From IMG/VR virus record IMGVR_UViG_3300025398_000930: a stretch of 59,388 nucleotides of DNA. One strand, written 5' to 3'. The notes beneath the pieces are model-generated. The model was not told where the DNA came from, did not search any database, and saw nothing but the letters and a program-made list of their open reading frames with translations. Shown here piece after piece: positions 1 through 59,388 of the stretch (positions are counted from its first letter, which is position 1; each line of letters opens with the position of its first letter). This stretch comes from an uncultured virus (IMG/VR IMGVR_UViG_3300025398_000930). Lineage: Duplodnaviria > Heunggongvirae > Uroviricota > Caudoviricetes. The translations under genes were made by a program, and so were the position numbers.

Positions 1-1948
1 ATACACCTACGTCACAAATAGATTCACGTTTAAAGAAATAGCGAGGATCGATTGAGTTGAGTTTATCTTTAGCCCACTGCTTAATGTTGTTATTAAGGTA
101 AACTCCCAATTCATCATCAATGAACTTTAAGCCCTCTTTATTAACCTTGTTATCGGTTAATATATTTAACTTCATCTGTTCTAATAGAGGCTGAATAGTA
201 ACGTGGGTACTATCCGTGTCGTTATATATTGTTAACGACTTACCAGACCAACCAAACTTTTCTTTAGCGTACTGATCAATGATATCAGATGCTTGCTTAA
301 CCACCGACTGACCAGTAAGAGTGATGCTACCAGCATGATCGCTATCGCAAATAGGACTAAACTTATTAGCAAAAACCCCGTAGATAGAGTTGAGAAGAAT
401 TTTGATGACGTGCTGGATTGTGTCTGCTCGTTCCATATTAAACTTACACGTTTTGTATTCATCGGTATCGGGGGTTAGTTTACTTAGTTTCTTTTTAAGT
501 TCGACATATTGGTTTTTGTTTTTAACACGCTCACTATAAAGACCGTCAATCAGAGAAGGTACTACACCTTTCTTTTTCTGTGTGTAAAGTACGTTTGCTT
601 TAGAAAGAGCGAGTTTTTCACTTTGTACAAACTGTATAAACTTCTCATGAGTTAGCTTATGTTCAGTGTTGTTGTTTAAACGTATAGTAATTTCACTATC
701 ACTCTTATTAACTATCTTACCAACCTTTGTCTCAGGGGATATATTCAGGGTAATAATAGTATTAGGGTATAGTGAGTTAGCGTCATAACTTACAATAGAC
801 TTCTGGAGCCCTCTTTCTGGTTCTCTCACAAATCCGCCTTGAATTTCTTCACGTAAAGGTCCTTCAACGAAAGTAGGTATAATCATACCGTGTTTATGTG
901 CCTCTAACGCAACACACCCAGTAACGATAGATACTTTACCTAAAGCAGCTTCAAACGAAGTTAGACCTTTATAAGCTAACATACGAATGATCTTAAAGAA
1001 TTGTAGTTTCTTCTCCATTCGTACTAATAGGTCAACGTCTTGAATGTTATAATCTACAAAGTTCTTCCAATCGTTCTCAGATAGAGAGGCTAAATTAGTA
1101 GCATTGATAGCCAGTTTACCTTCACCAAGTTCGTGTTGTGCTACAAAGTTTAGAGCATAAGACTCTAACAAACCACGAGCAAAACCTCTATACACTTCAA
1201 GATAATCCATTGCAGATATACCGTGTATGTACCAACGATCTAACTCTTGACCTTTAACAAAAATACCTTTACGGCACCAAAGACTTTTTACCGGTGAAAG
1301 ACGTTTAGCAGCATCTTCACCTAAAAGATTGTTGATACGGTTAATTAAGTAAGGGAAATCGAAAAAGTCTGTATTCCACCCAGATAAGATGTCAGGGTAA
1401 TAGCCGTTTTCCCAGAACTCTAAAAACTTATCTAACAGATTGTACTCACTTGTACACTCAGTGTATGTAACATTACTACGAGTCGGAGTATAAGGCTTAC
1501 AGCCCCAGGTATAAAAGTGTTCAGATAGGTTATCATAAATCGTTATAAGGTTAATAGGGTGTTTAGCATCCTTAGCTTCAGGGAACTCATCTGGTGAATA
1601 AACTTCGATATCAAGAAAGCATACCTTTAACGGGTTAGCAGAGAATTCAGGCTTTTCATACTCTTCTTTAAAGTTTTCAATAAGAAACTGTTGTTCTACC
1701 TGAATATTGTGATAAAGTCTTTTAATTGCACCATCTTGTGCAGCTTTATTACGATCAAAATTACTCTTGAATACTTTCTTCTTTAGTTTAGTATTAAAGA
1801 TAGATAAAGCATCAGCTGTCTCTGCGTTTGTTTCAATATAAAAATAAGGATGGTACGGTGTTTTTTTAATTACACGGTTACCATCCTTATCCCAAGTAAA
1901 GAGATGACAAACACTATCGCGTTGACTATAATATATGTTACGGTACAC
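1..1948 (-). CDS. gp43: Family B DNA polymerase (T4 gp43-like), 3' end truncated by the window edge
   Basis: Absent from the ORF track because it has no stop in the window. Translated by hand from GTG at 1948: MYRNIYYSQRDSVCHLFTWD...; ExoI FLDIEVYS, motif A SYDANSLYP, motif B KILLNSIYG, motif C YNDTDS. Confidence 0.95.
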   Translation of the reverse strand, partial: MYRNIYYSQRDSVCHLFTWDKDGNRVIKKTPYHPYFYIETNAETADALSIFNTKLKKKVFKSNFDRNKAAQDGAIKRLYHNIQVEQQFLIENFKEEYEKPEFSANPLKVCFLDIEVYSPDEFPEAKDAKHPINLITIYDNLSEHFYTWGCKPYTPTRSNVTYTECTSEYNLLDKFLEFWENGYYPDILSGWNTDFFDFPYLINRINNLLGEDAAKRLSPVKSLWCRKGIFVKGQELDRWYIHGISAMDYLEVYRGFARGLLESYALNFVAQHELGEGKLAINATNLASLSENDWKNFVDYNIQDVDLLVRMEKKLQFFKIIRMLAYKGLTSFEAALGKVSIVTGCVALEAHKHGMIIPTFVEGPLREEIQGGFVREPERGLQKSIVSYDANSLYPNTIITLNISPETKVGKIVNKSDSEITIRLNNNTEHKLTHEKFIQFVQSEKLALSKANVLYTQKKKGVVPSLIDGLYSERVKNKNQYVELKKKLSKLTPDTDEYKTCKFNMERADTIQHVIKILLNSIYGVFANKFSPICDSDHAGSITLTGQSVVKQASDIIDQYAKEKFGWSGKSLTIYNDTDSTHVTIQPLLEQMKLNILTDNKVNKEGLKFIDDELGVYLNNNIKQWAKDKLNSIDPRYFFKRESICDVGV

Positions 1949-1956
1949 AGGTCATT

Positions 1957-1984
1957 ATTATGTGACCTTTTAATAAAATATCAA
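1957..1984 (-). promoter_or_regulatory. Sigma70-like promoter for the DNA polymerase gene
   Basis: TTGATA-N16-CATAAT, 8 nt before GTG. Confidence 0.5.
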
Positions 1985-3162
1985 GAGAAATATAGTCTGC
2001 AATGCTCATCAATATGATCTTCTAACCAATACTTTGTAGCATTCTTACGGGCAACATCTGATTCAGTAAGATATAAGCGACGATCGCCTATTATTTTCTT
2101 AATAACATCAATCATTTCATCCCCTGTATTAAATTTTAGAGGTGCATCTTTGTAAGGTTCTAAGTTTTGGCAAACGCAAGGTATACCTAAGGCTCCTGCT
2201 TCAATATGTTTAATATTGGCTTTAGCCAGGTTAAACCTGTTGTTCTGTAAAGGAGCTATAACCATATTAACCTTTAATGCATTATATGCATATGGATAAT
2301 CCCAGATCTTTGTCCAGCCTACATATTCAATATCCCCACTTCTTACAAGGTCTGCTAATTCAGCAGGACAACCACCCATCAATACCCACTTAAACTGTTT
2401 AACTGTTTTTCTAATTACTTCAAGTATATCACCGAAGTCATCTTTTACTCCAGGTGTACCTGCAATATTAAAGTGAGTTGGGCTACCAATATAACCAATA
2501 CGAGGACGTTTCTTATTGTTTTCGTAATTCTCAATAGTCTTGTCTTTACTATAGAAACGATCCATCCAGAACTTAGGCATGTAGTTTGGCAACGTAATAC
2601 CCTTAACGCCTGACTTCTCTTGATAGTAATTTGCCATGTAATCAGTTGGAGCAGTAATACCATCGCATAACTGCATAATCTCTACAGCTGTCTTAGCAAT
2701 ATTAGGGTCAGTAAATGCTTCACGGGCTTTGTTATAAAGCGGTATATCTTCAGCAAATATAACATCATCAATTTCGTAGTATATTTTAAATTTGTTAGTT
2801 CTGTTAGATAGGTTTCTTAAGAACTTAACGAATTCTAATTGATAAGGAGTAACCTGTCTTTGTATTCTTACAGATTTAATATCTTGATAGAAATTCTCCT
2901 GTAAGATCATAAAGTTGTTATTATTAACAATACCTAATTGATTTGCATTAATAACAGACTCAGGCCAGTGCATACGCCAAAAACCACAACCCTGATGATC
3001 TGCAGCAAAGCTCACAGCTCTTTTCATACCACCAAGCTGTGATGATACATCAACCACTTGTGGTGTTTGCTGTGCAGTGTTTGCAAAAGGGCTACCTATT
3101 ACAGGTGCTCCGAGTGGTAAGTTTGGTGCTCCAATTACGTAGCCGTTATTAGGATATATCAT
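1981..3162 (-). CDS. Glycosyltransferase, GT-B fold (GT4-like)
   Basis: GCGFWRM, YEIDD, RIGYIGSPTH and PLQNNRFNLAKANIKHIEAGALGIPCVC, typical of phage GT-B enzymes. Confidence 0.75.
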   Translation of the reverse strand: MIYPNNGYVIGAPNLPLGAPVIGSPFANTAQQTPQVVDVSSQLGGMKRAVSFAADHQGCGFWRMHWPESVINANQLGIVNNNNFMILQENFYQDIKSVRIQRQVTPYQLEFVKFLRNLSNRTNKFKIYYEIDDVIFAEDIPLYNKAREAFTDPNIAKTAVEIMQLCDGITAPTDYMANYYQEKSGVKGITLPNYMPKFWMDRFYSKDKTIENYENNKKRPRIGYIGSPTHFNIAGTPGVKDDFGDILEVIRKTVKQFKWVLMGGCPAELADLVRSGDIEYVGWTKIWDYPYAYNALKVNMVIAPLQNNRFNLAKANIKHIEAGALGIPCVCQNLEPYKDAPLKFNTGDEMIDVIKKIIGDRRLYLTESDVARKNATKYWLEDHIDEHCRLYFS

Positions 3163-4972
3163 AGTCTGTTGTTCTTGTTGTTATGCCGTTCTTTTTAACG
3201 AGATATATTATTTCACCGCCAATACAGTACTTTTTACTTTCTTTACGATGAGAGATAATATAGATAGACTCGTTGTAATTATCTACTCTTTCTTTAAGAA
3301 TATCAAGTACTAAATCAATACCTTTCTCGTCTAAAGATGAGTCGAACAATTCATCGAACATACTTAAGTTAATCCATACATCAGCTTGTGCTCTACGGAT
3401 ATCTTGAAAGGTAAACAACATTGCAAGATCGATAGCTTTACGTTCAGCACCAGAGAAATTAAAGTAACTACACTGACTACCTCTCTCATTGGTAATGCTT
3501 TCTTCGAAGAACTCATCAAACGTTACTATACTATTACTTTCAAGTCTACGTAGATACGAAGCAAGTCTTGCATTAAGAACCTGTAATATCTTTTTAACAA
3601 TATAAGACTTTACACCTCTTTCATCTGTAATGAATTTAGCTGACTCAAGTATATCGATCTTTTCTTGTAAAGTATTGATACTATTTTTAATATCATTCTG
3701 TCTATTTAAAATATTATTAATTGACTCTTGGAAGTTATTAGAATCCTTGTTTAATTGATCGATATCAACAACAAGTGATTGTTGCCACTCGTTTAACTGT
3801 CTAACACGGGAATTAACACTCTCAACCTCTTTTCTACGAATTGTGAGATCGTTTAACTTCTTTTGAGTAGCGGTAATAGCCTTTTCAACCTTATCTAAGT
3901 CTTTTTGTATCTCTGTAATGTGAGGTTTTTCAGTGGTAATTACTGTAGTGTACTTTTGTATTTCGTCTTCACACTCAGCTTTATCTTTCTCGTATTGTGC
4001 GTTAGTAGCTTCAGCTAAATCCTTACCACAATGAGGACATTTACTGTCTACCTTCTTAAGTTTTTTGATACGATCATTATTAAGCTTAATATGTGTTTCT
4101 GCTTCAGTAATAAGTTTGTTAACTGAAGCCATTTTACGGTCACACACTTTTTCAGCATTCTTAAGCGTGTTTAAAGTATCTTCTATTTGTTTTTGAGCAG
4201 CAGTATCTACTGGTTCAAACTTACTAAGCTTCTCGTTTAACAGTACGAGCTCTTGTTCGTTGTTCTTTTGACGAGTCTGTAATGTTTCAAGTCTTTTCTT
4301 TTTACCCTCTTCGTATGTATCTTTCTGTTTTACAGCTTCTGCTAAAGATCTATTAGTTTCTTCTATTTTACTACCCTCTATGTCCAGATTACGTTTAGTT
4401 TCGTTAAAGTCAAAACGAACAAAGCTCAACATGTTACTAAACACTTCTAATCCAAGAATACCTTCAATAAACTTACGTTTATCGATCTTCTTCTGAGCCA
4501 TGAACGGTACAGTGGTATTAATCGACATAATAACACTGTTTTGAAATATTTCTGAAGATGTTTTAATAGTGTTAATAATAAGTTCAGTTGTTTGTGGTAC
4601 ACCTGAACGAGTAACATCTTCTCCATCAATATAGAAGTAACACTTAGTAGGATTGAGAGTTCTCAATACCTTACACTCTTTAGTTATATTGTTTTCTTGA
4701 TAACTAAAAGTCAATTCAACTTCACATAAAGCATCTGGTGCTTGATCGTTTACTATGTTTTCTTTTTTAAGATCGCGTATAGTGCTACCGTACAGAGCAA
4801 AATGCACTGCGTCAGCAATAGTGGACTTTCCAACGCCATTCGCTCTATCAGCTTTATCATAGTTTTTACCTGTTATGATATTTAGGCCAGGCTTGAAGTC
4901 AACCTCTACTGGTCTTTTACCAATAGATAAGAAGTTAGACACCTTGAGGTGTTTAAAATAAACATAACGCAT
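3149..4972 (-). CDS. gp46: Recombination endonuclease ATPase subunit (gp46/SbcC/Rad50-like)
   Basis: Walker A NGVGKST, long coiled coil with CPHC zinc hook, signature FSGAE, Walker B MFDELFD, IISH. Confidence 0.95.
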   Translation of the reverse strand: MRYVYFKHLKVSNFLSIGKRPVEVDFKPGLNIITGKNYDKADRANGVGKSTIADAVHFALYGSTIRDLKKENIVNDQAPDALCEVELTFSYQENNITKECKVLRTLNPTKCYFYIDGEDVTRSGVPQTTELIINTIKTSSEIFQNSVIMSINTTVPFMAQKKIDKRKFIEGILGLEVFSNMLSFVRFDFNETKRNLDIEGSKIEETNRSLAEAVKQKDTYEEGKKKRLETLQTRQKNNEQELVLLNEKLSKFEPVDTAAQKQIEDTLNTLKNAEKVCDRKMASVNKLITEAETHIKLNNDRIKKLKKVDSKCPHCGKDLAEATNAQYEKDKAECEDEIQKYTTVITTEKPHITEIQKDLDKVEKAITATQKKLNDLTIRRKEVESVNSRVRQLNEWQQSLVVDIDQLNKDSNNFQESINNILNRQNDIKNSINTLQEKIDILESAKFITDERGVKSYIVKKILQVLNARLASYLRRLESNSIVTFDEFFEESITNERGSQCSYFNFSGAERKAIDLAMLFTFQDIRRAQADVWINLSMFDELFDSSLDEKGIDLVLDILKERVDNYNESIYIISHRKESKKYCIGGEIIYLVKKNGITTRTTDYDIS

Positions 4973-4978
4973 TCAGTT

Positions 4979-5006
4979 ATTATAACTGCTTTATACAGAA
5001 AGCCAA
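4979..5006 (-). promoter_or_regulatory. Sigma70-like promoter for gp46
   Basis: TTGGCT-N16-TATAAT, 6 nt before ATG. Confidence 0.55.
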
Positions 5007-5740
5007 GGCCAGGTTTTGATTTCTTTCAACAAAACATCTTTTGTCATGTTTACAATTCTATTGTATTCTTGCGTGTTTTTTGTATAAAAAGGGTTAGATT
5101 CACTACTATCATTGTTTCTACTGTGATTTATATGATATAGTGGTCCGTTTACTCGCCCTGGTCTGTAACCAAGTGCAAGAAACCTTCTCATTCTTTCCCA
5201 ATCTTCTGCACCCCAGGATATAAAGTTTTCATTCTCCATACCACCGGCAATAAACACGTCCTTATTCCAAATAACTGCTCCACCTACAGAGTTGTTTCCG
5301 AAGTTTGGGTACTTGGTCGGATCAAGTCCGTCTACATTATATTCATTATTTAGAGCATCTTTAGGTATATTAACAAATAAACCACTATAAGGGTAGCAAT
5401 AATCTACTTCATTCTTTCTCAAAAGATTGACTGCTTTTACAACTTGTTTAACCGGAAATAAAACATCACAATCATAATTAGAGACAAACTTAGTCTGTGC
5501 TATACGAGCCATCTTGTTAAGATAACGTGTGCGATGAAACGGGCCGTTATTTTCTTCAAAAGCATGCATCACACCATGTTTGTTTTCAAATAATTGTTTA
5601 GGTCCACTTTCATAAACAATAACGTTTGTATCAAAATTAGTTAATAGATAGTTAATAGTATAATCAATATTAAACTTTCTATCTTCACTATCTATTCTTA
5701 CTGGTAAGGTAAATGTAACGTCTTTTAGGTCTATTTTCAT
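4991..5740 (-). CDS. Glycosyltransferase (GT2/GT7-like galactosyltransferase-type)
   Basis: NYDCD (DXD), GGMENENFISWGAEDWE motif of the GT7 C-terminal domain; start placed at MKIDLKD (5740). Confidence 0.75.
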   Translation of the reverse strand: MKIDLKDVTFTLPVRIDSEDRKFNIDYTINYLLTNFDTNVIVYESGPKQLFENKHGVMHAFEENNGPFHRTRYLNKMARIAQTKFVSNYDCDVLFPVKQVVKAVNLLRKNEVDYCYPYSGLFVNIPKDALNNEYNVDGLDPTKYPNFGNNSVGGAVIWNKDVFIAGGMENENFISWGAEDWERMRRFLALGYRPGRVNGPLYHINHSRNNDSSESNPFYTKNTQEYNRIVNMTKDVLLKEIKTWPWLSV

Positions 5741-5741
5741 A

Positions 5742-6398
5742 TTAGTTTGCATACTTCCACATGCCGGATAAAAAGTGATGTATGTTTCTATCTCTTAAAA
5801 GATACAACTGACAGGGTATCTTTTTAATCTGTATGTTTTTAGTTTTTAACATGTGTGTTATTAGTTCTTCTCCGGATGTTATTTTAACACCGATTTTAAA
5901 ATAATTAACTATGTTATCGTATATTTCTCCGTATAATTTAATATTATCTGAAGTAGAAAAATTAAGCCAGTCAGAAATTACAGCAGGATTAGCACAAACA
6001 TTTGGAGAAAACACGCCTTCACTTAAGTTAAACTGTTCAATGTTAAGTTTTGATTCTAAACCTATATCAAAACGTGTTCTAATGATAGCGTCATATTTAA
6101 AGTTATTTGCTTGCTCATACTCTGATAAAAGTCTTAAACTCTCTTTCATTGAGTAGAACATACTAAAGTGTATAAACGCTTCTTTACTGCATTCCTTTAC
6201 GTTTGACGGAACGACATTCTTTTGTGGTTCTACAATAATGCCTTTAGGTTCATAAAGGTAACAATCTTTATTAAGAGGTCCTTCCCAAGTATGTATAAAA
6301 ACATCGTAGTTATTGAAGTCGACAAGATTGTCTTGAAGTGTCTTTAGACCTTCAATTATAAATCTACTTTGACCGGAAAATGAAATAGCTTTTCTCAT
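5742..6398 (-). CDS. Hypothetical protein, probable sugar-transferase-like
   Basis: AISFSGQSR...DVFIHTW...YDAIIRTRFD pattern seen in polysaccharide loci; lies inside the sugar cluster. Confidence 0.45.
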   Translation of the reverse strand: MRKAISFSGQSRFIIEGLKTLQDNLVDFNNYDVFIHTWEGPLNKDCYLYEPKGIIVEPQKNVVPSNVKECSKEAFIHFSMFYSMKESLRLLSEYEQANNFKYDAIIRTRFDIGLESKLNIEQFNLSEGVFSPNVCANPAVISDWLNFSTSDNIKLYGEIYDNIVNYFKIGVKITSGEELITHMLKTKNIQIKKIPCQLYLLRDRNIHHFLSGMWKYAN

Positions 6399-6721
6399 TT
6401 AACTACGTCGTACTTATCAGACGGTATGGAAGGCCATTTCACAACAATTAAATCCACATCATTAATAACAACTACATCCGATACTTCATTAGGATGATAA
6501 ACAAACATATCACCCTTTGCATACACCTTACCTGCTATTTGTACTGCACCCTTAACAATATAGGTAACTTCAGTAGCAATTTTATGTGTATGCAATGGAC
6601 CTTTATAACCTGCTGAGTGTGTGTGATGAGCTACTTCAAAGAAGCAGTTCTTAAACACAGAAGGATTAAAGTCTCCTATAAACCACCCGCCTTTAAAATC
6701 TTTAATATTATAGACGTCCAT
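6395..6721 (-). CDS. Cupin-domain protein (possible sugar epimerase/isomerase)
   Basis: GWFIGDF, HTHKIATEVTYIVKG cupin motif; 108 aa. Confidence 0.7.
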   Translation of the reverse strand: MDVYNIKDFKGGWFIGDFNPSVFKNCFFEVAHHTHSAGYKGPLHTHKIATEVTYIVKGAVQIAGKVYAKGDMFVYHPNEVSDVVVINDVDLIVVKWPSIPSDKYDVVK

Positions 6722-7874
6722 AACTGTTTTCTATTTTTTGAATACGTGCACAATGTCTACCACCCTCAAACGTAGTATTTTTAAGTATATTAATATATAC
6801 AGCCAATTTAACCATATCAGTTATACGCGCGGGTATAGAGAAAAAATTACAGCAATTATGCTTAATTGAGTTTTCTGCGCTTACATCATCATAGATTAGT
6901 GCAGATCTTATACCATCGGTTTTATTTGCCGCTATATTGACAGCTTGACCGGTATAACAGAAACCTATACCATGTGTACAGGTACCATTTTTAATAAATG
7001 TTATTGCTTGAGATATGTAGTCAAATTGATCACAATCTTTGTCTGTAAAACAGCCTAAATCTACGTACTCATATCCATATTCTTCAAGAATAGTTTTACA
7101 TTGTTCTTTAAGCTCAAAACCGCTGTGATCGCTTGCTAAAGCAATTTTACCCTTACCAAAATGATTTAATACTCGTGTAGTAAAGAACTTATACTCTTCA
7201 GGTGTACCCATAATGAACATTTTATCTACATCCTTTATAGTTACTTTTAGCCCATCTTCAATCATTAAATTGTAAAGCGGGGTAATATAAAACTCGTTAC
7301 GTGTACGTAAATTCATTTTAATCATTTTTTCTGCATACTTTACAAATGCTTTGCCTGTTTTGAAGCCGTAAACACCTACGCAAGCATTATTACTAACGAC
7401 CTCTTTTTCTGCAGTTAATAATGCATTACCGTCTGCATCCGTCTTAATATAACTGTAAGCAGGGTTGTTACTCTTAAATGTTAATACATTACCGTCTTCT
7501 TGTAAGTCATAAGGCTTAAATACGGGGTTAAAATGCACGTCTACTGTATAGATAAAAAGAGGTAGTTTATTATTAATATATTCTTTAGCTAACAAACAAG
7601 TAGATACACTACCATCTGTAACCTTATCAATAACGACTATTTGAATGTCGTTACCGAACTTTTTACGGAATATTTCATCAACACCAAAATTATTAATGTG
7701 ATCCTGTCTTAAACAGAAAATTAAATTACATTCTGAAGTATCTATAGAGCTTAGAGCCCAATCAATAAGATGCTTATCATAAGCTGTAATCATGTACTTT
7801 GGTACAACGAAACCTTCATCTACGAAGCGTTGTCCACGACCAGCAAGAGGTACTAAAAGGTTATACTTTTTCAT
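6708..7874 (-). CDS. Sugar-phosphate nucleotidyltransferase fused to an RpiB/LacAB-type isomerase
   Basis: N-terminal PLAGRGQRF...PKYMI and EFYITPLYN...MGTPEE (NTP transferase); C-terminal IALASDHSGFELK...GFCYTGQ..NIAANK..GIRSAL...FEGGRHCARI (RpiB). Confidence 0.85.
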   Translation of the reverse strand: MKKYNLLVPLAGRGQRFVDEGFVVPKYMITAYDKHLIDWALSSIDTSECNLIFCLRQDHINNFGVDEIFRKKFGNDIQIVVIDKVTDGSVSTCLLAKEYINNKLPLFIYTVDVHFNPVFKPYDLQEDGNVLTFKSNNPAYSYIKTDADGNALLTAEKEVVSNNACVGVYGFKTGKAFVKYAEKMIKMNLRTRNEFYITPLYNLMIEDGLKVTIKDVDKMFIMGTPEEYKFFTTRVLNHFGKGKIALASDHSGFELKEQCKTILEEYGYEYVDLGCFTDKDCDQFDYISQAITFIKNGTCTHGIGFCYTGQAVNIAANKTDGIRSALIYDDVSAENSIKHNCCNFFSIPARITDMVKLAVYINILKNTTFEGGRHCARIQKIENSYGRL

Positions 7875-8544
7875 TTTTAAAGTGTTTGGTAAGCTCGTTA
7901 TGAGCGTTCTGTATTACCTTAGGAAGGCCTTTTGCACTATCAAGCATTCCTGCTAATATATATGCAGCAAATTTGTCTCCTGCTCCAAGTACATTGACAT
8001 CTGGAACAAGCTCTGCTTCAAAGTGTACTTTTGCACCAGACTTAGAATATAGTGTACTACCATTAGAGCTATGCAATAAAACATCACCCCTTACTGACTT
8101 GCAAAGGTTAGATATATCGAGATAGTGTGAATCTTCATCTGATATTAAAAGAAGATCTATGTATTTTAAGCATGAATCATATACATTTAAAGGTGTTCCG
8201 TTGCAAGTATCAGCTACATTAATACCCTTTAAATTTGATAAAAAACTCTTATCGTGTAACTCGTTTAAATACATTATATGATTGATTTTAGTAGAATGTA
8301 TACGAGGTAGTTGAGTTTTTAAGGATAAATGGGATATACTCGTGCGTTTGCACTGTTTAACATCTATTAGTATTAACGATTCACCTATGTCCGTAGGTTC
8401 TACTTTAACCTTAATATCTGAATTAATTAATTTAAGTTGATTCCAAACATTACCAATACACCCTACTGAAGATCTATTTTTAAAACCTTCGTATATGTTG
8501 TCGTAGCTTAAATGGCCGTAAAGTGTTATATCAAAACTTTTCAT
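7861..8544 (-). CDS. PfkB/ribokinase-family carbohydrate kinase
   Basis: C-terminal NVLGAGDKFAA PfkB signature. Confidence 0.75.
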   Translation of the reverse strand: MKSFDITLYGHLSYDNIYEGFKNRSSVGCIGNVWNQLKLINSDIKVKVEPTDIGESLILIDVKQCKRTSISHLSLKTQLPRIHSTKINHIMYLNELHDKSFLSNLKGINVADTCNGTPLNVYDSCLKYIDLLLISDEDSHYLDISNLCKSVRGDVLLHSSNGSTLYSKSGAKVHFEAELVPDVNVLGAGDKFAAYILAGMLDSAKGLPKVIQNAHNELTKHFKNEKV

Positions 8545-9052
8545 TACGATCCCATTTAATTAATACATCTAAAGTTGGTTCAAAAACCTTACCCTTTAAC
8601 AAAAAGTATTCAAACAGTTTAACAATTACCCCATTACCCCCGTTAGCTTTAAGTTCGGTAGCAACACGCTTAACACTATCAGGTGAGTCAGAAGGACAGA
8701 AACTATAACCCACTTGTTTCATTATGTTGATATCAAACACGTCGTCCCCAACATACACCATATCTACACTATCCACGTTATACTTCTTTTTAAACTCTGG
8801 TATATAGGTTGCTTTATCAACCATACCACCAGAATCTCTATTATTATAAAATTCTATACCTCTATTGTTTGCTACTGCTTCATTTACGTTTGTATCGCCG
8901 GATAAGAACACTACATCCCACCCATTGGCTTTAAATTGCTTAATTGCAGTAAAATCTCTATCATTAAAGGTTTTGTATACACCTTTGCCAGTATTATCGT
9001 AATACTTTTTACCATCTGTTAAGATACCATCAACGTCTAAGATTAGCAACAT
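8531..9052 (-). CDS. HAD phosphatase, KdsC/YrbI-like
   Basis: LDVDGILTDG, FNDRD, YVGDDVFD, GGNGV; start placed at MLLILDVDG (9052). Confidence 0.85.
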   Translation of the reverse strand: MLLILDVDGILTDGKKYYDNTGKGVYKTFNDRDFTAIKQFKANGWDVVFLSGDTNVNEAVANNRGIEFYNNRDSGGMVDKATYIPEFKKKYNVDSVDMVYVGDDVFDINIMKQVGYSFCPSDSPDSVKRVATELKANGGNGVIVKLFEYFLLKGKVFEPTLDVLIKWDRNEKF

Positions 9053-9521
9053 ATTCTTTATAATAATATATGTTATCAGAACAAATTCCAGCAAAATCTA
9101 CTAAATGATCGATTGAGAATTTCCACCGTGGGTCTTCTGGCATAACACAAATTGCGCCGTGATAGGATTTACCGTACGTAGGGCTTAACCAAATATAGTG
9201 CTTAGACGTTAAGGTGCAATCATCTTTATCAATATAAAAACAATTTAATGCTATTTTATCTTTTAATACGTCTAACGCTTCTATATTTTTACAATGTATC
9301 CAGAGTCCTTTTTTATACAAGAACTCAATATCGACTTTATATTGAGGTACGTCGTGTCCAAGATAAAAATTATCGTCTACAAACCATACATCAATTTCTA
9401 CATCAAAACCATGATCTAAACAATACTGTACCTGTTCTGGTTTATTTTCTTTATCAGATTTACCGTTTAAATTACCGCGATGGCAAATCCAGTATACTTT
9501 ATTTAAATTTTTTGCGGTCAT
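9030..9521 (-). CDS. PLC-like/glycerophosphodiester phosphodiesterase-like protein
   Basis: HRGN...EN...GFDVEIDVW...LGHD...WIHCKN...GICSD. Confidence 0.7.
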   Translation of the reverse strand: MTAKNLNKVYWICHRGNLNGKSDKENKPEQVQYCLDHGFDVEIDVWFVDDNFYLGHDVPQYKVDIEFLYKKGLWIHCKNIEALDVLKDKIALNCFYIDKDDCTLTSKHYIWLSPTYGKSYHGAICVMPEDPRWKFSIDHLVDFAGICSDNIYYYKEYVANLRR

Positions 9522-9813
9522 CGAGTTCTGGTTTGTTTTGCTGCGTCCACATAGCCCCCATTATATTCCATACTACAGCAGATAGGTGATCTTCATCTTC
9601 TTCACCCATCCACCATTTGAGTAAGTGGCGTTGTGCACTATCATAAAACACAGAGGTAGTCATACCATGTTTCCAATTATCAAACCCGTACTTTTCACCA
9701 CCCTTGCGGTAATGGTCCATGACCCTTACAAGTTCCTGAGTAGGTATTAAACTCATTCTCGGTTTACCTGCATCGGTATCTCTTTGTGCACCAGTATCAA
9801 ATTGTCTTTTCAT
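9499..9813 (-). CDS. dATP/dGTP diphosphohydrolase-like protein (DUF5664-type)
   Basis: DAGKPRMSLIP...GGEKYGFDNWKHG...SAQRHL..W..GEEDEDHLSAVVWN. Confidence 0.7.
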   Translation of the reverse strand: MKRQFDTGAQRDTDAGKPRMSLIPTQELVRVMDHYRKGGEKYGFDNWKHGMTTSVFYDSAQRHLLKWWMGEEDEDHLSAVVWNIMGAMWTQQNKPELDDRKKFK

Positions 9814-10618
9814 TTTGTAATATATTGTTATATATCCAATCTTCAGATAAAATGTAATTTTGTGCTAAGTCAAAATTTTCCTTTATTACAGCTTTTTTAC
9901 TATCATAATATTCCGGTGTACATAATTTAAGCTTTTCTTTTAAATCATATAAATCGTTAAAGATAATAAAACCATCTGTATTAAAAAAATTACCTATCGA
10001 CGGACAGCCCCAGTATATAGGAATTGCTCCGGTCATCAAGGTATCAATTAGCTTTTCTGTAAAATAAAAATCTCTTCTACAGTTTTCAATTGCAAAGTGG
10101 TATCTATAATCAGCTAAACCTTCTACCTTATGCATTGTATTTTTTACAAACTGCTTGTATCGTGGACCAAAAGCATCTATCTTATCTCCAGCAGCAGCTA
10201 TAATTTGATGTCTCAGTTGATGACCAGGTAATTGGTTTTTACTGGATGCAATGATTGAAAACATTTTAGTTTTATCGTAAATTTTTCTCTCATCCACCTC
10301 TAACCAGCAACCACCTACAGGGTACCACTTTGCATTAGGTAAATTTAAAAACTCTTTATCGTGCGTCCAGATTTCTTTATATCTGTTTGCATTTTGTCGC
10401 GCATAAGCATAAGGTGCAGGATTAATGTCGTGTGGTTCTAACAACCAGGCAATATTACCTTTATCTAATTGATAATCAGTACATATAACATCGGTTCCTG
10501 AGGGTGCTTCGTTACGATTCCATATTATGTGCTTTGAAAAACTGACCGGTGGTGTTGGGTTATTGCTAAATGCACAATGACCGAAATTAGAGTCTTTTAT
10601 GTATAATTCTTTTTTCAT
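9797..10618 (-). CDS. Glycosyltransferase, GT10 (fucosyltransferase-like)
   Basis: YRYHFAIEN....YFTEKLIDTLMTGAIPIYWG. Confidence 0.8.
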   Translation of the reverse strand: MKKELYIKDSNFGHCAFSNNPTPPVSFSKHIIWNRNEAPSGTDVICTDYQLDKGNIAWLLEPHDINPAPYAYARQNANRYKEIWTHDKEFLNLPNAKWYPVGGCWLEVDERKIYDKTKMFSIIASSKNQLPGHQLRHQIIAAAGDKIDAFGPRYKQFVKNTMHKVEGLADYRYHFAIENCRRDFYFTEKLIDTLMTGAIPIYWGCPSIGNFFNTDGFIIFNDLYDLKEKLKLCTPEYYDSKKAVIKENFDLAQNYILSEDWIYNNILQNEKTI

Positions 10619-11403
10619 ATTTTTAACCAGCTTTCTACCTGTAAATCTTTACCGTCTGATGGACCATCACTACCAAACCAAAGTTTAGGCATAACGACAA
10701 TTTTATTATCGTTATTATTAAGCCATGCACCCCACCATGAATAAGAAGAATTAGTAATAATATTATGATTGCATAAAGTCATCATAATAAAATCATCTAT
10801 ATCGCTTCTACCTTTCATAAAAAGAACCTTTTTACCGGTTTGATTAAACAGATTGACATTAGCTCTACACCAATCAATATCATCTGAAAATACTATATAT
10901 GTATTAACATTAGTACGGCTCTCTATTTCTTTTTGAGCGTTTACCCAATAATCTGCAGGTTGTTGAATGTGTATATTAGGGTATTTTAGATAATCGCCGC
11001 GGCGTACATGTATAGAACACGTATCACCTAAATTTGCTTGTAATAGTGCTTCTTTAACCGGTGCTACATACTCGTCTTTAAACGTAAAGTATTTACGAAT
11101 GGCTTCTATAGCTTGAGGTGTATTAAAGTATTTATCACTCTGAAAATAACCTTCAAGATATGTAAAATTAGTCTTTGATAGTGTTACAGGTGAATAATTA
11201 AAGCCTTGTTCTTTTACTACCTCACCTGGCCCAGGCGCTAAACCCGGTAACGCCTCTTTAAAGTAACGATTATTTTTCCATTCTGCAAAACCATATTTTA
11301 AATCACTACTAATAGCAATACCAATGGTGCTGGCGATCAAAAATAATTGATTACCAAATCTACCACCTTTACTGTCTACAATACCGAAATGAGTTACTTG
11401 CAT
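10615..11403 (-). CDS. Glycosyltransferase, GT11 (alpha-1,2-fucosyltransferase-like)
   Basis: GRFGNQLF, EGYFQS, SIHVRRGDY, FSDDIDW, NSSYSWWGAWL. Confidence 0.9.
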   Translation of the reverse strand: MQVTHFGIVDSKGGRFGNQLFLIASTIGIAISSDLKYGFAEWKNNRYFKEALPGLAPGPGEVVKEQGFNYSPVTLSKTNFTYLEGYFQSDKYFNTPQAIEAIRKYFTFKDEYVAPVKEALLQANLGDTCSIHVRRGDYLKYPNIHIQQPADYWVNAQKEIESRTNVNTYIVFSDDIDWCRANVNLFNQTGKKVLFMKGRSDIDDFIMMTLCNHNIITNSSYSWWGAWLNNNDNKIVVMPKLWFGSDGPSDGKDLQVESWLKI

Positions 11404-12191
11404 TTGTAAATATTTTTAAGTTTTTCTAAAACCGTTTCTAAAGGAGTGTCTTGGTTTTCTACAGCTGAAACCCCATGTAATTTTCTATAATAATCAGCAC
11501 CTTTTCTCATATTATCAGTCCATTTTTCAGTGTGGGTAATAGAACTATTTTGAATAGAACCAGGTATCTCTGTTAATATATCATCACTACCCTCAACATC
11601 AGGAAACCACCAAAACGCAGGTAAAAAGCCTTTTTTAATACCTCTTTGACATAGCTCTACATGTTCCCAGGCGTTTTTAAAATACTCATCATGTGTACCA
11701 ACTTCCTTAATATACTTCGGGTTAAAATAAGAAAAAGCCCCAACACTATGCATATTAAGAGCAACTTTAACGTTGTTTGGGTACTCTACTATATAGCGAG
11801 GGTTTGGCTTACTATAATCTGTTGTTCTATTAGCTGGCCCATGATAACCGAAATTTAAGTGCGTAATACCAGTAGCATTAGCTGTATCAATGTACTTTTG
11901 CCAAACATCTGATGTTTTAATTATGATATCATTTTCAATTAAAAATAAATGCTCACACCCTCTATTAAGTAAAGTACGAATTGCATTGTTTTTAGCTACA
12001 CCTACAGTCTGATAAGGTGGTCTATTATTCATTATCTCGATACCTTCAGGTAGTGTACCGTCTGGTATCTTAATACCATCATTAATTAAAATGATATCAG
12101 TTAATGGACCTTTATTTGCAAGAATACTTGCAACACACTGTTTAGTGTATTCCAATCTATCACACGCTATTACTGCTGCTCCTATTTTCAT
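11394..12191 (-). CDS. Glycosyltransferase, GT2-like
   Basis: ILINDG, GVAKNNA, FLIEND, VGTHDE..KNAWEH. Confidence 0.75.
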   Translation of the reverse strand: MKIGAAVIACDRLEYTKQCVASILANKGPLTDIILINDGIKIPDGTLPEGIEIMNNRPPYQTVGVAKNNAIRTLLNRGCEHLFLIENDIIIKTSDVWQKYIDTANATGITHLNFGYHGPANRTTDYSKPNPRYIVEYPNNVKVALNMHSVGAFSYFNPKYIKEVGTHDEYFKNAWEHVELCQRGIKKGFLPAFWWFPDVEGSDDILTEIPGSIQNSSITHTEKWTDNMRKGADYYRKLHGVSAVENQDTPLETVLEKLKNIYKCK

Positions 12192-13243
12192 GTTATTGTA
12201 AGTGCTCTATGATATACATCAGTTACGTAATTTTTCACTTTTTCTTTATGATTAATATCTAATATGTCGATAAATTCTGATATTGAATTTTCTATACTAA
12301 TATTAAAATCTTTAGTGTTCGCTTCTTCTATATTAAGTTTACTTGATTCAGTATAGTCATACTCAATTGTAAACTCTACTGGTTTAATAGAAACAAGCTT
12401 TCTAACAATAGTATCTACAACATCTGGTTTAAGATGTGTATCTATATAGAACTTAACAATATTGTTACGTATAAAGCCTTTAAGCGATTCAGCAGTATAG
12501 GTACCGTTTGCGATATCTGAATATCTTATTTTATTGTAACGAGGTGAAATAGTGTTTTCAATAAATGTATAGCTTAAGTCAGTTAAGTCTAATATATACA
12601 AACCTTTATTAGTACCATAATCACCCCAATCCTGTTGATATGGTGCACCAACATAAAGAATAGTACCGTCTTTGTATTTGCGTTCTTCTCTATGATGGAA
12701 ATGACCTGTAATTGTAAGAGGTGCACGATCAGTTAAGTCAGAAGCTTTAAGTCCGTTTGTACATACCTTAAACGAATTCATTTTAAAGCTATTAACTTCA
12801 AAATGCCCTACAATTAAGTCACACTTAGGTACTTCGTTAATATCTTGACCCCAAGGACAAAAAGCTATTTTCTTTCCTTGGAGCGTCTCGACAGTAAGAG
12901 TATCAACAACAGTAATATTGCTCCAACCACGAAGAATGGATACGGAATTAACAGAAGAATTATCCCGGTAATAAGCATCGTGGTTGCCCACGGTAATAAT
13001 GATATTAAAATCACGCAATACATCAAAAATGTCAGTAGCCACGTGAAGAGTATTAACAGCAATGTCATTACGATCATGAAATATGTCTCCAGGAATTATA
13101 ATATCTTTTATACCGCGTTGTTTGAACTGATCAGCAGCCCATATAGCATGATCCAAAGCAATTTTATGCCATATTTCACTATTACGGTGAACACCATAAT
13201 GAGGATCTGAAAATATACCGACTTCTGTACCTTTAATCTGCAT
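12188..13243 (-). CDS. gp47: Recombination endonuclease nuclease subunit (gp47/SbcD/Mre11-like)
   Basis: Metallophosphoesterase motifs SDPHYG, GDIFH, GNHD, GHFH; start placed at MQIKG (13243). Confidence 0.92.
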   Translation of the reverse strand: MQIKGTEVGIFSDPHYGVHRNSEIWHKIALDHAIWAADQFKQRGIKDIIIPGDIFHDRNDIAVNTLHVATDIFDVLRDFNIIITVGNHDAYYRDNSSVNSVSILRGWSNITVVDTLTVETLQGKKIAFCPWGQDINEVPKCDLIVGHFEVNSFKMNSFKVCTNGLKASDLTDRAPLTITGHFHHREERKYKDGTILYVGAPYQQDWGDYGTNKGLYILDLTDLSYTFIENTISPRYNKIRYSDIANGTYTAESLKGFIRNNIVKFYIDTHLKPDVVDTIVRKLVSIKPVEFTIEYDYTESSKLNIEEANTKDFNISIENSISEFIDILDINHKEKVKNYVTDVYHRALTIT

Positions 13244-13733
13244 GTTTATTATTTGGGTTAACCGGATCATCAACACCTACACCAGGTCCAATGATACTAT
13301 ACACTTCTTCTTGATATGCAGCTAAAGTATCGCGTTGACGTTTTTCTTTCTTAATACGCGACCTCCAGCAGTTAAACGAAATTGAATTAAAGTATGAAAA
13401 CGGGTTACTACCTTTGTCAAAATTGTATTTTTTATCTTTTAATGCATTGAACATATTAATTAGGGAGTCTCCGATAGCGTCTTCTTTAAATGTATAATTG
13501 ATGAAATTAGATGCATGTGCAAGCCCATAAGCAATGTTTTTAATCATCATTGCTAATTCATTAGTAATAATGTTGGTTTCATAATATTTGCGTAGTTCAG
13601 CCGTAAAATCAGCTGGACTTACATAATAAACCTTTTTAGCTTTAGCAGACTCGCTTAACGGCTTTTTAGGCTTAGGCGGGGCTTCAGCTTTCGGTAATTG
13701 TTTTTTCGGTAATTTTGATTTGTTCAAGGGCAT
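13233..13733 (-). CDS. gp55: Late-transcription sigma factor (gp55-like)
   Basis: YYVS...IAYGLAHASNFINYTFKEDAIGD...NPFSYF..I.FN....RIKKEKRQ; start placed at MPLNK (13733). Confidence 0.85.
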   Translation of the reverse strand: MPLNKSKLPKKQLPKAEAPPKPKKPLSESAKAKKVYYVSPADFTAELRKYYETNIITNELAMMIKNIAYGLAHASNFINYTFKEDAIGDSLINMFNALKDKKYNFDKGSNPFSYFNSISFNCWRSRIKKEKRQRDTLAAYQEEVYSIIGPGVGVDDPVNPNNKHAD

Positions 13734-15135
13734 AAAATTCTTTTCGTTTTTCGTAATGTTTACCACCATAGATAAGTTCGTCTACAATGTCAATAATAGT
13801 GAGAATGTCTTTATTCTCATGAACACGTAAACCACGACCAATAGACTGTAAGGTCTTGATCTTAGACTTACCTCCAGCAGCAAACATAATATAATGTATG
13901 TTTTTTATAGAAATTCCAGTAGAAAATATCTTACTAATAGCAATACATACAACATTGTTGTGTTGCTCCATTAAGTCTTGTACCTTTTTGCGGTCTTCTA
14001 CTTCTACACTACCCTGTATAAAGAATACTTGTTTGTCTTTGAGGGTAGATAGGGTGTCGTACATTTTTTCACCGTGAGCAATATGATCCACTAACACCAA
14101 GCAATTGTTTGTTAGTTTACTTATCATACGTTCAATAAGCGAGTATCTAAAATTGTTGTTATGTATGAAATCTAATTCAGTTAAATAACGTTGAGACGCT
14201 GCAACTGCAGTATAGTCAGGTTTCATTCCATATTCTACATGTAATGCAATTGCTTGTGCATTAGCAATATATTCCCCCCCTGCTGCTTCTCTTAATTCTG
14301 TAGTAGTCTTTTTAAATATGACCGGACCAATATAATTGTTAATGTTCCACTTGTCTATATCGTTCTCTGGTAATGTACCTGTAAAACCAATACGTCTCAA
14401 AGTAGGAACCTTGTCAAGTAATTTACACACCTTGTTACCTCTACGTAACTTATGACATTCATCTACTACTAATAACCCTACTTTGTTAAACCACGTAATA
14501 TCCGAAGATTTACTTTGTAAAATACCCATATTAGCGATAATAACCCGTGCGTTAGGGTTTAACTCACTATCACCAGTCCACTTACTCACTATTTCCATAG
14601 GAAAATTATAAGAAGTAAAGTCCTTAAATGTTTGAGCTACTAATCCTAAGTCTGGAACCACTATTAGTATTTTTTCAGTAGGTTCTATTTGGTGTAGTGC
14701 AGCATATACTAAGTTAGCAATGATTAACGTTTTACCACCACCGGTTGCTAACTCTACAACACCATAACCACTATCTAAAGCTTTAGTAACAGCAGTCTCC
14801 TGATAATCTCTAAGCTTAAACTCGCTGTTTAATGTTTTAAAATTATTAGGCTTAAGTATATGAGTACGTATTACAACATCCTTATACTCTTGATTGAGTT
14901 TAATCTCAAACGGTATAGTTTGAGAGTTAAGGTAATCTATAATACCTGGAACCAAACCAACACCACAATACCCTGCATTAGTAATAGCGTATGTACGCTG
15001 AGGTAAAAATCGCTGATAACGATTAAACCTGGCACCCGGGTTCTTTACACTAAAATGTTCCTTAATATTGTTAAGGAATTCCGAAACAATCTTTACTTCT
15101 TTACGCTTAGGGTCATATTGAAATTCTACTACCAT
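13684..15135 (-). CDS. uvsW: UvsW-like SF2 DNA helicase
   Basis: LRDYQ, ATGGGKT, DECH, GFTGT, QSIGRGLR. Confidence 0.92.
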   Translation of the reverse strand: MVVEFQYDPKRKEVKIVSEFLNNIKEHFSVKNPGARFNRYQRFLPQRTYAITNAGYCGVGLVPGIIDYLNSQTIPFEIKLNQEYKDVVIRTHILKPNNFKTLNSEFKLRDYQETAVTKALDSGYGVVELATGGGKTLIIANLVYAALHQIEPTEKILIVVPDLGLVAQTFKDFTSYNFPMEIVSKWTGDSELNPNARVIIANMGILQSKSSDITWFNKVGLLVVDECHKLRRGNKVCKLLDKVPTLRRIGFTGTLPENDIDKWNINNYIGPVIFKKTTTELREAAGGEYIANAQAIALHVEYGMKPDYTAVAASQRYLTELDFIHNNNFRYSLIERMISKLTNNCLVLVDHIAHGEKMYDTLSTLKDKQVFFIQGSVEVEDRKKVQDLMEQHNNVVCIAISKIFSTGISIKNIHYIMFAAGGKSKIKTLQSIGRGLRVHENKDILTIIDIVDELIYGGKHYEKRKEFYALEQIKITEKTITES

Positions 15136-15536
15136 TACGTTGTTTCAAGTTTTTGCAAATCGATTACGTTTTTACAATCGTAGGTTAACGAGCTGGTTAG
15201 TTTTTCTACCTTTTCAAGATATTCAATAATACCCTCTAACTTGTCAATAAATTCTTGTAGTTGTGTAATTTCAGGGTTATTTTGAGTTAACTGATCAAGT
15301 GCAGTTTTACTCATAGAAATTGGACTTGCATTAGCAGCACTCTTAATTTTTTCTTTCTTTATTGATTGAAATCTACGTAATTGTGCTTTATGCTGCATCA
15401 TACGTGCTACCCACTTGTGCTTAATGGTAGGTACCATCATAGCTTTATCTTTAAGAGATAATTCATCTACCTGTATATCCTGAACAATTTCAGTTTGGTA
15501 GTTAGTAAATAGTGTATCTAAATCTGGTAAGTCCAT
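15135..15536 (-). CDS. uvsY: Recombination mediator (UvsY-like)
   Basis: Helical ~133 aa protein directly upstream of uvsW; ends YLEKVEK...YDCKNVIDLQKLE, as in UvsY. Confidence 0.65.
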   Translation of the reverse strand: MDLPDLDTLFTNYQTEIVQDIQVDELSLKDKAMMVPTIKHKWVARMMQHKAQLRRFQSIKKEKIKSAANASPISMSKTALDQLTQNNPEITQLQEFIDKLEGIIEYLEKVEKLTSSLTYDCKNVIDLQKLETT

Positions 15537-15549
15537 AATTAACAACATA

Positions 15550-15577
15550 AGTATAACATATAATACAAATTAATCAA
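15550..15577 (-). promoter_or_regulatory. Sigma70-like promoter for the uvsY-uvsW-gp55-gp47 operon
   Basis: TTGATT-N16-TATACT. Confidence 0.6.
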
Positions 15578-15578
15578 C

Positions 15579-15863
15579 GTGAAAAAATTTAACAAAAAAT
15601 TCGAGCAACTTATGGAAGATATGGGAGCTGGTGTTCCAGCTGGTTCAGGTGTTACAACCAGTTCAGCAGGTATAGGTAGTACAAGTGCTGCTAATGGAGT
15701 ACCAATCGGGCAAAGCAGCGATAAAATATATGCTCCAGGTGATGCACGTAATCTATTTGGTGCACCGGAAAAGAAGAAAAAGTCAAAATTTAAAGCACCT
15801 AAAAACAATCCAGGTTTTAAATCCAAATTTAAGGTTATCCGTAGAACTCCGCCAAGTTTGTAA
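15579..15863 (+). CDS. Hypothetical protein (candidate head-internal protein)
   Basis: ORF 94 aa; N-terminus MKKFNKKFEQLMED, basic C-terminus, TAAGTA upstream. Confidence 0.55.
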   Translation: MKKFNKKFEQLMEDMGAGVPAGSGVTTSSAGIGSTSAANGVPIGQSSDKIYAPGDARNLFGAPEKKKKSKFKAPKNNPGFKSKFKVIRRTPPSL

Positions 15864-15876
15864 TAAGTCAAACTAA

Positions 15877-16374
15877 ATGGACTTAGGCCACTGGACTACT
15901 AATGAGAATTTTGATGCTAATAATTTACCTTACGGTTTTATTTACCGTATTTCTAACACCGTCTCTGGCAAGGTATATTTCGGAAAGAAACAAATTAAAA
16001 GCGTTAAAAAACTCAAGCCCCTCAAAGGAAGAAAAAACAAAAGACACTTTGACATAGAGACAGATTGGAAAACATATACATCATCTTCGAATGATGTTAA
16101 CAAAGATATAGAAACGTTAGGTAAGGACAAATTTAAGTTTGAAATATTGCGTTTTTGTGATAGTAAGTTTGAATTAGCTTATTACGAAGCTAAGATACAG
16201 TTTGATAATAATGTGTTACTGAAAGAAGGCTTTTACAACGGCATTATTAACTGTCGTATAGGTAGAGCGCCAGATGCACTGTTAAAAAAGCTTGCACAAC
16301 AAGAAAATGGCACTACTATAGATCCTGATGCGTTATCACAAAACAGATCTTTACTTGATAGTAGTAGACTTTGA
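15877..16374 (+). CDS. GIY-YIG-family nuclease-like protein
   Basis: YGFIYRISN...KVYFGKK...W..Y.SS...FEIL...E...YN. Confidence 0.7.
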   Translation: MDLGHWTTNENFDANNLPYGFIYRISNTVSGKVYFGKKQIKSVKKLKPLKGRKNKRHFDIETDWKTYTSSSNDVNKDIETLGKDKFKFEILRFCDSKFELAYYEAKIQFDNNVLLKEGFYNGIINCRIGRAPDALLKKLAQQENGTTIDPDALSQNRSLLDSSRL

Positions 16375-16810
16375 AAGTTTAGCTGAAGATATACAAAACA
16401 GCTATTTAACAAAGTTAAGAAGTGAATTTCAGATATTTCCTGACGATTTACCTAAAAAAGATGCAAATAGACTGTTAGTTTATTATATAATACAACATGT
16501 ACTCGAAATACAGGTAAAATTCAAAGAACATAAAAAGAATATAATATTTTACATTAACGAGAAGTTAGACACGTACAAAGACATAAAATCTAACTTTAAA
16601 AGCGTAGCGAATGCATTAAATTTAATAGTGTATACAAATATATTAGATTATAATTGTATGTACAGCAAATCCGGGGAATCTATAGAATTAAACAATAGTA
16701 TAACTAACTATCGATTTAATTTCGATCACAACAAGTATTCACATAAGAAACTATTAACTTATCTTAAAAAACGCAAGATAAGCCCGGATATTCTAAATCA
16801 ATATAAGTAG
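16328..16810 (+). CDS. Hypothetical protein
   Basis: ORF 160 aa with its own promoter-like sequence TTGCAC-N16-TACTAT. Confidence 0.55.
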   Translation: MRYHKTDLYLIVVDFESLAEDIQNSYLTKLRSEFQIFPDDLPKKDANRLLVYYIIQHVLEIQVKFKEHKKNIIFYINEKLDTYKDIKSNFKSVANALNLIVYTNILDYNCMYSKSGESIELNNSITNYRFNFDHNKYSHKKLLTYLKKRKISPDILNQYK

Positions 16811-17027
16811 CAAGCTTTCCGGAGATATATAATTATATATGATATAACAGGCGAGCGCAGCGAGTCTATAAAAAAATATACAAAGAAAACAACTCGCGCC
16901 CTACTTTAATACAAATTACTATTTGTGTAGAGTATGTCTTTTTCTCTCCTCGGTATTATATTAAATGAATCCACGAAAAATCAACTATAGTTCTTTATTT
17001 TTGTTGTAAGTATGTAAATATTAACAA

Positions 17028-17426
17028 ATGGATTCCTTCTACGAAGAGTTTAAACCTAAAAGCAAATTTCTTGCAATTGTCGCGAAGTTTAAAAGACCCG
17101 GGCTTGCTAAAGAAGGTGTTCCAGGAGATACAACCGCAACAACGCCAGCAGCTACTACTACTGGTACAACTCCAGCAGCAGGGGCATCAGCGCCTAATCC
17201 AGCTTTAGCACAAGCACAAGATAAGGTTAATAAGGATGTAGCTGATTTAAAGAAGAAGCAAAAAACACAAGCACAACAAGATATCAATTTAACTAACAGT
17301 CAAATGGGTCAACTTAAGAATCAGTTAAACTCTCAAGACCCAGCACAAAAAGCAATGGCACAAGCTGCAATAGCTACAGCTAATGCAAAATTACAACAAG
17401 CACAAGCAATACTAAAACAACCATGA
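17028..17426 (+). CDS. Hypothetical Ala/Thr/Gln-rich protein
   Basis: ORF 132 aa, late motif upstream, ATGA overlap with the next gene. Confidence 0.6.
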   Translation: MDSFYEEFKPKSKFLAIVAKFKRPGLAKEGVPGDTTATTPAATTTGTTPAAGASAPNPALAQAQDKVNKDVADLKKKQKTQAQQDINLTNSQMGQLKNQLNSQDPAQKAMAQAAIATANAKLQQAQAILKQP

Positions 17427-17767
17427 GTAAATTTATAAACAAACTTAACGAAGTTTATTTTAACATTTTAGAGCAAGATGCACCTGCAGGTTTAAACCAA
17501 GCTGGTGGACCTCAAGGAGATCAAGCAACAGCTCCAGCGCCAGCGCCAGCAGCTGCACCCGCTCCAGCGGCACCTGCTCCTGAACAAGAAGCTCAACCAA
17601 TGACACCTGAAGGTAAAGTGTTTTTAGTAGAACTTGCTCTTAAAGCACTTGCTGTTGATTCGTCAACTATTAGTGAACAAGACAAGGCAATATTTGAAAC
17701 ACACGTTACTAAGGATAACGCTAATCAAGTAGCTGACCGCATTAGACAGATTGTAGAAGGTCTTTAA
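17423..17767 (+). CDS. Hypothetical protein with an Ala-Pro linker
   Basis: ORF 114 aa; MSKFINKLNE...ILEQD; (AP)n stretch. Confidence 0.6.
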   Translation: MSKFINKLNEVYFNILEQDAPAGLNQAGGPQGDQATAPAPAPAAAPAPAAPAPEQEAQPMTPEGKVFLVELALKALAVDSSTISEQDKAIFETHVTKDNANQVADRIRQIVEGL

Positions 17768-18378
17768 TTAAAGTACCTCTTAGCAAAAGCTGTATTACGA
17801 CCGGTTAATTCTTTTCCGTTTGAATGGCGTTTGTATTGAGCCATCATTGTATTTGTATCGTTATTAATTACACCATCAATAAATTGAGGAAACTTGTTAA
17901 TAACACCATTAAAAGCAAAGTCTACTAACATTTCTTTGCTCTTGTTTGGTAATTTTTCAAACGTACCAGCTCCATAAGTTTTGTTAACAATATGTTTTGC
18001 TGTTTCTGAAGCTTTCATTATATCTCTAATTAAGAGCTTGGTTGCTTCTTCATCTGTAAGCCCTTTACTAAAATTATCACCTGGATGTAGCTTGTGACCG
18101 TATGCAATCGTATCCGTACCACCTTCTACACTCTTATGAGGGTGCCATAGTCCGTGTTTGAACCCGGTGTGAGTACTATTCTCTACGCTTTTAATATAGT
18201 TAATAAAACCAGGCGTTGGCATAAAGCTTGCCTGATAAAAGGATTTAAAATCTGTAGCAGGCTTGCTTACCTTGTGTACTATTGCAGCAGGTTCATCAAA
18301 ATGTATGGATGGTGGGGGAGGAGGTACATCCATAGCTTCTTTTATATTTACTTGCTTCTTATGCTTTACCGATTGCAT
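17764..18378 (-). CDS. Lysozyme-like peptidoglycan hydrolase
   Basis: IKSVEN...EGGTDTIAYGH...LTDEEATKLL..D...LVDFAFN.....FP, resembling T4-type (GH24) lysozymes. Confidence 0.7.
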   Translation of the reverse strand: MQSVKHKKQVNIKEAMDVPPPPPSIHFDEPAAIVHKVSKPATDFKSFYQASFMPTPGFINYIKSVENSTHTGFKHGLWHPHKSVEGGTDTIAYGHKLHPGDNFSKGLTDEEATKLLIRDIMKASETAKHIVNKTYGAGTFEKLPNKSKEMLVDFAFNGVINKFPQFIDGVINNDTNTMMAQYKRHSNGKELTGRNTAFAKRYFN

Positions 18379-18412
18379 TAATATTACTTACAATAAATAA
18401 CCATTATTAAAA

Positions 18413-18766
18413 GTGATTATAAAATATAGAAATAAAAATTATAGCAGCGAAGACTTACCAATTTTTGTATATTTTAAAACGGATTTTAATAGAAAAGAAT
18501 TCCTGAGCATATTAGCTCACTACAAACTTGGTACATATTACCGTATTACATGTACTCATGCTATTTTAGCTGGCAACACAATCATAAAGGATAAAAAAGC
18601 ATACATATATTTTCGTATAGATGAAAAGGAAGAAAAGAGATTGTTGCAACGATCATTATGGGAAAACGATGAACCGGATAATAACGCCATGATGTGTGCA
18701 CCCTCGGATATAAAAGAAACTAATTTATTAAGTTGGGCAGAAAAAAATATAGATAGGCTTGATTAA
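18413..18766 (+). CDS. Hypothetical protein
   Basis: ORF 117 aa filling the gap; no recognised motif. Confidence 0.5.
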   Translation: MIIKYRNKNYSSEDLPIFVYFKTDFNRKEFLSILAHYKLGTYYRITCTHAILAGNTIIKDKKAYIYFRIDEKEEKRLLQRSLWENDEPDNNAMMCAPSDIKETNLLSWAEKNIDRLD

Positions 18767-18786
18767 TAGCTTTTATACGTTACTAT
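18759..18786 (+). promoter_or_regulatory. Sigma70-like promoter for queD
   Basis: TTGATT-N16-TACTAT, 6 nt before ATG. Confidence 0.6.
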
Positions 18787-18792
18787 ACGTAT

Positions 18793-19257
18793 ATGAGCAA
18801 ATTCGTATCTACTAAAGTAATTCCATTAGGCTCGTGCGCGTTCCGTCAGCCTTTTGCAGAAAGTCATTGTAAATTTATACACGGTTATCGCTTACAAGCT
18901 AAATTTTGGTTTGAAACCAATGTATTAGATCAAAACAACTGGGTAGTAGATTTTGGTGGTTTAAAAGGTCTTAAAACAATATTAGAGGATTATTTTGACC
19001 ACAAAACTGTTGTTTGGGTAAATGATCCAGAGTTAAATACGTTTAAGCGTATGGCAGATAAAGGTATGGTTGATTTAGTTATTCTTACTGATGGAGTAGG
19101 TATAGAACGTTTTGCTGAACTTTGCCACAAATTAGCAAACGATTATGTAGAAGAAATGACTAATGGACGTTGCTGGTGTGCTAAAGTAGAGGTTTGGGAA
19201 CACGAGCAAAATAGTGCCATTTATGAATCAGAACCAAGCGGTGGGTGGAAAAGCTAA
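18793..19257 (+). CDS. queD: 6-carboxy-5,6,7,8-tetrahydropterin synthase (QueD/PTPS family)
   Basis: SHCKFIHGY, WVVDFGGLK, FDHKT, VEVWEHEQN. Confidence 0.88.
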   Translation: MSKFVSTKVIPLGSCAFRQPFAESHCKFIHGYRLQAKFWFETNVLDQNNWVVDFGGLKGLKTILEDYFDHKTVVWVNDPELNTFKRMADKGMVDLVILTDGVGIERFAELCHKLANDYVEEMTNGRCWCAKVEVWEHEQNSAIYESEPSGGWKS

Positions 19258-19278
19258 TTTTACATACTATAATAAATT

Positions 19279-20085
19279 ATGAGCGATATTGATCCTAAAA
19301 CAACTCTATTCATTTCTGATGATTTCGTGTTCTATACATTAGAAGGCGAAGGCCGTTATATCGGTTACCCTTCAGTGTTTATGAGAATGGCTATGTGTAA
19401 CTTGACCTGTATTGGTTTCAAGAGTGATGACTCACCAAACGGTTGTGATAGTTACATTAGCTGGTCTAAAAAGAACAAAATGACGTTTGAAGAAGTAGCT
19501 CAGTTGTTCGAAAAGAACGATTACCATGAACGTTTAAAAGAAGGTGCATTACTTAAACTGACCGGTGGTGAGCCATTTATTCAGCAAAAGAACTTATTAT
19601 TATTTGTTAAGTTTATTAGAGATCGCTGGGGTTTTGCTAATTTCGGTAGAACGCTCACTTCTGATGATATTGGTAGACCACAGCTACATATTGACTTTGA
19701 AACTAATGGCACTATTATGCCAGATGAAGAATGGTCTCGTATTGGTTGTAAAGTAACTTATACTACCTCTCCTAAAATGTCTAATAATGGTGACCCAGCT
19801 GATAAACGCTTTAAACCAGAAGTATTACGTTATTTGGTAGTAAATGATGCATGCTTTAAGTTCGTAGCTAAACAAGAATCAGACTTAACTGAAGTGTTAG
19901 AGAACTATCTTAACAATCCTGACATTGGTTTACCTTCACAACAAGTATGGATTATGCCTATGTGTGGTAGTCGTAAAGAACTATTAGAGGTAGGACCTGT
20001 AGTAGCTGAACTCTGTAAGAAATATAATTTTAAATTCTCGAACAGAATGCACCTGCAGGTCTGGGATCGCGCACTCAAGGTTTAA
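19279..20085 (+). CDS. queE: 7-carboxy-7-deazaguanine synthase (radical SAM QueE)
   Basis: TLEGEGRYIGYPSVFMR..CNLTC...CDS, LTGGEP, ETNGT, SPK, RMHLQVW. Confidence 0.9.
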   Translation: MSDIDPKTTLFISDDFVFYTLEGEGRYIGYPSVFMRMAMCNLTCIGFKSDDSPNGCDSYISWSKKNKMTFEEVAQLFEKNDYHERLKEGALLKLTGGEPFIQQKNLLLFVKFIRDRWGFANFGRTLTSDDIGRPQLHIDFETNGTIMPDEEWSRIGCKVTYTTSPKMSNNGDPADKRFKPEVLRYLVVNDACFKFVAKQESDLTEVLENYLNNPDIGLPSQQVWIMPMCGSRKELLEVGPVVAELCKKYNFKFSNRMHLQVWDRALKV

Positions 20086-20088
20086 TAT

Positions 20089-20250
20089 ATGAACGACATT
20101 CCTGATCCTAAAAAACATAAAAACATTAGTATTATCAAAAGCATTATTCGTATTATTGCGGGTACTTGTCTTTGCTTTGGTGCTTTCTGGGTTACCGGTA
20201 TATTACTAATCGTAGCGGAAATACTCGGTATTATTGAAGAAATGGTATAA
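20089..20250 (+). CDS. Small membrane protein (53 aa)
   Basis: Below the track threshold; translated by hand as MNDIPDPKKHKNISIIKSIIRIIAGTCLCFGAFWVTGILLIVAEILGIIEEMV; fills the gap after queE exactly. Confidence 0.6.
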   Translation: MNDIPDPKKHKNISIIKSIIRIIAGTCLCFGAFWVTGILLIVAEILGIIEEMV

Positions 20251-20253
20251 TAT

Positions 20254-20481
20254 ATGAAACAAGAAATAAAATTCACATATACGTTAGAGCATACTAATGA
20301 CGATATTAATGTCAGTGTGCCTCGTAAGATTGAAATTATATTTGACGGTCAAGCCGACTTAGAGGAACTAACAGAGCAGTTTAACGCTTTTGTTAAAGCT
20401 ATAGGTTACAACCCACCTCACAATTGTGTACTTGATTGGGTAGATGTGGAAACCGGTCAACCACCTGAAGATGATGAATGA
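20254..20481 (+). CDS. Hypothetical protein
   Basis: ORF 75 aa, ...FNAFVKAIGY... Confidence 0.55.
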   Translation: MKQEIKFTYTLEHTNDDINVSVPRKIEIIFDGQADLEELTEQFNAFVKAIGYNPPHNCVLDWVDVETGQPPEDDE

Positions 20482-20518
20482 GGTTGCTAATATTAATGTA
20501 AAGCGTAAATTTTAATAA

Positions 20519-21229
20519 ATGAGCTCTTCTAAACTTAAAAAAGTCGGCATTATCGGTACTCAATGTGTGGGTAAGTCTACGCTTGTAGCAGATTTTAAAG
20601 AAAAGTGGCCAGTATTTGAATCCCCTACCAAAACATATAGAGATTTGGTTAAAAAGAAGAAATTACCTCTCAATAAAGAAGCCACTAAAGAGTCTCAAGA
20701 AGAAATTCTTAACTTTCTTGTTGACGAAGCTATGGCTAATTACGGTAAAAAGAAAATGATTTTTGACCGTACACCTTTAGATAATTTAGTATATTCATTG
20801 TATTTGTTCGATAAAGGGTTGGGTGGTATAGATGAAGAGTTTATCGATAAGTGCGTTGCGTTAGTTCGTAACGCAATGAGTTCATATTCTGTTATTTTTT
20901 ATCTACCATTCTGTAAAGAAAACGACGTGTTATTAACAGCAGCACCTAATAGAGATATAGATCCTGTATACCGTTCAGAGATTGGACATATATTCGAAGG
21001 GATTTATAAAGCCTGGGAAAAGGGTACGGGTACGCGTTTCTTTAATCATGATGACTGCCCACCAATTATTCCTATATTTGGTAGCAGACAAGAGCGTATA
21101 GCTATGATTAGTCTTTACATTAATGATAAGGGTGATTTATATGGTGAGGATGAATCCGTTGTCAAGGATTTCTTACAGCAAGAGTTCTTAGAGAAGAACT
21201 TGATAGAACCAATGAAAAAAATGAAATAA
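20519..21229 (+). CDS. P-loop nucleotide/nucleoside kinase-like ATPase (AAA_28/NadR/dNK-like)
   Basis: GIIGTQCVGKST Walker A; IFDRTPLD motif. Confidence 0.7.
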   Translation: MSSSKLKKVGIIGTQCVGKSTLVADFKEKWPVFESPTKTYRDLVKKKKLPLNKEATKESQEEILNFLVDEAMANYGKKKMIFDRTPLDNLVYSLYLFDKGLGGIDEEFIDKCVALVRNAMSSYSVIFYLPFCKENDVLLTAAPNRDIDPVYRSEIGHIFEGIYKAWEKGTGTRFFNHDDCPPIIPIFGSRQERIAMISLYINDKGDLYGEDESVVKDFLQQEFLEKNLIEPMKKMK

Positions 21230-21267
21230 AACTTGCCTTAAATTGTGTAAGTAATCATATTAATAGT

Positions 21268-21915
21268 ATGAATTTTAACAAGTTTGCAAATATCATTAAC
21301 GAGTCTTTAACGGTTGGTGAAGAAGTAGAAGGTCGTAATCCTAATGCTTCTTTTGCTGCATGGAAAGCAGCTAATCCTGAATTAGCTACAGGTCCAAGTG
21401 CATATTACCATTATAAGAAATCTCAAAAGGGCGATGTAACTCCAGTTGCTAAAGCACCAGCTGTAGCACGTGAAATTGATATTGATCCTCGCAAACAAGA
21501 AATCGTAGATCAGTTAGTTGATCAAGGTCTCACACCTCAAGAAATTTACAAGCATCTTGTAAACACACTTCCAGGTGAAACACCTTTCGAAGGTAGCCTT
21601 AAGGATGTAATGAGCATGGTAGCATTAGCTAAAGGTGAAGAAGGCGGAGAAGGTGGAGAAGTAGAACCTGAATTTAATCCAGAAGCTGAAAAAGCTGCTA
21701 AGATGGCTCGTTTACGTAAGTTCTTTATGAAGCCAAAAGCTGAGCGTGACCGTATTTTAGCTGCAAAACGTAAAGCTGCAGAGGTTGCTCCTAAGGTAGA
21801 TAAAGACGAAGATGAAGACGGGGTAGAAGCCGATCCTTATGTTTCCCATTATGTAAAGGCTATGAAAAAGAGCCCTTATGATGCTGATGAAACAGATCCA
21901 GTAGAGGTTGATTAA
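21268..21915 (+). CDS. Hypothetical acidic protein (candidate head-internal protein)
   Basis: ORF 215 aa; MNFNKFANIINES; TAAGTA upstream. Confidence 0.6.
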   Translation: MNFNKFANIINESLTVGEEVEGRNPNASFAAWKAANPELATGPSAYYHYKKSQKGDVTPVAKAPAVAREIDIDPRKQEIVDQLVDQGLTPQEIYKHLVNTLPGETPFEGSLKDVMSMVALAKGEEGGEGGEVEPEFNPEAEKAAKMARLRKFFMKPKAERDRILAAKRKAAEVAPKVDKDEDEDGVEADPYVSHYVKAMKKSPYDADETDPVEVD

Positions 21916-22367
21916 TTACCTAAGAACTTTTCAGTCAAAACAATAAACTTCATTCCTTTTTTAGCCGCGTAATCACTCGCGGCTTTCCATTTGCACTGAT
22001 TCTGGTGATACATTAGATTCTCATACAATACAGTGCTTGTTTTCTTTTTATTAGATTGTACTGGTGGTTGTGTTTGAGCAAAGGGCTTTACCTCAATAAG
22101 ATATTTTTGTGTGTTACCTTGTTCATCTTTAATTGCTGCAACTAAATCTACATAATAACGATGTACTTTTTTATCAACATCATTATAATAAGGCACTATT
22201 ATTGATTCACTTGCCCATGCAGTAACATTAGGGTTGGTGTCAAAGTAGTAAAAAAACTTACGCTCCAGTAACGATCTATATGAAGGATTTGTATTGCCAA
22301 CATACTTCTGTCTATTTATTGGGTTATAAACCCCTTGAATATATTTGCTATTTTTCGAAGCGCCCAT
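21912..22367 (-). CDS. gp4: Head completion nuclease (T4 gp4-like, TnsA-type fold)
   Basis: QGVYNPINRQKYVG...YRSLLE..F...D....V..WASE...PY...HRYYVD...EVKP...NQCKWKAA. Confidence 0.85.
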   Translation of the reverse strand: MGASKNSKYIQGVYNPINRQKYVGNTNPSYRSLLERKFFYYFDTNPNVTAWASESIIVPYYNDVDKKVHRYYVDLVAAIKDEQGNTQKYLIEVKPFAQTQPPVQSNKKKTSTVLYENLMYHQNQCKWKAASDYAAKKGMKFIVLTEKFLGN

Positions 22368-22386
22368 AACATATAATTACAACGTC

Positions 22387-23430
22387 GTGCCAATATCTCA
22401 AAATTTAGTTATTCGTACCTTTTTTCAATACTGTAAAAGACCAGTATTTAAGAAGAGTACTGGCACGTATGCAGGAGAATGTCCGTATTGTCATGAAGGT
22501 AAGAGTGCTGGCAGGAAACGTAGATTCTTTTACATACCAGAAGAGGATCATTTATACTGTCATAACTGTAATCAGAGTAAGAATGGATTGGACTTCGTTA
22601 AAGATAGAACAGGTATGTCAATGCATGAGATTCTATCTGAATCCGAAGTTCATGCAGATACAGTAGAAGATATTATTAAGAAATCATCTTTATACAAGAA
22701 GTTTAACCCTAAAGCTTTACCGGATGATAGTATAAACCTTTACGACAATAATCAGGTATCATTTTACAAAGAAAACCGTGTAGTACAGGATGCTTTAGCG
22801 TTTATCAATAAGAGACGCTTAGATACAGCTATTAACAAACCAAGAGCTTTGTGGTTAAGTTTAACTGACTACACACACAAGAATAGGGTAGTGTTTCCTT
22901 TTTATTCAGCAGATAGTACAGCTAAAGTGGAACACTATCAATCCAGGGCTTTATATAAAGAAGACGAAAACAAGGCAAAGTACCTTTCCAAGGCAAATAG
23001 TGAGAAGGGTGTGTTTAACTTAGATAAGATAGAGCCCGACCTTGAATATATATTCCTTCAAGAAGGACCTATTGATGCTATGTTTTTACGTAATAGTGTA
23101 GCATTAGCTGGTATTCATCCAACAGAAGAACAACTACACAAAATTACAACTAAGTTTCCTTTTCATAAAATCGTTTATGTATTAGATAATCAGTGGTTAG
23201 ATAGGACTTCTCATAAAGTAACCAAAGAGTTGTTAGATAAAGATCAATGTGTGTTTATCTGGCCTGAATCTCTTATTAGATTTAAAGACTTAAACGATCT
23301 TTGCGTGCATACCCAAAAAGACGAAATCAAACCTGATTTTATTATTAAAAATATGCATTGCGGTATGAAGGGGTTATTATATTATTCACAAATTAAATGC
23401 AAACAAAATAAAAACTTTATTAAAATATAA
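22387..23430 (+). CDS. gp61: DNA primase (gp61-like)
   Basis: Zinc finger CPYC...CHNC; Toprim EGPIDAMF, LDN, KDLND; start placed at GTG 22387. Confidence 0.9.
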   Translation: MPISQNLVIRTFFQYCKRPVFKKSTGTYAGECPYCHEGKSAGRKRRFFYIPEEDHLYCHNCNQSKNGLDFVKDRTGMSMHEILSESEVHADTVEDIIKKSSLYKKFNPKALPDDSINLYDNNQVSFYKENRVVQDALAFINKRRLDTAINKPRALWLSLTDYTHKNRVVFPFYSADSTAKVEHYQSRALYKEDENKAKYLSKANSEKGVFNLDKIEPDLEYIFLQEGPIDAMFLRNSVALAGIHPTEEQLHKITTKFPFHKIVYVLDNQWLDRTSHKVTKELLDKDQCVFIWPESLIRFKDLNDLCVHTQKDEIKPDFIIKNMHCGMKGLLYYSQIKCKQNKNFIKI

Positions 23431-24125
23431 TGCAGACAAGACTTATTGCAGTAACTCAGCCATTAATTAAAAGAATAGTCACACCAGAGGGCACTTTAAA
23501 CCAACCGTACTTAACCGCGGAGGAATTTATTGTGTACTGTGCCAGAGTAAGTAATCCAAGTAATCAAAATAACGTTGAAACAGGTCCACGGCTTTTGCGT
23601 TATTGCGTAAAAAACCACCACTGGAGTATTTTTGAACAGGTTTCCTGTACGTTTCAAATCATTACGTCCCGAGCTATTGCAGCACAAATATTAAGACACC
23701 GCTCGTTTACGTTTCAAGAGTTTAGTCAGCGTTATGCATCAGCAACAGATTTTGAACCTATTGAATGGCGTAAACAAGGTAAAACTAATAGACAAGCAGG
23801 AGATGAACCTGTTACATTATCTGAACATTTACAGTTTAACATAGAGCAGTTACAGCTACATATCAAAAATACATATGAACAGTTAGTAAAAGAAGGTGTA
23901 GCTAAAGAGGTAGCTCGTATGATACTACCTCTTAACACTCAGACCACTATCTATATGACAGGTACATTACGTAGCTGGGTACATTATCTTGATTTACGCT
24001 GTGCAAAAGAAACTCAAAAAGAGCATAGACTGATAGCTTTAGACATAAAAAAACGTCTCGAGGAAGAATTCCCAGAGACGTTTAAAGTGCTAAATGAGAT
24101 TAACGAGGCGAGTAAACGTCTTTAA
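23430..24125 (+). CDS. thyX: Flavin-dependent thymidylate synthase
   Basis: ARVSNP, HWSIFE, QILRHRSFTFQEFSQRY, EVARMILP. Confidence 0.95.
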   Translation: MQTRLIAVTQPLIKRIVTPEGTLNQPYLTAEEFIVYCARVSNPSNQNNVETGPRLLRYCVKNHHWSIFEQVSCTFQIITSRAIAAQILRHRSFTFQEFSQRYASATDFEPIEWRKQGKTNRQAGDEPVTLSEHLQFNIEQLQLHIKNTYEQLVKEGVAKEVARMILPLNTQTTIYMTGTLRSWVHYLDLRCAKETQKEHRLIALDIKKRLEEEFPETFKVLNEINEASKRL

Positions 24126-24927
24126 TCTTCTTTTCAGAAGTAATAACTACTGACTTAAACACTTCTGCTAAACCGCGTAGATTTTCAGCTAATTTAGTAA
24201 TACGCTTTTCTTCACGACGTACAATACCACGGAAAGGAACTGAATTCTTAATTTCTAATTGATTGATTTGAGTGTTTAAGCTTTCTGGCCCTGTACCGTT
24301 AATAAAGTGTGCCATCTCTTCAAGCTTTTGAATCCATTCATGAGCTGCTTGAATACCAGTTGTGTCAATAGTATGTTGTGGATTATCTGGTGTTTCAAAA
24401 TCTTTTGGATTTGTACCTTTGTCTAATGACTTTTCCCAAGCTGCTGTGTCATCGTTTTGTGCTGGTGCATCAGCTGCAGGGGCTTCCATTACATTTTCTT
24501 TTAATCCTTTTATGTTCTTTGCAAATTGTGCCATGTGCTTTACATGAGAATTTTTGCTATGTAAAGCTTTGTTTAACTTAGCTGCTGGAATCTTTTCACC
24601 TTGTTTTACATGTAATGCTTTATGTAGACCGCCTTTTTTAGCATGAGCATGCTGGATCCATTTTTTATCTTCTGGAATTGTACCAGTAGTATTGGTAATT
24701 TCTTTACCGTCTACTTTAGCCTTTTCACCTTTTTTAGTGCTATGTAATGCACCAGTAAAAGCATTACCTTCTTTATCTTCAGGTATTGTACCGGTGGTGT
24801 TAGTTACTTCTTTACCACCCACTTTAGCTTTTTCACCCTTTTTAGTATTGTGTAAAGCACCGGTAAAAGCATTACCTTCTGTTTCTTCACTAAGAGCTTT
24901 CAAAAATTTATTTGCAAACGTAGACAT
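24100..24927 (-). CDS. Hypothetical protein with a 36-aa tandem duplication and a basic His/Lys-rich module
   Basis: ORF 275 aa; TAAATA upstream; convergent overlap with thyX. Confidence 0.65.
   Translation of the reverse strand: MSTFANKFLKALSEETEGNAFTGALHNTKKGEKAKVGGKEVTNTTGTIPEDKEGNAFTGALHSTKKGEKAKVDGKEITNTTGTIPEDKKWIQHAHAKKGGLHKALHVKQGEKIPAAKLNKALHSKNSHVKHMAQFAKNIKGLKENVMEAPAADAPAQNDDTAAWEKSLDKGTNPKDFETPDNPQHTIDTTGIQAAHEWIQKLEEMAHFINGTGPESLNTQINQLEIKNSVPFRGIVRREEKRITKLAENLRGLAEVFKSVVITSEKKIKDVYSPR
24664..24879 (-). repeat. Two tandem in-frame copies of a 108-bp unit
   Basis: EGNAFTGALHNTKKGEKAKVGGKEVTNTTGTIPEDK / EGNAFTGALHSTKKGEKAKVDGKEITNTTGTIPEDK. Confidence 0.9.
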
Positions 24928-24953
24928 ATATACATATTATTTATCAAATCACA

Positions 24954-24981
24954 TTGAATTTTCTCATTTATAACTTAAAAT
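24954..24981 (+). promoter_or_regulatory. Sigma70-like promoter for queC and the amidotransferase gene
   Basis: TTGAAT-N16-TAAAAT, 6 nt before ATG. Confidence 0.6.
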
Positions 24982-24987
24982 ACACAT

Positions 24988-25710
24988 ATGAATAAAGCAT
25001 TAGTTATATTATCAGGCGGTATGGATAGCACTGTGTTACTACACTATGTAACTAAAACACTTAAGCATGATGAAGTATACGCCGTTACGTTTAATTATGG
25101 TCAACGGATTGCTCGAGAAATCGATTGTGCAAGGTTTCAAGCTAAAGCATGCAATGTTAAAGAGCATAAAGTCATTGATATGGATTTCTTTAGAGATATC
25201 TCTACTATGTCTGCATTAACTAATAAAGACTTAAAGATACCAAAAGCTAAAGATGATATTGGTAACGCTCAACCTTTAAGTTATGTTCCTTTTAGAAACC
25301 TATTATTATTAACGAGTGCAGCAGGTTGGGCTGAATCTATTGGTGCACAAGACCTGTTTTATGGTGCTGTAGAAACCGATGACTTTAGTGGCTATTGGGA
25401 TTGTACTTCAATGTTTTTAAATAAAGTTAATGACATTTACGGTCTTAATCGCAAGAATACTATTAAGGTTAATGCGCCGTTTATGCGTTATTCTAAAGAA
25501 GAAGTAATTAAGACTGGTATTGACTTAAAAGTAGACTTTAGACAAACACATACCTGTTACGAAGGTACTGATCCTGCTTGCGGTGAATGTGTATCGTGTG
25601 CTGCACGTATCAAAGGTTTTATTGACAACAAAGCTATTGACCCTATTAAATATTCACGTAATATTCCTTGGGAACAATACGATTGCAAACCTTTAACTTA
25701 TTTAACATAA
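24988..25710 (+). CDS. queC: 7-cyano-7-deazaguanine synthase
   Basis: LSGGMDS PP-loop, FNYGQR, YVPFRN, YWDC, THTCYEGTDPACGECVSCAAR zinc site. Confidence 0.93.
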   Translation: MNKALVILSGGMDSTVLLHYVTKTLKHDEVYAVTFNYGQRIAREIDCARFQAKACNVKEHKVIDMDFFRDISTMSALTNKDLKIPKAKDDIGNAQPLSYVPFRNLLLLTSAAGWAESIGAQDLFYGAVETDDFSGYWDCTSMFLNKVNDIYGLNRKNTIKVNAPFMRYSKEEVIKTGIDLKVDFRQTHTCYEGTDPACGECVSCAARIKGFIDNKAIDPIKYSRNIPWEQYDCKPLTYLT

Positions 25711-25711
25711 C

Positions 25712-26368
25712 ATGTGCGGTATAGCTGGTTCAAAATATAAAGATAAAGCTTTTAACCTGTACAAAGATAATCTTACAAGAGGTTATTATAGTTCAGGCGC
25801 ATTAACATTAGACTCTAATGATCAATACCACATACATAAAACTGAAGGTATTTTTAACGAACCTATAGACTATTTTAACCCGCCGGGTATAGACACTCAT
25901 GGTCGCTACTTTTTATATCATTCTCGTGGCCCTACTGTTGAAACAAAATCATTTGAAGCAATTAACAATCACCCGTTCACATATGGCGATTGGATTGTGG
26001 CTCATAACGGTATTATTAGTAATTTTGAGAGTTTGTGTAGAGAGTATTTTCCTGACGAAGATTTTACCGGTAGAACTGACAGTTGTATTATACCGCGTAT
26101 GTTAGAAATAAAGATAAAAGTATCAGAAGCTATGGAATCTCTTAAAGGTACATATGCTATATGGGCTTTTAATAACAAACACAAGAAAACTTACTTAGCC
26201 AGAAGTGCGAGTACATTATTTGCTAATCCAGTTACAGGGTGTTTTTCGTCTACCGAGTTTGAAGGTAGTGAATCCTTAAAAGAGGGAATTGTATACACAT
26301 TACAAGATTACAATAGTATAGTGCCTGCAGGTAGATTTAAGCACAAGTCTCCATACTTTGTATTCTAA
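25712..26368 (+). CDS. Class II (Ntn) glutamine amidotransferase
   Basis: N-terminal MCGIAG, HSR.PT, NNHPF, AHNGII, TDS; starts 1 nt after queC. Confidence 0.85.
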   Translation: MCGIAGSKYKDKAFNLYKDNLTRGYYSSGALTLDSNDQYHIHKTEGIFNEPIDYFNPPGIDTHGRYFLYHSRGPTVETKSFEAINNHPFTYGDWIVAHNGIISNFESLCREYFPDEDFTGRTDSCIIPRMLEIKIKVSEAMESLKGTYAIWAFNNKHKKTYLARSASTLFANPVTGCFSSTEFEGSESLKEGIVYTLQDYNSIVPAGRFKHKSPYFVF

Positions 26369-26378
26369 GTATAGGGAA

Positions 26379-26747
26379 ATGGCTTTAAGAAAAACATCAG
26401 ACCGTAATACCGCTATAGACTATATTAACAGGGATATAGTTAACGTAAAAGAAGATCTTGCCAATATTAGTAAGATTGTACGGGATGGTAATGGCCACCC
26501 AAGTTTAATGCAACAAGTTGCAACAATTAATAATGACTTGTTACATTTAAGAGCAGAAATAGATAGTCGCTTTAACGAAAACCGTGACTTAATGGAAGTA
26601 TATCACAACGAAATATACACTACTGTAAACAAATGCGAGGCCAAACATAAAGAAAAGCAAGGCTTACATTGGCACATGCAAACAGCTATTTGGGTTGCTT
26701 TAATAAGTAGTGTTACCGATCTTTTAATTCATTTTTTCGGTAAATAG
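26379..26747 (+). CDS. Hypothetical coiled-coil protein with a C-terminal hydrophobic helix
   Basis: Start placed at ATG 26379 after TAAGTA; ends TAIWVALISSVTDLLIHFFGK. Confidence 0.5.
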   Translation: MALRKTSDRNTAIDYINRDIVNVKEDLANISKIVRDGNGHPSLMQQVATINNDLLHLRAEIDSRFNENRDLMEVYHNEIYTTVNKCEAKHKEKQGLHWHMQTAIWVALISSVTDLLIHFFGK

Positions 26748-26787
26748 AGTAGATTTGTTAAGAGAAGTAGCTATACTCTTCTTATAT

Positions 26788-27051
26788 ATGAAGGGTATAC
26801 AATTAACTATAGAAGAAAAACAACTACTGGTAGAAGCTTTATTATTTTCCAGCATTACAGATATCTGTGCAGAGTGGACACCAAAACAAAATCAGATAAT
26901 GGTTGATCTTGCTAAGAAACTCAACAATACTGACGTTAAACTTAACAACATTTATTTGTTTGAGGGTGGCCCGTTTGACAATCCGGTGTTAGCTGAGAAC
27001 ACTAAGAAAGCATTTACCAATCTTCCTTGCAGTAGTGTTATTACTGACTAA
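26788..27051 (+). CDS. Hypothetical protein
   Basis: Start placed at MKGIQL (26788), after TAGATT-N16-TATACT. Confidence 0.5.
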   Translation: MKGIQLTIEEKQLLVEALLFSSITDICAEWTPKQNQIMVDLAKKLNNTDVKLNNIYLFEGGPFDNPVLAENTKKAFTNLPCSSVITD

Positions 27052-27731
27052 TGAACGTATATCTTAGTTTTTGTTCTACCGCTACTTCGTATTCTGATTT
27101 AAAAAACAGAAATAAAAACACTATTGTAAACAGCGAAAGTTTAAATGGTGTTACAGTTACAAACGGGGTTTTTAATAATAAAACCTCTATAGCTAAAGTT
27201 TATAACTCTTATATTGATACATACAAAAATGAAGACTGTATATTGGTTTTAGCTCACGATGATGTTCTTATTACTGATAAGAACTGGTTAACTAAAATTA
27301 AACAAGGTCTTGACAAGTACGATGTAGTAGGGTTAGCTGGTGGTAGTGACGCTACTATCAGACAGCCTTGTTTATGGCACATTATGTGTCCAAGAGATAC
27401 TCATAGCGGTACGGTAGGTCACACCATAGACAATAAAACATTTAAAACACACTTTGGTAAACCAGGTAGGGTATTATTGCTTGACGGTTTGTTTTTAGCA
27501 TTCAACCCTAAAAAGATCGCTGCTGCTGGAGTTAGATTTGATGAATCGTGCCCGGCTAAGTTTCATTTTTATGATATTGATTTTAGCTTACAGTGTAACA
27601 AAGCTAAATTAAAACTCGGTACCTTTAATATTGACGTTATACATGCCTCTCCTGGGCTTAAATCTTACACTAAAGATTGGCTTGATGGTCAAGACTGGTT
27701 TATAAACAAATTTAACCGTGGAGAATATTAA
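27051..27731 (+). CDS. Glycosyltransferase, GT2-like
   Basis: SIAKVYN, LAHDDV, VVGLAG, LDGLFLA, FDE...FHFYDID. Confidence 0.75.
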   Translation: MNVYLSFCSTATSYSDLKNRNKNTIVNSESLNGVTVTNGVFNNKTSIAKVYNSYIDTYKNEDCILVLAHDDVLITDKNWLTKIKQGLDKYDVVGLAGGSDATIRQPCLWHIMCPRDTHSGTVGHTIDNKTFKTHFGKPGRVLLLDGLFLAFNPKKIAAAGVRFDESCPAKFHFYDIDFSLQCNKAKLKLGTFNIDVIHASPGLKSYTKDWLDGQDWFINKFNRGEY

Positions 27732-27752
27732 AATTTATATTAACATACAATT

Positions 27753-28334
27753 ATGATTATTACAGACCAAAAAATATACAACGGCGATTTCATACACAAG
27801 CGTTTTGCTTATAAGTATTTTAGAGATCGTACTTTACCTATCGGTAATATTGTTAGCTTTGTTGCTCCGGTTGAAGTAACTATTAATCTTATTGATTTAG
27901 AAGACTCATTAGAGAAGGATTATATCTATAGTGATTCTATGATTAACTTCTGTTGGGAAATACCTAACTTAGACCCGTTTGGTGCAGTATGCTTTCAGCG
28001 CTTATTTAACACCTCAATAGCTAATATTCTTCATAAGATTATTAACAAGCCTATTGAAATGAAGGGTGATGATATTATGGTGCATGCTGAATTTACACAA
28101 GGCGGAGTAGTACAACAAAAAGGCAAAGCATCAGTTAGTATTACGTACTCAAAAGACAATGTATCTATTGGACACACCGGGGTTAACTTAGTAGCCGGTA
28201 AACAAGCACCTGCATTTGCTTTTAGTACAAATTTAACTCCAGAACAAACAGTTAAATTCCAGAATGCAGTTATTGATCAGTTTTATAGCATGGTAGACAA
28301 TATTTTTATTGCTACAACTAAGATTACTGTTTAA
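27753..28334 (+). CDS. DUF366-like protein (biotin/lipoate ligase-like fold)
   Basis: Y.G..IH..FAY......GNIVSF..P..V....IDLED......IYSD.M..F..E, FQRL, GDDI, GKASVSI, GHTGVN; family recognised from memory. Confidence 0.65.
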   Translation: MIITDQKIYNGDFIHKRFAYKYFRDRTLPIGNIVSFVAPVEVTINLIDLEDSLEKDYIYSDSMINFCWEIPNLDPFGAVCFQRLFNTSIANILHKIINKPIEMKGDDIMVHAEFTQGGVVQQKGKASVSITYSKDNVSIGHTGVNLVAGKQAPAFAFSTNLTPEQTVKFQNAVIDQFYSMVDNIFIATTKITV

Positions 28335-28735
28335 TGTTCGAATATTTAAACAAAATACTTTTTAAGACTAAGGGACTTGATACTTCTAATATTGACGAAG
28401 TAAAAGAGTTTCAACCTTATTTGATACAGCGGTGGTGCTCTATGTATTCACCGCAAGTATCTAATCTTGTTAACCAGACAAGCAATAGAGTGTGGCCAGT
28501 ATTAGATAATAATACTGCATGGTTTAATTATTTACATGGAGTTATACCTGCATGTAAATTTAAACGCACTTCTTATATAAAGAAGAAAAAAGAAACTGAA
28601 TCCGTTACTAATAGTAAACAAGCTGTAAAGACCCTTGCCAATCACCTTGAAATTTCAGCAAGAGAAGTAAATCAATATATAGAATTATTTAATTTAAAAT
28701 TACCAAATGAAAAAAAGCCTACAACACAAGATTGA
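28334..28735 (+). CDS. gp62: Clamp loader small subunit (gp62-like)
   Basis: MFEYLNKI...FQPYLIQRWCSM...N..N...YIKK...LA.HLEIS.RE...Y. Confidence 0.65.
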   Translation: MFEYLNKILFKTKGLDTSNIDEVKEFQPYLIQRWCSMYSPQVSNLVNQTSNRVWPVLDNNTAWFNYLHGVIPACKFKRTSYIKKKKETESVTNSKQAVKTLANHLEISAREVNQYIELFNLKLPNEKKPTTQD

Positions 28736-29186
28736 GAGAGATATTAAGCAGAGTGGTTTAAACCAAGCCGATCAAAACAAAGCCCTTGAAGCTAATGAGG
28801 CAGTTGAGACAGATCTTACAAAAGGCATGGTAAGACTTGAAGACTATGCAAATAGTGATTTAAATCTTAAAAGCTGGAAACTTACTTCAGTATTAGACGA
28901 CATTCTCTTTTGTCAATTTGCAGATACAAATGATGATGGTACAATGATTCGTAGAGGTGACATCTGGATACCTATTAATGCTGTTAATCAGGCATGGCGT
29001 GTAGCTAAAGTAATTTTAGCAGGACCGCGTGCAAAGGTTAAACCTGGTCAGCATGTTATTTTTCCAAGCACTTTCGGGCTAAAAGCAAGTAACGTTAATA
29101 ACCTAAAAAATATTGTATTTCTCAATGAAGATCGTATTTTTGGTGTAGCGGAACCTGAAGATACATACGATAAGTATGTTAAATGA
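28707..29186 (+). CDS. GroES-like co-chaperonin
   Basis: LDDIL...GDIWIP...AKVILAGP...VKPGQHVIF...FLNEDRIFGV. Confidence 0.7.
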   Translation: MKKSLQHKIERDIKQSGLNQADQNKALEANEAVETDLTKGMVRLEDYANSDLNLKSWKLTSVLDDILFCQFADTNDDGTMIRRGDIWIPINAVNQAWRVAKVILAGPRAKVKPGQHVIFPSTFGLKASNVNNLKNIVFLNEDRIFGVAEPEDTYDKYVK

Positions 29187-29566
29187 GAGTTTCTCAAACA
29201 GCATTAGCAGCCCTACTTTCGAAGAATGCTGTAGAAATTAAATTTGTCAGAAGACGCCCTGTTACTGGCGAGCCTATTACAAGAAGAATGCTTGCTACTA
29301 ATGATACTATTTTGCTAAATAGTTCAGCTGGAAGGACTGCGCTTAACTTTAAACCAGCCACCGGGCATCTTAAATTCAATCCACAGACTAAAGGATTAGT
29401 ACTAACTTGGGATATTTTTATGCAAGATTATAGGTTAGTGCCTGCAGAATCTGCTGATATTGTTAGTGTTATACCTACAACACCACCAGAACAGTTCTGG
29501 AAATATTTCAGTGAGGTATTAAGTAGAATGTCTACAGCCGATAAAGAACGGTTTATGGACAAATAA
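29183..29566 (+). CDS. Hypothetical protein (SH3/WYL-like beta-barrel candidate)
   Basis: VEIKF.RR...RRMLAT...TWD....YR pattern. Confidence 0.45.
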   Translation: MRVSQTALAALLSKNAVEIKFVRRRPVTGEPITRRMLATNDTILLNSSAGRTALNFKPATGHLKFNPQTKGLVLTWDIFMQDYRLVPAESADIVSVIPTTPPEQFWKYFSEVLSRMSTADKERFMDK

Positions 29567-29567
29567 A

Positions 29568-29903
29568 ATGCTTAATAATATCGATAACGACCTTAAAAAT
29601 TACTTTCAAAAAAATATAGTTTTAACCCTTAGAAGTAAGCAATACAAAAAGGGAAAACTTATTAACTTTAAACTTTCTGGATGTTATTTATCTCTTATAA
29701 TGCTTACCGAAAAGAAAAAGGAAACATTTGAAATTCCTTTCCCTTTTAACATAAAAAGAGAACCAAATAAGTTAGTTTTTGATTACACGCTTGAATCCCT
29801 GGCGGAACAAGATTTTGAATTGTTAGTTAATTTGAAAGCTACCAATCAAGTTAAGAAATGTAAATTTTTTAATACGACTCTTACAATTTCGTCATTGAAC
29901 TAA
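29568..29903 (+). CDS. Hypothetical protein
   Basis: ORF 111 aa in a tightly packed operon. Confidence 0.55.
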   Translation: MLNNIDNDLKNYFQKNIVLTLRSKQYKKGKLINFKLSGCYLSLIMLTEKKKETFEIPFPFNIKREPNKLVFDYTLESLAEQDFELLVNLKATNQVKKCKFFNTTLTISSLN

Positions 29904-29922
29904 TTTAAATAGGGTCTATTAT
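29895..29922 (+). promoter_or_regulatory. Sigma70-like promoter for the DinG-like helicase gene
   Basis: TTGAAC-N16-TATTAT, 6 nt before ATG. Confidence 0.55.
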
Positions 29923-29928
29923 TATTAA

Positions 29929-31536
29929 ATGGACCTTATTAAACCTTTGTTAGATTATTTTCCTGCGGGATATAACCCGAGGCCTCATCAAATAAAAGGC
30001 CTACAGGATATTGAGACAGCTATAAAGAAAGGAAAGAAGTTTATTATAGTACAGGCTCCTACTGGTTCAGGTAAATCATTTATAAGCAAGACACTTGCCA
30101 ATGCAACAGATGAATGTGATACTGAATTTAAGAACTTAGTGTTTAATTACCATGCTTATGATGAAGACTATATTGATGTGATGGCTCGGTTTCCGGTGCA
30201 CGGTTTATTTGCTTTAACCACTACCAAAGCACTACAAAATCAGTATAAAGAGCTATTTAACGAGTCGTCTATATTTAAAGGTAAGAGTAATTATCAGTGT
30301 GATGTGGATGAGAGCTTCACTGTAGACTTTGCACCGTGTGTAATTGCACAAAAGATGAGAAAAGAGTGTTGGGAAGAACATAGATGTCCATATTATGAAT
30401 CTCGTAATAGTGCTTTAATAGAAAAGTTTACAGTATTAAATTACGCTTCTTTTTTTAATCTACCCAATCATTTAAAACATAGACAAGTTATAGTAGCAGA
30501 CGAGTGTTCTGAGTTAGAAGACGAAATTGTAAAGAACTTCTCTACAGTTATTGATTATCGTAGATTAACACAGAGTGATATAGAGTTTAGTAAACTAACT
30601 ACAGATAACCCAAACAAAGCACTTGGTTGGTTAACAGATTTAGCTTCTTCTATAAAAGAAGGTATTGATTCTAAAGCTAATCGTTCTCGCTACGATAATA
30701 ACAAAATGGAGCTCATACAACAGCAGTTCAGAAAAGATCTGTATGAATCTATTATTAATACTATTGATCATTGGGAAGATACACAATACATTATCGAAAA
30801 AGATGCTGAGAAAGCTATTTTTACCCCTCTAAAGATTGATAAGCTTAGTGGCTGTTTGTTTAATTATGCTGAAACCGTAATCTTAATGAGCGCAACTATT
30901 GTAGATAAAAACATATTTGCAAAGACATTAGGTATTACTGATTTTGAATATGTAGAGATTGAATCTACATTTGACCCTAAAAAGAGCCCTATTTATTGTC
31001 ATACCAAGTTCCCGTTGAATCATAAGTTAATGGAAAAGAACTTACCACCTGTATTAGATATAGCTCATACATTAGCTGATAGCCATAAAGGTGAGAAAGG
31101 TATTGTTCATACGCATTCATTTGCTATTACTCAAGCTGTACAAAGAAAACTTAAAGGTAAAAGGTACCTATGTAGAGAAGAGGGTACAACCAATGAAGAC
31201 ATTATTAAAGAACATATGTTAAGACCGGATGATACGGTTTTAGTTAGTCCTTCATTAACTATGGGGTTAGATCTTAAAGGGGATTTGGGTAAGTGGCAGA
31301 TTATTATAAAACTACCTTATCCCTCTTTAGGTGGTAAGAGAATTAAAAAGCTCTTTGAAGAAGATCCAGGTTGGTACAAAATGCGCATGTTTATCGCTTT
31401 AATACAAGCCTGTGGTAGATGTACCAGAAGTGTAGAAGATGAAAGCGTAACTTACATATTAGACGGTTTATCCGCTAAAACTATAATAGATAATAAGAAG
31501 ATCTTACCCAAACACTTCTTAGATCGTATTGTATAA
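29929..31536 (+). CDS. DinG/Rad3-like SF2 helicase
   Basis: PRPHQ, APTGSGKS, Cys cluster (C..., CWEEHRCPY), DECS, MSAT, GLDL, KLPYP, QACGRCTR. Confidence 0.88.
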   Translation: MDLIKPLLDYFPAGYNPRPHQIKGLQDIETAIKKGKKFIIVQAPTGSGKSFISKTLANATDECDTEFKNLVFNYHAYDEDYIDVMARFPVHGLFALTTTKALQNQYKELFNESSIFKGKSNYQCDVDESFTVDFAPCVIAQKMRKECWEEHRCPYYESRNSALIEKFTVLNYASFFNLPNHLKHRQVIVADECSELEDEIVKNFSTVIDYRRLTQSDIEFSKLTTDNPNKALGWLTDLASSIKEGIDSKANRSRYDNNKMELIQQQFRKDLYESIINTIDHWEDTQYIIEKDAEKAIFTPLKIDKLSGCLFNYAETVILMSATIVDKNIFAKTLGITDFEYVEIESTFDPKKSPIYCHTKFPLNHKLMEKNLPPVLDIAHTLADSHKGEKGIVHTHSFAITQAVQRKLKGKRYLCREEGTTNEDIIKEHMLRPDDTVLVSPSLTMGLDLKGDLGKWQIIIKLPYPSLGGKRIKKLFEEDPGWYKMRMFIALIQACGRCTRSVEDESVTYILDGLSAKTIIDNKKILPKHFLDRIV

Positions 31537-31544
31537 GTATATAA

Positions 31545-32660
31545 GTGCAGAATTATACATATCATTGGGAGGTAAGGGATTTATTAACGCAATTTCTCCA
31601 GGCATTTGACGGAGCGATAGTAAAGCGTTATGATAACAATGGTAAAGTGGGTAACAACGTAGCTGTTCGTTATGTATATGCACCTAAGCAGAGAGTGTTG
31701 TTTGACTTAATAGATAAAGCTCAAAACTTTACTCTACCGGCTGTTGCGTTTTGGATATCTAATATTTCCAGGGATCAGAATCGAGTATTTAATAAAATAT
31801 ACGGTCAATTTAATTTAAACCCTAACACGGGTGGTGTTTCTACTTCTAACCAAAACCTTCAACCGGTACCGGTTAATATTGAGGTTAATGTTAGTATTAT
31901 GACTCGTTTTCAAAACGACATGGATCAGATTTTAAGTAATTTTGTTCCATATAGTGATCCTTATTTTATTATTTCGTGGCAAAGAGAAGGTATGACTGGT
32001 ATTGAGATTCGTTCAGATGTACTTTGGAATGGTACTCTTAATATGACGTACCCAACCGATCAAAACGCTTCACAACCAACCCGGGTTACATGCGACACAT
32101 CATTTACGATTAAAGGATGGTTGTTTAAAGCAGACGCCAACACAAAGGGTAGAATATTTAAAATAGATACTAACTTTAATCCTGTATCAGCAGTACCTTT
32201 ATTAGAAAACTACGAATCTTTAGTTAACCCTGAATATACAGAATCGTTTGTTGTGTCTGCTGTACCACAATTACCATACGTTAGTAGATGGATCACACAT
32301 CAAGGCTTATCTGGTAATATAGGCATACACGGTAACATGCTATCTCACACTAATAGTATATTTTTAAGCGCAAATACACACACTATGTTTGGTAACGGTA
32401 CAACATTTACACCATTTGTGTCTACAGATATGTTATCTCTTTCTTACCCCACACTTACAGGGGTTGTACCTATTACAGACTACATACCTTTAAATGATAA
32501 TTTTATCTCATTAAATTACCCCGCTCCTTCTGCAACAGGTTATTTTGATATAATTATTGCAAACGATGCTGGCTACACATTCCTATCTAATAGTGCATAT
32601 AATATTCACTATTCAACTCAATACCCTTATATTTCAGGTATACAAGTAGTTAATACTTAA
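31545..32660 (+). CDS. gp15: Tail sheath stabiliser/tail terminator (gp15-like) with a C-terminal extension
   Basis: VRYVYAPKQR, LPAVA, PVPVNI..NVSI.TR...DMDQI...F.PY, FTIKGWLF. Confidence 0.75.
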   Translation: MQNYTYHWEVRDLLTQFLQAFDGAIVKRYDNNGKVGNNVAVRYVYAPKQRVLFDLIDKAQNFTLPAVAFWISNISRDQNRVFNKIYGQFNLNPNTGGVSTSNQNLQPVPVNIEVNVSIMTRFQNDMDQILSNFVPYSDPYFIISWQREGMTGIEIRSDVLWNGTLNMTYPTDQNASQPTRVTCDTSFTIKGWLFKADANTKGRIFKIDTNFNPVSAVPLLENYESLVNPEYTESFVVSAVPQLPYVSRWITHQGLSGNIGIHGNMLSHTNSIFLSANTHTMFGNGTTFTPFVSTDMLSLSYPTLTGVVPITDYIPLNDNFISLNYPAPSATGYFDIIIANDAGYTFLSNSAYNIHYSTQYPYISGIQVVNT

Positions 32661-32815
32661 TAACAGGTACGTCGACTTGGCCAAACATGGGCGGTTATGT
32701 TGCTACAAGCTTTAATACAGACCATACTGCTGCATCTGCGACAGCTCCTTTTACGGCTTATAGTTCTACTTTACCATTTTTCCAAATACTCGGTACAACA
32801 ACAAAGCAGTGGTAA
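32654..32815 (+). pseudogene. Open frame resembling the 3' remnant of a structural gene (or a 42-aa ORF from ATG 32687)
   Basis: YLITGTSTWPNMGGYVATSFNTDHTAASATAPFTAYSSTLPFFQILGTTTKQW*; codon style matches the neighbouring virion genes. Confidence 0.35.
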
Positions 32816-32849
32816 TTTAACAAATCCAGTATATAATAACGTTTAACAG

Positions 32850-32857
32850 TGTAAATA
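32850..32857 (+). promoter_or_regulatory. Late promoter-like motif for the portal gene
   Basis: TGTAAATA, 6 nt before ATG. Confidence 0.5.
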
Positions 32858-32863
32858 TTAACA

Positions 32864-34675
32864 ATGGCTGACAACGTACAACCCAATTTCTTTACAAGGT
32901 CATTTAACAACCTTGTTAATAGGTTACCGTATACAGGTAATAATCAAGTAATTAACAACGTAAAGGAATTAAACCCTAAGTTTGAAGATTTCTATAAGAT
33001 AGGTAGTTCTGCTAAAGAAAAAGTATACAAACAGGCAGTATCTACCGCACAAGATAATCCAATGATTCCTTCTTTAGAGGGAGTTGTCATTAATAAAGCA
33101 TATCATGATTACCTTTATGCGTTAGTAGATACAGATAAACCAAAGCGTATTGCTGATTATCGTGTTATGGCTTCTTATGCAGAAATTAGTCATGCACTGG
33201 ATGAAATTTCAGATGAATTTTTAGTAAAAGATGAAAAAGGAAAGTACATAAACTTAAAAGTGTCTGAAGGTAAAGACGAAGTCATTGTTAAAGAACTACA
33301 AAAGAACTTTCACAGTTTAATTGAACAGTTTAATTTAGAGAATAAAGGCTTCGAGTACATTAGAGCAATTCTTATTGATGCTGAGTTGTTTTTTGAAAAC
33401 GTAATTAACGAGAACAAAAAAGACGCTGGTATTATTGGTGTTGTTCAAATACCTACAGAATATATTAACCCTATATACGATAACATTCAAAATATGTTAA
33501 TTAAAGGGTTCTTATTGCGTAAACCTAAAATCGATATAGATACAAACAATAGATACACAACAAAACAAGAATTAATACCTTTAGAGCGTCACCAGGTTAC
33601 GTATTTTCATTCTCATGTATGGAACGAACACAAAACGATTCGTTTACCATATCTTGAAGTGGCACGTAGAGCATATAAACAATTAAGCTTAATTGAAGAT
33701 AGTATTGTTGTTTATCGTTTAGTTAGAGCACCAGAGCGTTTAGTATTTAAAGTAGACGTTGGTAATATGCCTGGACCTAAAGCAGAAGCGTATATGAAGC
33801 GCTTAATGCAAAATTACTGGTCTCGTAGAACATACGACAACGATCAAGGTGCAAATGTTAATGTGTATGATCCACAATCCATGTTAGATAGCTATTGGTT
33901 TGCAAAAAGACCAGATGGAAGTGGTACAGATGTTACACAACTACAAGGTGGTGCAAACTTAGGTCAATTAGATGATTTAAATTACTTTGTTAAGAAGTTA
34001 TATAAAGCCTTACGTGTACCAACAAGTCGTTTAGATCCAGAAGCTAAGTTTGCTGATGGTACTGAAATTTTAAGAGAAGAACTTAAGTTCGCTTTACTTA
34101 TTATACGTTTTCAACGTCAATTTGCTTCTACATTAAAAGAAACGTTTATATCGCATTTAAAGTTAAAAGGTTTGTGGGATCAGTACAAGCTTAAAGATCA
34201 CGATATTAACGTTGCATTTAACCCGCCTACGTATTTCCATGCTGCAAGAGAAGCTCAAATACATGAGCTAAAGTTTAAGACATTAAGCGATATTATTCAA
34301 ACAGAAGCTGTATCAAAATCATATGCTTTAAAGAAGTATATGAACTGGACAGACGAAGACTTAAAGGTTAATAGAGAGTGGCAAAAGAAAGATGCTGCCT
34401 TTACGTTTGAATTAACTCAAATCACTAATGCTGGTACTAACTGGCGTCAAGGTATTACCGGTGGTGGTGCAGCAGGTAGTGAAGGTGGCGGTGGCGGTGG
34501 GAGCGGCGGTGGCACACCTCCAGCATTTGGTCCTGGACCGGGTGGTGGTGGAAGCGCATTACCACCTCAAGGTGGTGAAGCACCAGCGGGCGGTGAAGCA
34601 CCAGCAGGTGGAGAGGCTCCAGCAGGACCTGAAGCAGCGGGCGGGGCACCAAGCGCACTTCCAGGCGCTCAATAA
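32864..34675 (+). CDS. gp20: Portal protein (gp20-like)
   Basis: YRVMASYAEI..ALDEI, QLSLIEDSIVVYRLVRAPERLVFKVDVGNMP..KAE, SMLDSYWF, LYKALRVP.SRL, EILREELKF; Gly/Pro-rich tail. Confidence 0.95.
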   Translation: MADNVQPNFFTRSFNNLVNRLPYTGNNQVINNVKELNPKFEDFYKIGSSAKEKVYKQAVSTAQDNPMIPSLEGVVINKAYHDYLYALVDTDKPKRIADYRVMASYAEISHALDEISDEFLVKDEKGKYINLKVSEGKDEVIVKELQKNFHSLIEQFNLENKGFEYIRAILIDAELFFENVINENKKDAGIIGVVQIPTEYINPIYDNIQNMLIKGFLLRKPKIDIDTNNRYTTKQELIPLERHQVTYFHSHVWNEHKTIRLPYLEVARRAYKQLSLIEDSIVVYRLVRAPERLVFKVDVGNMPGPKAEAYMKRLMQNYWSRRTYDNDQGANVNVYDPQSMLDSYWFAKRPDGSGTDVTQLQGGANLGQLDDLNYFVKKLYKALRVPTSRLDPEAKFADGTEILREELKFALLIIRFQRQFASTLKETFISHLKLKGLWDQYKLKDHDINVAFNPPTYFHAAREAQIHELKFKTLSDIIQTEAVSKSYALKKYMNWTDEDLKVNREWQKKDAAFTFELTQITNAGTNWRQGITGGGAAGSEGGGGGGSGGGTPPAFGPGPGGGGSALPPQGGEAPAGGEAPAGGEAPAGPEAAGGAPSALPGAQ

Positions 34676-35563
34676 CTACCCCATAAAAAATCCGGGGGGT
34701 TCTTGATCCTCTTGACGTGTGTTCATTAACTGATCTTCAAGGTCTTTCTTTTCAGTAACACCTTGTGTCATTAACGTATCATATTGTAGTGTACCACTAC
34801 CAAATAATTGTGTACCGCTGAATTTACCACGCGTATTAGCGATATTAATCTTTATAAGTGCTTTAGCATACTCCATTACCCAGCGCTCTTTAACAAGATC
34901 TTTAATAGGTCTTTCTACTCTACAACTAACTGTAGCCCAATACCGATCAGTATTAGCTGCTACTACTGGATCTGGTGTAATACGTAAAACTTGAGTACGT
35001 GGATCAAATCTAAAATAAGGTTGTTGTGCAAACACCTTTTCACGAGTCTTTAACCAGTCTTTTAAGATGTGCCACGAAATAACGTCAAACGCCTTACTAC
35101 CTAAACTATAAGCAAAGTGCATTTGTTGTGCCATTGATTGTTCAATAGTAAACAGTGTGTTAACACCGTTATTAGTACCAACAGTAAATGAAGTAACATC
35201 GATTACTTTTCTGTAATCGTTTAAATCGACATCCCAACCAGATTGAAATGTAGAACTCAAGGCAGATACTTCTGGGTTTAAAGTATTATTAATAAGTGTG
35301 TCCATTCTTATACCCTGACCGCCTGTATAGAGATTGCTATCAAATACGATTAGTTCTTCCGTACCTGGAGTAAACTTTGTATACATTTCAATAGCATATG
35401 CAATCATGTCATATGCTGCCACGCACGCAATTTCAAGGTTAATTACAGGTGCACCGAGTTGAAAGAAGATACGCTCTGCAAGCATATCATAGCTTTTAAT
35501 TCTACTATTTAAATTAGTAGATAGAAAGTCTGCAGGACCTACAGTGCTGGAAGGATTAGCCAT
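34676..35563 (-). CDS. gp13: Neck protein (gp13-like)
   Basis: LGAPVINLEI, RWVMEYAKALIK......RGKFSGTQL.G.G, ending PPGFFMG. Confidence 0.8.
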   Translation of the reverse strand: MANPSSTVGPADFLSTNLNSRIKSYDMLAERIFFQLGAPVINLEIACVAAYDMIAYAIEMYTKFTPGTEELIVFDSNLYTGGQGIRMDTLINNTLNPEVSALSSTFQSGWDVDLNDYRKVIDVTSFTVGTNNGVNTLFTIEQSMAQQMHFAYSLGSKAFDVISWHILKDWLKTREKVFAQQPYFRFDPRTQVLRITPDPVVAANTDRYWATVSCRVERPIKDLVKERWVMEYAKALIKINIANTRGKFSGTQLFGSGTLQYDTLMTQGVTEKKDLEDQLMNTRQEDQEPPGFFMG

Positions 35564-35574
35564 ATCGCTAATAC

Positions 35575-36048
35575 TTACTTAGCATCTAATAATTTTAATA
35601 AGGTGTCCATTACTTCTTGAGCACTAACAAATGCATCTTGAATATAATCACATTGTTCCCACAACCAAAATTGCTTTTCTCTTAGATAACGCTCACTCTT
35701 TAACATATTAAGGTTACGGGTATATCCAAAGATTTTAGGGTCTGATTGACTGAATATAACAATACCTCGTTTGAGTTTATAATATGCACATAGATGTTGT
35801 AAGAAACTATCTACAGATATCCAAGTATCACTCTCATTAACAAGGTCTTTTATTTGAGTTAGAGACAAGTTTTGCCTAAAATCTGTTACTCCCTCTACTA
35901 CTACATCTTTGGAAGAGCCTATTTGAACAACCTTGATACCAGCATTATTCATTAACGCTACTAATTCTTTCCAATATGGAAAGTTCTTAGGGTTTGTATT
36001 GCCGTTGCGTAAAGCTTGGGCGTATGGACTTATTAGTACTTGTTTCAT
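35575..36048 (-). CDS. GT9 (heptosyltransferase-like) C-terminal domain
   Basis: LISPYA...KNFPYWKELV...VVQIG...DFR..LSL.....L....WISVDSFLQHL. Confidence 0.7.
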   Translation of the reverse strand: MKQVLISPYAQALRNGNTNPKNFPYWKELVALMNNAGIKVVQIGSSKDVVVEGVTDFRQNLSLTQIKDLVNESDTWISVDSFLQHLCAYYKLKRGIVIFSQSDPKIFGYTRNLNMLKSERYLREKQFWLWEQCDYIQDAFVSAQEVMDTLLKLLDAK

Positions 36049-37094
36049 GTTGCGTATGCTACTTTATAGGCTTCTGTTAAAGATTTTTTCCAATTCATGT
36101 GATCCATCCAAGCATATATATTATACTCTTCTACTTTTACAAATGCTGCACAGTCCGCTAAGCTTATTACTTCAATACCTTCTTCCCCCTCAAAAACAGC
36201 AGGGTAACAAGCACCTATAACAAGTTTTGCGTGTTTGTGTTTTTCTTTTATAGCAGGTAATGCGCTTCTAAAAGCATAGTGATCACCAATACCGCTATCT
36301 AATGGAATAACCTTAACAGGTTTAGTTTTTATATTCCATTTTTTAATATATTCTATGAATATATTTTCATCATCTTGAAACTGTTTAATTTGATTATCAC
36401 TTCTAATACCGCCAGCCCCATAACGCATGTGCCAGGTCTTAACCCTGGTCAATACTACTAATCTCCATCCTGCTCTTTTCATTTCATACGTGAAGATTGT
36501 TTCTTCTCTATGACCTACTTTAGATAGTCTTAAATCGTAGCCGTGTTTGCCTGCTTCTCTACGGAACAAAAATGTACTACCCTGTAAATGGTCTACATCT
36601 ATATAGGAATGGGTGTTTGTATCACGCCACTGTATATTCATACCTAAAAATATGTCTTCTATTTTATTAGAAGCTAATTTATGACCGATATCTGCTTTAG
36701 GGTCTAATATAAGCGGTCCTACCGCGCCAATCTTATCATCTGATTGTATATAATTAAACAAATCTGATAATGTGTTTGTTTCCATTACATTATCATCATC
36801 TAAACGCCATATATACTCTGAGGTAACATCAGTTAGTGCTTGCTGGTGATTCCATATTTGACCTTTACGTGCACCAGGCTTAACTTCCCAAACCATGCCC
36901 ACTCTATTCATAAGAGTGAACAGATTTCTATATATTTCATTATTTCTTAAATCTTCCATTACGTCATTATCATCATATATGATGAGACGGTAAGGTTTAA
37001 GTGTTTGATTAGCTAACGACGTTAGCACTAATGGTAGTGTTGTATTGAACCTACCTTTAGTAGAAACTGTTGCTGTTACTTTATCTGTTATCAT
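36045..37094 (-). CDS. GT2 glycosyltransferase fused to a GT9-like N-terminal domain
   Basis: IIYDD, WRLDDD, GHREET in the GT2 part; C-terminal LDSGIGDH....ALPAIKEKH..AKLVI. Confidence 0.7.
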   Translation of the reverse strand: MITDKVTATVSTKGRFNTTLPLVLTSLANQTLKPYRLIIYDDNDVMEDLRNNEIYRNLFTLMNRVGMVWEVKPGARKGQIWNHQQALTDVTSEYIWRLDDDNVMETNTLSDLFNYIQSDDKIGAVGPLILDPKADIGHKLASNKIEDIFLGMNIQWRDTNTHSYIDVDHLQGSTFLFRREAGKHGYDLRLSKVGHREETIFTYEMKRAGWRLVVLTRVKTWHMRYGAGGIRSDNQIKQFQDDENIFIEYIKKWNIKTKPVKVIPLDSGIGDHYAFRSALPAIKEKHKHAKLVIGACYPAVFEGEEGIEVISLADCAAFVKVEEYNIYAWMDHMNWKKSLTEAYKVAYAT

Positions 37095-38167
37095 AAAAGT
37101 GGTCTATGTGCTTGTATTAATAATTGATCAGTACCTTCTTTTTGTGTACCGGTTATCGAAAACCCGCTACCTATAAATGCTTGACATACTACCGCCGCGT
37201 TAATGTGTTTTATTAGTGCTACTACTCTTCCACCTTTACGTAAAACTCTATACCACTCATTTGTATAATTAGGTAATAAAGTTAAGGGTATATCTTCAAA
37301 TGAATCTATAAGAGCTATTTCTTCAATTGTATTTCTATCAAAAGGTAACGCACTCCAATCCCCTATAATATCACTACTTGGTGCTGTTTTATGTACTTTA
37401 ATAAAACTACTTAATAAGTTAGGATCGTTGCGTGAGGTTAAATGTAATCTTGCAAGTGGATTATACTTCTTCAAATTGATTAAACTATTGCGTTTAAAAA
37501 CAACACTACTATAATTCTCTACATTTTCAAACGTGCCTTCTGCATAGTGATAAATCGGAAAATTACCTGCTACTATTTTATTATCTTTTCTTTCTAAATT
37601 CGTATTGTATGGTACAACTTGTATCTTTAGCCCTTGTTGTTTTGCTCTAATACAGTAATCAATATCTTCTCCGCTACCCGGTGAGTATACTTCATCTAAT
37701 ATACCAACACTATTAATAACACGTCTTGGTATCATAGCACAGAAGAATATAATAAACTTTTGATTAGTAATTTTATCATCTTGCCACAAAGGCCCGGTAA
37801 CGCCCATTTGCGGGTCATCAATAAATGGTTGTTCAAGCATTTCCAACCACTGATTAACGTTTTGCTCTAAAAGTACGGTATCGTTGTTTAATAATACTAC
37901 ATACTCTCCTACAGAAGCCTTAATACCTATATTAGTAGCTTTAGTGTATCCTAATCCCTCTTTCTCATCAATAAGCTTAATACTTGGATATGTAATTGAT
38001 AGCTCCTTTACATATGATGCTGTATTATCCACACAACCGTTAGCTACAACAATAACTTCAGTGTTATTTAAATCCGTATACTTAATAATACTTTGTAAAC
38101 ACGGTTTAAGAAAGTCATCCAAATGGTTGTAAGTTGGAATGACTACACTATATTTGGGAGAAACCAT
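37091..38167 (-). CDS. GT2 glycosyltransferase with a degenerate methyltransferase-like C-terminus
   Basis: SVVIPTYN, LLNND, LDEVYSPGSGEDIDYC; C-terminal LPFDRNT...EWYRVLRKGG. Confidence 0.8.
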   Translation of the reverse strand: MVSPKYSVVIPTYNHLDDFLKPCLQSIIKYTDLNNTEVIVVANGCVDNTASYVKELSITYPSIKLIDEKEGLGYTKATNIGIKASVGEYVVLLNNDTVLLEQNVNQWLEMLEQPFIDDPQMGVTGPLWQDDKITNQKFIIFFCAMIPRRVINSVGILDEVYSPGSGEDIDYCIRAKQQGLKIQVVPYNTNLERKDNKIVAGNFPIYHYAEGTFENVENYSSVVFKRNSLINLKKYNPLARLHLTSRNDPNLLSSFIKVHKTAPSSDIIGDWSALPFDRNTIEEIALIDSFEDIPLTLLPNYTNEWYRVLRKGGRVVALIKHINAAVVCQAFIGSGFSITGTQKEGTDQLLIQAHRPLL

Positions 38168-38172
38168 GCTTT

Positions 38173-38200
38173 ATATTATGATAGTCCATAGAAAAAGCAA
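38173..38200 (-). promoter_or_regulatory. Sigma70-like promoter for the GT2/GT9 operon
   Basis: TTGCTT-N16-TAATAT, 5 nt before ATG. Confidence 0.55.
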
Positions 38201-38226
38201 GGAGTTACATAAATAATATAAGCAAC

Positions 38227-38886
38227 ATGTTACTTAAGTTAATAACTCAAAATCCAATTACGGAAGGTCTTGATTACCTTATTGAAGAAGGTAACAAAGA
38301 TAAGCCATCGACAATGTACATTGCAGGCACCTATATGGTAGCTGGCGAAAAGAACCGTAACAATCGTATTTACGATATTGACGAGATGACGAAGGAGGTA
38401 GAGCGCTACAATCAAGAATTTGTTAAAGCTAACCGCGCTATGGGCGAGCTTGAGCACCCACAAAGTGCTACTGTTAATAGTGAACGTGCTTGCCATCTTA
38501 TCACTGAATTGCGCATGGATGGTAATATTTGCCGTGGTAAGAGCAAAGTACTAAGCACTCCATTGGGTGAAATTTTAAAGAGTTTAATTAGAGACGGTGT
38601 TAAAGTTGGTGTTTCTTCCAGAGCGCTTGGCGAACTTGAAGAAAGGGCTGGTGTTAACCATGTTAAGAACATGAAGCTTATCACTGTTGACGTAGTTGCC
38701 GATCCATCCGCTCCAGGAGCATTTGTTGATGGTATTTTAGAGTCAAAGTCTTTTATAGCCAAAGGTAACAACTTTTATGAAGAAGTATATGACACTTTTG
38801 AAGGTAAACTCAAATCATTACCTAAAAAGGATGTTGATCTTTATTTAAGAGAGCAGATCATACACTTTATCAATTCAATTAAATAA
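38227..38886 (+). CDS. gp21: Prohead core protease (gp21-like)
   Basis: NRNNRIY, AMGELEHP, GVSSRALG, DVVADPSAPGAFV. Confidence 0.95.
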   Translation: MLLKLITQNPITEGLDYLIEEGNKDKPSTMYIAGTYMVAGEKNRNNRIYDIDEMTKEVERYNQEFVKANRAMGELEHPQSATVNSERACHLITELRMDGNICRGKSKVLSTPLGEILKSLIRDGVKVGVSSRALGELEERAGVNHVKNMKLITVDVVADPSAPGAFVDGILESKSFIAKGNNFYEEVYDTFEGKLKSLPKKDVDLYLREQIIHFINSIK

Positions 38887-38887
38887 T

Positions 38888-39040
38888 ATGAACAATAAGC
38901 AAAACATCGCAAAGTTTATTGACAATGTAGCTCGTAACGACTTTAAGAAAGCCGATAACATGCTTACTGTTGTAGTAAACGAAAAAATTAAACAACGTAT
39001 CCGGGAAGCAGACAAAAAGCTTTCAACAGGATCTAAGTAA
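38888..39040 (+). CDS. Small prohead core protein (gp67-like), 50 aa
   Basis: Below the track threshold; MNNKQNIAKFIDNVARNDFKKADNMLTVVVNEKIKQRIREADKKLSTGSK, between protease and scaffold. Confidence 0.6.
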   Translation: MNNKQNIAKFIDNVARNDFKKADNMLTVVVNEKIKQRIREADKKLSTGSK

Positions 39041-39077
39041 AATCTGGATATTAGTCCTGTTTTTTAACATCATTTTA

Positions 39078-39085
39078 TATAAGTA
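39078..39085 (+). promoter_or_regulatory. Late promoter-like motif for the scaffold gene
   Basis: TATAAGTA, 12 nt before ATG. Confidence 0.5.
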
Positions 39086-39097
39086 TAACTATCATAT

Positions 39098-40060
39098 ATG
39101 AGCCAAGACATTAACACTCTTTTAAAAGAAGCTACTAAGGATTTACTTTCCGAAGAAACCCTTAAGGCTATTTCTGAAGCAATCGAAGCTAAGGCTTCAG
39201 AAAAAACACAGCTCGCTGTTGAAGCTGCTCTTGTTAAACAAGATGAAGATTATTCAAACAAGCTCGAGCAGGTATTAGAAGCTATTGATGCTGACCATAC
39301 AGAAAAGCTTGACAAGATTGTTTCTCGTATTGATGAAGCACATGCTGCTAAATTTAAACATGCTTTACAATCTATCGATGAAGCTCATAGTGCAAAATTA
39401 GTTAAACTTGTAAAGCTTTATGAAAATGCTTTAAACAATGAAGCTAATAAGTTTAAAGACACATTAGTAGAACAGCTCTCCAATTATATCGATCTTTATA
39501 TTGATAAAGCAATTCCTGCACAACAAATTGCTGAAGCTACTGAAAATGCACGTTCTCGTAAGATCGTTTCAGAAGTAAAACGTTTAGTAGGCTTAAGCGA
39601 TGAATTCGTTAATGAAAACATTAAAGAAGCTTTATTAGATGGTAAGAACCAAATTGATGAAGCTAATGAACAAATCAAAAAGCTTCAAGGTCAATTACAG
39701 CTTGTTACTGAAAAAGCTGAAAACGCTGAAAAACAATTATTCTTAGAAAAGAAACTTGAAAACTTTCCAAAAGCTAAGAAAGATTATATGCTCCGCGTTC
39801 TCAGCGAAAAGAAAATAGAAGCAGTTAAAGAAAACTTCAATTACGTAGCAGAAATGTACGATAAGAAAGAAGAAGATGACGTTCAAGTTCTTAAAGAATC
39901 CACATCTTATAAAACTAAAGGTGTTGATGTTGCTCAACCAGAGGCTAAGAAAGTATTGAGCGAATCCAAGTCTTATTCTTCAGCTGAATCATTTGCAGAA
40001 GAAGGTGCACAACAAGTTGCTAACCTTTACGTATCTGAGTTTACTAAGAAAAAGTACTAA
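39098..40060 (+). CDS. gp22: Prohead scaffold protein (gp22-like)
   Basis: Acidic coiled coil with LSNYIDLYIDK; located between gp21 and gp23. Confidence 0.85.
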   Translation: MSQDINTLLKEATKDLLSEETLKAISEAIEAKASEKTQLAVEAALVKQDEDYSNKLEQVLEAIDADHTEKLDKIVSRIDEAHAAKFKHALQSIDEAHSAKLVKLVKLYENALNNEANKFKDTLVEQLSNYIDLYIDKAIPAQQIAEATENARSRKIVSEVKRLVGLSDEFVNENIKEALLDGKNQIDEANEQIKKLQGQLQLVTEKAENAEKQLFLEKKLENFPKAKKDYMLRVLSEKKIEAVKENFNYVAEMYDKKEEDDVQVLKESTSYKTKGVDVAQPEAKKVLSESKSYSSAESFAEEGAQQVANLYVSEFTKKKY

Positions 40061-40082
40061 TAAATAAATCAGATTTTTATAC

Positions 40083-40111
40083 AAAAGCCTCCAGAAATGG
40101 GGGCTTTTTTT
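40083..40111 (+). terminator. Rho-independent terminator after gp22
   Basis: AAAAGCCTCCA-GAAA-TGGGGGCTTTTTTT. Confidence 0.75.
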
Positions 40112-40118
40112 ATAAATA
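40111..40118 (+). promoter_or_regulatory. T4-type late promoter for the major capsid gene
   Basis: Exact TATAAATA directly after the terminator; a gp55-like sigma factor is encoded in the window. Confidence 0.75.
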
Positions 40119-40180
40119 TATCTACACGTTGAAGTTCTGTTAATGAACTTGAGATATTGTTAGTTAAAAAAATATTAGTT

Positions 40181-41644
40181 ATGAAATCAATTAAACCTTC
40201 ACAATCTTACATCAATCAGGATCGTGCAGCAAGCTTACTCAAAAAGTGGGCTCCATTGCTCGAGCATGCTGATGATGCAACTCCAGCGATCAAAGACGAT
40301 CACACAAAGCTAAACACAGCTATCCTTCTTGAAAATCAAGAACAATGGTGCTTAAACGAAGCTTCCAACACCGCAGGTGCTGGTGGCGCATTCGGTAATG
40401 CAGGCTCCATGGGTTTCGGTGGTAAGCCATCAGGTGACTTCTATGCTACTGGTGATGCTCGTCTGCCAAAGATCCTTATTCCGATGATCCGTCGTACTTT
40501 CCCAGAATTGATCACAAACGAAATCGTTGGTGTTCAACCTATGAGTGGTCCTGTTGGTCTCGCATTTGCTCTACGTTATCGTTATGAAGACACCCCACTC
40601 GGTGCTACAAGCCCAGACGGTGGTTATGGTGCCGCTTCAAACAACGTTCAAGGCTGGACAGCAGCTTCACAAGGAACTGAAACAGGCTGGAACTATTTAA
40701 ATACAGCTTATACAGGTACTTCTGCTTCATGGTTATCCGGTGGTGCTACAGCAATCACAGGTTCAGAAGCATTCCAAATTGCAGGTCTTTCAAACGGTTC
40801 TGCAGATAACGGTGTTGCTCAGCTATTAGCTGGTTTTGAATTAAGCTCAAACATCCCTCAGATGGTTGTTGCTTTTGAAAAGACAGCAGTTGAAGCTGGT
40901 ACACGTCGTTTAGCAGCTCGTTGGTCCGTTGAACTTGAGCAAGATCTCAAGAACATGAACGGTATCGACGTTGACAATGAATTAACGAACGCTATGTCGT
41001 ACGAAATTCAAGCTGAAATCGACCGTGAAATGATTATCCGTATGTGCCAAGTTGCTATCAACGCTGGTTACGGTCAAGGATATTCAGTATGGTCTCCAAT
41101 CTCAGCTGACGGTCGTTGGTTAGGTGAACGTAACCGTGACTTCTATGCACGTGTTATCGTTGAAGCTAACCGCGTTGCTATACGTAACCGTCGTGGCGCT
41201 GCAAACTTCATTGTTGCAACACCTCGCGTTTGCGCAATGTTAGAAATGCTTCCTGAGTTCCAATGGTTCCCTGTCCAAGGTAATGTCAACACTCAACCTG
41301 TTGGTATCGCTAAGGTAGGTACAGTTGGTGGACGTTTCAATGTTTACCGTGATACACGTACAGAAGCTCAATATCAAGTCGGTTCCCGTACAAGCCCATT
41401 AGAGTATGCTCTATTAGGTTATAAGGGTGCTGAATACTATGATACCGGTATCGTTTACTGCCCATACATCCCAGTATTGGTACAACGTACAATCGGACCT
41501 AATGACTTCAGCCCACGTGTTGGTTTAATGACCCGTTATGGCGTTATTGACCACATCTTCGGTGCAGCATTATACTACCACTTAATCATTGTAACAGGAT
41601 TACATCAATCCTTTACACCTGGTACACAAAGCGTATTCCTCTAA
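40181..41644 (+). CDS. gp23: Major capsid protein (gp23-like)
   Basis: KKWAPLL, TAILLENQ, VGVQPMSGPVGLAFALR, ELEQDLKNMNGID, YCPYIP, MTRYG; start placed at ATG 40181. Confidence 0.97.
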   Translation: MKSIKPSQSYINQDRAASLLKKWAPLLEHADDATPAIKDDHTKLNTAILLENQEQWCLNEASNTAGAGGAFGNAGSMGFGGKPSGDFYATGDARLPKILIPMIRRTFPELITNEIVGVQPMSGPVGLAFALRYRYEDTPLGATSPDGGYGAASNNVQGWTAASQGTETGWNYLNTAYTGTSASWLSGGATAITGSEAFQIAGLSNGSADNGVAQLLAGFELSSNIPQMVVAFEKTAVEAGTRRLAARWSVELEQDLKNMNGIDVDNELTNAMSYEIQAEIDREMIIRMCQVAINAGYGQGYSVWSPISADGRWLGERNRDFYARVIVEANRVAIRNRRGAANFIVATPRVCAMLEMLPEFQWFPVQGNVNTQPVGIAKVGTVGGRFNVYRDTRTEAQYQVGSRTSPLEYALLGYKGAEYYDTGIVYCPYIPVLVQRTIGPNDFSPRVGLMTRYGVIDHIFGAALYYHLIIVTGLHQSFTPGTQSVFL

Positions 41645-41675
41645 GAGGTCTACACTTTGTAAAAAGTGTTCTAAA

Positions 41676-41706
41676 AAGAACCCGCGTCGCAAGACGCGGG
41701 TTTCTT
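41676..41706 (+). terminator. Rho-independent terminator after gp23
   Basis: AAGAACCCGCGTC-GCAA-GACGCGGGTTTCTT. Confidence 0.85.
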
Positions 41707-41740
41707 ATTGCTTATTTGCAACCCTGAGTAATTAATAACA

Positions 41741-42436
41741 ATGAAAGGTGTTACCATCTTAATACCAGCTTATAAGCCAGTAAGTTTATTACAGACTTGT
41801 GTGAACTCTATAATTGAAACCACCGATTTAACTAATACAGATGTACTGGTTGTGTTGAATGGTAGTGATAAAGAGAGTTTAATGTACTTAATAGGGTTAG
41901 ATAACCCCGCGATTAAGTTCGTGTGGCACTCTGAAGCATTAGGTTTTACTAAAGCTACTAATATGGGGCTTAAAATGATTACTACACCCTATATTTTGTT
42001 AATGAACACCGATGTAAAGCTATTAAACTATTGGCCAAAAAATAAGTGGTTAGATGAACTTATAAACCCATTAAAGCAAGATAGTAATACAGCTGTTACA
42101 GGTGTTGCACCTATGACATTCTTACATAAAATCTATTTTCCCTTTTTCTGCGTAGGTTTATCCAGAGATATAATGGTTAAAATGGACTACCTTGATGAAG
42201 CATTCAGCCCTGGCTACGGAGAAGATTTAGATTATTGTTTAAGAATACAAAAAGCAGGCTACAAACAAAAACTTGTAGAAACTGATGCAGTAGCTGATCA
42301 CGATAGAAAGATATATACTTCTACATATCCTATATATCATCCTGGACAAGGTTCGTTTAAAGAAGTTGGGCCGGAACTCGCATCAAGGGGATATCATATC
42401 GTGGTGAATAAACACTTCCCTTCTGAAGTGACTTAA
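41741..42436 (+). CDS. GT2 glycosyltransferase (paralogue of 37091..38167)
   Basis: ILIPAY, LGFTKATN.G, LMNTD, LDEAFSPGYGEDLDYC, PIYH. Confidence 0.8.
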   Translation: MKGVTILIPAYKPVSLLQTCVNSIIETTDLTNTDVLVVLNGSDKESLMYLIGLDNPAIKFVWHSEALGFTKATNMGLKMITTPYILLMNTDVKLLNYWPKNKWLDELINPLKQDSNTAVTGVAPMTFLHKIYFPFFCVGLSRDIMVKMDYLDEAFSPGYGEDLDYCLRIQKAGYKQKLVETDAVADHDRKIYTSTYPIYHPGQGSFKEVGPELASRGYHIVVNKHFPSEVT

Positions 42437-42452
42437 ACTAAGTATTTTATAG

Positions 42453-43232
42453 ATGAGTAAAAAAAAGCGTCTCCAAAAACAAAAACAAACTCAACAACAA
42501 AATAACAACACTAATGATACAAAAGACAAAAGTCTAATAGTACATCAAGGTAATAAATTAGAGAGGCCGGTACAGATTCGACAAAGGCCGGATTTAACAC
42601 AGAGACAAAAAGAATTTCTTAAACTCGCTTTAGACAATCATACAAAAATCGTATTTATTACAGGCCCGTCAGGTAGTAGTAAGAGCTTTTTAGCTACATT
42701 AGTAGCTTTGGAGCTTTTAAATTTAAAGAAGGTTTCTGATTTAATATATATTCGTAGTATAGTTGAGAGTTCAGATAATAAAATGGGATACCTCCCGGGC
42801 GATGCAGCAGAGAAACTATCACCATATCTTGAACCTTTAATGGAAAAGCTTGACGAATTGCTCTGTAAAGCCGATATTAACACATTAATGAAAGAAGGAC
42901 GTATTGAAGGTAAACCAACAGGATATCTTCGCGGTCTTTCTTGGAATGCCAAAGCTGTTATTATGGACGAAGCTCAAAACAGTACATTTAGAGAGCTAAC
43001 AACCCTATTAACACGTGTGGGTCAATTTAGCAAACTGTTTATATGCGGAGACCCAATGCAATCCGATATCAACGGTAAGTCTGGGTTTGAAAAAATGTGC
43101 AATGTGTTTAATGATGTTGAGAGTAAAGAAAAGGGTATCCATGTTTTTACTCTAACAGAGGCAGATATTGTACGTAGTGAAATTGTAAAATATATTGTAA
43201 AAAAGTTGGAGCTTTATAATAAAAAATCGTAA
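42453..43232 (+). CDS. phoH: PhoH-family ATPase
   Basis: GPSGSSKS, GYLPGD, YLRG, DEAQN, GDPMQSD, DIVRS. Confidence 0.92.
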   Translation: MSKKKRLQKQKQTQQQNNNTNDTKDKSLIVHQGNKLERPVQIRQRPDLTQRQKEFLKLALDNHTKIVFITGPSGSSKSFLATLVALELLNLKKVSDLIYIRSIVESSDNKMGYLPGDAAEKLSPYLEPLMEKLDELLCKADINTLMKEGRIEGKPTGYLRGLSWNAKAVIMDEAQNSTFRELTTLLTRVGQFSKLFICGDPMQSDINGKSGFEKMCNVFNDVESKEKGIHVFTLTEADIVRSEIVKYIVKKLELYNKKS

Positions 43233-43340
43233 CTTTTATAACTACATCAGTTATACTGGCGCCAATAAATTTATTTTTTCTTAGAGATAAAAATGTAAAA
43301 ACACTTACAATACGTAAATAATATTCCCTGTACTAAAACT

Positions 43341-44318
43341 ATGATATTCGACGAACAAATCTCTCGTAAACCTAATCACTATCCTTGGACAGAGGAATTT
43401 ATCGAATCTATGCATAACGGATTCTGGACTCATAAAGAGTTCAGTTTCAAATCGGATGTGCAGCAGTTTAAAGTTAAGCTCAATGACCAGGAAAGGGAAA
43501 TCATTATCCGTACTTTATCCGCTATTGGTCAGATTGAAGTAGCGGTAAAAACGTTCTGGGCTAAGCTTGGCGAGAACTTACCGCACCCATCTTTACAGGA
43601 TCTTGGCTACGTAATGGCAAATACAGAAGTTATTCATAACAATGCTTATGAAAGGCTACTCACTATACTCGGTCTTGAAGACGTATTTGAAGAGAATCTT
43701 AAATTGGAATGGATACAGGGCCGTGTAAAGTATCTTAAGAAGTATACACATCGTTATTATAAAGATAAAAAGAAACAATATCTTTATGCTATTATACTCT
43801 TTACGTTGTTTGTAGAGAATGTATCACTTATGAGTCAGTTCTACATTATTAACTGGTTTGCACGTAATAAGAATCTGCTTAAGGATACTGATCAACAGGT
43901 TAAATACACTCGTAACGAAGAGCATATTCATGCTCTTGTTGGTATGAAGATTATTAACACTATTAGAGAAGAACACCCAGAACTCTTTGATGAAGAGCTT
44001 ACAGAAAGAATTCTTGCTGAAGCTAAAGAAGCATATGAAAGCGAAGCAAAGATTATCGATTGGATGGTTAACGGCATCAATGAAGACGGATTAACTGCAG
44101 CTCATCTTAAAGAGTTTGTAAAAGACCGTATTAACGAATCTCTCAAGGGTATTGGTTTTCCAGAAGTATTTGAAACGGATACAAAGTTACTAAAGGAAAC
44201 AGCGTGGTTTAGCGAAGAGCTGTTAGGTAATAATATGGTTGACTTTTTTTCGTCCAGGCCCGTTGAATACTCTAAAAAGTCACAATGTTTTGACGAAGAT
44301 GCGTTATTCGGTGAATAA
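43341..44318 (+). CDS. nrdB: Class I ribonucleotide reductase, beta subunit
   Basis: FW...E, EVIHNNAY, VENVSL, EEHIH di-metal ligands; DFF..RPVEY. Confidence 0.92.
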   Translation: MIFDEQISRKPNHYPWTEEFIESMHNGFWTHKEFSFKSDVQQFKVKLNDQEREIIIRTLSAIGQIEVAVKTFWAKLGENLPHPSLQDLGYVMANTEVIHNNAYERLLTILGLEDVFEENLKLEWIQGRVKYLKKYTHRYYKDKKKQYLYAIILFTLFVENVSLMSQFYIINWFARNKNLLKDTDQQVKYTRNEEHIHALVGMKIINTIREEHPELFDEELTERILAEAKEAYESEAKIIDWMVNGINEDGLTAAHLKEFVKDRINESLKGIGFPEVFETDTKLLKETAWFSEELLGNNMVDFFSSRPVEYSKKSQCFDEDALFGE

Positions 44319-44356
44319 ATTGATATTCTATAGGTCGTGTGATGTAAATAATAAAG

Positions 44357-45079
44357 ATGAGAAAACCATATTTTTATATAATAAGACATATACCCACACA
44401 AAAGTATTATGCAGGATGTAAGATAAACTCAAAAGCTAATTCTTTTAATTTTATGACTGAAAAGGGATACCAGACAACATCTGATATTATTAAGAGATTA
44501 ATTCAAAAAGATGGACTGAGTGCATTTGAAATAATTAGAATAAAACACTTTACAACACCAGAAGAAGCTTTGACATACGAAATGAAATTCTTGACAAAAG
44601 TAAATGCGGCTGAGCATCCAATGTTTTATAACAGACATAATGGAGGAAAGAACTTTGTTAATAAGGGAGGGTATAAGCTGTCTGAACATACAAAGCTAAA
44701 AATGAGAAAGCCGAAATCGCAAGAAACTGTTGAAAAGCAAAATCAGGAAAAGAGAACAAGAAGTAAAGATGTTTACAATAAAATGGTTGCAACGCGTAAA
44801 AGCCGATACACGTCCTGGCATACAGCGGAACAGATTGAACGCATAAAGCAACATAACGCCACTTGGTGGAATGAAGAGAATAGAAGAAAGCACTCTGAAA
44901 AAATGAAAGAAGTGCATAAATTGAACCCTATAAGTGAAGAAACAAGACAGAAGCATAGAGAAAAAAGCAAGGGAGCTAATAACGGTATGTTTGGCAAAAA
45001 ACATAATGAAGCAACAAGAGAAAAGTTGAGATTAGCTTGGCAAAAACGAAAAGAAGCGAAGCTATTTCTTGAAAATTAA
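44357..45079 (+). mobile_element. Free-standing GIY-YIG homing endonuclease with NUMOD3-like repeats
   Basis: PYFYII.H...KYYAG...Y.TS...E...FYN; C-terminal LSEHTKLKM, SEETRQK, NGMFGKKHNEATREKL; inserted between nrdB and nrdA. Confidence 0.8.
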
Positions 45080-45093
45080 CAAAAATAATATAA

Positions 45094-45126
45094 TATAAAC
45101 ACTATAAACACTATAAACACTATAAC
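45094..45126 (+). repeat. Tandem 9-mer TATAAACAC x3 plus a partial copy
   Basis: TATAAACAC TATAAACAC TATAAACAC TATAAC directly before the nrdA ATG. Confidence 0.9.
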
Positions 45127-45127
45127 T

Positions 45128-46780
45128 ATGAGTAACAAGAACATTTACTGGCTGAATAGCGACTCCCGCAAGTTCCTTGAACGTGGTTATCTCCTGGACG
45201 GAGAAACTGCCGAAAAGCGTATAAGAGATATAGCTGAGACAGCTGAAGATTATCTTAAGTTGAAAGGTTTTGCAGATAAGTTTGAAAGCTATATGCACCA
45301 AGGTTTTTATTCCTTAGCTTCTCCTATCTGGTCAAACTTCGGTCGTAATCGCGGTTTACCTATCTCGTGCTTCGGTTCATACATTGACGATGATATGGAT
45401 GCCATTCTGTACAAGATTTCAGAAATAGGTACTATGTCAAAAGCAGGCGGTGGTACATCTGCTTACTTTGGTAAAATACGTGCACGTGGTACCCCAATCT
45501 CGTCTGGTGGTGAATCTACTGGTGTACATCATCAATTAACTGTATTTGAATCGTTAACTGATTATATTTCGCAAGGTAACGTGCGTAGAGGTTCATTTGC
45601 TGCGTACCTACCTATCGATCATAAGGATATTGAAGAGTTCTTAAAGATTAGAAGTGATGGAGACGACATACAAAATCTTTCTATCGGTGTTTGTGTAACC
45701 GATGAATGGTTGAAGTCTATGCTTGATGGTGATAAAGAAAAGCGTCGTATCTGGGGTTTAGTTATTAAAAAGCGTTTCGAGTCTGGTTATCCTTATATCT
45801 TCTTTACTGATAATGCTAATAATCAAGCACCACAGGTATATAAAGACAAGAACATTAAGATTAACCAAAGTAATCTCTGTACGGAGATTATGCTATCAAA
45901 CGATAACGAAGAATCGTTCGTTTGTGATTTGTCTTCTCTTAACTTTGAGCAATGGGACAACTGGAAGAATACCGATGCAGTAGAAACATTAGTATACTTC
46001 CTTGATGCTGTAATGACTGAGTTTATTAATAAGACCGAGAAAATGAAGTTCATGGTACACCCAAGAAACTTTGCTATTAATCAGCGTGCGCTCGGTATCG
46101 GTGCTCTTGGTTGGCACACATACCTTCAATCCAAGATGATTGGGTTTGAAACAATGGAAGCAAAGCTACTTAATACTCAAATATGGAGTTTTGTTCGTAA
46201 GAAAGCAGATGCTGCTACAGCTCAAATGGCTGTAGAATATGGTGAACCACCTTTACTTAAAGGTTACGGTCGCCGCAATGTAACTACATTAGCTGTAGCG
46301 CCTACTACCTCCAGTTCGTTTATTCTCGGTCAAGCTTCTCCTTCAGTTGAGCCTCTCAACTCTAACTACTTTGTAAAAGACTTAGCTAAAGGTAAGTTTA
46401 CGTATAAGAACCCTTATCTTGAAGCTTTACTTGAAACAAAGAAAAAGAATACAGAGGGGGTATGGAAGTCCATTCTCGTAAAAGGTGGTTCTGTACAACA
46501 CTTAGAGTTTCTCACCCCAGAAGAAAAGGCTGTATTCAAAACTTTCGGCGAAATTAGCCAAAAAGAAATAGTAATTCAAGCTGCAGCTCGTCAAAAGTAT
46601 ATTGATCAAGGTCAATCATTAAACCTAATGATTCCACCTAACACTAAACCAAAAGATGTCAACGAGTTAATAGTATTTGCTTGGGAGAACGGTATTAAGA
46701 GTCTTTACTATCAACGCTCTGCTAATCCAGCTCAAGAACTTGCTCGTTCGATATTAACCTGTTCAAATTGCGAGTCGTAA
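45128..46780 (+). CDS. nrdA: Class I ribonucleotide reductase, alpha subunit (no ATP cone)
   Basis: PISCF, SNLCTEI, VCDLSS, APTTSSS, KSLYY, C-terminal CSNCES. Confidence 0.95.
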   Translation: MSNKNIYWLNSDSRKFLERGYLLDGETAEKRIRDIAETAEDYLKLKGFADKFESYMHQGFYSLASPIWSNFGRNRGLPISCFGSYIDDDMDAILYKISEIGTMSKAGGGTSAYFGKIRARGTPISSGGESTGVHHQLTVFESLTDYISQGNVRRGSFAAYLPIDHKDIEEFLKIRSDGDDIQNLSIGVCVTDEWLKSMLDGDKEKRRIWGLVIKKRFESGYPYIFFTDNANNQAPQVYKDKNIKINQSNLCTEIMLSNDNEESFVCDLSSLNFEQWDNWKNTDAVETLVYFLDAVMTEFINKTEKMKFMVHPRNFAINQRALGIGALGWHTYLQSKMIGFETMEAKLLNTQIWSFVRKKADAATAQMAVEYGEPPLLKGYGRRNVTTLAVAPTTSSSFILGQASPSVEPLNSNYFVKDLAKGKFTYKNPYLEALLETKKKNTEGVWKSILVKGGSVQHLEFLTPEEKAVFKTFGEISQKEIVIQAAARQKYIDQGQSLNLMIPPNTKPKDVNELIVFAWENGIKSLYYQRSANPAQELARSILTCSNCES

Positions 46781-46974
46781 TGGGGCTTGAGTTAGATAAT
46801 ACACGCTGTGTTTGCAATAATATTTCGTATAAAGAAATTATACATCTTGTTGATAAACACGAAGATATAAATTCTATAGAAGGCTTGCAACAGTATTGTA
46901 ATTGTGCGGACAGGTGTAGTAAATGTAGTGATGATGTCCAAAAAATTATTGATTTTTTTAGAAAAGAACAATAA
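46780..46974 (+). CDS. BFD-like [2Fe-2S] protein
   Basis: CVC...(about 30 aa)...CSKC; TAATG overlap with the nrdA stop. Confidence 0.65.
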   Translation: MGLELDNTRCVCNNISYKEIIHLVDKHEDINSIEGLQQYCNCADRCSKCSDDVQKIIDFFRKEQ

Positions 46975-46985
46975 TTATTATTGCT

Positions 46986-47396
46986 ATGAAACTAACTAAC
47001 TACAATAGTAGCGCATACAGACCAACATCTCTCGTTGAACAACTATTCAACAGGGATCCGTTCGATCACCCTTTCTTTTGGGGTGACGTCAGCCGTACAG
47101 GAGATACTGTACGGTTTAAAGAAGGGGACGAGCTCACCGTAGAGGTGGATCTTCCCGGTGTACCTAAAGATAAAACAAACGTTACAGTAGAAGGTAGAGT
47201 TGTAACGATTGAAGGAGCTCGTAAGGTTATCCATAAAGGTGGAACCCAAGAAGAGACCTTTAGTCGCAGTTTTACTGTCGCTAATACGTTTAATCTTGAC
47301 AAAGCTAAAGCCGTACAACAAGACGGTGTCCTTACTCTAACCTTTCCAAAAAATAAGGTAGAGTCTGGTGGCAAAAAGGTTATTGATATTGATTAA
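46986..47396 (+). CDS. Small heat-shock protein (Hsp20)
   Basis: VEVDLPGV.K....V.VEG..VTIEG.R, FSRSF, A....GVLTLTFPK. Confidence 0.9.
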   Translation: MKLTNYNSSAYRPTSLVEQLFNRDPFDHPFFWGDVSRTGDTVRFKEGDELTVEVDLPGVPKDKTNVTVEGRVVTIEGARKVIHKGGTQEETFSRSFTVANTFNLDKAKAVQQDGVLTLTFPKNKVESGGKKVIDID

Positions 47397-47414
47397 CAAC
47401 TTGGCAAGGTACGT

Positions 47415-47443
47415 GGGGGAGGGAGAAATCTCTCCCCTTTTTT
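47415..47443 (+). terminator. Rho-independent terminator after hsp20
   Basis: GGGGAGGGA-GAAA-TCTCTCCCC-TTTTTT. Confidence 0.75.
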
Positions 47444-47458
47444 ATTGTAAGTATTAAT

Positions 47459-48394
47459 ATGAAAAAGTATTTTGTAATAGTATTAACATCCTTGTTTTTT
47501 GCAGGGTGTTTAGGCCTTCCTAAATTCAATACACCTAAAGTAGACACAACTACGTCTGCAGCGGTTGTAGTGAAAGCAGAGGACACCAAAAAGCAAGTTG
47601 ATGCTGCAGCAGAAGCTAATGCTAAAGTTGAAGCAGCACGTAAAGAAATGGAATTACAATATGCTAAGTTTAGAGATGGTTTACAGAAAGCATACGATGA
47701 TAGAACTAAATTAGATGACGCTAATTTTGCAAAAATAGGAGAATTAAATTACGGTATATACATTGTTACTCAAGAGAAGAAGAAACAAGACATTAACACA
47801 CTTATAGCTCACTTACGTTCAAAAGAAATAATGAACCGTACAGATAAGACTACTCCTGAACAAAAGACAGCTATAGCTAAAGAAGTAGATGATGAAAAAA
47901 CAAAAACTATAGATCAATTATATCTCAAATACAATGCGCAGGTGGAATTAGCTATATCTCAAAAATCTCAGTTAGATAATGCAGAGGCTTTAATTGCCCA
48001 AAAAGAAAAAGAAAAAGAACAACTAAGACAAGCACAACAAGTCACTATTAATAAAATACAGGCTGAAAAGGACGCTGAACTTGCGCGATTAAAAAGAGAA
48101 GCTGCAGATCAATTAGCAATTGCTAAAGCCAATCAAAAAGCAGAAATGTTAGGTTATATTATTAAAGCCTTGGTAGGGGTAGGTATACTATTCTTGGTAC
48201 TTGCTATACTGTTAAAGAGTATTAGTATGGGTATTGGCGCATTAGCTTGTTTAGCGTTAGCATATGTAGCTGCTACTGTACCTATATGGGTAATTGGTAG
48301 TGTTGTAGGTGTAGTAGTATTACTACTAATTTGGGAATCTCACGGGTCTAAACTTAAAAAGACTCTAAAAACTACCCCGCCGACAACTCAATAA
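47459..48394 (+). CDS. Lipoprotein with a long coiled coil and C-terminal membrane helices (spanin candidate)
   Basis: MKKYFVIVLTSLFFAGC lipobox; about 210 aa helical region; hydrophobic C-terminal block of about 65 aa. Confidence 0.6.
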   Translation: MKKYFVIVLTSLFFAGCLGLPKFNTPKVDTTTSAAVVVKAEDTKKQVDAAAEANAKVEAARKEMELQYAKFRDGLQKAYDDRTKLDDANFAKIGELNYGIYIVTQEKKKQDINTLIAHLRSKEIMNRTDKTTPEQKTAIAKEVDDEKTKTIDQLYLKYNAQVELAISQKSQLDNAEALIAQKEKEKEQLRQAQQVTINKIQAEKDAELARLKREAADQLAIAKANQKAEMLGYIIKALVGVGILFLVLAILLKSISMGIGALACLALAYVAATVPIWVIGSVVGVVVLLLIWESHGSKLKKTLKTTPPTTQ

Positions 48395-48926
48395 CATTAG
48401 TATCTGTTACCTTAGCTTTTGCTTTTCCGGTTAATTGAGCTATAATCTCTTCTCGGGTAGCTACTAATATGTTAGTGTTACCCTGAGGTAAATTGAGATA
48501 CCCGTCATTCTTAAGACGTTGTATTTCTTTCTTACCTTCGATTTCAAGTTTTTTAAGCTCTTTAACAGTATCTGCCTTTTTAGCTTGTAAATGTATTTTG
48601 TTGACAGTTTCAATAGCACCGGTACTTGCAGCTATTAAGCTTGCTAACCCTGCCATCATTTCAGGATCACCAGTAGCTACTGTTAGTTTTTGTAATTCCA
48701 TTATACTCTTAACACTATTTTCCACCAATTCAGCAGAGTGCTGTAATACAAACGTTTGCATTTCTTCGTTTGTTTTTGGTGGTATAGCAGTAGTCTTTAC
48801 TGGTACATTATCTTCTACCTTTTCTTTAGATTCTTCAGGTGTGTTCAATCCAGCTATAACAGCATCGATTTGATCGATAACGGATTGATTGTCTGTGGAA
48901 TTTTTGTCCGGTAATGGTGGATTCAC
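48372..48926 (-). CDS. Terminase small subunit (gp16-like)
   Basis: Helical core ..TGDPEMMAGLASLI......TVNKIH and NTNILVATREEII, resembling T4 gp16; TAAATA upstream. Confidence 0.55.
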   Translation of the reverse strand: MNPPLPDKNSTDNQSVIDQIDAVIAGLNTPEESKEKVEDNVPVKTTAIPPKTNEEMQTFVLQHSAELVENSVKSIMELQKLTVATGDPEMMAGLASLIAASTGAIETVNKIHLQAKKADTVKELKKLEIEGKKEIQRLKNDGYLNLPQGNTNILVATREEIIAQLTGKAKAKVTDTNVIELSAG

Positions 48927-48947
48927 TAAGAATATTTAGGCAAGCAG

Positions 48948-48975
48948 TTGAGTTATCAAGCTCTTAATATATACT
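48948..48975 (+). promoter_or_regulatory. Sigma70-like promoter for dut and the clamp loader gene
   Basis: TTGAGT-N16-TATACT, 8 nt before ATG 48984. Confidence 0.6.
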
Positions 48976-48983
48976 ACGTCATT

Positions 48984-49544
48984 ATGTCATTCCCAGTTAA
49001 CATTAAATTCGTAAAGACACACGATTTAGCTGTGCTACCAAAGTTTAATCATTCAGACCCTTATACAGGTGATTCTGGTATAGATCTTACAGCAGTTGAG
49101 CAAGTTACTGTACCCGCTAAGGGCTATGCAGTAGTACCTGTAGGTCTTAAATTAGGTTACGTTACACCAGGTTATTGGATCCGTGTAGAGGGTCGTTCTG
49201 GTGTAGGTTTTAAGAAACATATTTTTCCTCATTTCGGTATCATTGATAACCCTTATAGAGGTGATATGGGTATTAAGCTCTATAACTTCGGTACAGAAGA
49301 CCAGACGTTTAAAGTTGGTGATAAGATTGCTCAACTCATTGTTTATCCTTTAGTTCAAGCTGATATTGAATGGACAGATCAAGTAAGTGAAACCACTCGT
49401 GGTGAAAAGGGCTTCGGTGCTTCTGATAAAGCAGTTGATGCTGTTACAACATATAACAACAAAATGAGTGCATTTTCACCTACAGAGGTTACAATTGTAG
49501 CAGATAACGACGGTGGCTTCTCGGTTAAACCTAAAAAGAAATAA
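48984..49544 (+). CDS. dut: Trimeric dUTPase
   Basis: DSGIDL, GRSG, GIIDNPYRG, IAQL, RGEKGFGAS; start placed at ATG 48984. Confidence 0.93.
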   Translation: MSFPVNIKFVKTHDLAVLPKFNHSDPYTGDSGIDLTAVEQVTVPAKGYAVVPVGLKLGYVTPGYWIRVEGRSGVGFKKHIFPHFGIIDNPYRGDMGIKLYNFGTEDQTFKVGDKIAQLIVYPLVQADIEWTDQVSETTRGEKGFGASDKAVDAVTTYNNKMSAFSPTEVTIVADNDGGFSVKPKKK

Positions 49545-50485
49545 TGACAATTAACGAACAGTTAATGAATATATGGGTAGAAGCATACCGGCCAACTAAA
49601 TTAGCCGATATGGTTCTATCTGAGTCTTTACGTGCATTTGTAGAAGAATGTAAACGAAAAGAAGAAATACCTAACCTATTACTTGTAGGTAACCCGGGTA
49701 CTGGTAAAACTACATTAGCTAAAGTTATTATAAATGAATTACTTGATGCGCAGTACCTCTACATTAACGCGAGCGAAAAGAACGGTATCGACGAAGTCAG
49801 ATCCTCTATTCTTTCGTTTGCTCAAACTAAGAGCCTGGATGGCAAAATTAAGATTATCTTTCTGGACGAGTTTGATAACTTTACTGATGCCGGTCAAAGA
49901 GCTCTGCGTAATGTTATGGAAGAGTATGCTGGTAATACCCGTTTTATCCTCACTGGCAACTATTTACATCGTATTATCCAACCGATTCAGTCTCGATGTC
50001 AAGTTTTCACTGATTTTACTCCTCCTATTGGAGAATATGCTAAACGAATAAAGTATATACTACAGCAAGAAAAAATAGCTATTGAAGCTGGTCAAGTAGA
50101 ACGTATCAAAGAAGTTATTCGTTATTACTATCCGGATTTACGTAGAATTATTAACTACATACAACGCAGCGTTATTGATAATAAGCTCGTTATACAAGAC
50201 GTTATTAATAACGAGGGATTCGCCCAAGATATCCTTAGTAAAATTGAAGATAAAGAAGATTTAATGTCTATACGTAAGTTCGTTATAGAATCAGAACAAT
50301 CCTTTGGTAATGATTACCCAAAGTTAATGAAAGATTTGTTTAATTCTGTTTATAAAAGCTCAATGAAGGAGGATAAAAAAAGACTTGCATTGCTGCAAGT
50401 CTCTGAATATCTGTATCGATCAGCTTTAGTAATGGATCAAGAAATCAATTTCTTTAGCTGTCTTATTGCTTTAAGTCAATTATGA
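49544..50485 (+). CDS. gp44: Clamp loader large subunit (gp44/RFC-like)
   Basis: WVEAYRP, GNPGTGKTT, INASE, LDEFD, QSRC. Confidence 0.93.
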   Translation: MTINEQLMNIWVEAYRPTKLADMVLSESLRAFVEECKRKEEIPNLLLVGNPGTGKTTLAKVIINELLDAQYLYINASEKNGIDEVRSSILSFAQTKSLDGKIKIIFLDEFDNFTDAGQRALRNVMEEYAGNTRFILTGNYLHRIIQPIQSRCQVFTDFTPPIGEYAKRIKYILQQEKIAIEAGQVERIKEVIRYYYPDLRRIINYIQRSVIDNKLVIQDVINNEGFAQDILSKIEDKEDLMSIRKFVIESEQSFGNDYPKLMKDLFNSVYKSSMKEDKKRLALLQVSEYLYRSALVMDQEINFFSCLIALSQL

Positions 50486-51889
50486 TAGGTAAGAGTTTGG
50501 GTGAGCTTTAATAGTCACACCATCTTTTGGATGACCACCTGGTAGGTAAGCACGTTTTACTTGTTCTGACTCTTCCATAGGACCGTCTTCACGGGTGCCT
50601 GCTTCTTGGCCAGTTAATTGTTGAGCTGGTGCTGGTTCTGCATTAGAAGAACTTGCCCAGCACTCTTCTTTAACAGATCCATCTTCACCCCAGCACTCAT
50701 CTACTAATCTGTTTTCTTCCATGTTCCAGCATTCATCTTTTACATGGTGCTTTAGATCTGATTCATCGTAAACTTCTTCTAAACAAGTGCATGGGTTTGT
50801 ATGACACTTAGGGCACGGGGCTTCCATGTCATTACCCATCATTTCCATTTCATTACATTGACAAACATCTCTTTTACATATAGGGCAAATTTCTTCAGCA
50901 ATAGTTGCTGTTTTTGGAAACATATGACCATAATACGTTACTACTTCTGAAGCACCATCGCCATCATTCGTATAATAAAGTATATTGCCTGCAATAATTT
51001 CTGCTTTTCTTGCATCAACTTTACGAGTCGCCATAGCCCAATTTTCAATATTTGTAAATGCTAAGCTAAGTACTTCATCTTCAGACATACCTGGTTTTGC
51101 ACCAGCAAGAGCCATTTTTTCAAAAGCGTAAATGTCGTAATCTTCTTTATTGTTTTCTGTTTCTCCCATATTTGCATTAGAACTCATCATACCAACATCT
51201 TCTTCAACTCGTTCTTCTTCATTACCGTCTTCTCGTAAAATGTGTATATAGAGGCTATCTAAAGCTTGTTCTGATTCTTTTAATGTTTTTGGCTTTAGTT
51301 TATTCTTTGGAAGTGGCTTATAACCAGTAGAAGGCTTTGTATCATCATAGTCGTTTGCACCGACGCCTGGTTTTTTATTCTTTTCTGCTAACTCGTAATT
51401 ACCATTCTTAACCCAATTTTCATCATGACCTAAATGATTTTGTTCTTTTGTTTCTGGAGTGTCTTTATTGGATTTCCACTTTTGTGGTTTTTGATTCTCT
51501 CCATTGTCGCGTCTATTATTTTGTGAAATAGGAGCAAGATTTACACCTGTGTCAATTGCTTCAATAATAGATAATGGAACAGTAGTAATGTTACTGAAAT
51601 AGCCTGGAGCTTTTTCTTGATAAATATCTGCATGTGTAGCAGGTAAGCGAATATAACCATATGAGCCGTATTGGTTATTAGGTGTGTGTAAACGAGCCAC
51701 ACGCAAATTGTAACCTGTTTTTTCTGCATCTTCAATACGTGCTTTTACTGTCTCGTTTAGTTCTTTAAAAGCGTCTAAGCTCTTATAATTGGATTTAAGC
51801 TTAATAATATCACCCTCCAAGAACCCAGCGCCTTCTTTATAGCGAGCCGTTATAGTTTCATATAGAGGGATAAACTTACTGTTCTTCAT
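50480..51889 (-). CDS. Hypothetical protein with acidic and Cys-rich modules
   Basis: ORF 469 aa; CPICKRDVCQC, CPKCHTNPCTC and three (D/E)ECW motifs; TAAGTA upstream. Confidence 0.65.
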   Translation of the reverse strand: MKNSKFIPLYETITARYKEGAGFLEGDIIKLKSNYKSLDAFKELNETVKARIEDAEKTGYNLRVARLHTPNNQYGSYGYIRLPATHADIYQEKAPGYFSNITTVPLSIIEAIDTGVNLAPISQNNRRDNGENQKPQKWKSNKDTPETKEQNHLGHDENWVKNGNYELAEKNKKPGVGANDYDDTKPSTGYKPLPKNKLKPKTLKESEQALDSLYIHILREDGNEEERVEEDVGMMSSNANMGETENNKEDYDIYAFEKMALAGAKPGMSEDEVLSLAFTNIENWAMATRKVDARKAEIIAGNILYYTNDGDGASEVVTYYGHMFPKTATIAEEICPICKRDVCQCNEMEMMGNDMEAPCPKCHTNPCTCLEEVYDESDLKHHVKDECWNMEENRLVDECWGEDGSVKEECWASSSNAEPAPAQQLTGQEAGTREDGPMEESEQVKRAYLPGGHPKDGVTIKAHPNSYLS

Positions 51890-51903
51890 AAAATGTATAT
51901 TAT

Positions 51904-51934
51904 TACTTATGTTTTTATACTTTGTTCCTAAGTA
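51904..51934. promoter_or_regulatory. Divergent pair of TAAGTA late motifs
   Basis: TAAGTA on - at 51904-51909 (towards the 469-aa gene) and on + at 51929-51934 (towards gp25). Confidence 0.5.
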
Positions 51935-51940
51935 ATTTAC

Positions 51941-52381
51941 ATGCCATCTATTAGTTTTAACGGTCTACAGAAGGTAGTATCTACTAAAAAGCATAACTAT
52001 GTGGATGTACACTTGGATTTTGCCGACCCTATAGTAAGAGATGTACAGGTTGATTATGACGGTGATGCAATATCTAACTCTCTTACTAACCTATTTAATA
52101 CAATTCCTGGTCAAAACTTATTAAATCCCGAATATGGATTAAATTTGGTGCAATTTGTGTTTGAACCAGCTACTAATGCTACCGCTCACCTAATAGGTAA
52201 TCATATAATGGATAACGTTAGTAATTTTGAACCACGAGTACAAGTCCAGAATGTTAACATAACTGTCAATAAAGACGAGCAAACCTTTACTATTGTATTA
52301 AGTATTTTGATACCAGCTCTTAATCAACAAATCATCTTACCGGGTGTTTTAGACAAAAGCGGGTTTACACTTCTAACATAA
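51941..52381 (+). CDS. gp25: Baseplate wedge protein (gp25-like)
   Basis: AISNSL.NLFNT.PG....NPEYG..L...VFE...FEPRV.V. Confidence 0.85.
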   Translation: MPSISFNGLQKVVSTKKHNYVDVHLDFADPIVRDVQVDYDGDAISNSLTNLFNTIPGQNLLNPEYGLNLVQFVFEPATNATAHLIGNHIMDNVSNFEPRVQVQNVNITVNKDEQTFTIVLSILIPALNQQIILPGVLDKSGFTLLT

Positions 52382-52383
52382 CG

Positions 52384-54219
52384 ATGAATACAGCTTCAGA
52401 CAATAAAGATCTTAATATAGCAAATAATGAATACGTAGCATTTGATGCTCTTTCATTAAGAAGCTTTATTACAAGTCGTTTAAACAACAGCGGCATTATT
52501 ACAGACCAGAACTACGAAGGTTCTAATATTACGGCTATTAATAACATTATAGCATACGCTTTCCACGTTCTTTTATACTATCAGAATCAAACAGCAACCG
52601 AATCCTTGTTTAGTGAAGCTCAGCTTTACGAAAACATGAATCGTATAGTTAAGATTCTAAACTACGCTCCAATCGGTGCACAAACTTCTACTTTATCATT
52701 TTCAGTTTCAGCAGGACCAAATTTAGCTCCAGGCTACTATACAATACCTCGCTATACTTTACTCCGTGCAGGTAATGCAACGTATTCATTCAATGAAGAC
52801 ATTACTTTTACAAGAGTGCTTTCTGGTGTTACAGAAGAACTAACAACTGTAGGTAATCAGTACTTGTTGTATCAGGGTAGCTATATAGAGTACCCGCTTT
52901 ACACGGCACGCGGTGAAGCTAATGAAATTGTTTATTTAATTCCAGGTACCAATGTTATTATAGATCATTTTAATATTGATGTATATGTAAAGAAAACCAA
53001 TTCTACTGGAGAATGGACAAAATGGACAAAGACTGAATCTCTTTATCTACAAAACGCCACTGACACCACATACGAAATACGTTTAAACAGTAATAAGAAT
53101 TACGAACTTAAATTCGGTGATAACATTAACGGTGCTCAATTAGATGTTGGTGATGTTGTAGCAATATACTATTTACAATCAGCAGGTACAACAGGAGAGG
53201 TGGGTGTTGGTGCTATTAATGGTCAAAGCGCTGCATTATACACTACCGGCCAATTTGCACAAATACAGCCTCAAGTCACAAGTAGTGATTTAAATCTATT
53301 AGATGATGTAAGCATTCTAAATCTACAATTCTCTAATACTAACATTTCTACTACATTTACAGATATTGAATCAGTAGATAGTATTCGCTCTAATGCTCCA
53401 GCTTCATACAAGTCTCAGTACAGGGTAGTAACTTCTGCAGACTATGAGTCATATATTAAAGCTAATTTTGCAAACATTATAAACGATGTAGCAGTATTAA
53501 GCAACAATGACTATGTAAATGGACATTTACAGTATCTTTATAATATTGGTCTAACTAACCCAGGAGTTGATTATAGAGTGCTTTACAATCAAATGGCTTT
53601 TGCTGATGCTTGTAACTTTAATAATGTATATGTATATGTTTTACCTAAAGCTACAAAGCTTTTAACTAACAATTATATAAACTATCTTACACCAGCTCAA
53701 AAACAATTAATCATTTCTACTATTACTGATAAAAAGAGTTTAACATCTGAAGTTATTGTAATGGACCCAGTGTACTTGGCAGTAACAACAGGTACAGGTG
53801 TTAGTACTACTGTAACAGCAAGCGACATAGCCAACTCTCAATTAGTGATTACGTTGAAACGTGGTGCTAAAACACCGGTAAGCGTAATACAAAGCAATAT
53901 ACAATCTATATTTGAATCTTATTTCAATCCTTCCAGTTTAACTTTAGGATGTACAATTAATGTTTCAGATATTACCGGTAGTATATTAGCTCTAACTGAT
54001 GTACAATCAGTACAAACAATAAACGGTACAGAAACAGTTAATGGTGTGTCATTAATTGTATATAACCCATCTTATCCAAACAACGATATTACATCAACCT
54101 CAAAAACATTCACTGTACAGCCATTCCAAACAGTATATTTAAATGATATTACTGAGCTACTCTCCCGTGTTGTAGTACAACAAGAAGTATCTCAAAACGC
54201 ATCAATAGTAAACTTCTAA
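52384..54219 (+). CDS. gp6: Baseplate wedge subunit (gp6-like)
   Basis: D.NYEGSN, ESLFSEAQL, LNY.P, ELKFGD, ESVDSIR.NAP...Q.RVVT..DY. Confidence 0.85.
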   Translation: MNTASDNKDLNIANNEYVAFDALSLRSFITSRLNNSGIITDQNYEGSNITAINNIIAYAFHVLLYYQNQTATESLFSEAQLYENMNRIVKILNYAPIGAQTSTLSFSVSAGPNLAPGYYTIPRYTLLRAGNATYSFNEDITFTRVLSGVTEELTTVGNQYLLYQGSYIEYPLYTARGEANEIVYLIPGTNVIIDHFNIDVYVKKTNSTGEWTKWTKTESLYLQNATDTTYEIRLNSNKNYELKFGDNINGAQLDVGDVVAIYYLQSAGTTGEVGVGAINGQSAALYTTGQFAQIQPQVTSSDLNLLDDVSILNLQFSNTNISTTFTDIESVDSIRSNAPASYKSQYRVVTSADYESYIKANFANIINDVAVLSNNDYVNGHLQYLYNIGLTNPGVDYRVLYNQMAFADACNFNNVYVYVLPKATKLLTNNYINYLTPAQKQLIISTITDKKSLTSEVIVMDPVYLAVTTGTGVSTTVTASDIANSQLVITLKRGAKTPVSVIQSNIQSIFESYFNPSSLTLGCTINVSDITGSILALTDVQSVQTINGTETVNGVSLIVYNPSYPNNDITSTSKTFTVQPFQTVYLNDITELLSRVVVQQEVSQNASIVNF

Positions 54220-54220
54220 T

Positions 54221-56584
54221 ATGGCTACCCCGCTAAGTGTTCTTCAAGGTATTACGGTTAGTGGATCAAACAGTTCACTTAGTGGCTTTACTTTAGCTAC
54301 TCCTTTCAGTTATTCACTCACGTTTCCTGCTTCTGCTGGTATCACGCCTGCAGCAGTAACATCAACCTATAGTTTAATGTGGTGGTTTGGTGATGGTACA
54401 TATAGTACAGATTATTCTCCTACTCACATTTATAATTGGCCAGGTATTTATGAAGTAAAAGTAGCACTATTCAATAATGCTACTAACATACCACCATCAA
54501 CATTTTCTGTATTAGTTACAGCGGTTAGTTTCGTTAAAGATACGTTAGCCTGGGATTATACTAATTGGAACAGTATCATGGTAGGGCAGTTGTCTGCTGG
54601 TGCTTGCTTCTTTGGTTATCAAGGATGTAAGTCTGGTACTCCTACTTCAGGTCCTGTACCACTTACATTCAATTACTATACAAGTATACTCAATAACAGC
54701 GCATTAAACTTTCGTTTATACTCTCAAGGCTCTTTATCTCAACCTTATACGGAAATTGAACAAACGCAGACATCAGATTTGCGCCCGGCTTGGCGGTTTA
54801 CTACAGTTTCTGCTAATCCTTTAGATGAAGGTACCATTATTACTAATTACCAACCAATTAGTAGTACACCTATTATAATTGATGCTAATGGTAATTATAA
54901 TCCTAACGGTACATTAGTAGGTCTTTCAGGTTCTGGTAATTTTTACTATATAGACGATATACCTTCTGTAAAGGTTTCATCCACACCCGTTAGTGGTGTA
55001 ATTGTACCTTATCAATCTGTTAACCCAACTACTATATGGGTTACATTAGATACTACATACGTACCTAATTTACCTGGACCAGATTACATTGATGTACCTT
55101 CGTATTCAAATTCTTTAGTTGCGTTATCATCATATTATTATGTACAGCGCTTCTTACCTGATCACGTAAATGTAACATTAAACGGTACTATACCATTAAA
55201 CACTACATATTGGCCAGGTGTTGAAAGTCAATTTGTAACAATGATAAAGAGTCCGTCTGCTGTTGGTACCGCAGCATTTTTATCGAATGTTTCTCTGTTT
55301 AACTACCCACTTAATGCAGGTACTACTAATGTGGGTAATTCGTTCCAGGTTTCATTATCTTCTACCAATTATACTTCTGCAAGTAGTGCATCATTTAATT
55401 TAAGTACAACAGGTTTAACAGGTAACTCTTTACAATACACGATAACAAGATTTGATCTTAATGGTAGAGATGCAGGTGGTTATTATCTTGGTACTTTTAC
55501 ACCTTATACAGTAGGGGCTGCTACATTAAACGTATACAATTTAACTACCCCGAGTTATAGTGGCTTTGCATATACTACAGATCTTACACCGAGTGTGTCT
55601 GCAGGCTATAACCCAACACTTATACCTTGTGCATCAGCTGCTACACTTCGCTATATTACCAATCAACCTAATTCGGTAGGTGGTTATGGTATAGCAGGTG
55701 TAAGCCCGGTGTTCTACGTAGTAGACTTCGATAATACATATTTTGCTCGTAAGATTAATGGCAATTTTGATTTTAGTGCACAATTAAAATCCTATGCTTT
55801 ACAACCGTCAATTAATCAAAATACAGTACTGTTTGATAACTACTTAGCTGCAGTTGCCGGTACCAGTGCTACGAATGATGATACGTACGGTGGTGTAGTG
55901 TATGAAAGAATCGCTAATTATGTAAAAAATATAGCTGATTTAAACACTGCTAATGTTAATAGTTTTTATTCTCAGGCTGAATCGTTAGGCTTAACACTTG
56001 ATAACTACAATTACGATATTCCGCCTACATTGCGTAGAGTAGTAGATATGTATACCACCCAACAAAGTGTCGTGTGGGGTGCAAGATCCCAATATGCACG
56101 TAATTTTTCGTTAAGCGCTGGATTACCTAATTTAGGCGGTATACTATCAGAGTATATTATTAACACTACTATTGTTTCAGCCGGGCAGAAAATAGTAGCT
56201 AATGATTTGTTTAATTCCCAAAACTTTGAGCTAATAGAGGTACCTAAGATTACGAGCTACAGTAGTGTTACAGCACGTGGCTTGGGTAATCTTTTACCTA
56301 CTAAAGCATATCCTGTTTCATCTTATCCTTTAACAGCTTATCCTTTAAGTGCGTTCTTCGGTTGGGGTTTACAGACACCAGTATCTCAAAATTATAGATT
56401 CTTTGTATATAACGGACAAGTAGACGGTCAACAAGTTGAAGGTTTAGTTAGTTGGGATGACCCGTATACCACGTTATCTGAATTATCTGGAACAAATCAT
56501 GCAGACTGGGTAAAAGATGGTGGTATCTTAGAGTCAATTTATAACTATTATATGCATCAAGGATTGGGGTTAATTAAACAATAA
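54221..56584 (+). CDS. PKD-domain virion/baseplate protein
   Basis: WWFGDG......PTHIYNWPGIYEV PKD motif; Ser/Thr-rich; follows gp6. Confidence 0.6.
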   Translation: MATPLSVLQGITVSGSNSSLSGFTLATPFSYSLTFPASAGITPAAVTSTYSLMWWFGDGTYSTDYSPTHIYNWPGIYEVKVALFNNATNIPPSTFSVLVTAVSFVKDTLAWDYTNWNSIMVGQLSAGACFFGYQGCKSGTPTSGPVPLTFNYYTSILNNSALNFRLYSQGSLSQPYTEIEQTQTSDLRPAWRFTTVSANPLDEGTIITNYQPISSTPIIIDANGNYNPNGTLVGLSGSGNFYYIDDIPSVKVSSTPVSGVIVPYQSVNPTTIWVTLDTTYVPNLPGPDYIDVPSYSNSLVALSSYYYVQRFLPDHVNVTLNGTIPLNTTYWPGVESQFVTMIKSPSAVGTAAFLSNVSLFNYPLNAGTTNVGNSFQVSLSSTNYTSASSASFNLSTTGLTGNSLQYTITRFDLNGRDAGGYYLGTFTPYTVGAATLNVYNLTTPSYSGFAYTTDLTPSVSAGYNPTLIPCASAATLRYITNQPNSVGGYGIAGVSPVFYVVDFDNTYFARKINGNFDFSAQLKSYALQPSINQNTVLFDNYLAAVAGTSATNDDTYGGVVYERIANYVKNIADLNTANVNSFYSQAESLGLTLDNYNYDIPPTLRRVVDMYTTQQSVVWGARSQYARNFSLSAGLPNLGGILSEYIINTTIVSAGQKIVANDLFNSQNFELIEVPKITSYSSVTARGLGNLLPTKAYPVSSYPLTAYPLSAFFGWGLQTPVSQNYRFFVYNGQVDGQQVEGLVSWDDPYTTLSELSGTNHADWVKDGGILESIYNYYMHQGLGLIKQ

Positions 56585-56585
56585 T

Positions 56586-57584
56586 ATGCCAGTTTTTAAT
56601 ACAATTAGTACATTAGCAAGTGCCTCCAGTGTATCTGGTGGTGGTGATTCAACCCAGCCTTATTCGTTTCAAGACTGGAGAATACGTAATAACAACATAA
56701 CATCTTCGGATCTAACCGCTCAATACAATGCTTATGTAACCAGCTGGTACGTAAACAAGGGTTTATCAAATGCGGTTTCAGTTAATTATGTAAAAAATTA
56801 TTATCAAACATTTTTACAAACTTTAGGTATAGTTGCTCGTACACCTGAAGAACAAACATTTTTTAGTGAGGTAAACATTAATGATAACATAAGCTTACAG
56901 GCTACTATTACTGCTTATGCTCGTAGATTAAAAGACATATCTGTTTATTTAGCCAATAAACGTAATCATATATCTTATACTAAACTTAAAAATAATCTCA
57001 CAGGCACAAGCACTTCTTTAGAAAGACTTTTCTACAATTACCTCTTAACTGCTTTCACTCGTAAGGTTACCCCAGATGGTATTATATTAAACGGTTTTAC
57101 TATAACAAACCCGGATATTTTAACTTCTTTACCTTATTTAAATACTGTATCATCTCAATTTAGTATAGAGATAGAAGAGCTTTACGATACAAACAATTAC
57201 TTTGATAGAGACCCATCTGTCTCGATAAATACATATACTACTACAACTACATCTGAGGCTTCAGCTGCATTTTATAATGCTGGTGAATATAATATTCCAG
57301 AAGAGTACTTAATATCTCAGGCTGTAGCAGCAGTAGCTACAACAAACTCTCTTTCAATGACAACCACTTTACCAACTTATTGGACATTTATATCAGATGG
57401 TGCAACAACCACATACACGTTATCTAATATTACCTCTTCCCGTGCAAGCGACTATCAGGTGACCATTGATGGTGTAACACAAACACCTGATAGTAGCTAT
57501 ACTGTTAGTGTACAGAACCAAACATTAACGTTTAATGACATACCGCCAATTGGTAATACTATTTTAATTGTAAAACGCTACTAA
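56586..57584 (+). CDS. Probable virion structural protein
   Basis: C-terminal DGATTTYTL....V.IDGVTQTP...YTV.....LTF...PP.G..I domain typical of phage tail proteins. Confidence 0.55.
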   Translation: MPVFNTISTLASASSVSGGGDSTQPYSFQDWRIRNNNITSSDLTAQYNAYVTSWYVNKGLSNAVSVNYVKNYYQTFLQTLGIVARTPEEQTFFSEVNINDNISLQATITAYARRLKDISVYLANKRNHISYTKLKNNLTGTSTSLERLFYNYLLTAFTRKVTPDGIILNGFTITNPDILTSLPYLNTVSSQFSIEIEELYDTNNYFDRDPSVSINTYTTTTTSEASAAFYNAGEYNIPEEYLISQAVAAVATTNSLSMTTTLPTYWTFISDGATTTYTLSNITSSRASDYQVTIDGVTQTPDSSYTVSVQNQTLTFNDIPPIGNTILIVKRY

Positions 57585-57587
57585 ACT

Positions 57588-59388
57588 ATGTCTTCTTTAA
57601 TAAAAATTAATTCAAACATGCTGTACACCGCTACCACAAGCGGTTATTCAGGCGTGAGCGGTTATAGTGGCAATACATCTGGTTATTCTGGTTTTTCTGG
57701 TACAGCAGGTATAGGTGGGTATAGTGGTTATAGTGGTATATCTGGTTGGTCTGGTACTTCTGGTAAATCTGGTTATTCTGGTCCAACCGGTCCTTCGGGA
57801 TATAGTGGTATACCTGGTGCGGCTGCAAGTTCAGGTTATAGTGGTTTTTCTGGTATCTCTGGTTACTCGGGTATCTCTGGTAAGTCTGGTTATTCAGGTT
57901 CCGGAGTATCTGGTTACTCTGGTTTTAGTGGTACCGGTACTTCTGGTTATTCTGGTATCTCTGGTTTTAGTGGTATATCAGGTTTTAGCGGTATTTCAGG
58001 TTATTCTGGCATTAGCGGTTATTCCGGCTATTCTGGTATAAGTGGCTATTCCGGTACCTCTGGTTATTCCGGTTACTCAGGTACTTCCGGTTACTCCGGT
58101 AACAGTACTTCCGGTTACTCCGGTATAAGTGGTTATTCTGGTATCTCTGGTTTTAGTGGTTTTAGTGGAACAAGCGGCTACTCTGGTATTTCAGGTTATT
58201 CCGGTATTTCTGGTTATTCCGGTACATCAGGTTATAGTGGTTATTCTGGTATTTCAGGGTACTCTGGTATTTCAGGTTATTCAGGCTATAGTAGCCATTC
58301 TGGTTATTCTGGTATAAGTGGTTATTCTGGTTTTTCAGGTACTTCAGGTTATTCTGGTATTAGTGGTTATAGCGGTATTTCAGGTTATAGTGGTATAAGC
58401 GGTTATTCTGGTTATTCTGGTACATCTGGTTACTCAGGTATATCAGGCTTTAGTGGTATACCAGGTGCTTATGCAGCTTCAGGTATTTCAGGGTATTCAG
58501 GTTATAGTGGTATATCAGGCTATTCTGGTATTTCAGGTTGGTCTGGTACAACAGGTGGTTCAATATACGGACGTACATACTTTTTAGAAGAAATAGCAAG
58601 CGATCAAAACTCTTCCACATATGAAGTAATGGCTTTACAGCCAGGTGGCGGTGGAACAACAGTTAACGACGATTATATAGCAATTACTTCAAGTACGGGG
58701 TTAACAGCTTTCGGCTGGTATTTAACACCAATTGGAGAGCCTGGTTTAACAGAAATACCCCCAGGTCTTTGGGATGTCGAATTTTATCGTTACGTAACAG
58801 GTGGTACAGCTAATTTTGTATTCAGTGTATATACGTATTCAATGACCACCAGTAGCACTGGAACGTTTATATTAAGTGCTGATTCTGGTACGGTTTCAGA
58901 TACAACTTCAACTTATCAAAAATTAGCTACAGTTACAAGTAACATTACAACTCTATCTGCTACAGATCGTATTTTATTACAAGTTTCAGCATATACTTCA
59001 AGTGTTTCTCCTGTTACAGCTGCTTATCAATATAATGGTAGTTCAGTATTTACGGTATTACGTACACCTATAGGGCAAGGTGTTTCAGGTATATCAGGCT
59101 ATTCTGGCTTCAGTGGTAACAGCGGCTTTAGCGGCATCAGTGGCTATTCAGGCATTTCTGGTTATTCAGGTTACTCTGGTAACAGTGGTTATAGCGGTAT
59201 ATCTGGTTTTTCTGGTATAAGTGGTTACTCAGGTATCTCTGGTTATAGTGGCTATTCCGGCATTTCAGGTTATAGTGGTATAAGCGGTTATTCCGGTATT
59301 TCGGGTTATAGCGGTTACTCCGGCATCAGTGGTTACTCAGGTATCTCTGGTTGGTCTGGCTATTCAGGCATTTCTGGTTATTCAGGTT
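57588..59388 (+). CDS. Fibre-like protein with long (Gly-X-Ser)n repeats, truncated by the window edge
   Basis: Absent from the track because it has no stop. Translated by hand from ATG 57588: MSSLIKINSNMLYTATTSGYSGVSGYSG..., then a globular spacer (GRTYFLEE...TPIGQG), then repeats again. Confidence 0.85.
   Translation, partial: MSSLIKINSNMLYTATTSGYSGVSGYSGNTSGYSGFSGTAGIGGYSGYSGISGWSGTSGKSGYSGPTGPSGYSGIPGAAASSGYSGFSGISGYSGISGKSGYSGSGVSGYSGFSGTGTSGYSGISGFSGISGFSGISGYSGISGYSGYSGISGYSGTSGYSGYSGTSGYSGNSTSGYSGISGYSGISGFSGFSGTSGYSGISGYSGISGYSGTSGYSGYSGISGYSGISGYSGYSSHSGYSGISGYSGFSGTSGYSGISGYSGISGYSGISGYSGYSGTSGYSGISGFSGIPGAYAASGISGYSGYSGISGYSGISGWSGTTGGSIYGRTYFLEEIASDQNSSTYEVMALQPGGGGTTVNDDYIAITSSTGLTAFGWYLTPIGEPGLTEIPPGLWDVEFYRYVTGGTANFVFSVYTYSMTTSSTGTFILSADSGTVSDTTSTYQKLATVTSNITTLSATDRILLQVSAYTSSVSPVTAAYQYNGSSVFTVLRTPIGQGVSGISGYSGFSGNSGFSGISGYSGISGYSGYSGNSGYSGISGFSGISGYSGISGYSGYSGISGYSGISGYSGISGYSGYSGISGYSGISGWSGYSGISGYSG
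57639..58550 (+). repeat. Coding 9-nt-period repeat (SGY/SGI/SGF/SGT), first block
   Basis: tct/tca/tcc/agt/agc-ggt/ggc-tat/att/ttt triplets. Confidence 0.9.
59079..59388 (+). repeat. Coding 9-nt-period repeat, second block
   Basis: Same SGY/SGI/SGF pattern up to the window end. Confidence 0.9.

Follow-up and report, generated by a model that had tools for sequence, protein, structure and literature searches.

A ligase-fold DUF366 protein that probably acts at the QueC step of preQ0 synthesis in a T4-like phage predicted to carry fdPreQ1

The window, that is, the whole stretch of DNA that was analysed (59,388 nucleotides, IMG/VR IMGVR_UViG_3300025398_000930), comes from a large T4-like phage whose clade is uncultured and T4-like. 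An earlier note, made from the letters alone, had named a set of 7-deazaguanine genes between positions 18793 and 28334, and profile matches recovered all of them in place:

18793..19257, plus strand: queD, CPH4 synthase (PF01242, phrog_2389; CxxxHGY motif at residue 26; 40% identical to QueD of Flavobacterium phage immuto_2-6A)
19279..20085, plus strand: queE, CDG synthase, radical SAM, with a CX3CX11C motif (phrog_2076, E 1e-41)
20519..21229, plus strand: kinase 1, P-loop, dNMP-kinase-like (AAA_28; phrog_2107 'thymidylate kinase')
24988..25710, plus strand: queC (PF06508, E 6e-62; TIGR00364 over cut-off)
25712..26368, plus strand: gat, stand-alone class II glutamine amidotransferase (GATase_6/7)
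27051..27731, plus strand: GT, GT-A glycosyltransferase (PF13712)
27753..28334, plus strand: DUF366, BPL/LplA-fold protein (PF04017, 69.3 bits against a cut-off of 29.9)
28334..28735, plus strand: gp62-like clamp loader small subunit (phrog_225)

Since head-completion, primase, thyX and other genes separate queE from queC, the que, gat, GT and DUF366 genes do not form a single cluster. Kinase 1 is a paralog of the kinase found in a dpdA3 cassette (see below) and is 26-27% identical to the kinases of immuto and CP220. The gat product carries an N-terminal cysteine with HxRxxT, NHP, HNG and TDS motifs, its catalytic motifs are invariant in 8 homologs, and queC is followed by gat in 8/8 distant clade members. 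The gp62-like gene, which is outside the deazaguanine pathway, lies directly downstream of DUF366 in 80/80 close loci of this clade. Co-occurrence in the 80 closest viral loci was discounted as evidence, the entire 20-gene block being syntenic there. The same early-type promoter, which had been attributed to most of these genes, was weakly supported: sigma-70-like sites between 18300 and 30000 were in no clear excess (52 against 45.9 ± 7.5 in shuffles), and a looser pattern, picked only after the upstream sequences had been inspected, occurred at three of seven genes (queD, kinase and queC) against 2.3% of random windows.

The absence of dpdA and folE, also reported in the note, holds for the window. 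However, when the rest of the genome was searched, both were located outside it on the same contig (numbering of contig G000), together with other genes of the pathway:

49410-50069, minus strand: folE
57505-58425, minus strand: queF, bimodular (motifs ESKSMKLY and SNC)
58415-58990, minus strand: kinase 2, in the dpdA3 cassette
58993-59571, minus strand: dpdN, short formyltransferase (PF00551 over cut-off; 44% identical to immuto YP_010114479)
59795-60601, minus strand: dpdA3 (49% identity with immuto across 268 aa, 40-41% with Campylobacter phages)

FolE, QueD, QueE and QueC, along with QueF, are all encoded on the contig. The order dpdA3-dpdN-kinase-queF is that of immuto_2-6A (identities of 49, 44, 37 and 42%, respectively), in which guanine is wholly replaced by fdPreQ1 (PMC10516641). 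This cassette is also present in close and distant members of the clade, across which QueF and DpdN are conserved. Because the cassette and folE match the immuto set, the base is likely a known one, and we consider it fairly likely that the guanines of this phage are replaced by fdPreQ1. The two phages have FolE, QueD, QueE, QueC, bimodular QueF, DpdN and DpdA3 in common (37-58% identity). They differ in that immuto has no DUF366 and no match to the GAT or GT of this phage, and in that its QueC has YPDC where the present one has YWDC; moreover, the base of the present phage is a predicted one.

The predicted model of the DUF366 protein (pLDDT 96) matched P. horikoshii 2DDZ with a TM score of 0.82 by Foldseek, on which the fold assignment rests. 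After 2DDZ, every match listed was an LplA, a BPL or a lipoyltransferase, so that both the family and the ligase-like fold given in the note were confirmed. 2DDZ belongs to the same family (PF04017, profile E 4e-40), but the phage protein is 21% identical to it and falls in a virus-rich subfamily. This structure has been solved since 2007 and is entered as a protein of unknown function, with no function attached; the name DUF366 was not found in the literature searched. LplA and BPL (PDB 1X2G, 2EJ9, 1WNL) share the catalytic-domain fold (TM 0.47-0.61), whereas DUF366 is shorter, 10-18% identical to them, and encoded in a context of preQ0 synthesis, not of cofactor attachment. GDD105-107, K125, H141 and N145 are invariant in 28 QueC-linked DUF366 homologs, and the Asp-Asp, Lys and GxN elements of the conserved set presumably correspond to those that line the pocket where BPL and LplA carry out adenylation. 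A predicted QueC-DUF366 complex scored 0.00 and was counted neither for nor against.

The neighbourhood of DUF366 and que genes, likewise stated in the note, was observed in bacteria and in unrelated phages. In 80 bacterial loci, DUF366 directly adjoins queC in 61, queE in 47 and any of queC, queD or queE in 72; TGT is present in 38/40 genomes of these loci, and no dpdA3 or GT homolog lies near DUF366 in any of the 80. For the other DUF366 subfamily, 14 of 17 viral loci have, within one gene, a que gene, folE2 or a gene resembling dpdA3; three loci look like one phage. QueC is present in 22/27 phage contigs with DUF366 (4/4 of the near-complete ones) and QueF in 14/27, and this co-occurrence ruled out DUF366 as a stand-in for either enzyme. 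MW495066, the one 'phage' record to match DUF366, was set aside for its bacterial-chromosome gene context, and archaeal coverage consists of two control genomes and 2DDZ. DUF366 is not a universal need, since 9/11 control genomes with QueC over the cut-off have no match to it, nor does immuto, though making fdPreQ1.

The fate of DUF366 in relatives of this phage is informative as to the step concerned. Thirteen conserved residues were chosen from an alignment including 5 of the 20 QueC-positive phage contigs; all 13 are present in 19 of these 20 contigs and 11 in the other one, and in a held-out check 52/58 bacterial loci had 13/13, with never fewer than 11. In QueC-negative relatives, three or four of the 13 are left (7/7 contigs). 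These seven contigs represent two lineages, separated by two single-gene trees, each with one complete genome, the five others being 9-27% complete. The complete genome G077 has kept QueE and a dpdL-kinase-dpdA3 cassette of the phiST type, QueC is absent and DUF366 has decayed. The dDG system of Cellulophaga phage phiST comprises DpdL and DpdA3 without QueC; this sister lineage matches adjacent phiST genes at 41% and 37% and likewise has no QueC, whereas the phage of the window carries QueC and QueF. The complete genome G029 has no QueC, QueE, GAT or DpdA3; its blank for PF04017 was not a gene loss, as a decayed homolog was found at the same site by phmmer. The residues of DUF366 decay on QueC loss even where QueE, DpdA3 and GT remain. 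Viewed as knockouts made by nature, the two QueC-less lineages locate DUF366 at the step of QueC rather than at that of QueE, DpdA3 or GT. On this pattern in the sequences, DUF366 probably shares the conversion of CDG to preQ0 with a variant QueC, and the amidotransferase is likely the ammonia donor. Even where it has decayed, DUF366 remains a reading frame of full length at an unchanged site, which points to a second, non-catalytic role.

Canonical QueC was taken as PF06508 cluster 1 as defined in PMC13329287, with the pocket motifs YxQxHxxE and YPDC. The QueC of the window departs from both, with YGQRIARE and YWDC; the canonical SGGxDS, VPxRN and zinc-cysteine motifs are kept (SGGMDS, VPFRN, TCY..CGECVSC). 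At the YPDC site, relatives carry YWDS and FWDG, and DUF366-linked bacterial QueC proteins carry F[PS]DN in 22/22 cases. The residues essential in E. coli QueC are Y35, R99, Y131 and Y189 (PMC13329287). As all four, tyrosines included, are retained here, this QueC may do both steps alone, which argues against a two-protein view.

In the mechanism that we propose, FolE, QueD and QueE would convert GTP to CDG, the carboxylate of which would be adenylated in the ligase pocket of DUF366 (GDD105-107, K125, H141-x-G-x-N145) and handed to ammonia to give ADG. This ammonia would be drawn from glutamine by the stand-alone amidotransferase, and preQ0 would arise from ADG through dehydration by the variant QueC. 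PreQ0 would in turn be reduced to preQ1 by QueF and formylated by DpdN, and DpdA3 would swap the formylated preQ1 in for guanine. The exact division of chemistry among DUF366, gat and QueC is tentative, at somewhat below even chances. The reading as a whole, with fdPreQ1 as the base and DUF366 working with QueC on preQ0, is slightly favoured.

DUF366 might be tied to QueC without forming the amide, by binding, channelling or proofreading CDG-AMP or ADG, or by activating the variant QueC. The co-occurrence data fit such a role as well, the decayed copies are retained, and the protein has no conserved cysteine and, at 193 aa, is short for a ligase (220-340 in the matched LplA/BPL chains); yet its conserved set includes the Asp-Asp, Lys and GxN elements that presumably belong to an adenylation site, and we regard a non-amide role as rather unlikely. 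QueC and the adjacent amidotransferase could also be a split Gat-QueC making archaeosine instead, the DNA then containing dG+ alone or mixed with fdPreQ1. The precedent is the Gat-QueC of Enterobacteria phage 9g, in which QueC bears a class II amidotransferase domain and which, with DpdA, leads to dG+ (PMC6884629); gat also weakly matches the amidotransferase of Pantoea phage Vid5 (E 3e-4), DUF366 directly precedes a fused Gat-QueC in contig G019, and a stand-alone GAT was not found in immuto. However, the present QueC scores far better with phrog_1550 (E 2e-63) than with the fusion family phrog_10428 (E 5e-22), queC and gat are two unfused ORFs in the reverse order of Gat-QueC, whose amidotransferase is N-terminal, and the clade-conserved QueF and DpdN would compete for preQ0, all of which makes archaeosine improbable.

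The note had further supposed that DUF366 and the adjacent GT jointly decorate the base to give a new one. This pairing was rejected: in 8/8 distant clade members GT is flanked by gat and gp41, a long way from DUF366; in bacteria, DUF366 is part of preQ0 operons that have neither dpdA3 nor GT homologs in the vicinity; DUF366 decays with QueC loss although GT stays; and, from the dpdA3-dpdN-queF cassette found at another place on this contig, a known base is predicted. The GT model (pLDDT 80) matches GT-A folds, majastridin 2QGI being the best PDB match (TM 0.64), and its DxD-like HDD69-71 is invariant. A glycosylated base keeps a small probability because GT adjoins gat or dpdA3 in other lineages (8/8 distant clade members and 10/10 contigs of the DpdL lineage, respectively). 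GT would then add a sugar to the deazaguanine, or to preQ1 before formylation, and the product, whether or not DUF366 takes part, would be a base not yet described. The order queC-gat-two ORFs-GT on this contig and the location of GT among replication genes fit this, and no thymidylate-synthase-type hydroxymethylase was found in 3/3 complete relatives, so that no hmC or hmU acceptor is evident. Against it, a GT with 48% identity persists in the complete genome G029, from which the deazaguanine genes are absent, so that GT does not depend on the base-modifying pathway (in this one lineage). A search for GT orthologs found none in 13/13 unrelated DUF366 phage contigs, in the 80 bacterial loci and in 50,697 phage records, that of immuto among them; fdPreQ1 and dDG, judging from their structures, would offer no free side-chain amine or hydroxyl; and 13/30 other scanned ORFs of the contig have GT-family matches, two of them under the cut-off. 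Such glycosylation is a long shot, as is its fuller form, in which the clade, a widespread one, would make preQ0 with three proteins (the variant QueC, a ligase of the DUF366 family and a stand-alone glutaminase) and its GT would sugar the deazaguanine inserted by DpdA3 to yield a new glycosylated 7-deazaguanine; no title in the literature searched dealt with such a base. GT is a core gene of the clade and likely has a function separate from the pathway.

As regards the entry of the base into DNA, DpdA3 phages may exchange it at the nucleotide level, kinases feeding modified dGTP to the polymerase, rather than post-replicatively. A dNMP-kinase-like gene adjoins dpdA3 or lies within two genes of it in the phages immuto and CP220 as well as on this contig and in the DpdL lineage; the kinase 1 ortholog of the pathway-less G029 has a decayed P-loop, and an IMPDH/GMP-reductase-family gene lies inside the G007 cassette. 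Furthermore, replacement is complete in DpdA3 phages, and tests of DpdA3 in E. coli were unsuccessful (PMC10516641). The same work, however, proposes post-replicative insertion for all DpdA, G029 has a reductase-family gene without the pathway, and the dGTP diphosphohydrolase of the contig, present in 1/13 other genomes, was ruled out as a fixed pathway member. The nucleotide-level route appears somewhat unlikely, and no title in the literature searched was on point for a pre-replicative DpdA3 route.

PreQ0 is the common precursor of queuosine, archaeosine and the deazaguanines of phage DNA, and its final step is assigned to QueC alone. If DUF366 is the second enzyme of this last step, a two-protein route would exist in many bacteria, methanogens and phages. 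The clade also represents a single phage group that has switched between two predicted routes, one to fdPreQ1 and one to dDG, and the lack of either.

A contig of 121,388 bases, estimated to be 57% complete, contains the window as its right half and belongs to a T4-like phage (UvsW-, gp46/47-, primase-, gp62-, gp15- and capsid-like genes). The positions and families assigned in the earlier note to queD, queE, a kinase, queC, a stand-alone class II glutamine amidotransferase (GAT), a GT-A glycosyltransferase (GT) and DUF366 were all confirmed. However, the seven genes are scattered across 9.5 kb, interrupted by unrelated core genes, and do not form one cluster; the common early-type promoter is a weak claim.

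The reported lack of dpdA and folE holds for the window but not for the contig, where both were found outside the window. At 20-31 kb upstream of queD lie genes for FolE, bimodular QueF, another kinase, a formyltransferase and a protein of 268 aa. The last of these shares 49% identity with the DNA guanine transglycosylase of immuto_2-6A, a Flavobacterium phage, and 40-41% with homologs from Campylobacter phages. The order dpdA3-dpdN-kinase-queF is shared with immuto_2-6A, and this cassette is present again in near and distant clade members. According to PMC10516641, every G of immuto DNA is replaced by fdPreQ1, the assignment of DpdN being a prediction. By analogy, the simplest prediction for the window phage is fdPreQ1, and its base is likely an already known one. 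In one relative (L331:5400-6371, G007), an IMPDH/GMP-reductase-family gene lies between dpdN and the kinase; similar ORFs were seen in L332, L333 and L335.

Immuto_2-6A makes fdPreQ1 without DUF366. The fold proposed for DUF366 was borne out: its model (pLDDT 96, alignment of 96 rows) best matched 2DDZ (TM 0.82), followed by lipoate and biotin ligases only. Thirteen residues were invariant in 28 QueC-linked homologs (G11, D48, D51, E69, Q82, R83, G105, D106, D107, K125, H141, N145 and K190); by analogy with LplA and BPL, they would line an adenylation pocket.

The 80 closest viral loci were uninformative on DUF366 linkage because the entire gene block is conserved among them. The expected co-occurrence with que genes was found in bacteria: in the best 80 of 538 confirmed loci (half of the collection scanned, with a query biased to one subfamily), DUF366 adjoins queC in 61, queE in 47 and any of queC, queD or queE in 72, most frequently as queD-queC-DUF366-queE-folE. 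No DpdA3 or GT homolog was found near DUF366 in these 80 loci (up to 6 kb fetched). Since TGT is encoded in 38 of 40 of these bacterial genomes, chosen for spread, the bacterial operon likely serves tRNA queuosine. Linkage extended to the other viral DUF366 subfamily, with a que, folE2 or dpdA3-like gene at most one gene away in 14 of 17 loci. Among 27 long DUF366 phage contigs, QueC was encoded in 22, a DpdA3-like gene in 20 (five of which had contributed to the DpdA3 profile itself), QueF in 14 and GT in 12. A phosphoribosyltransferase (PF00156) occurs within que-DUF366 clusters of unrelated phages (L149, L150, L151, L155, L160 and L162) and likewise near dpdA3 in immuto_2-6A. At L004 (MW495066), labelled Microcystis phage, bacterial chromosome genes (secDF, glyS, fliM) surround the DUF366 match. 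No mention of DUF366, COG2029 or PF04017 was found in the literature searched, subscription journals being outside its scope; 'DUF366' is absent from the main text of PMC13329287, whose supplementary neighbourhood table may list the family.

Two QueC-less lineages can be read as natural knockouts. In the complete genome G029 (248 kb), none of QueC, QueE, GAT and DpdA3 was found; its DUF366 homolog still precedes gp62, with the DxED loop missing and 4 of the 13 residues kept. The second lineage has the order dpdL-kinase-dpdA3-GT-DUF366-gp62. Its first and third genes are 41% and 37% identical to adjacent genes of Cellulophaga phage phiST, and the putative dpdL carries HRH, which PMC10516641 describes as a DpdL motif. 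In G077, a complete member, QueE is present and QueC was not found. DUF366 copies of this DpdL lineage have 3-4 of the 13 residues left, and one contig (L448) gave no DUF366 match at the expected site. All 13 residues are present in 19 of 20 QueC-positive contigs, five of which were part of the site-defining alignment, and in 52 of 58 held-out sequences. In two single-gene FastTree trees, G029 grouped with a lineage that has QueC and an intact DUF366 (support values 0.69 and 0.93), while the DpdL lineage stood apart, so that DUF366 decay likely occurred twice. Though few, these two events separate QueC from QueE, DpdA3 and GT.

The sister lineage with decayed DUF366 between GT and gp62, after dpdL-kinase-dpdA3 (L412:5782-8877 of G072; L449 of G077), is predicted by analogy to carry dDG, like phiST. 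In pathway-less G029, genes of the GMP-reductase family and of DUF5662 lie near thyX (L393:59-1863); DUF5662 is found in phages with other modified purines. A Tubulin/TubZ-like gene was seen in G006, a complete clade member (L423:2426-3532).

At the canonical QueC motifs YxQxHxxE and YPDC, defined in PMC13329287, the window QueC has YGQRIARE and YWDC. Its relatives have YWDS or FWDG in place of YPDC, whereas immuto_2-6A retains YPDC. DUF366-linked bacterial QueC has F[PS]DN and lacks the histidine (22/22). Because it retains all four residues described in that paper as essential in E. coli QueC, the window QueC is, as judged from sequence, a milder variant than its bacterial counterparts.

In all eight distant clade members, recA is followed by queC, 0-2 genes on the opposite strand, gat, GT and gp41, while DUF366 stands at another place, ahead of gp62; the subclade of the window instead has queC-gat-GT adjoining DUF366. 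As the catalytic motifs of the window GAT are intact and GAT is missing along with QueC in G029, GAT likely supplies ammonia to the QueC step, the rival reading being that it takes part in G+ formation. GT, whose nearest structure match is majastridin, had been proposed to decorate a deazaguanine together with DUF366. G029 retains GT, flanked by a thymidylate kinase gene and a GT4-like gene, which speaks against GT requiring deazaguanine. GT does adjoin dpdA3 in 10 of 10 DpdL-lineage contigs, and no thymidylate synthase-family hydroxymethylase was found in three complete relatives; a deazaguanine may still be its acceptor. A Pfam scan of 97 G006 ORFs (95 of 139 unlabelled ORFs and two others) gave no TET/JBP match and two generic 2OG-Fe(II) oxygenases. 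A glycosylated base is a minority reading. A large glycan-building gene set (window 1981-12191, 35575-38167 and 41741-42436; whole contig 32772-39365), with GT-family matches in 13 of 30 scanned ORFs of the contig plus UDP-galactopyranose mutase, likely serves virion or host-surface glycosylation.

Both contig kinases belong to phrog_2107. dpdA3 has a kinase gene as its neighbour in immuto, CP220, the window's contig and the DpdL lineage, so the kinase is not novel to the window phage. This adjacency, together with the decayed P-loop of kinase 1 in pathway-less G029, suggests a nucleotide-level route for the modified base in DpdA3 phages; however, post-replicative insertion is proposed in PMC10516641, and dGTP-removing enzymes give thin support to the nucleotide-level route. 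A family match in the window was:

9499-9813 (-), dATP/dGTP diphosphohydrolase, PF18909

Of 13 other genomes, only one carried this gene. CTAG is entirely missing from the 121 kb of the contig, where about 300 copies would be expected, and from 20 kb of G001; its frequency is normal or mildly lowered in 15 further viral loci and strongly lowered in L149. Its absence suggests a host nuclease cutting at CTAG that is not blocked by G modification.

That DUF366 has lost its conserved residues in two QueC-less lineages supports the reading that it likely takes part, so far unrecognised, in the QueC step. The value of the finding lies in this proposed role, the base being likely a known one.
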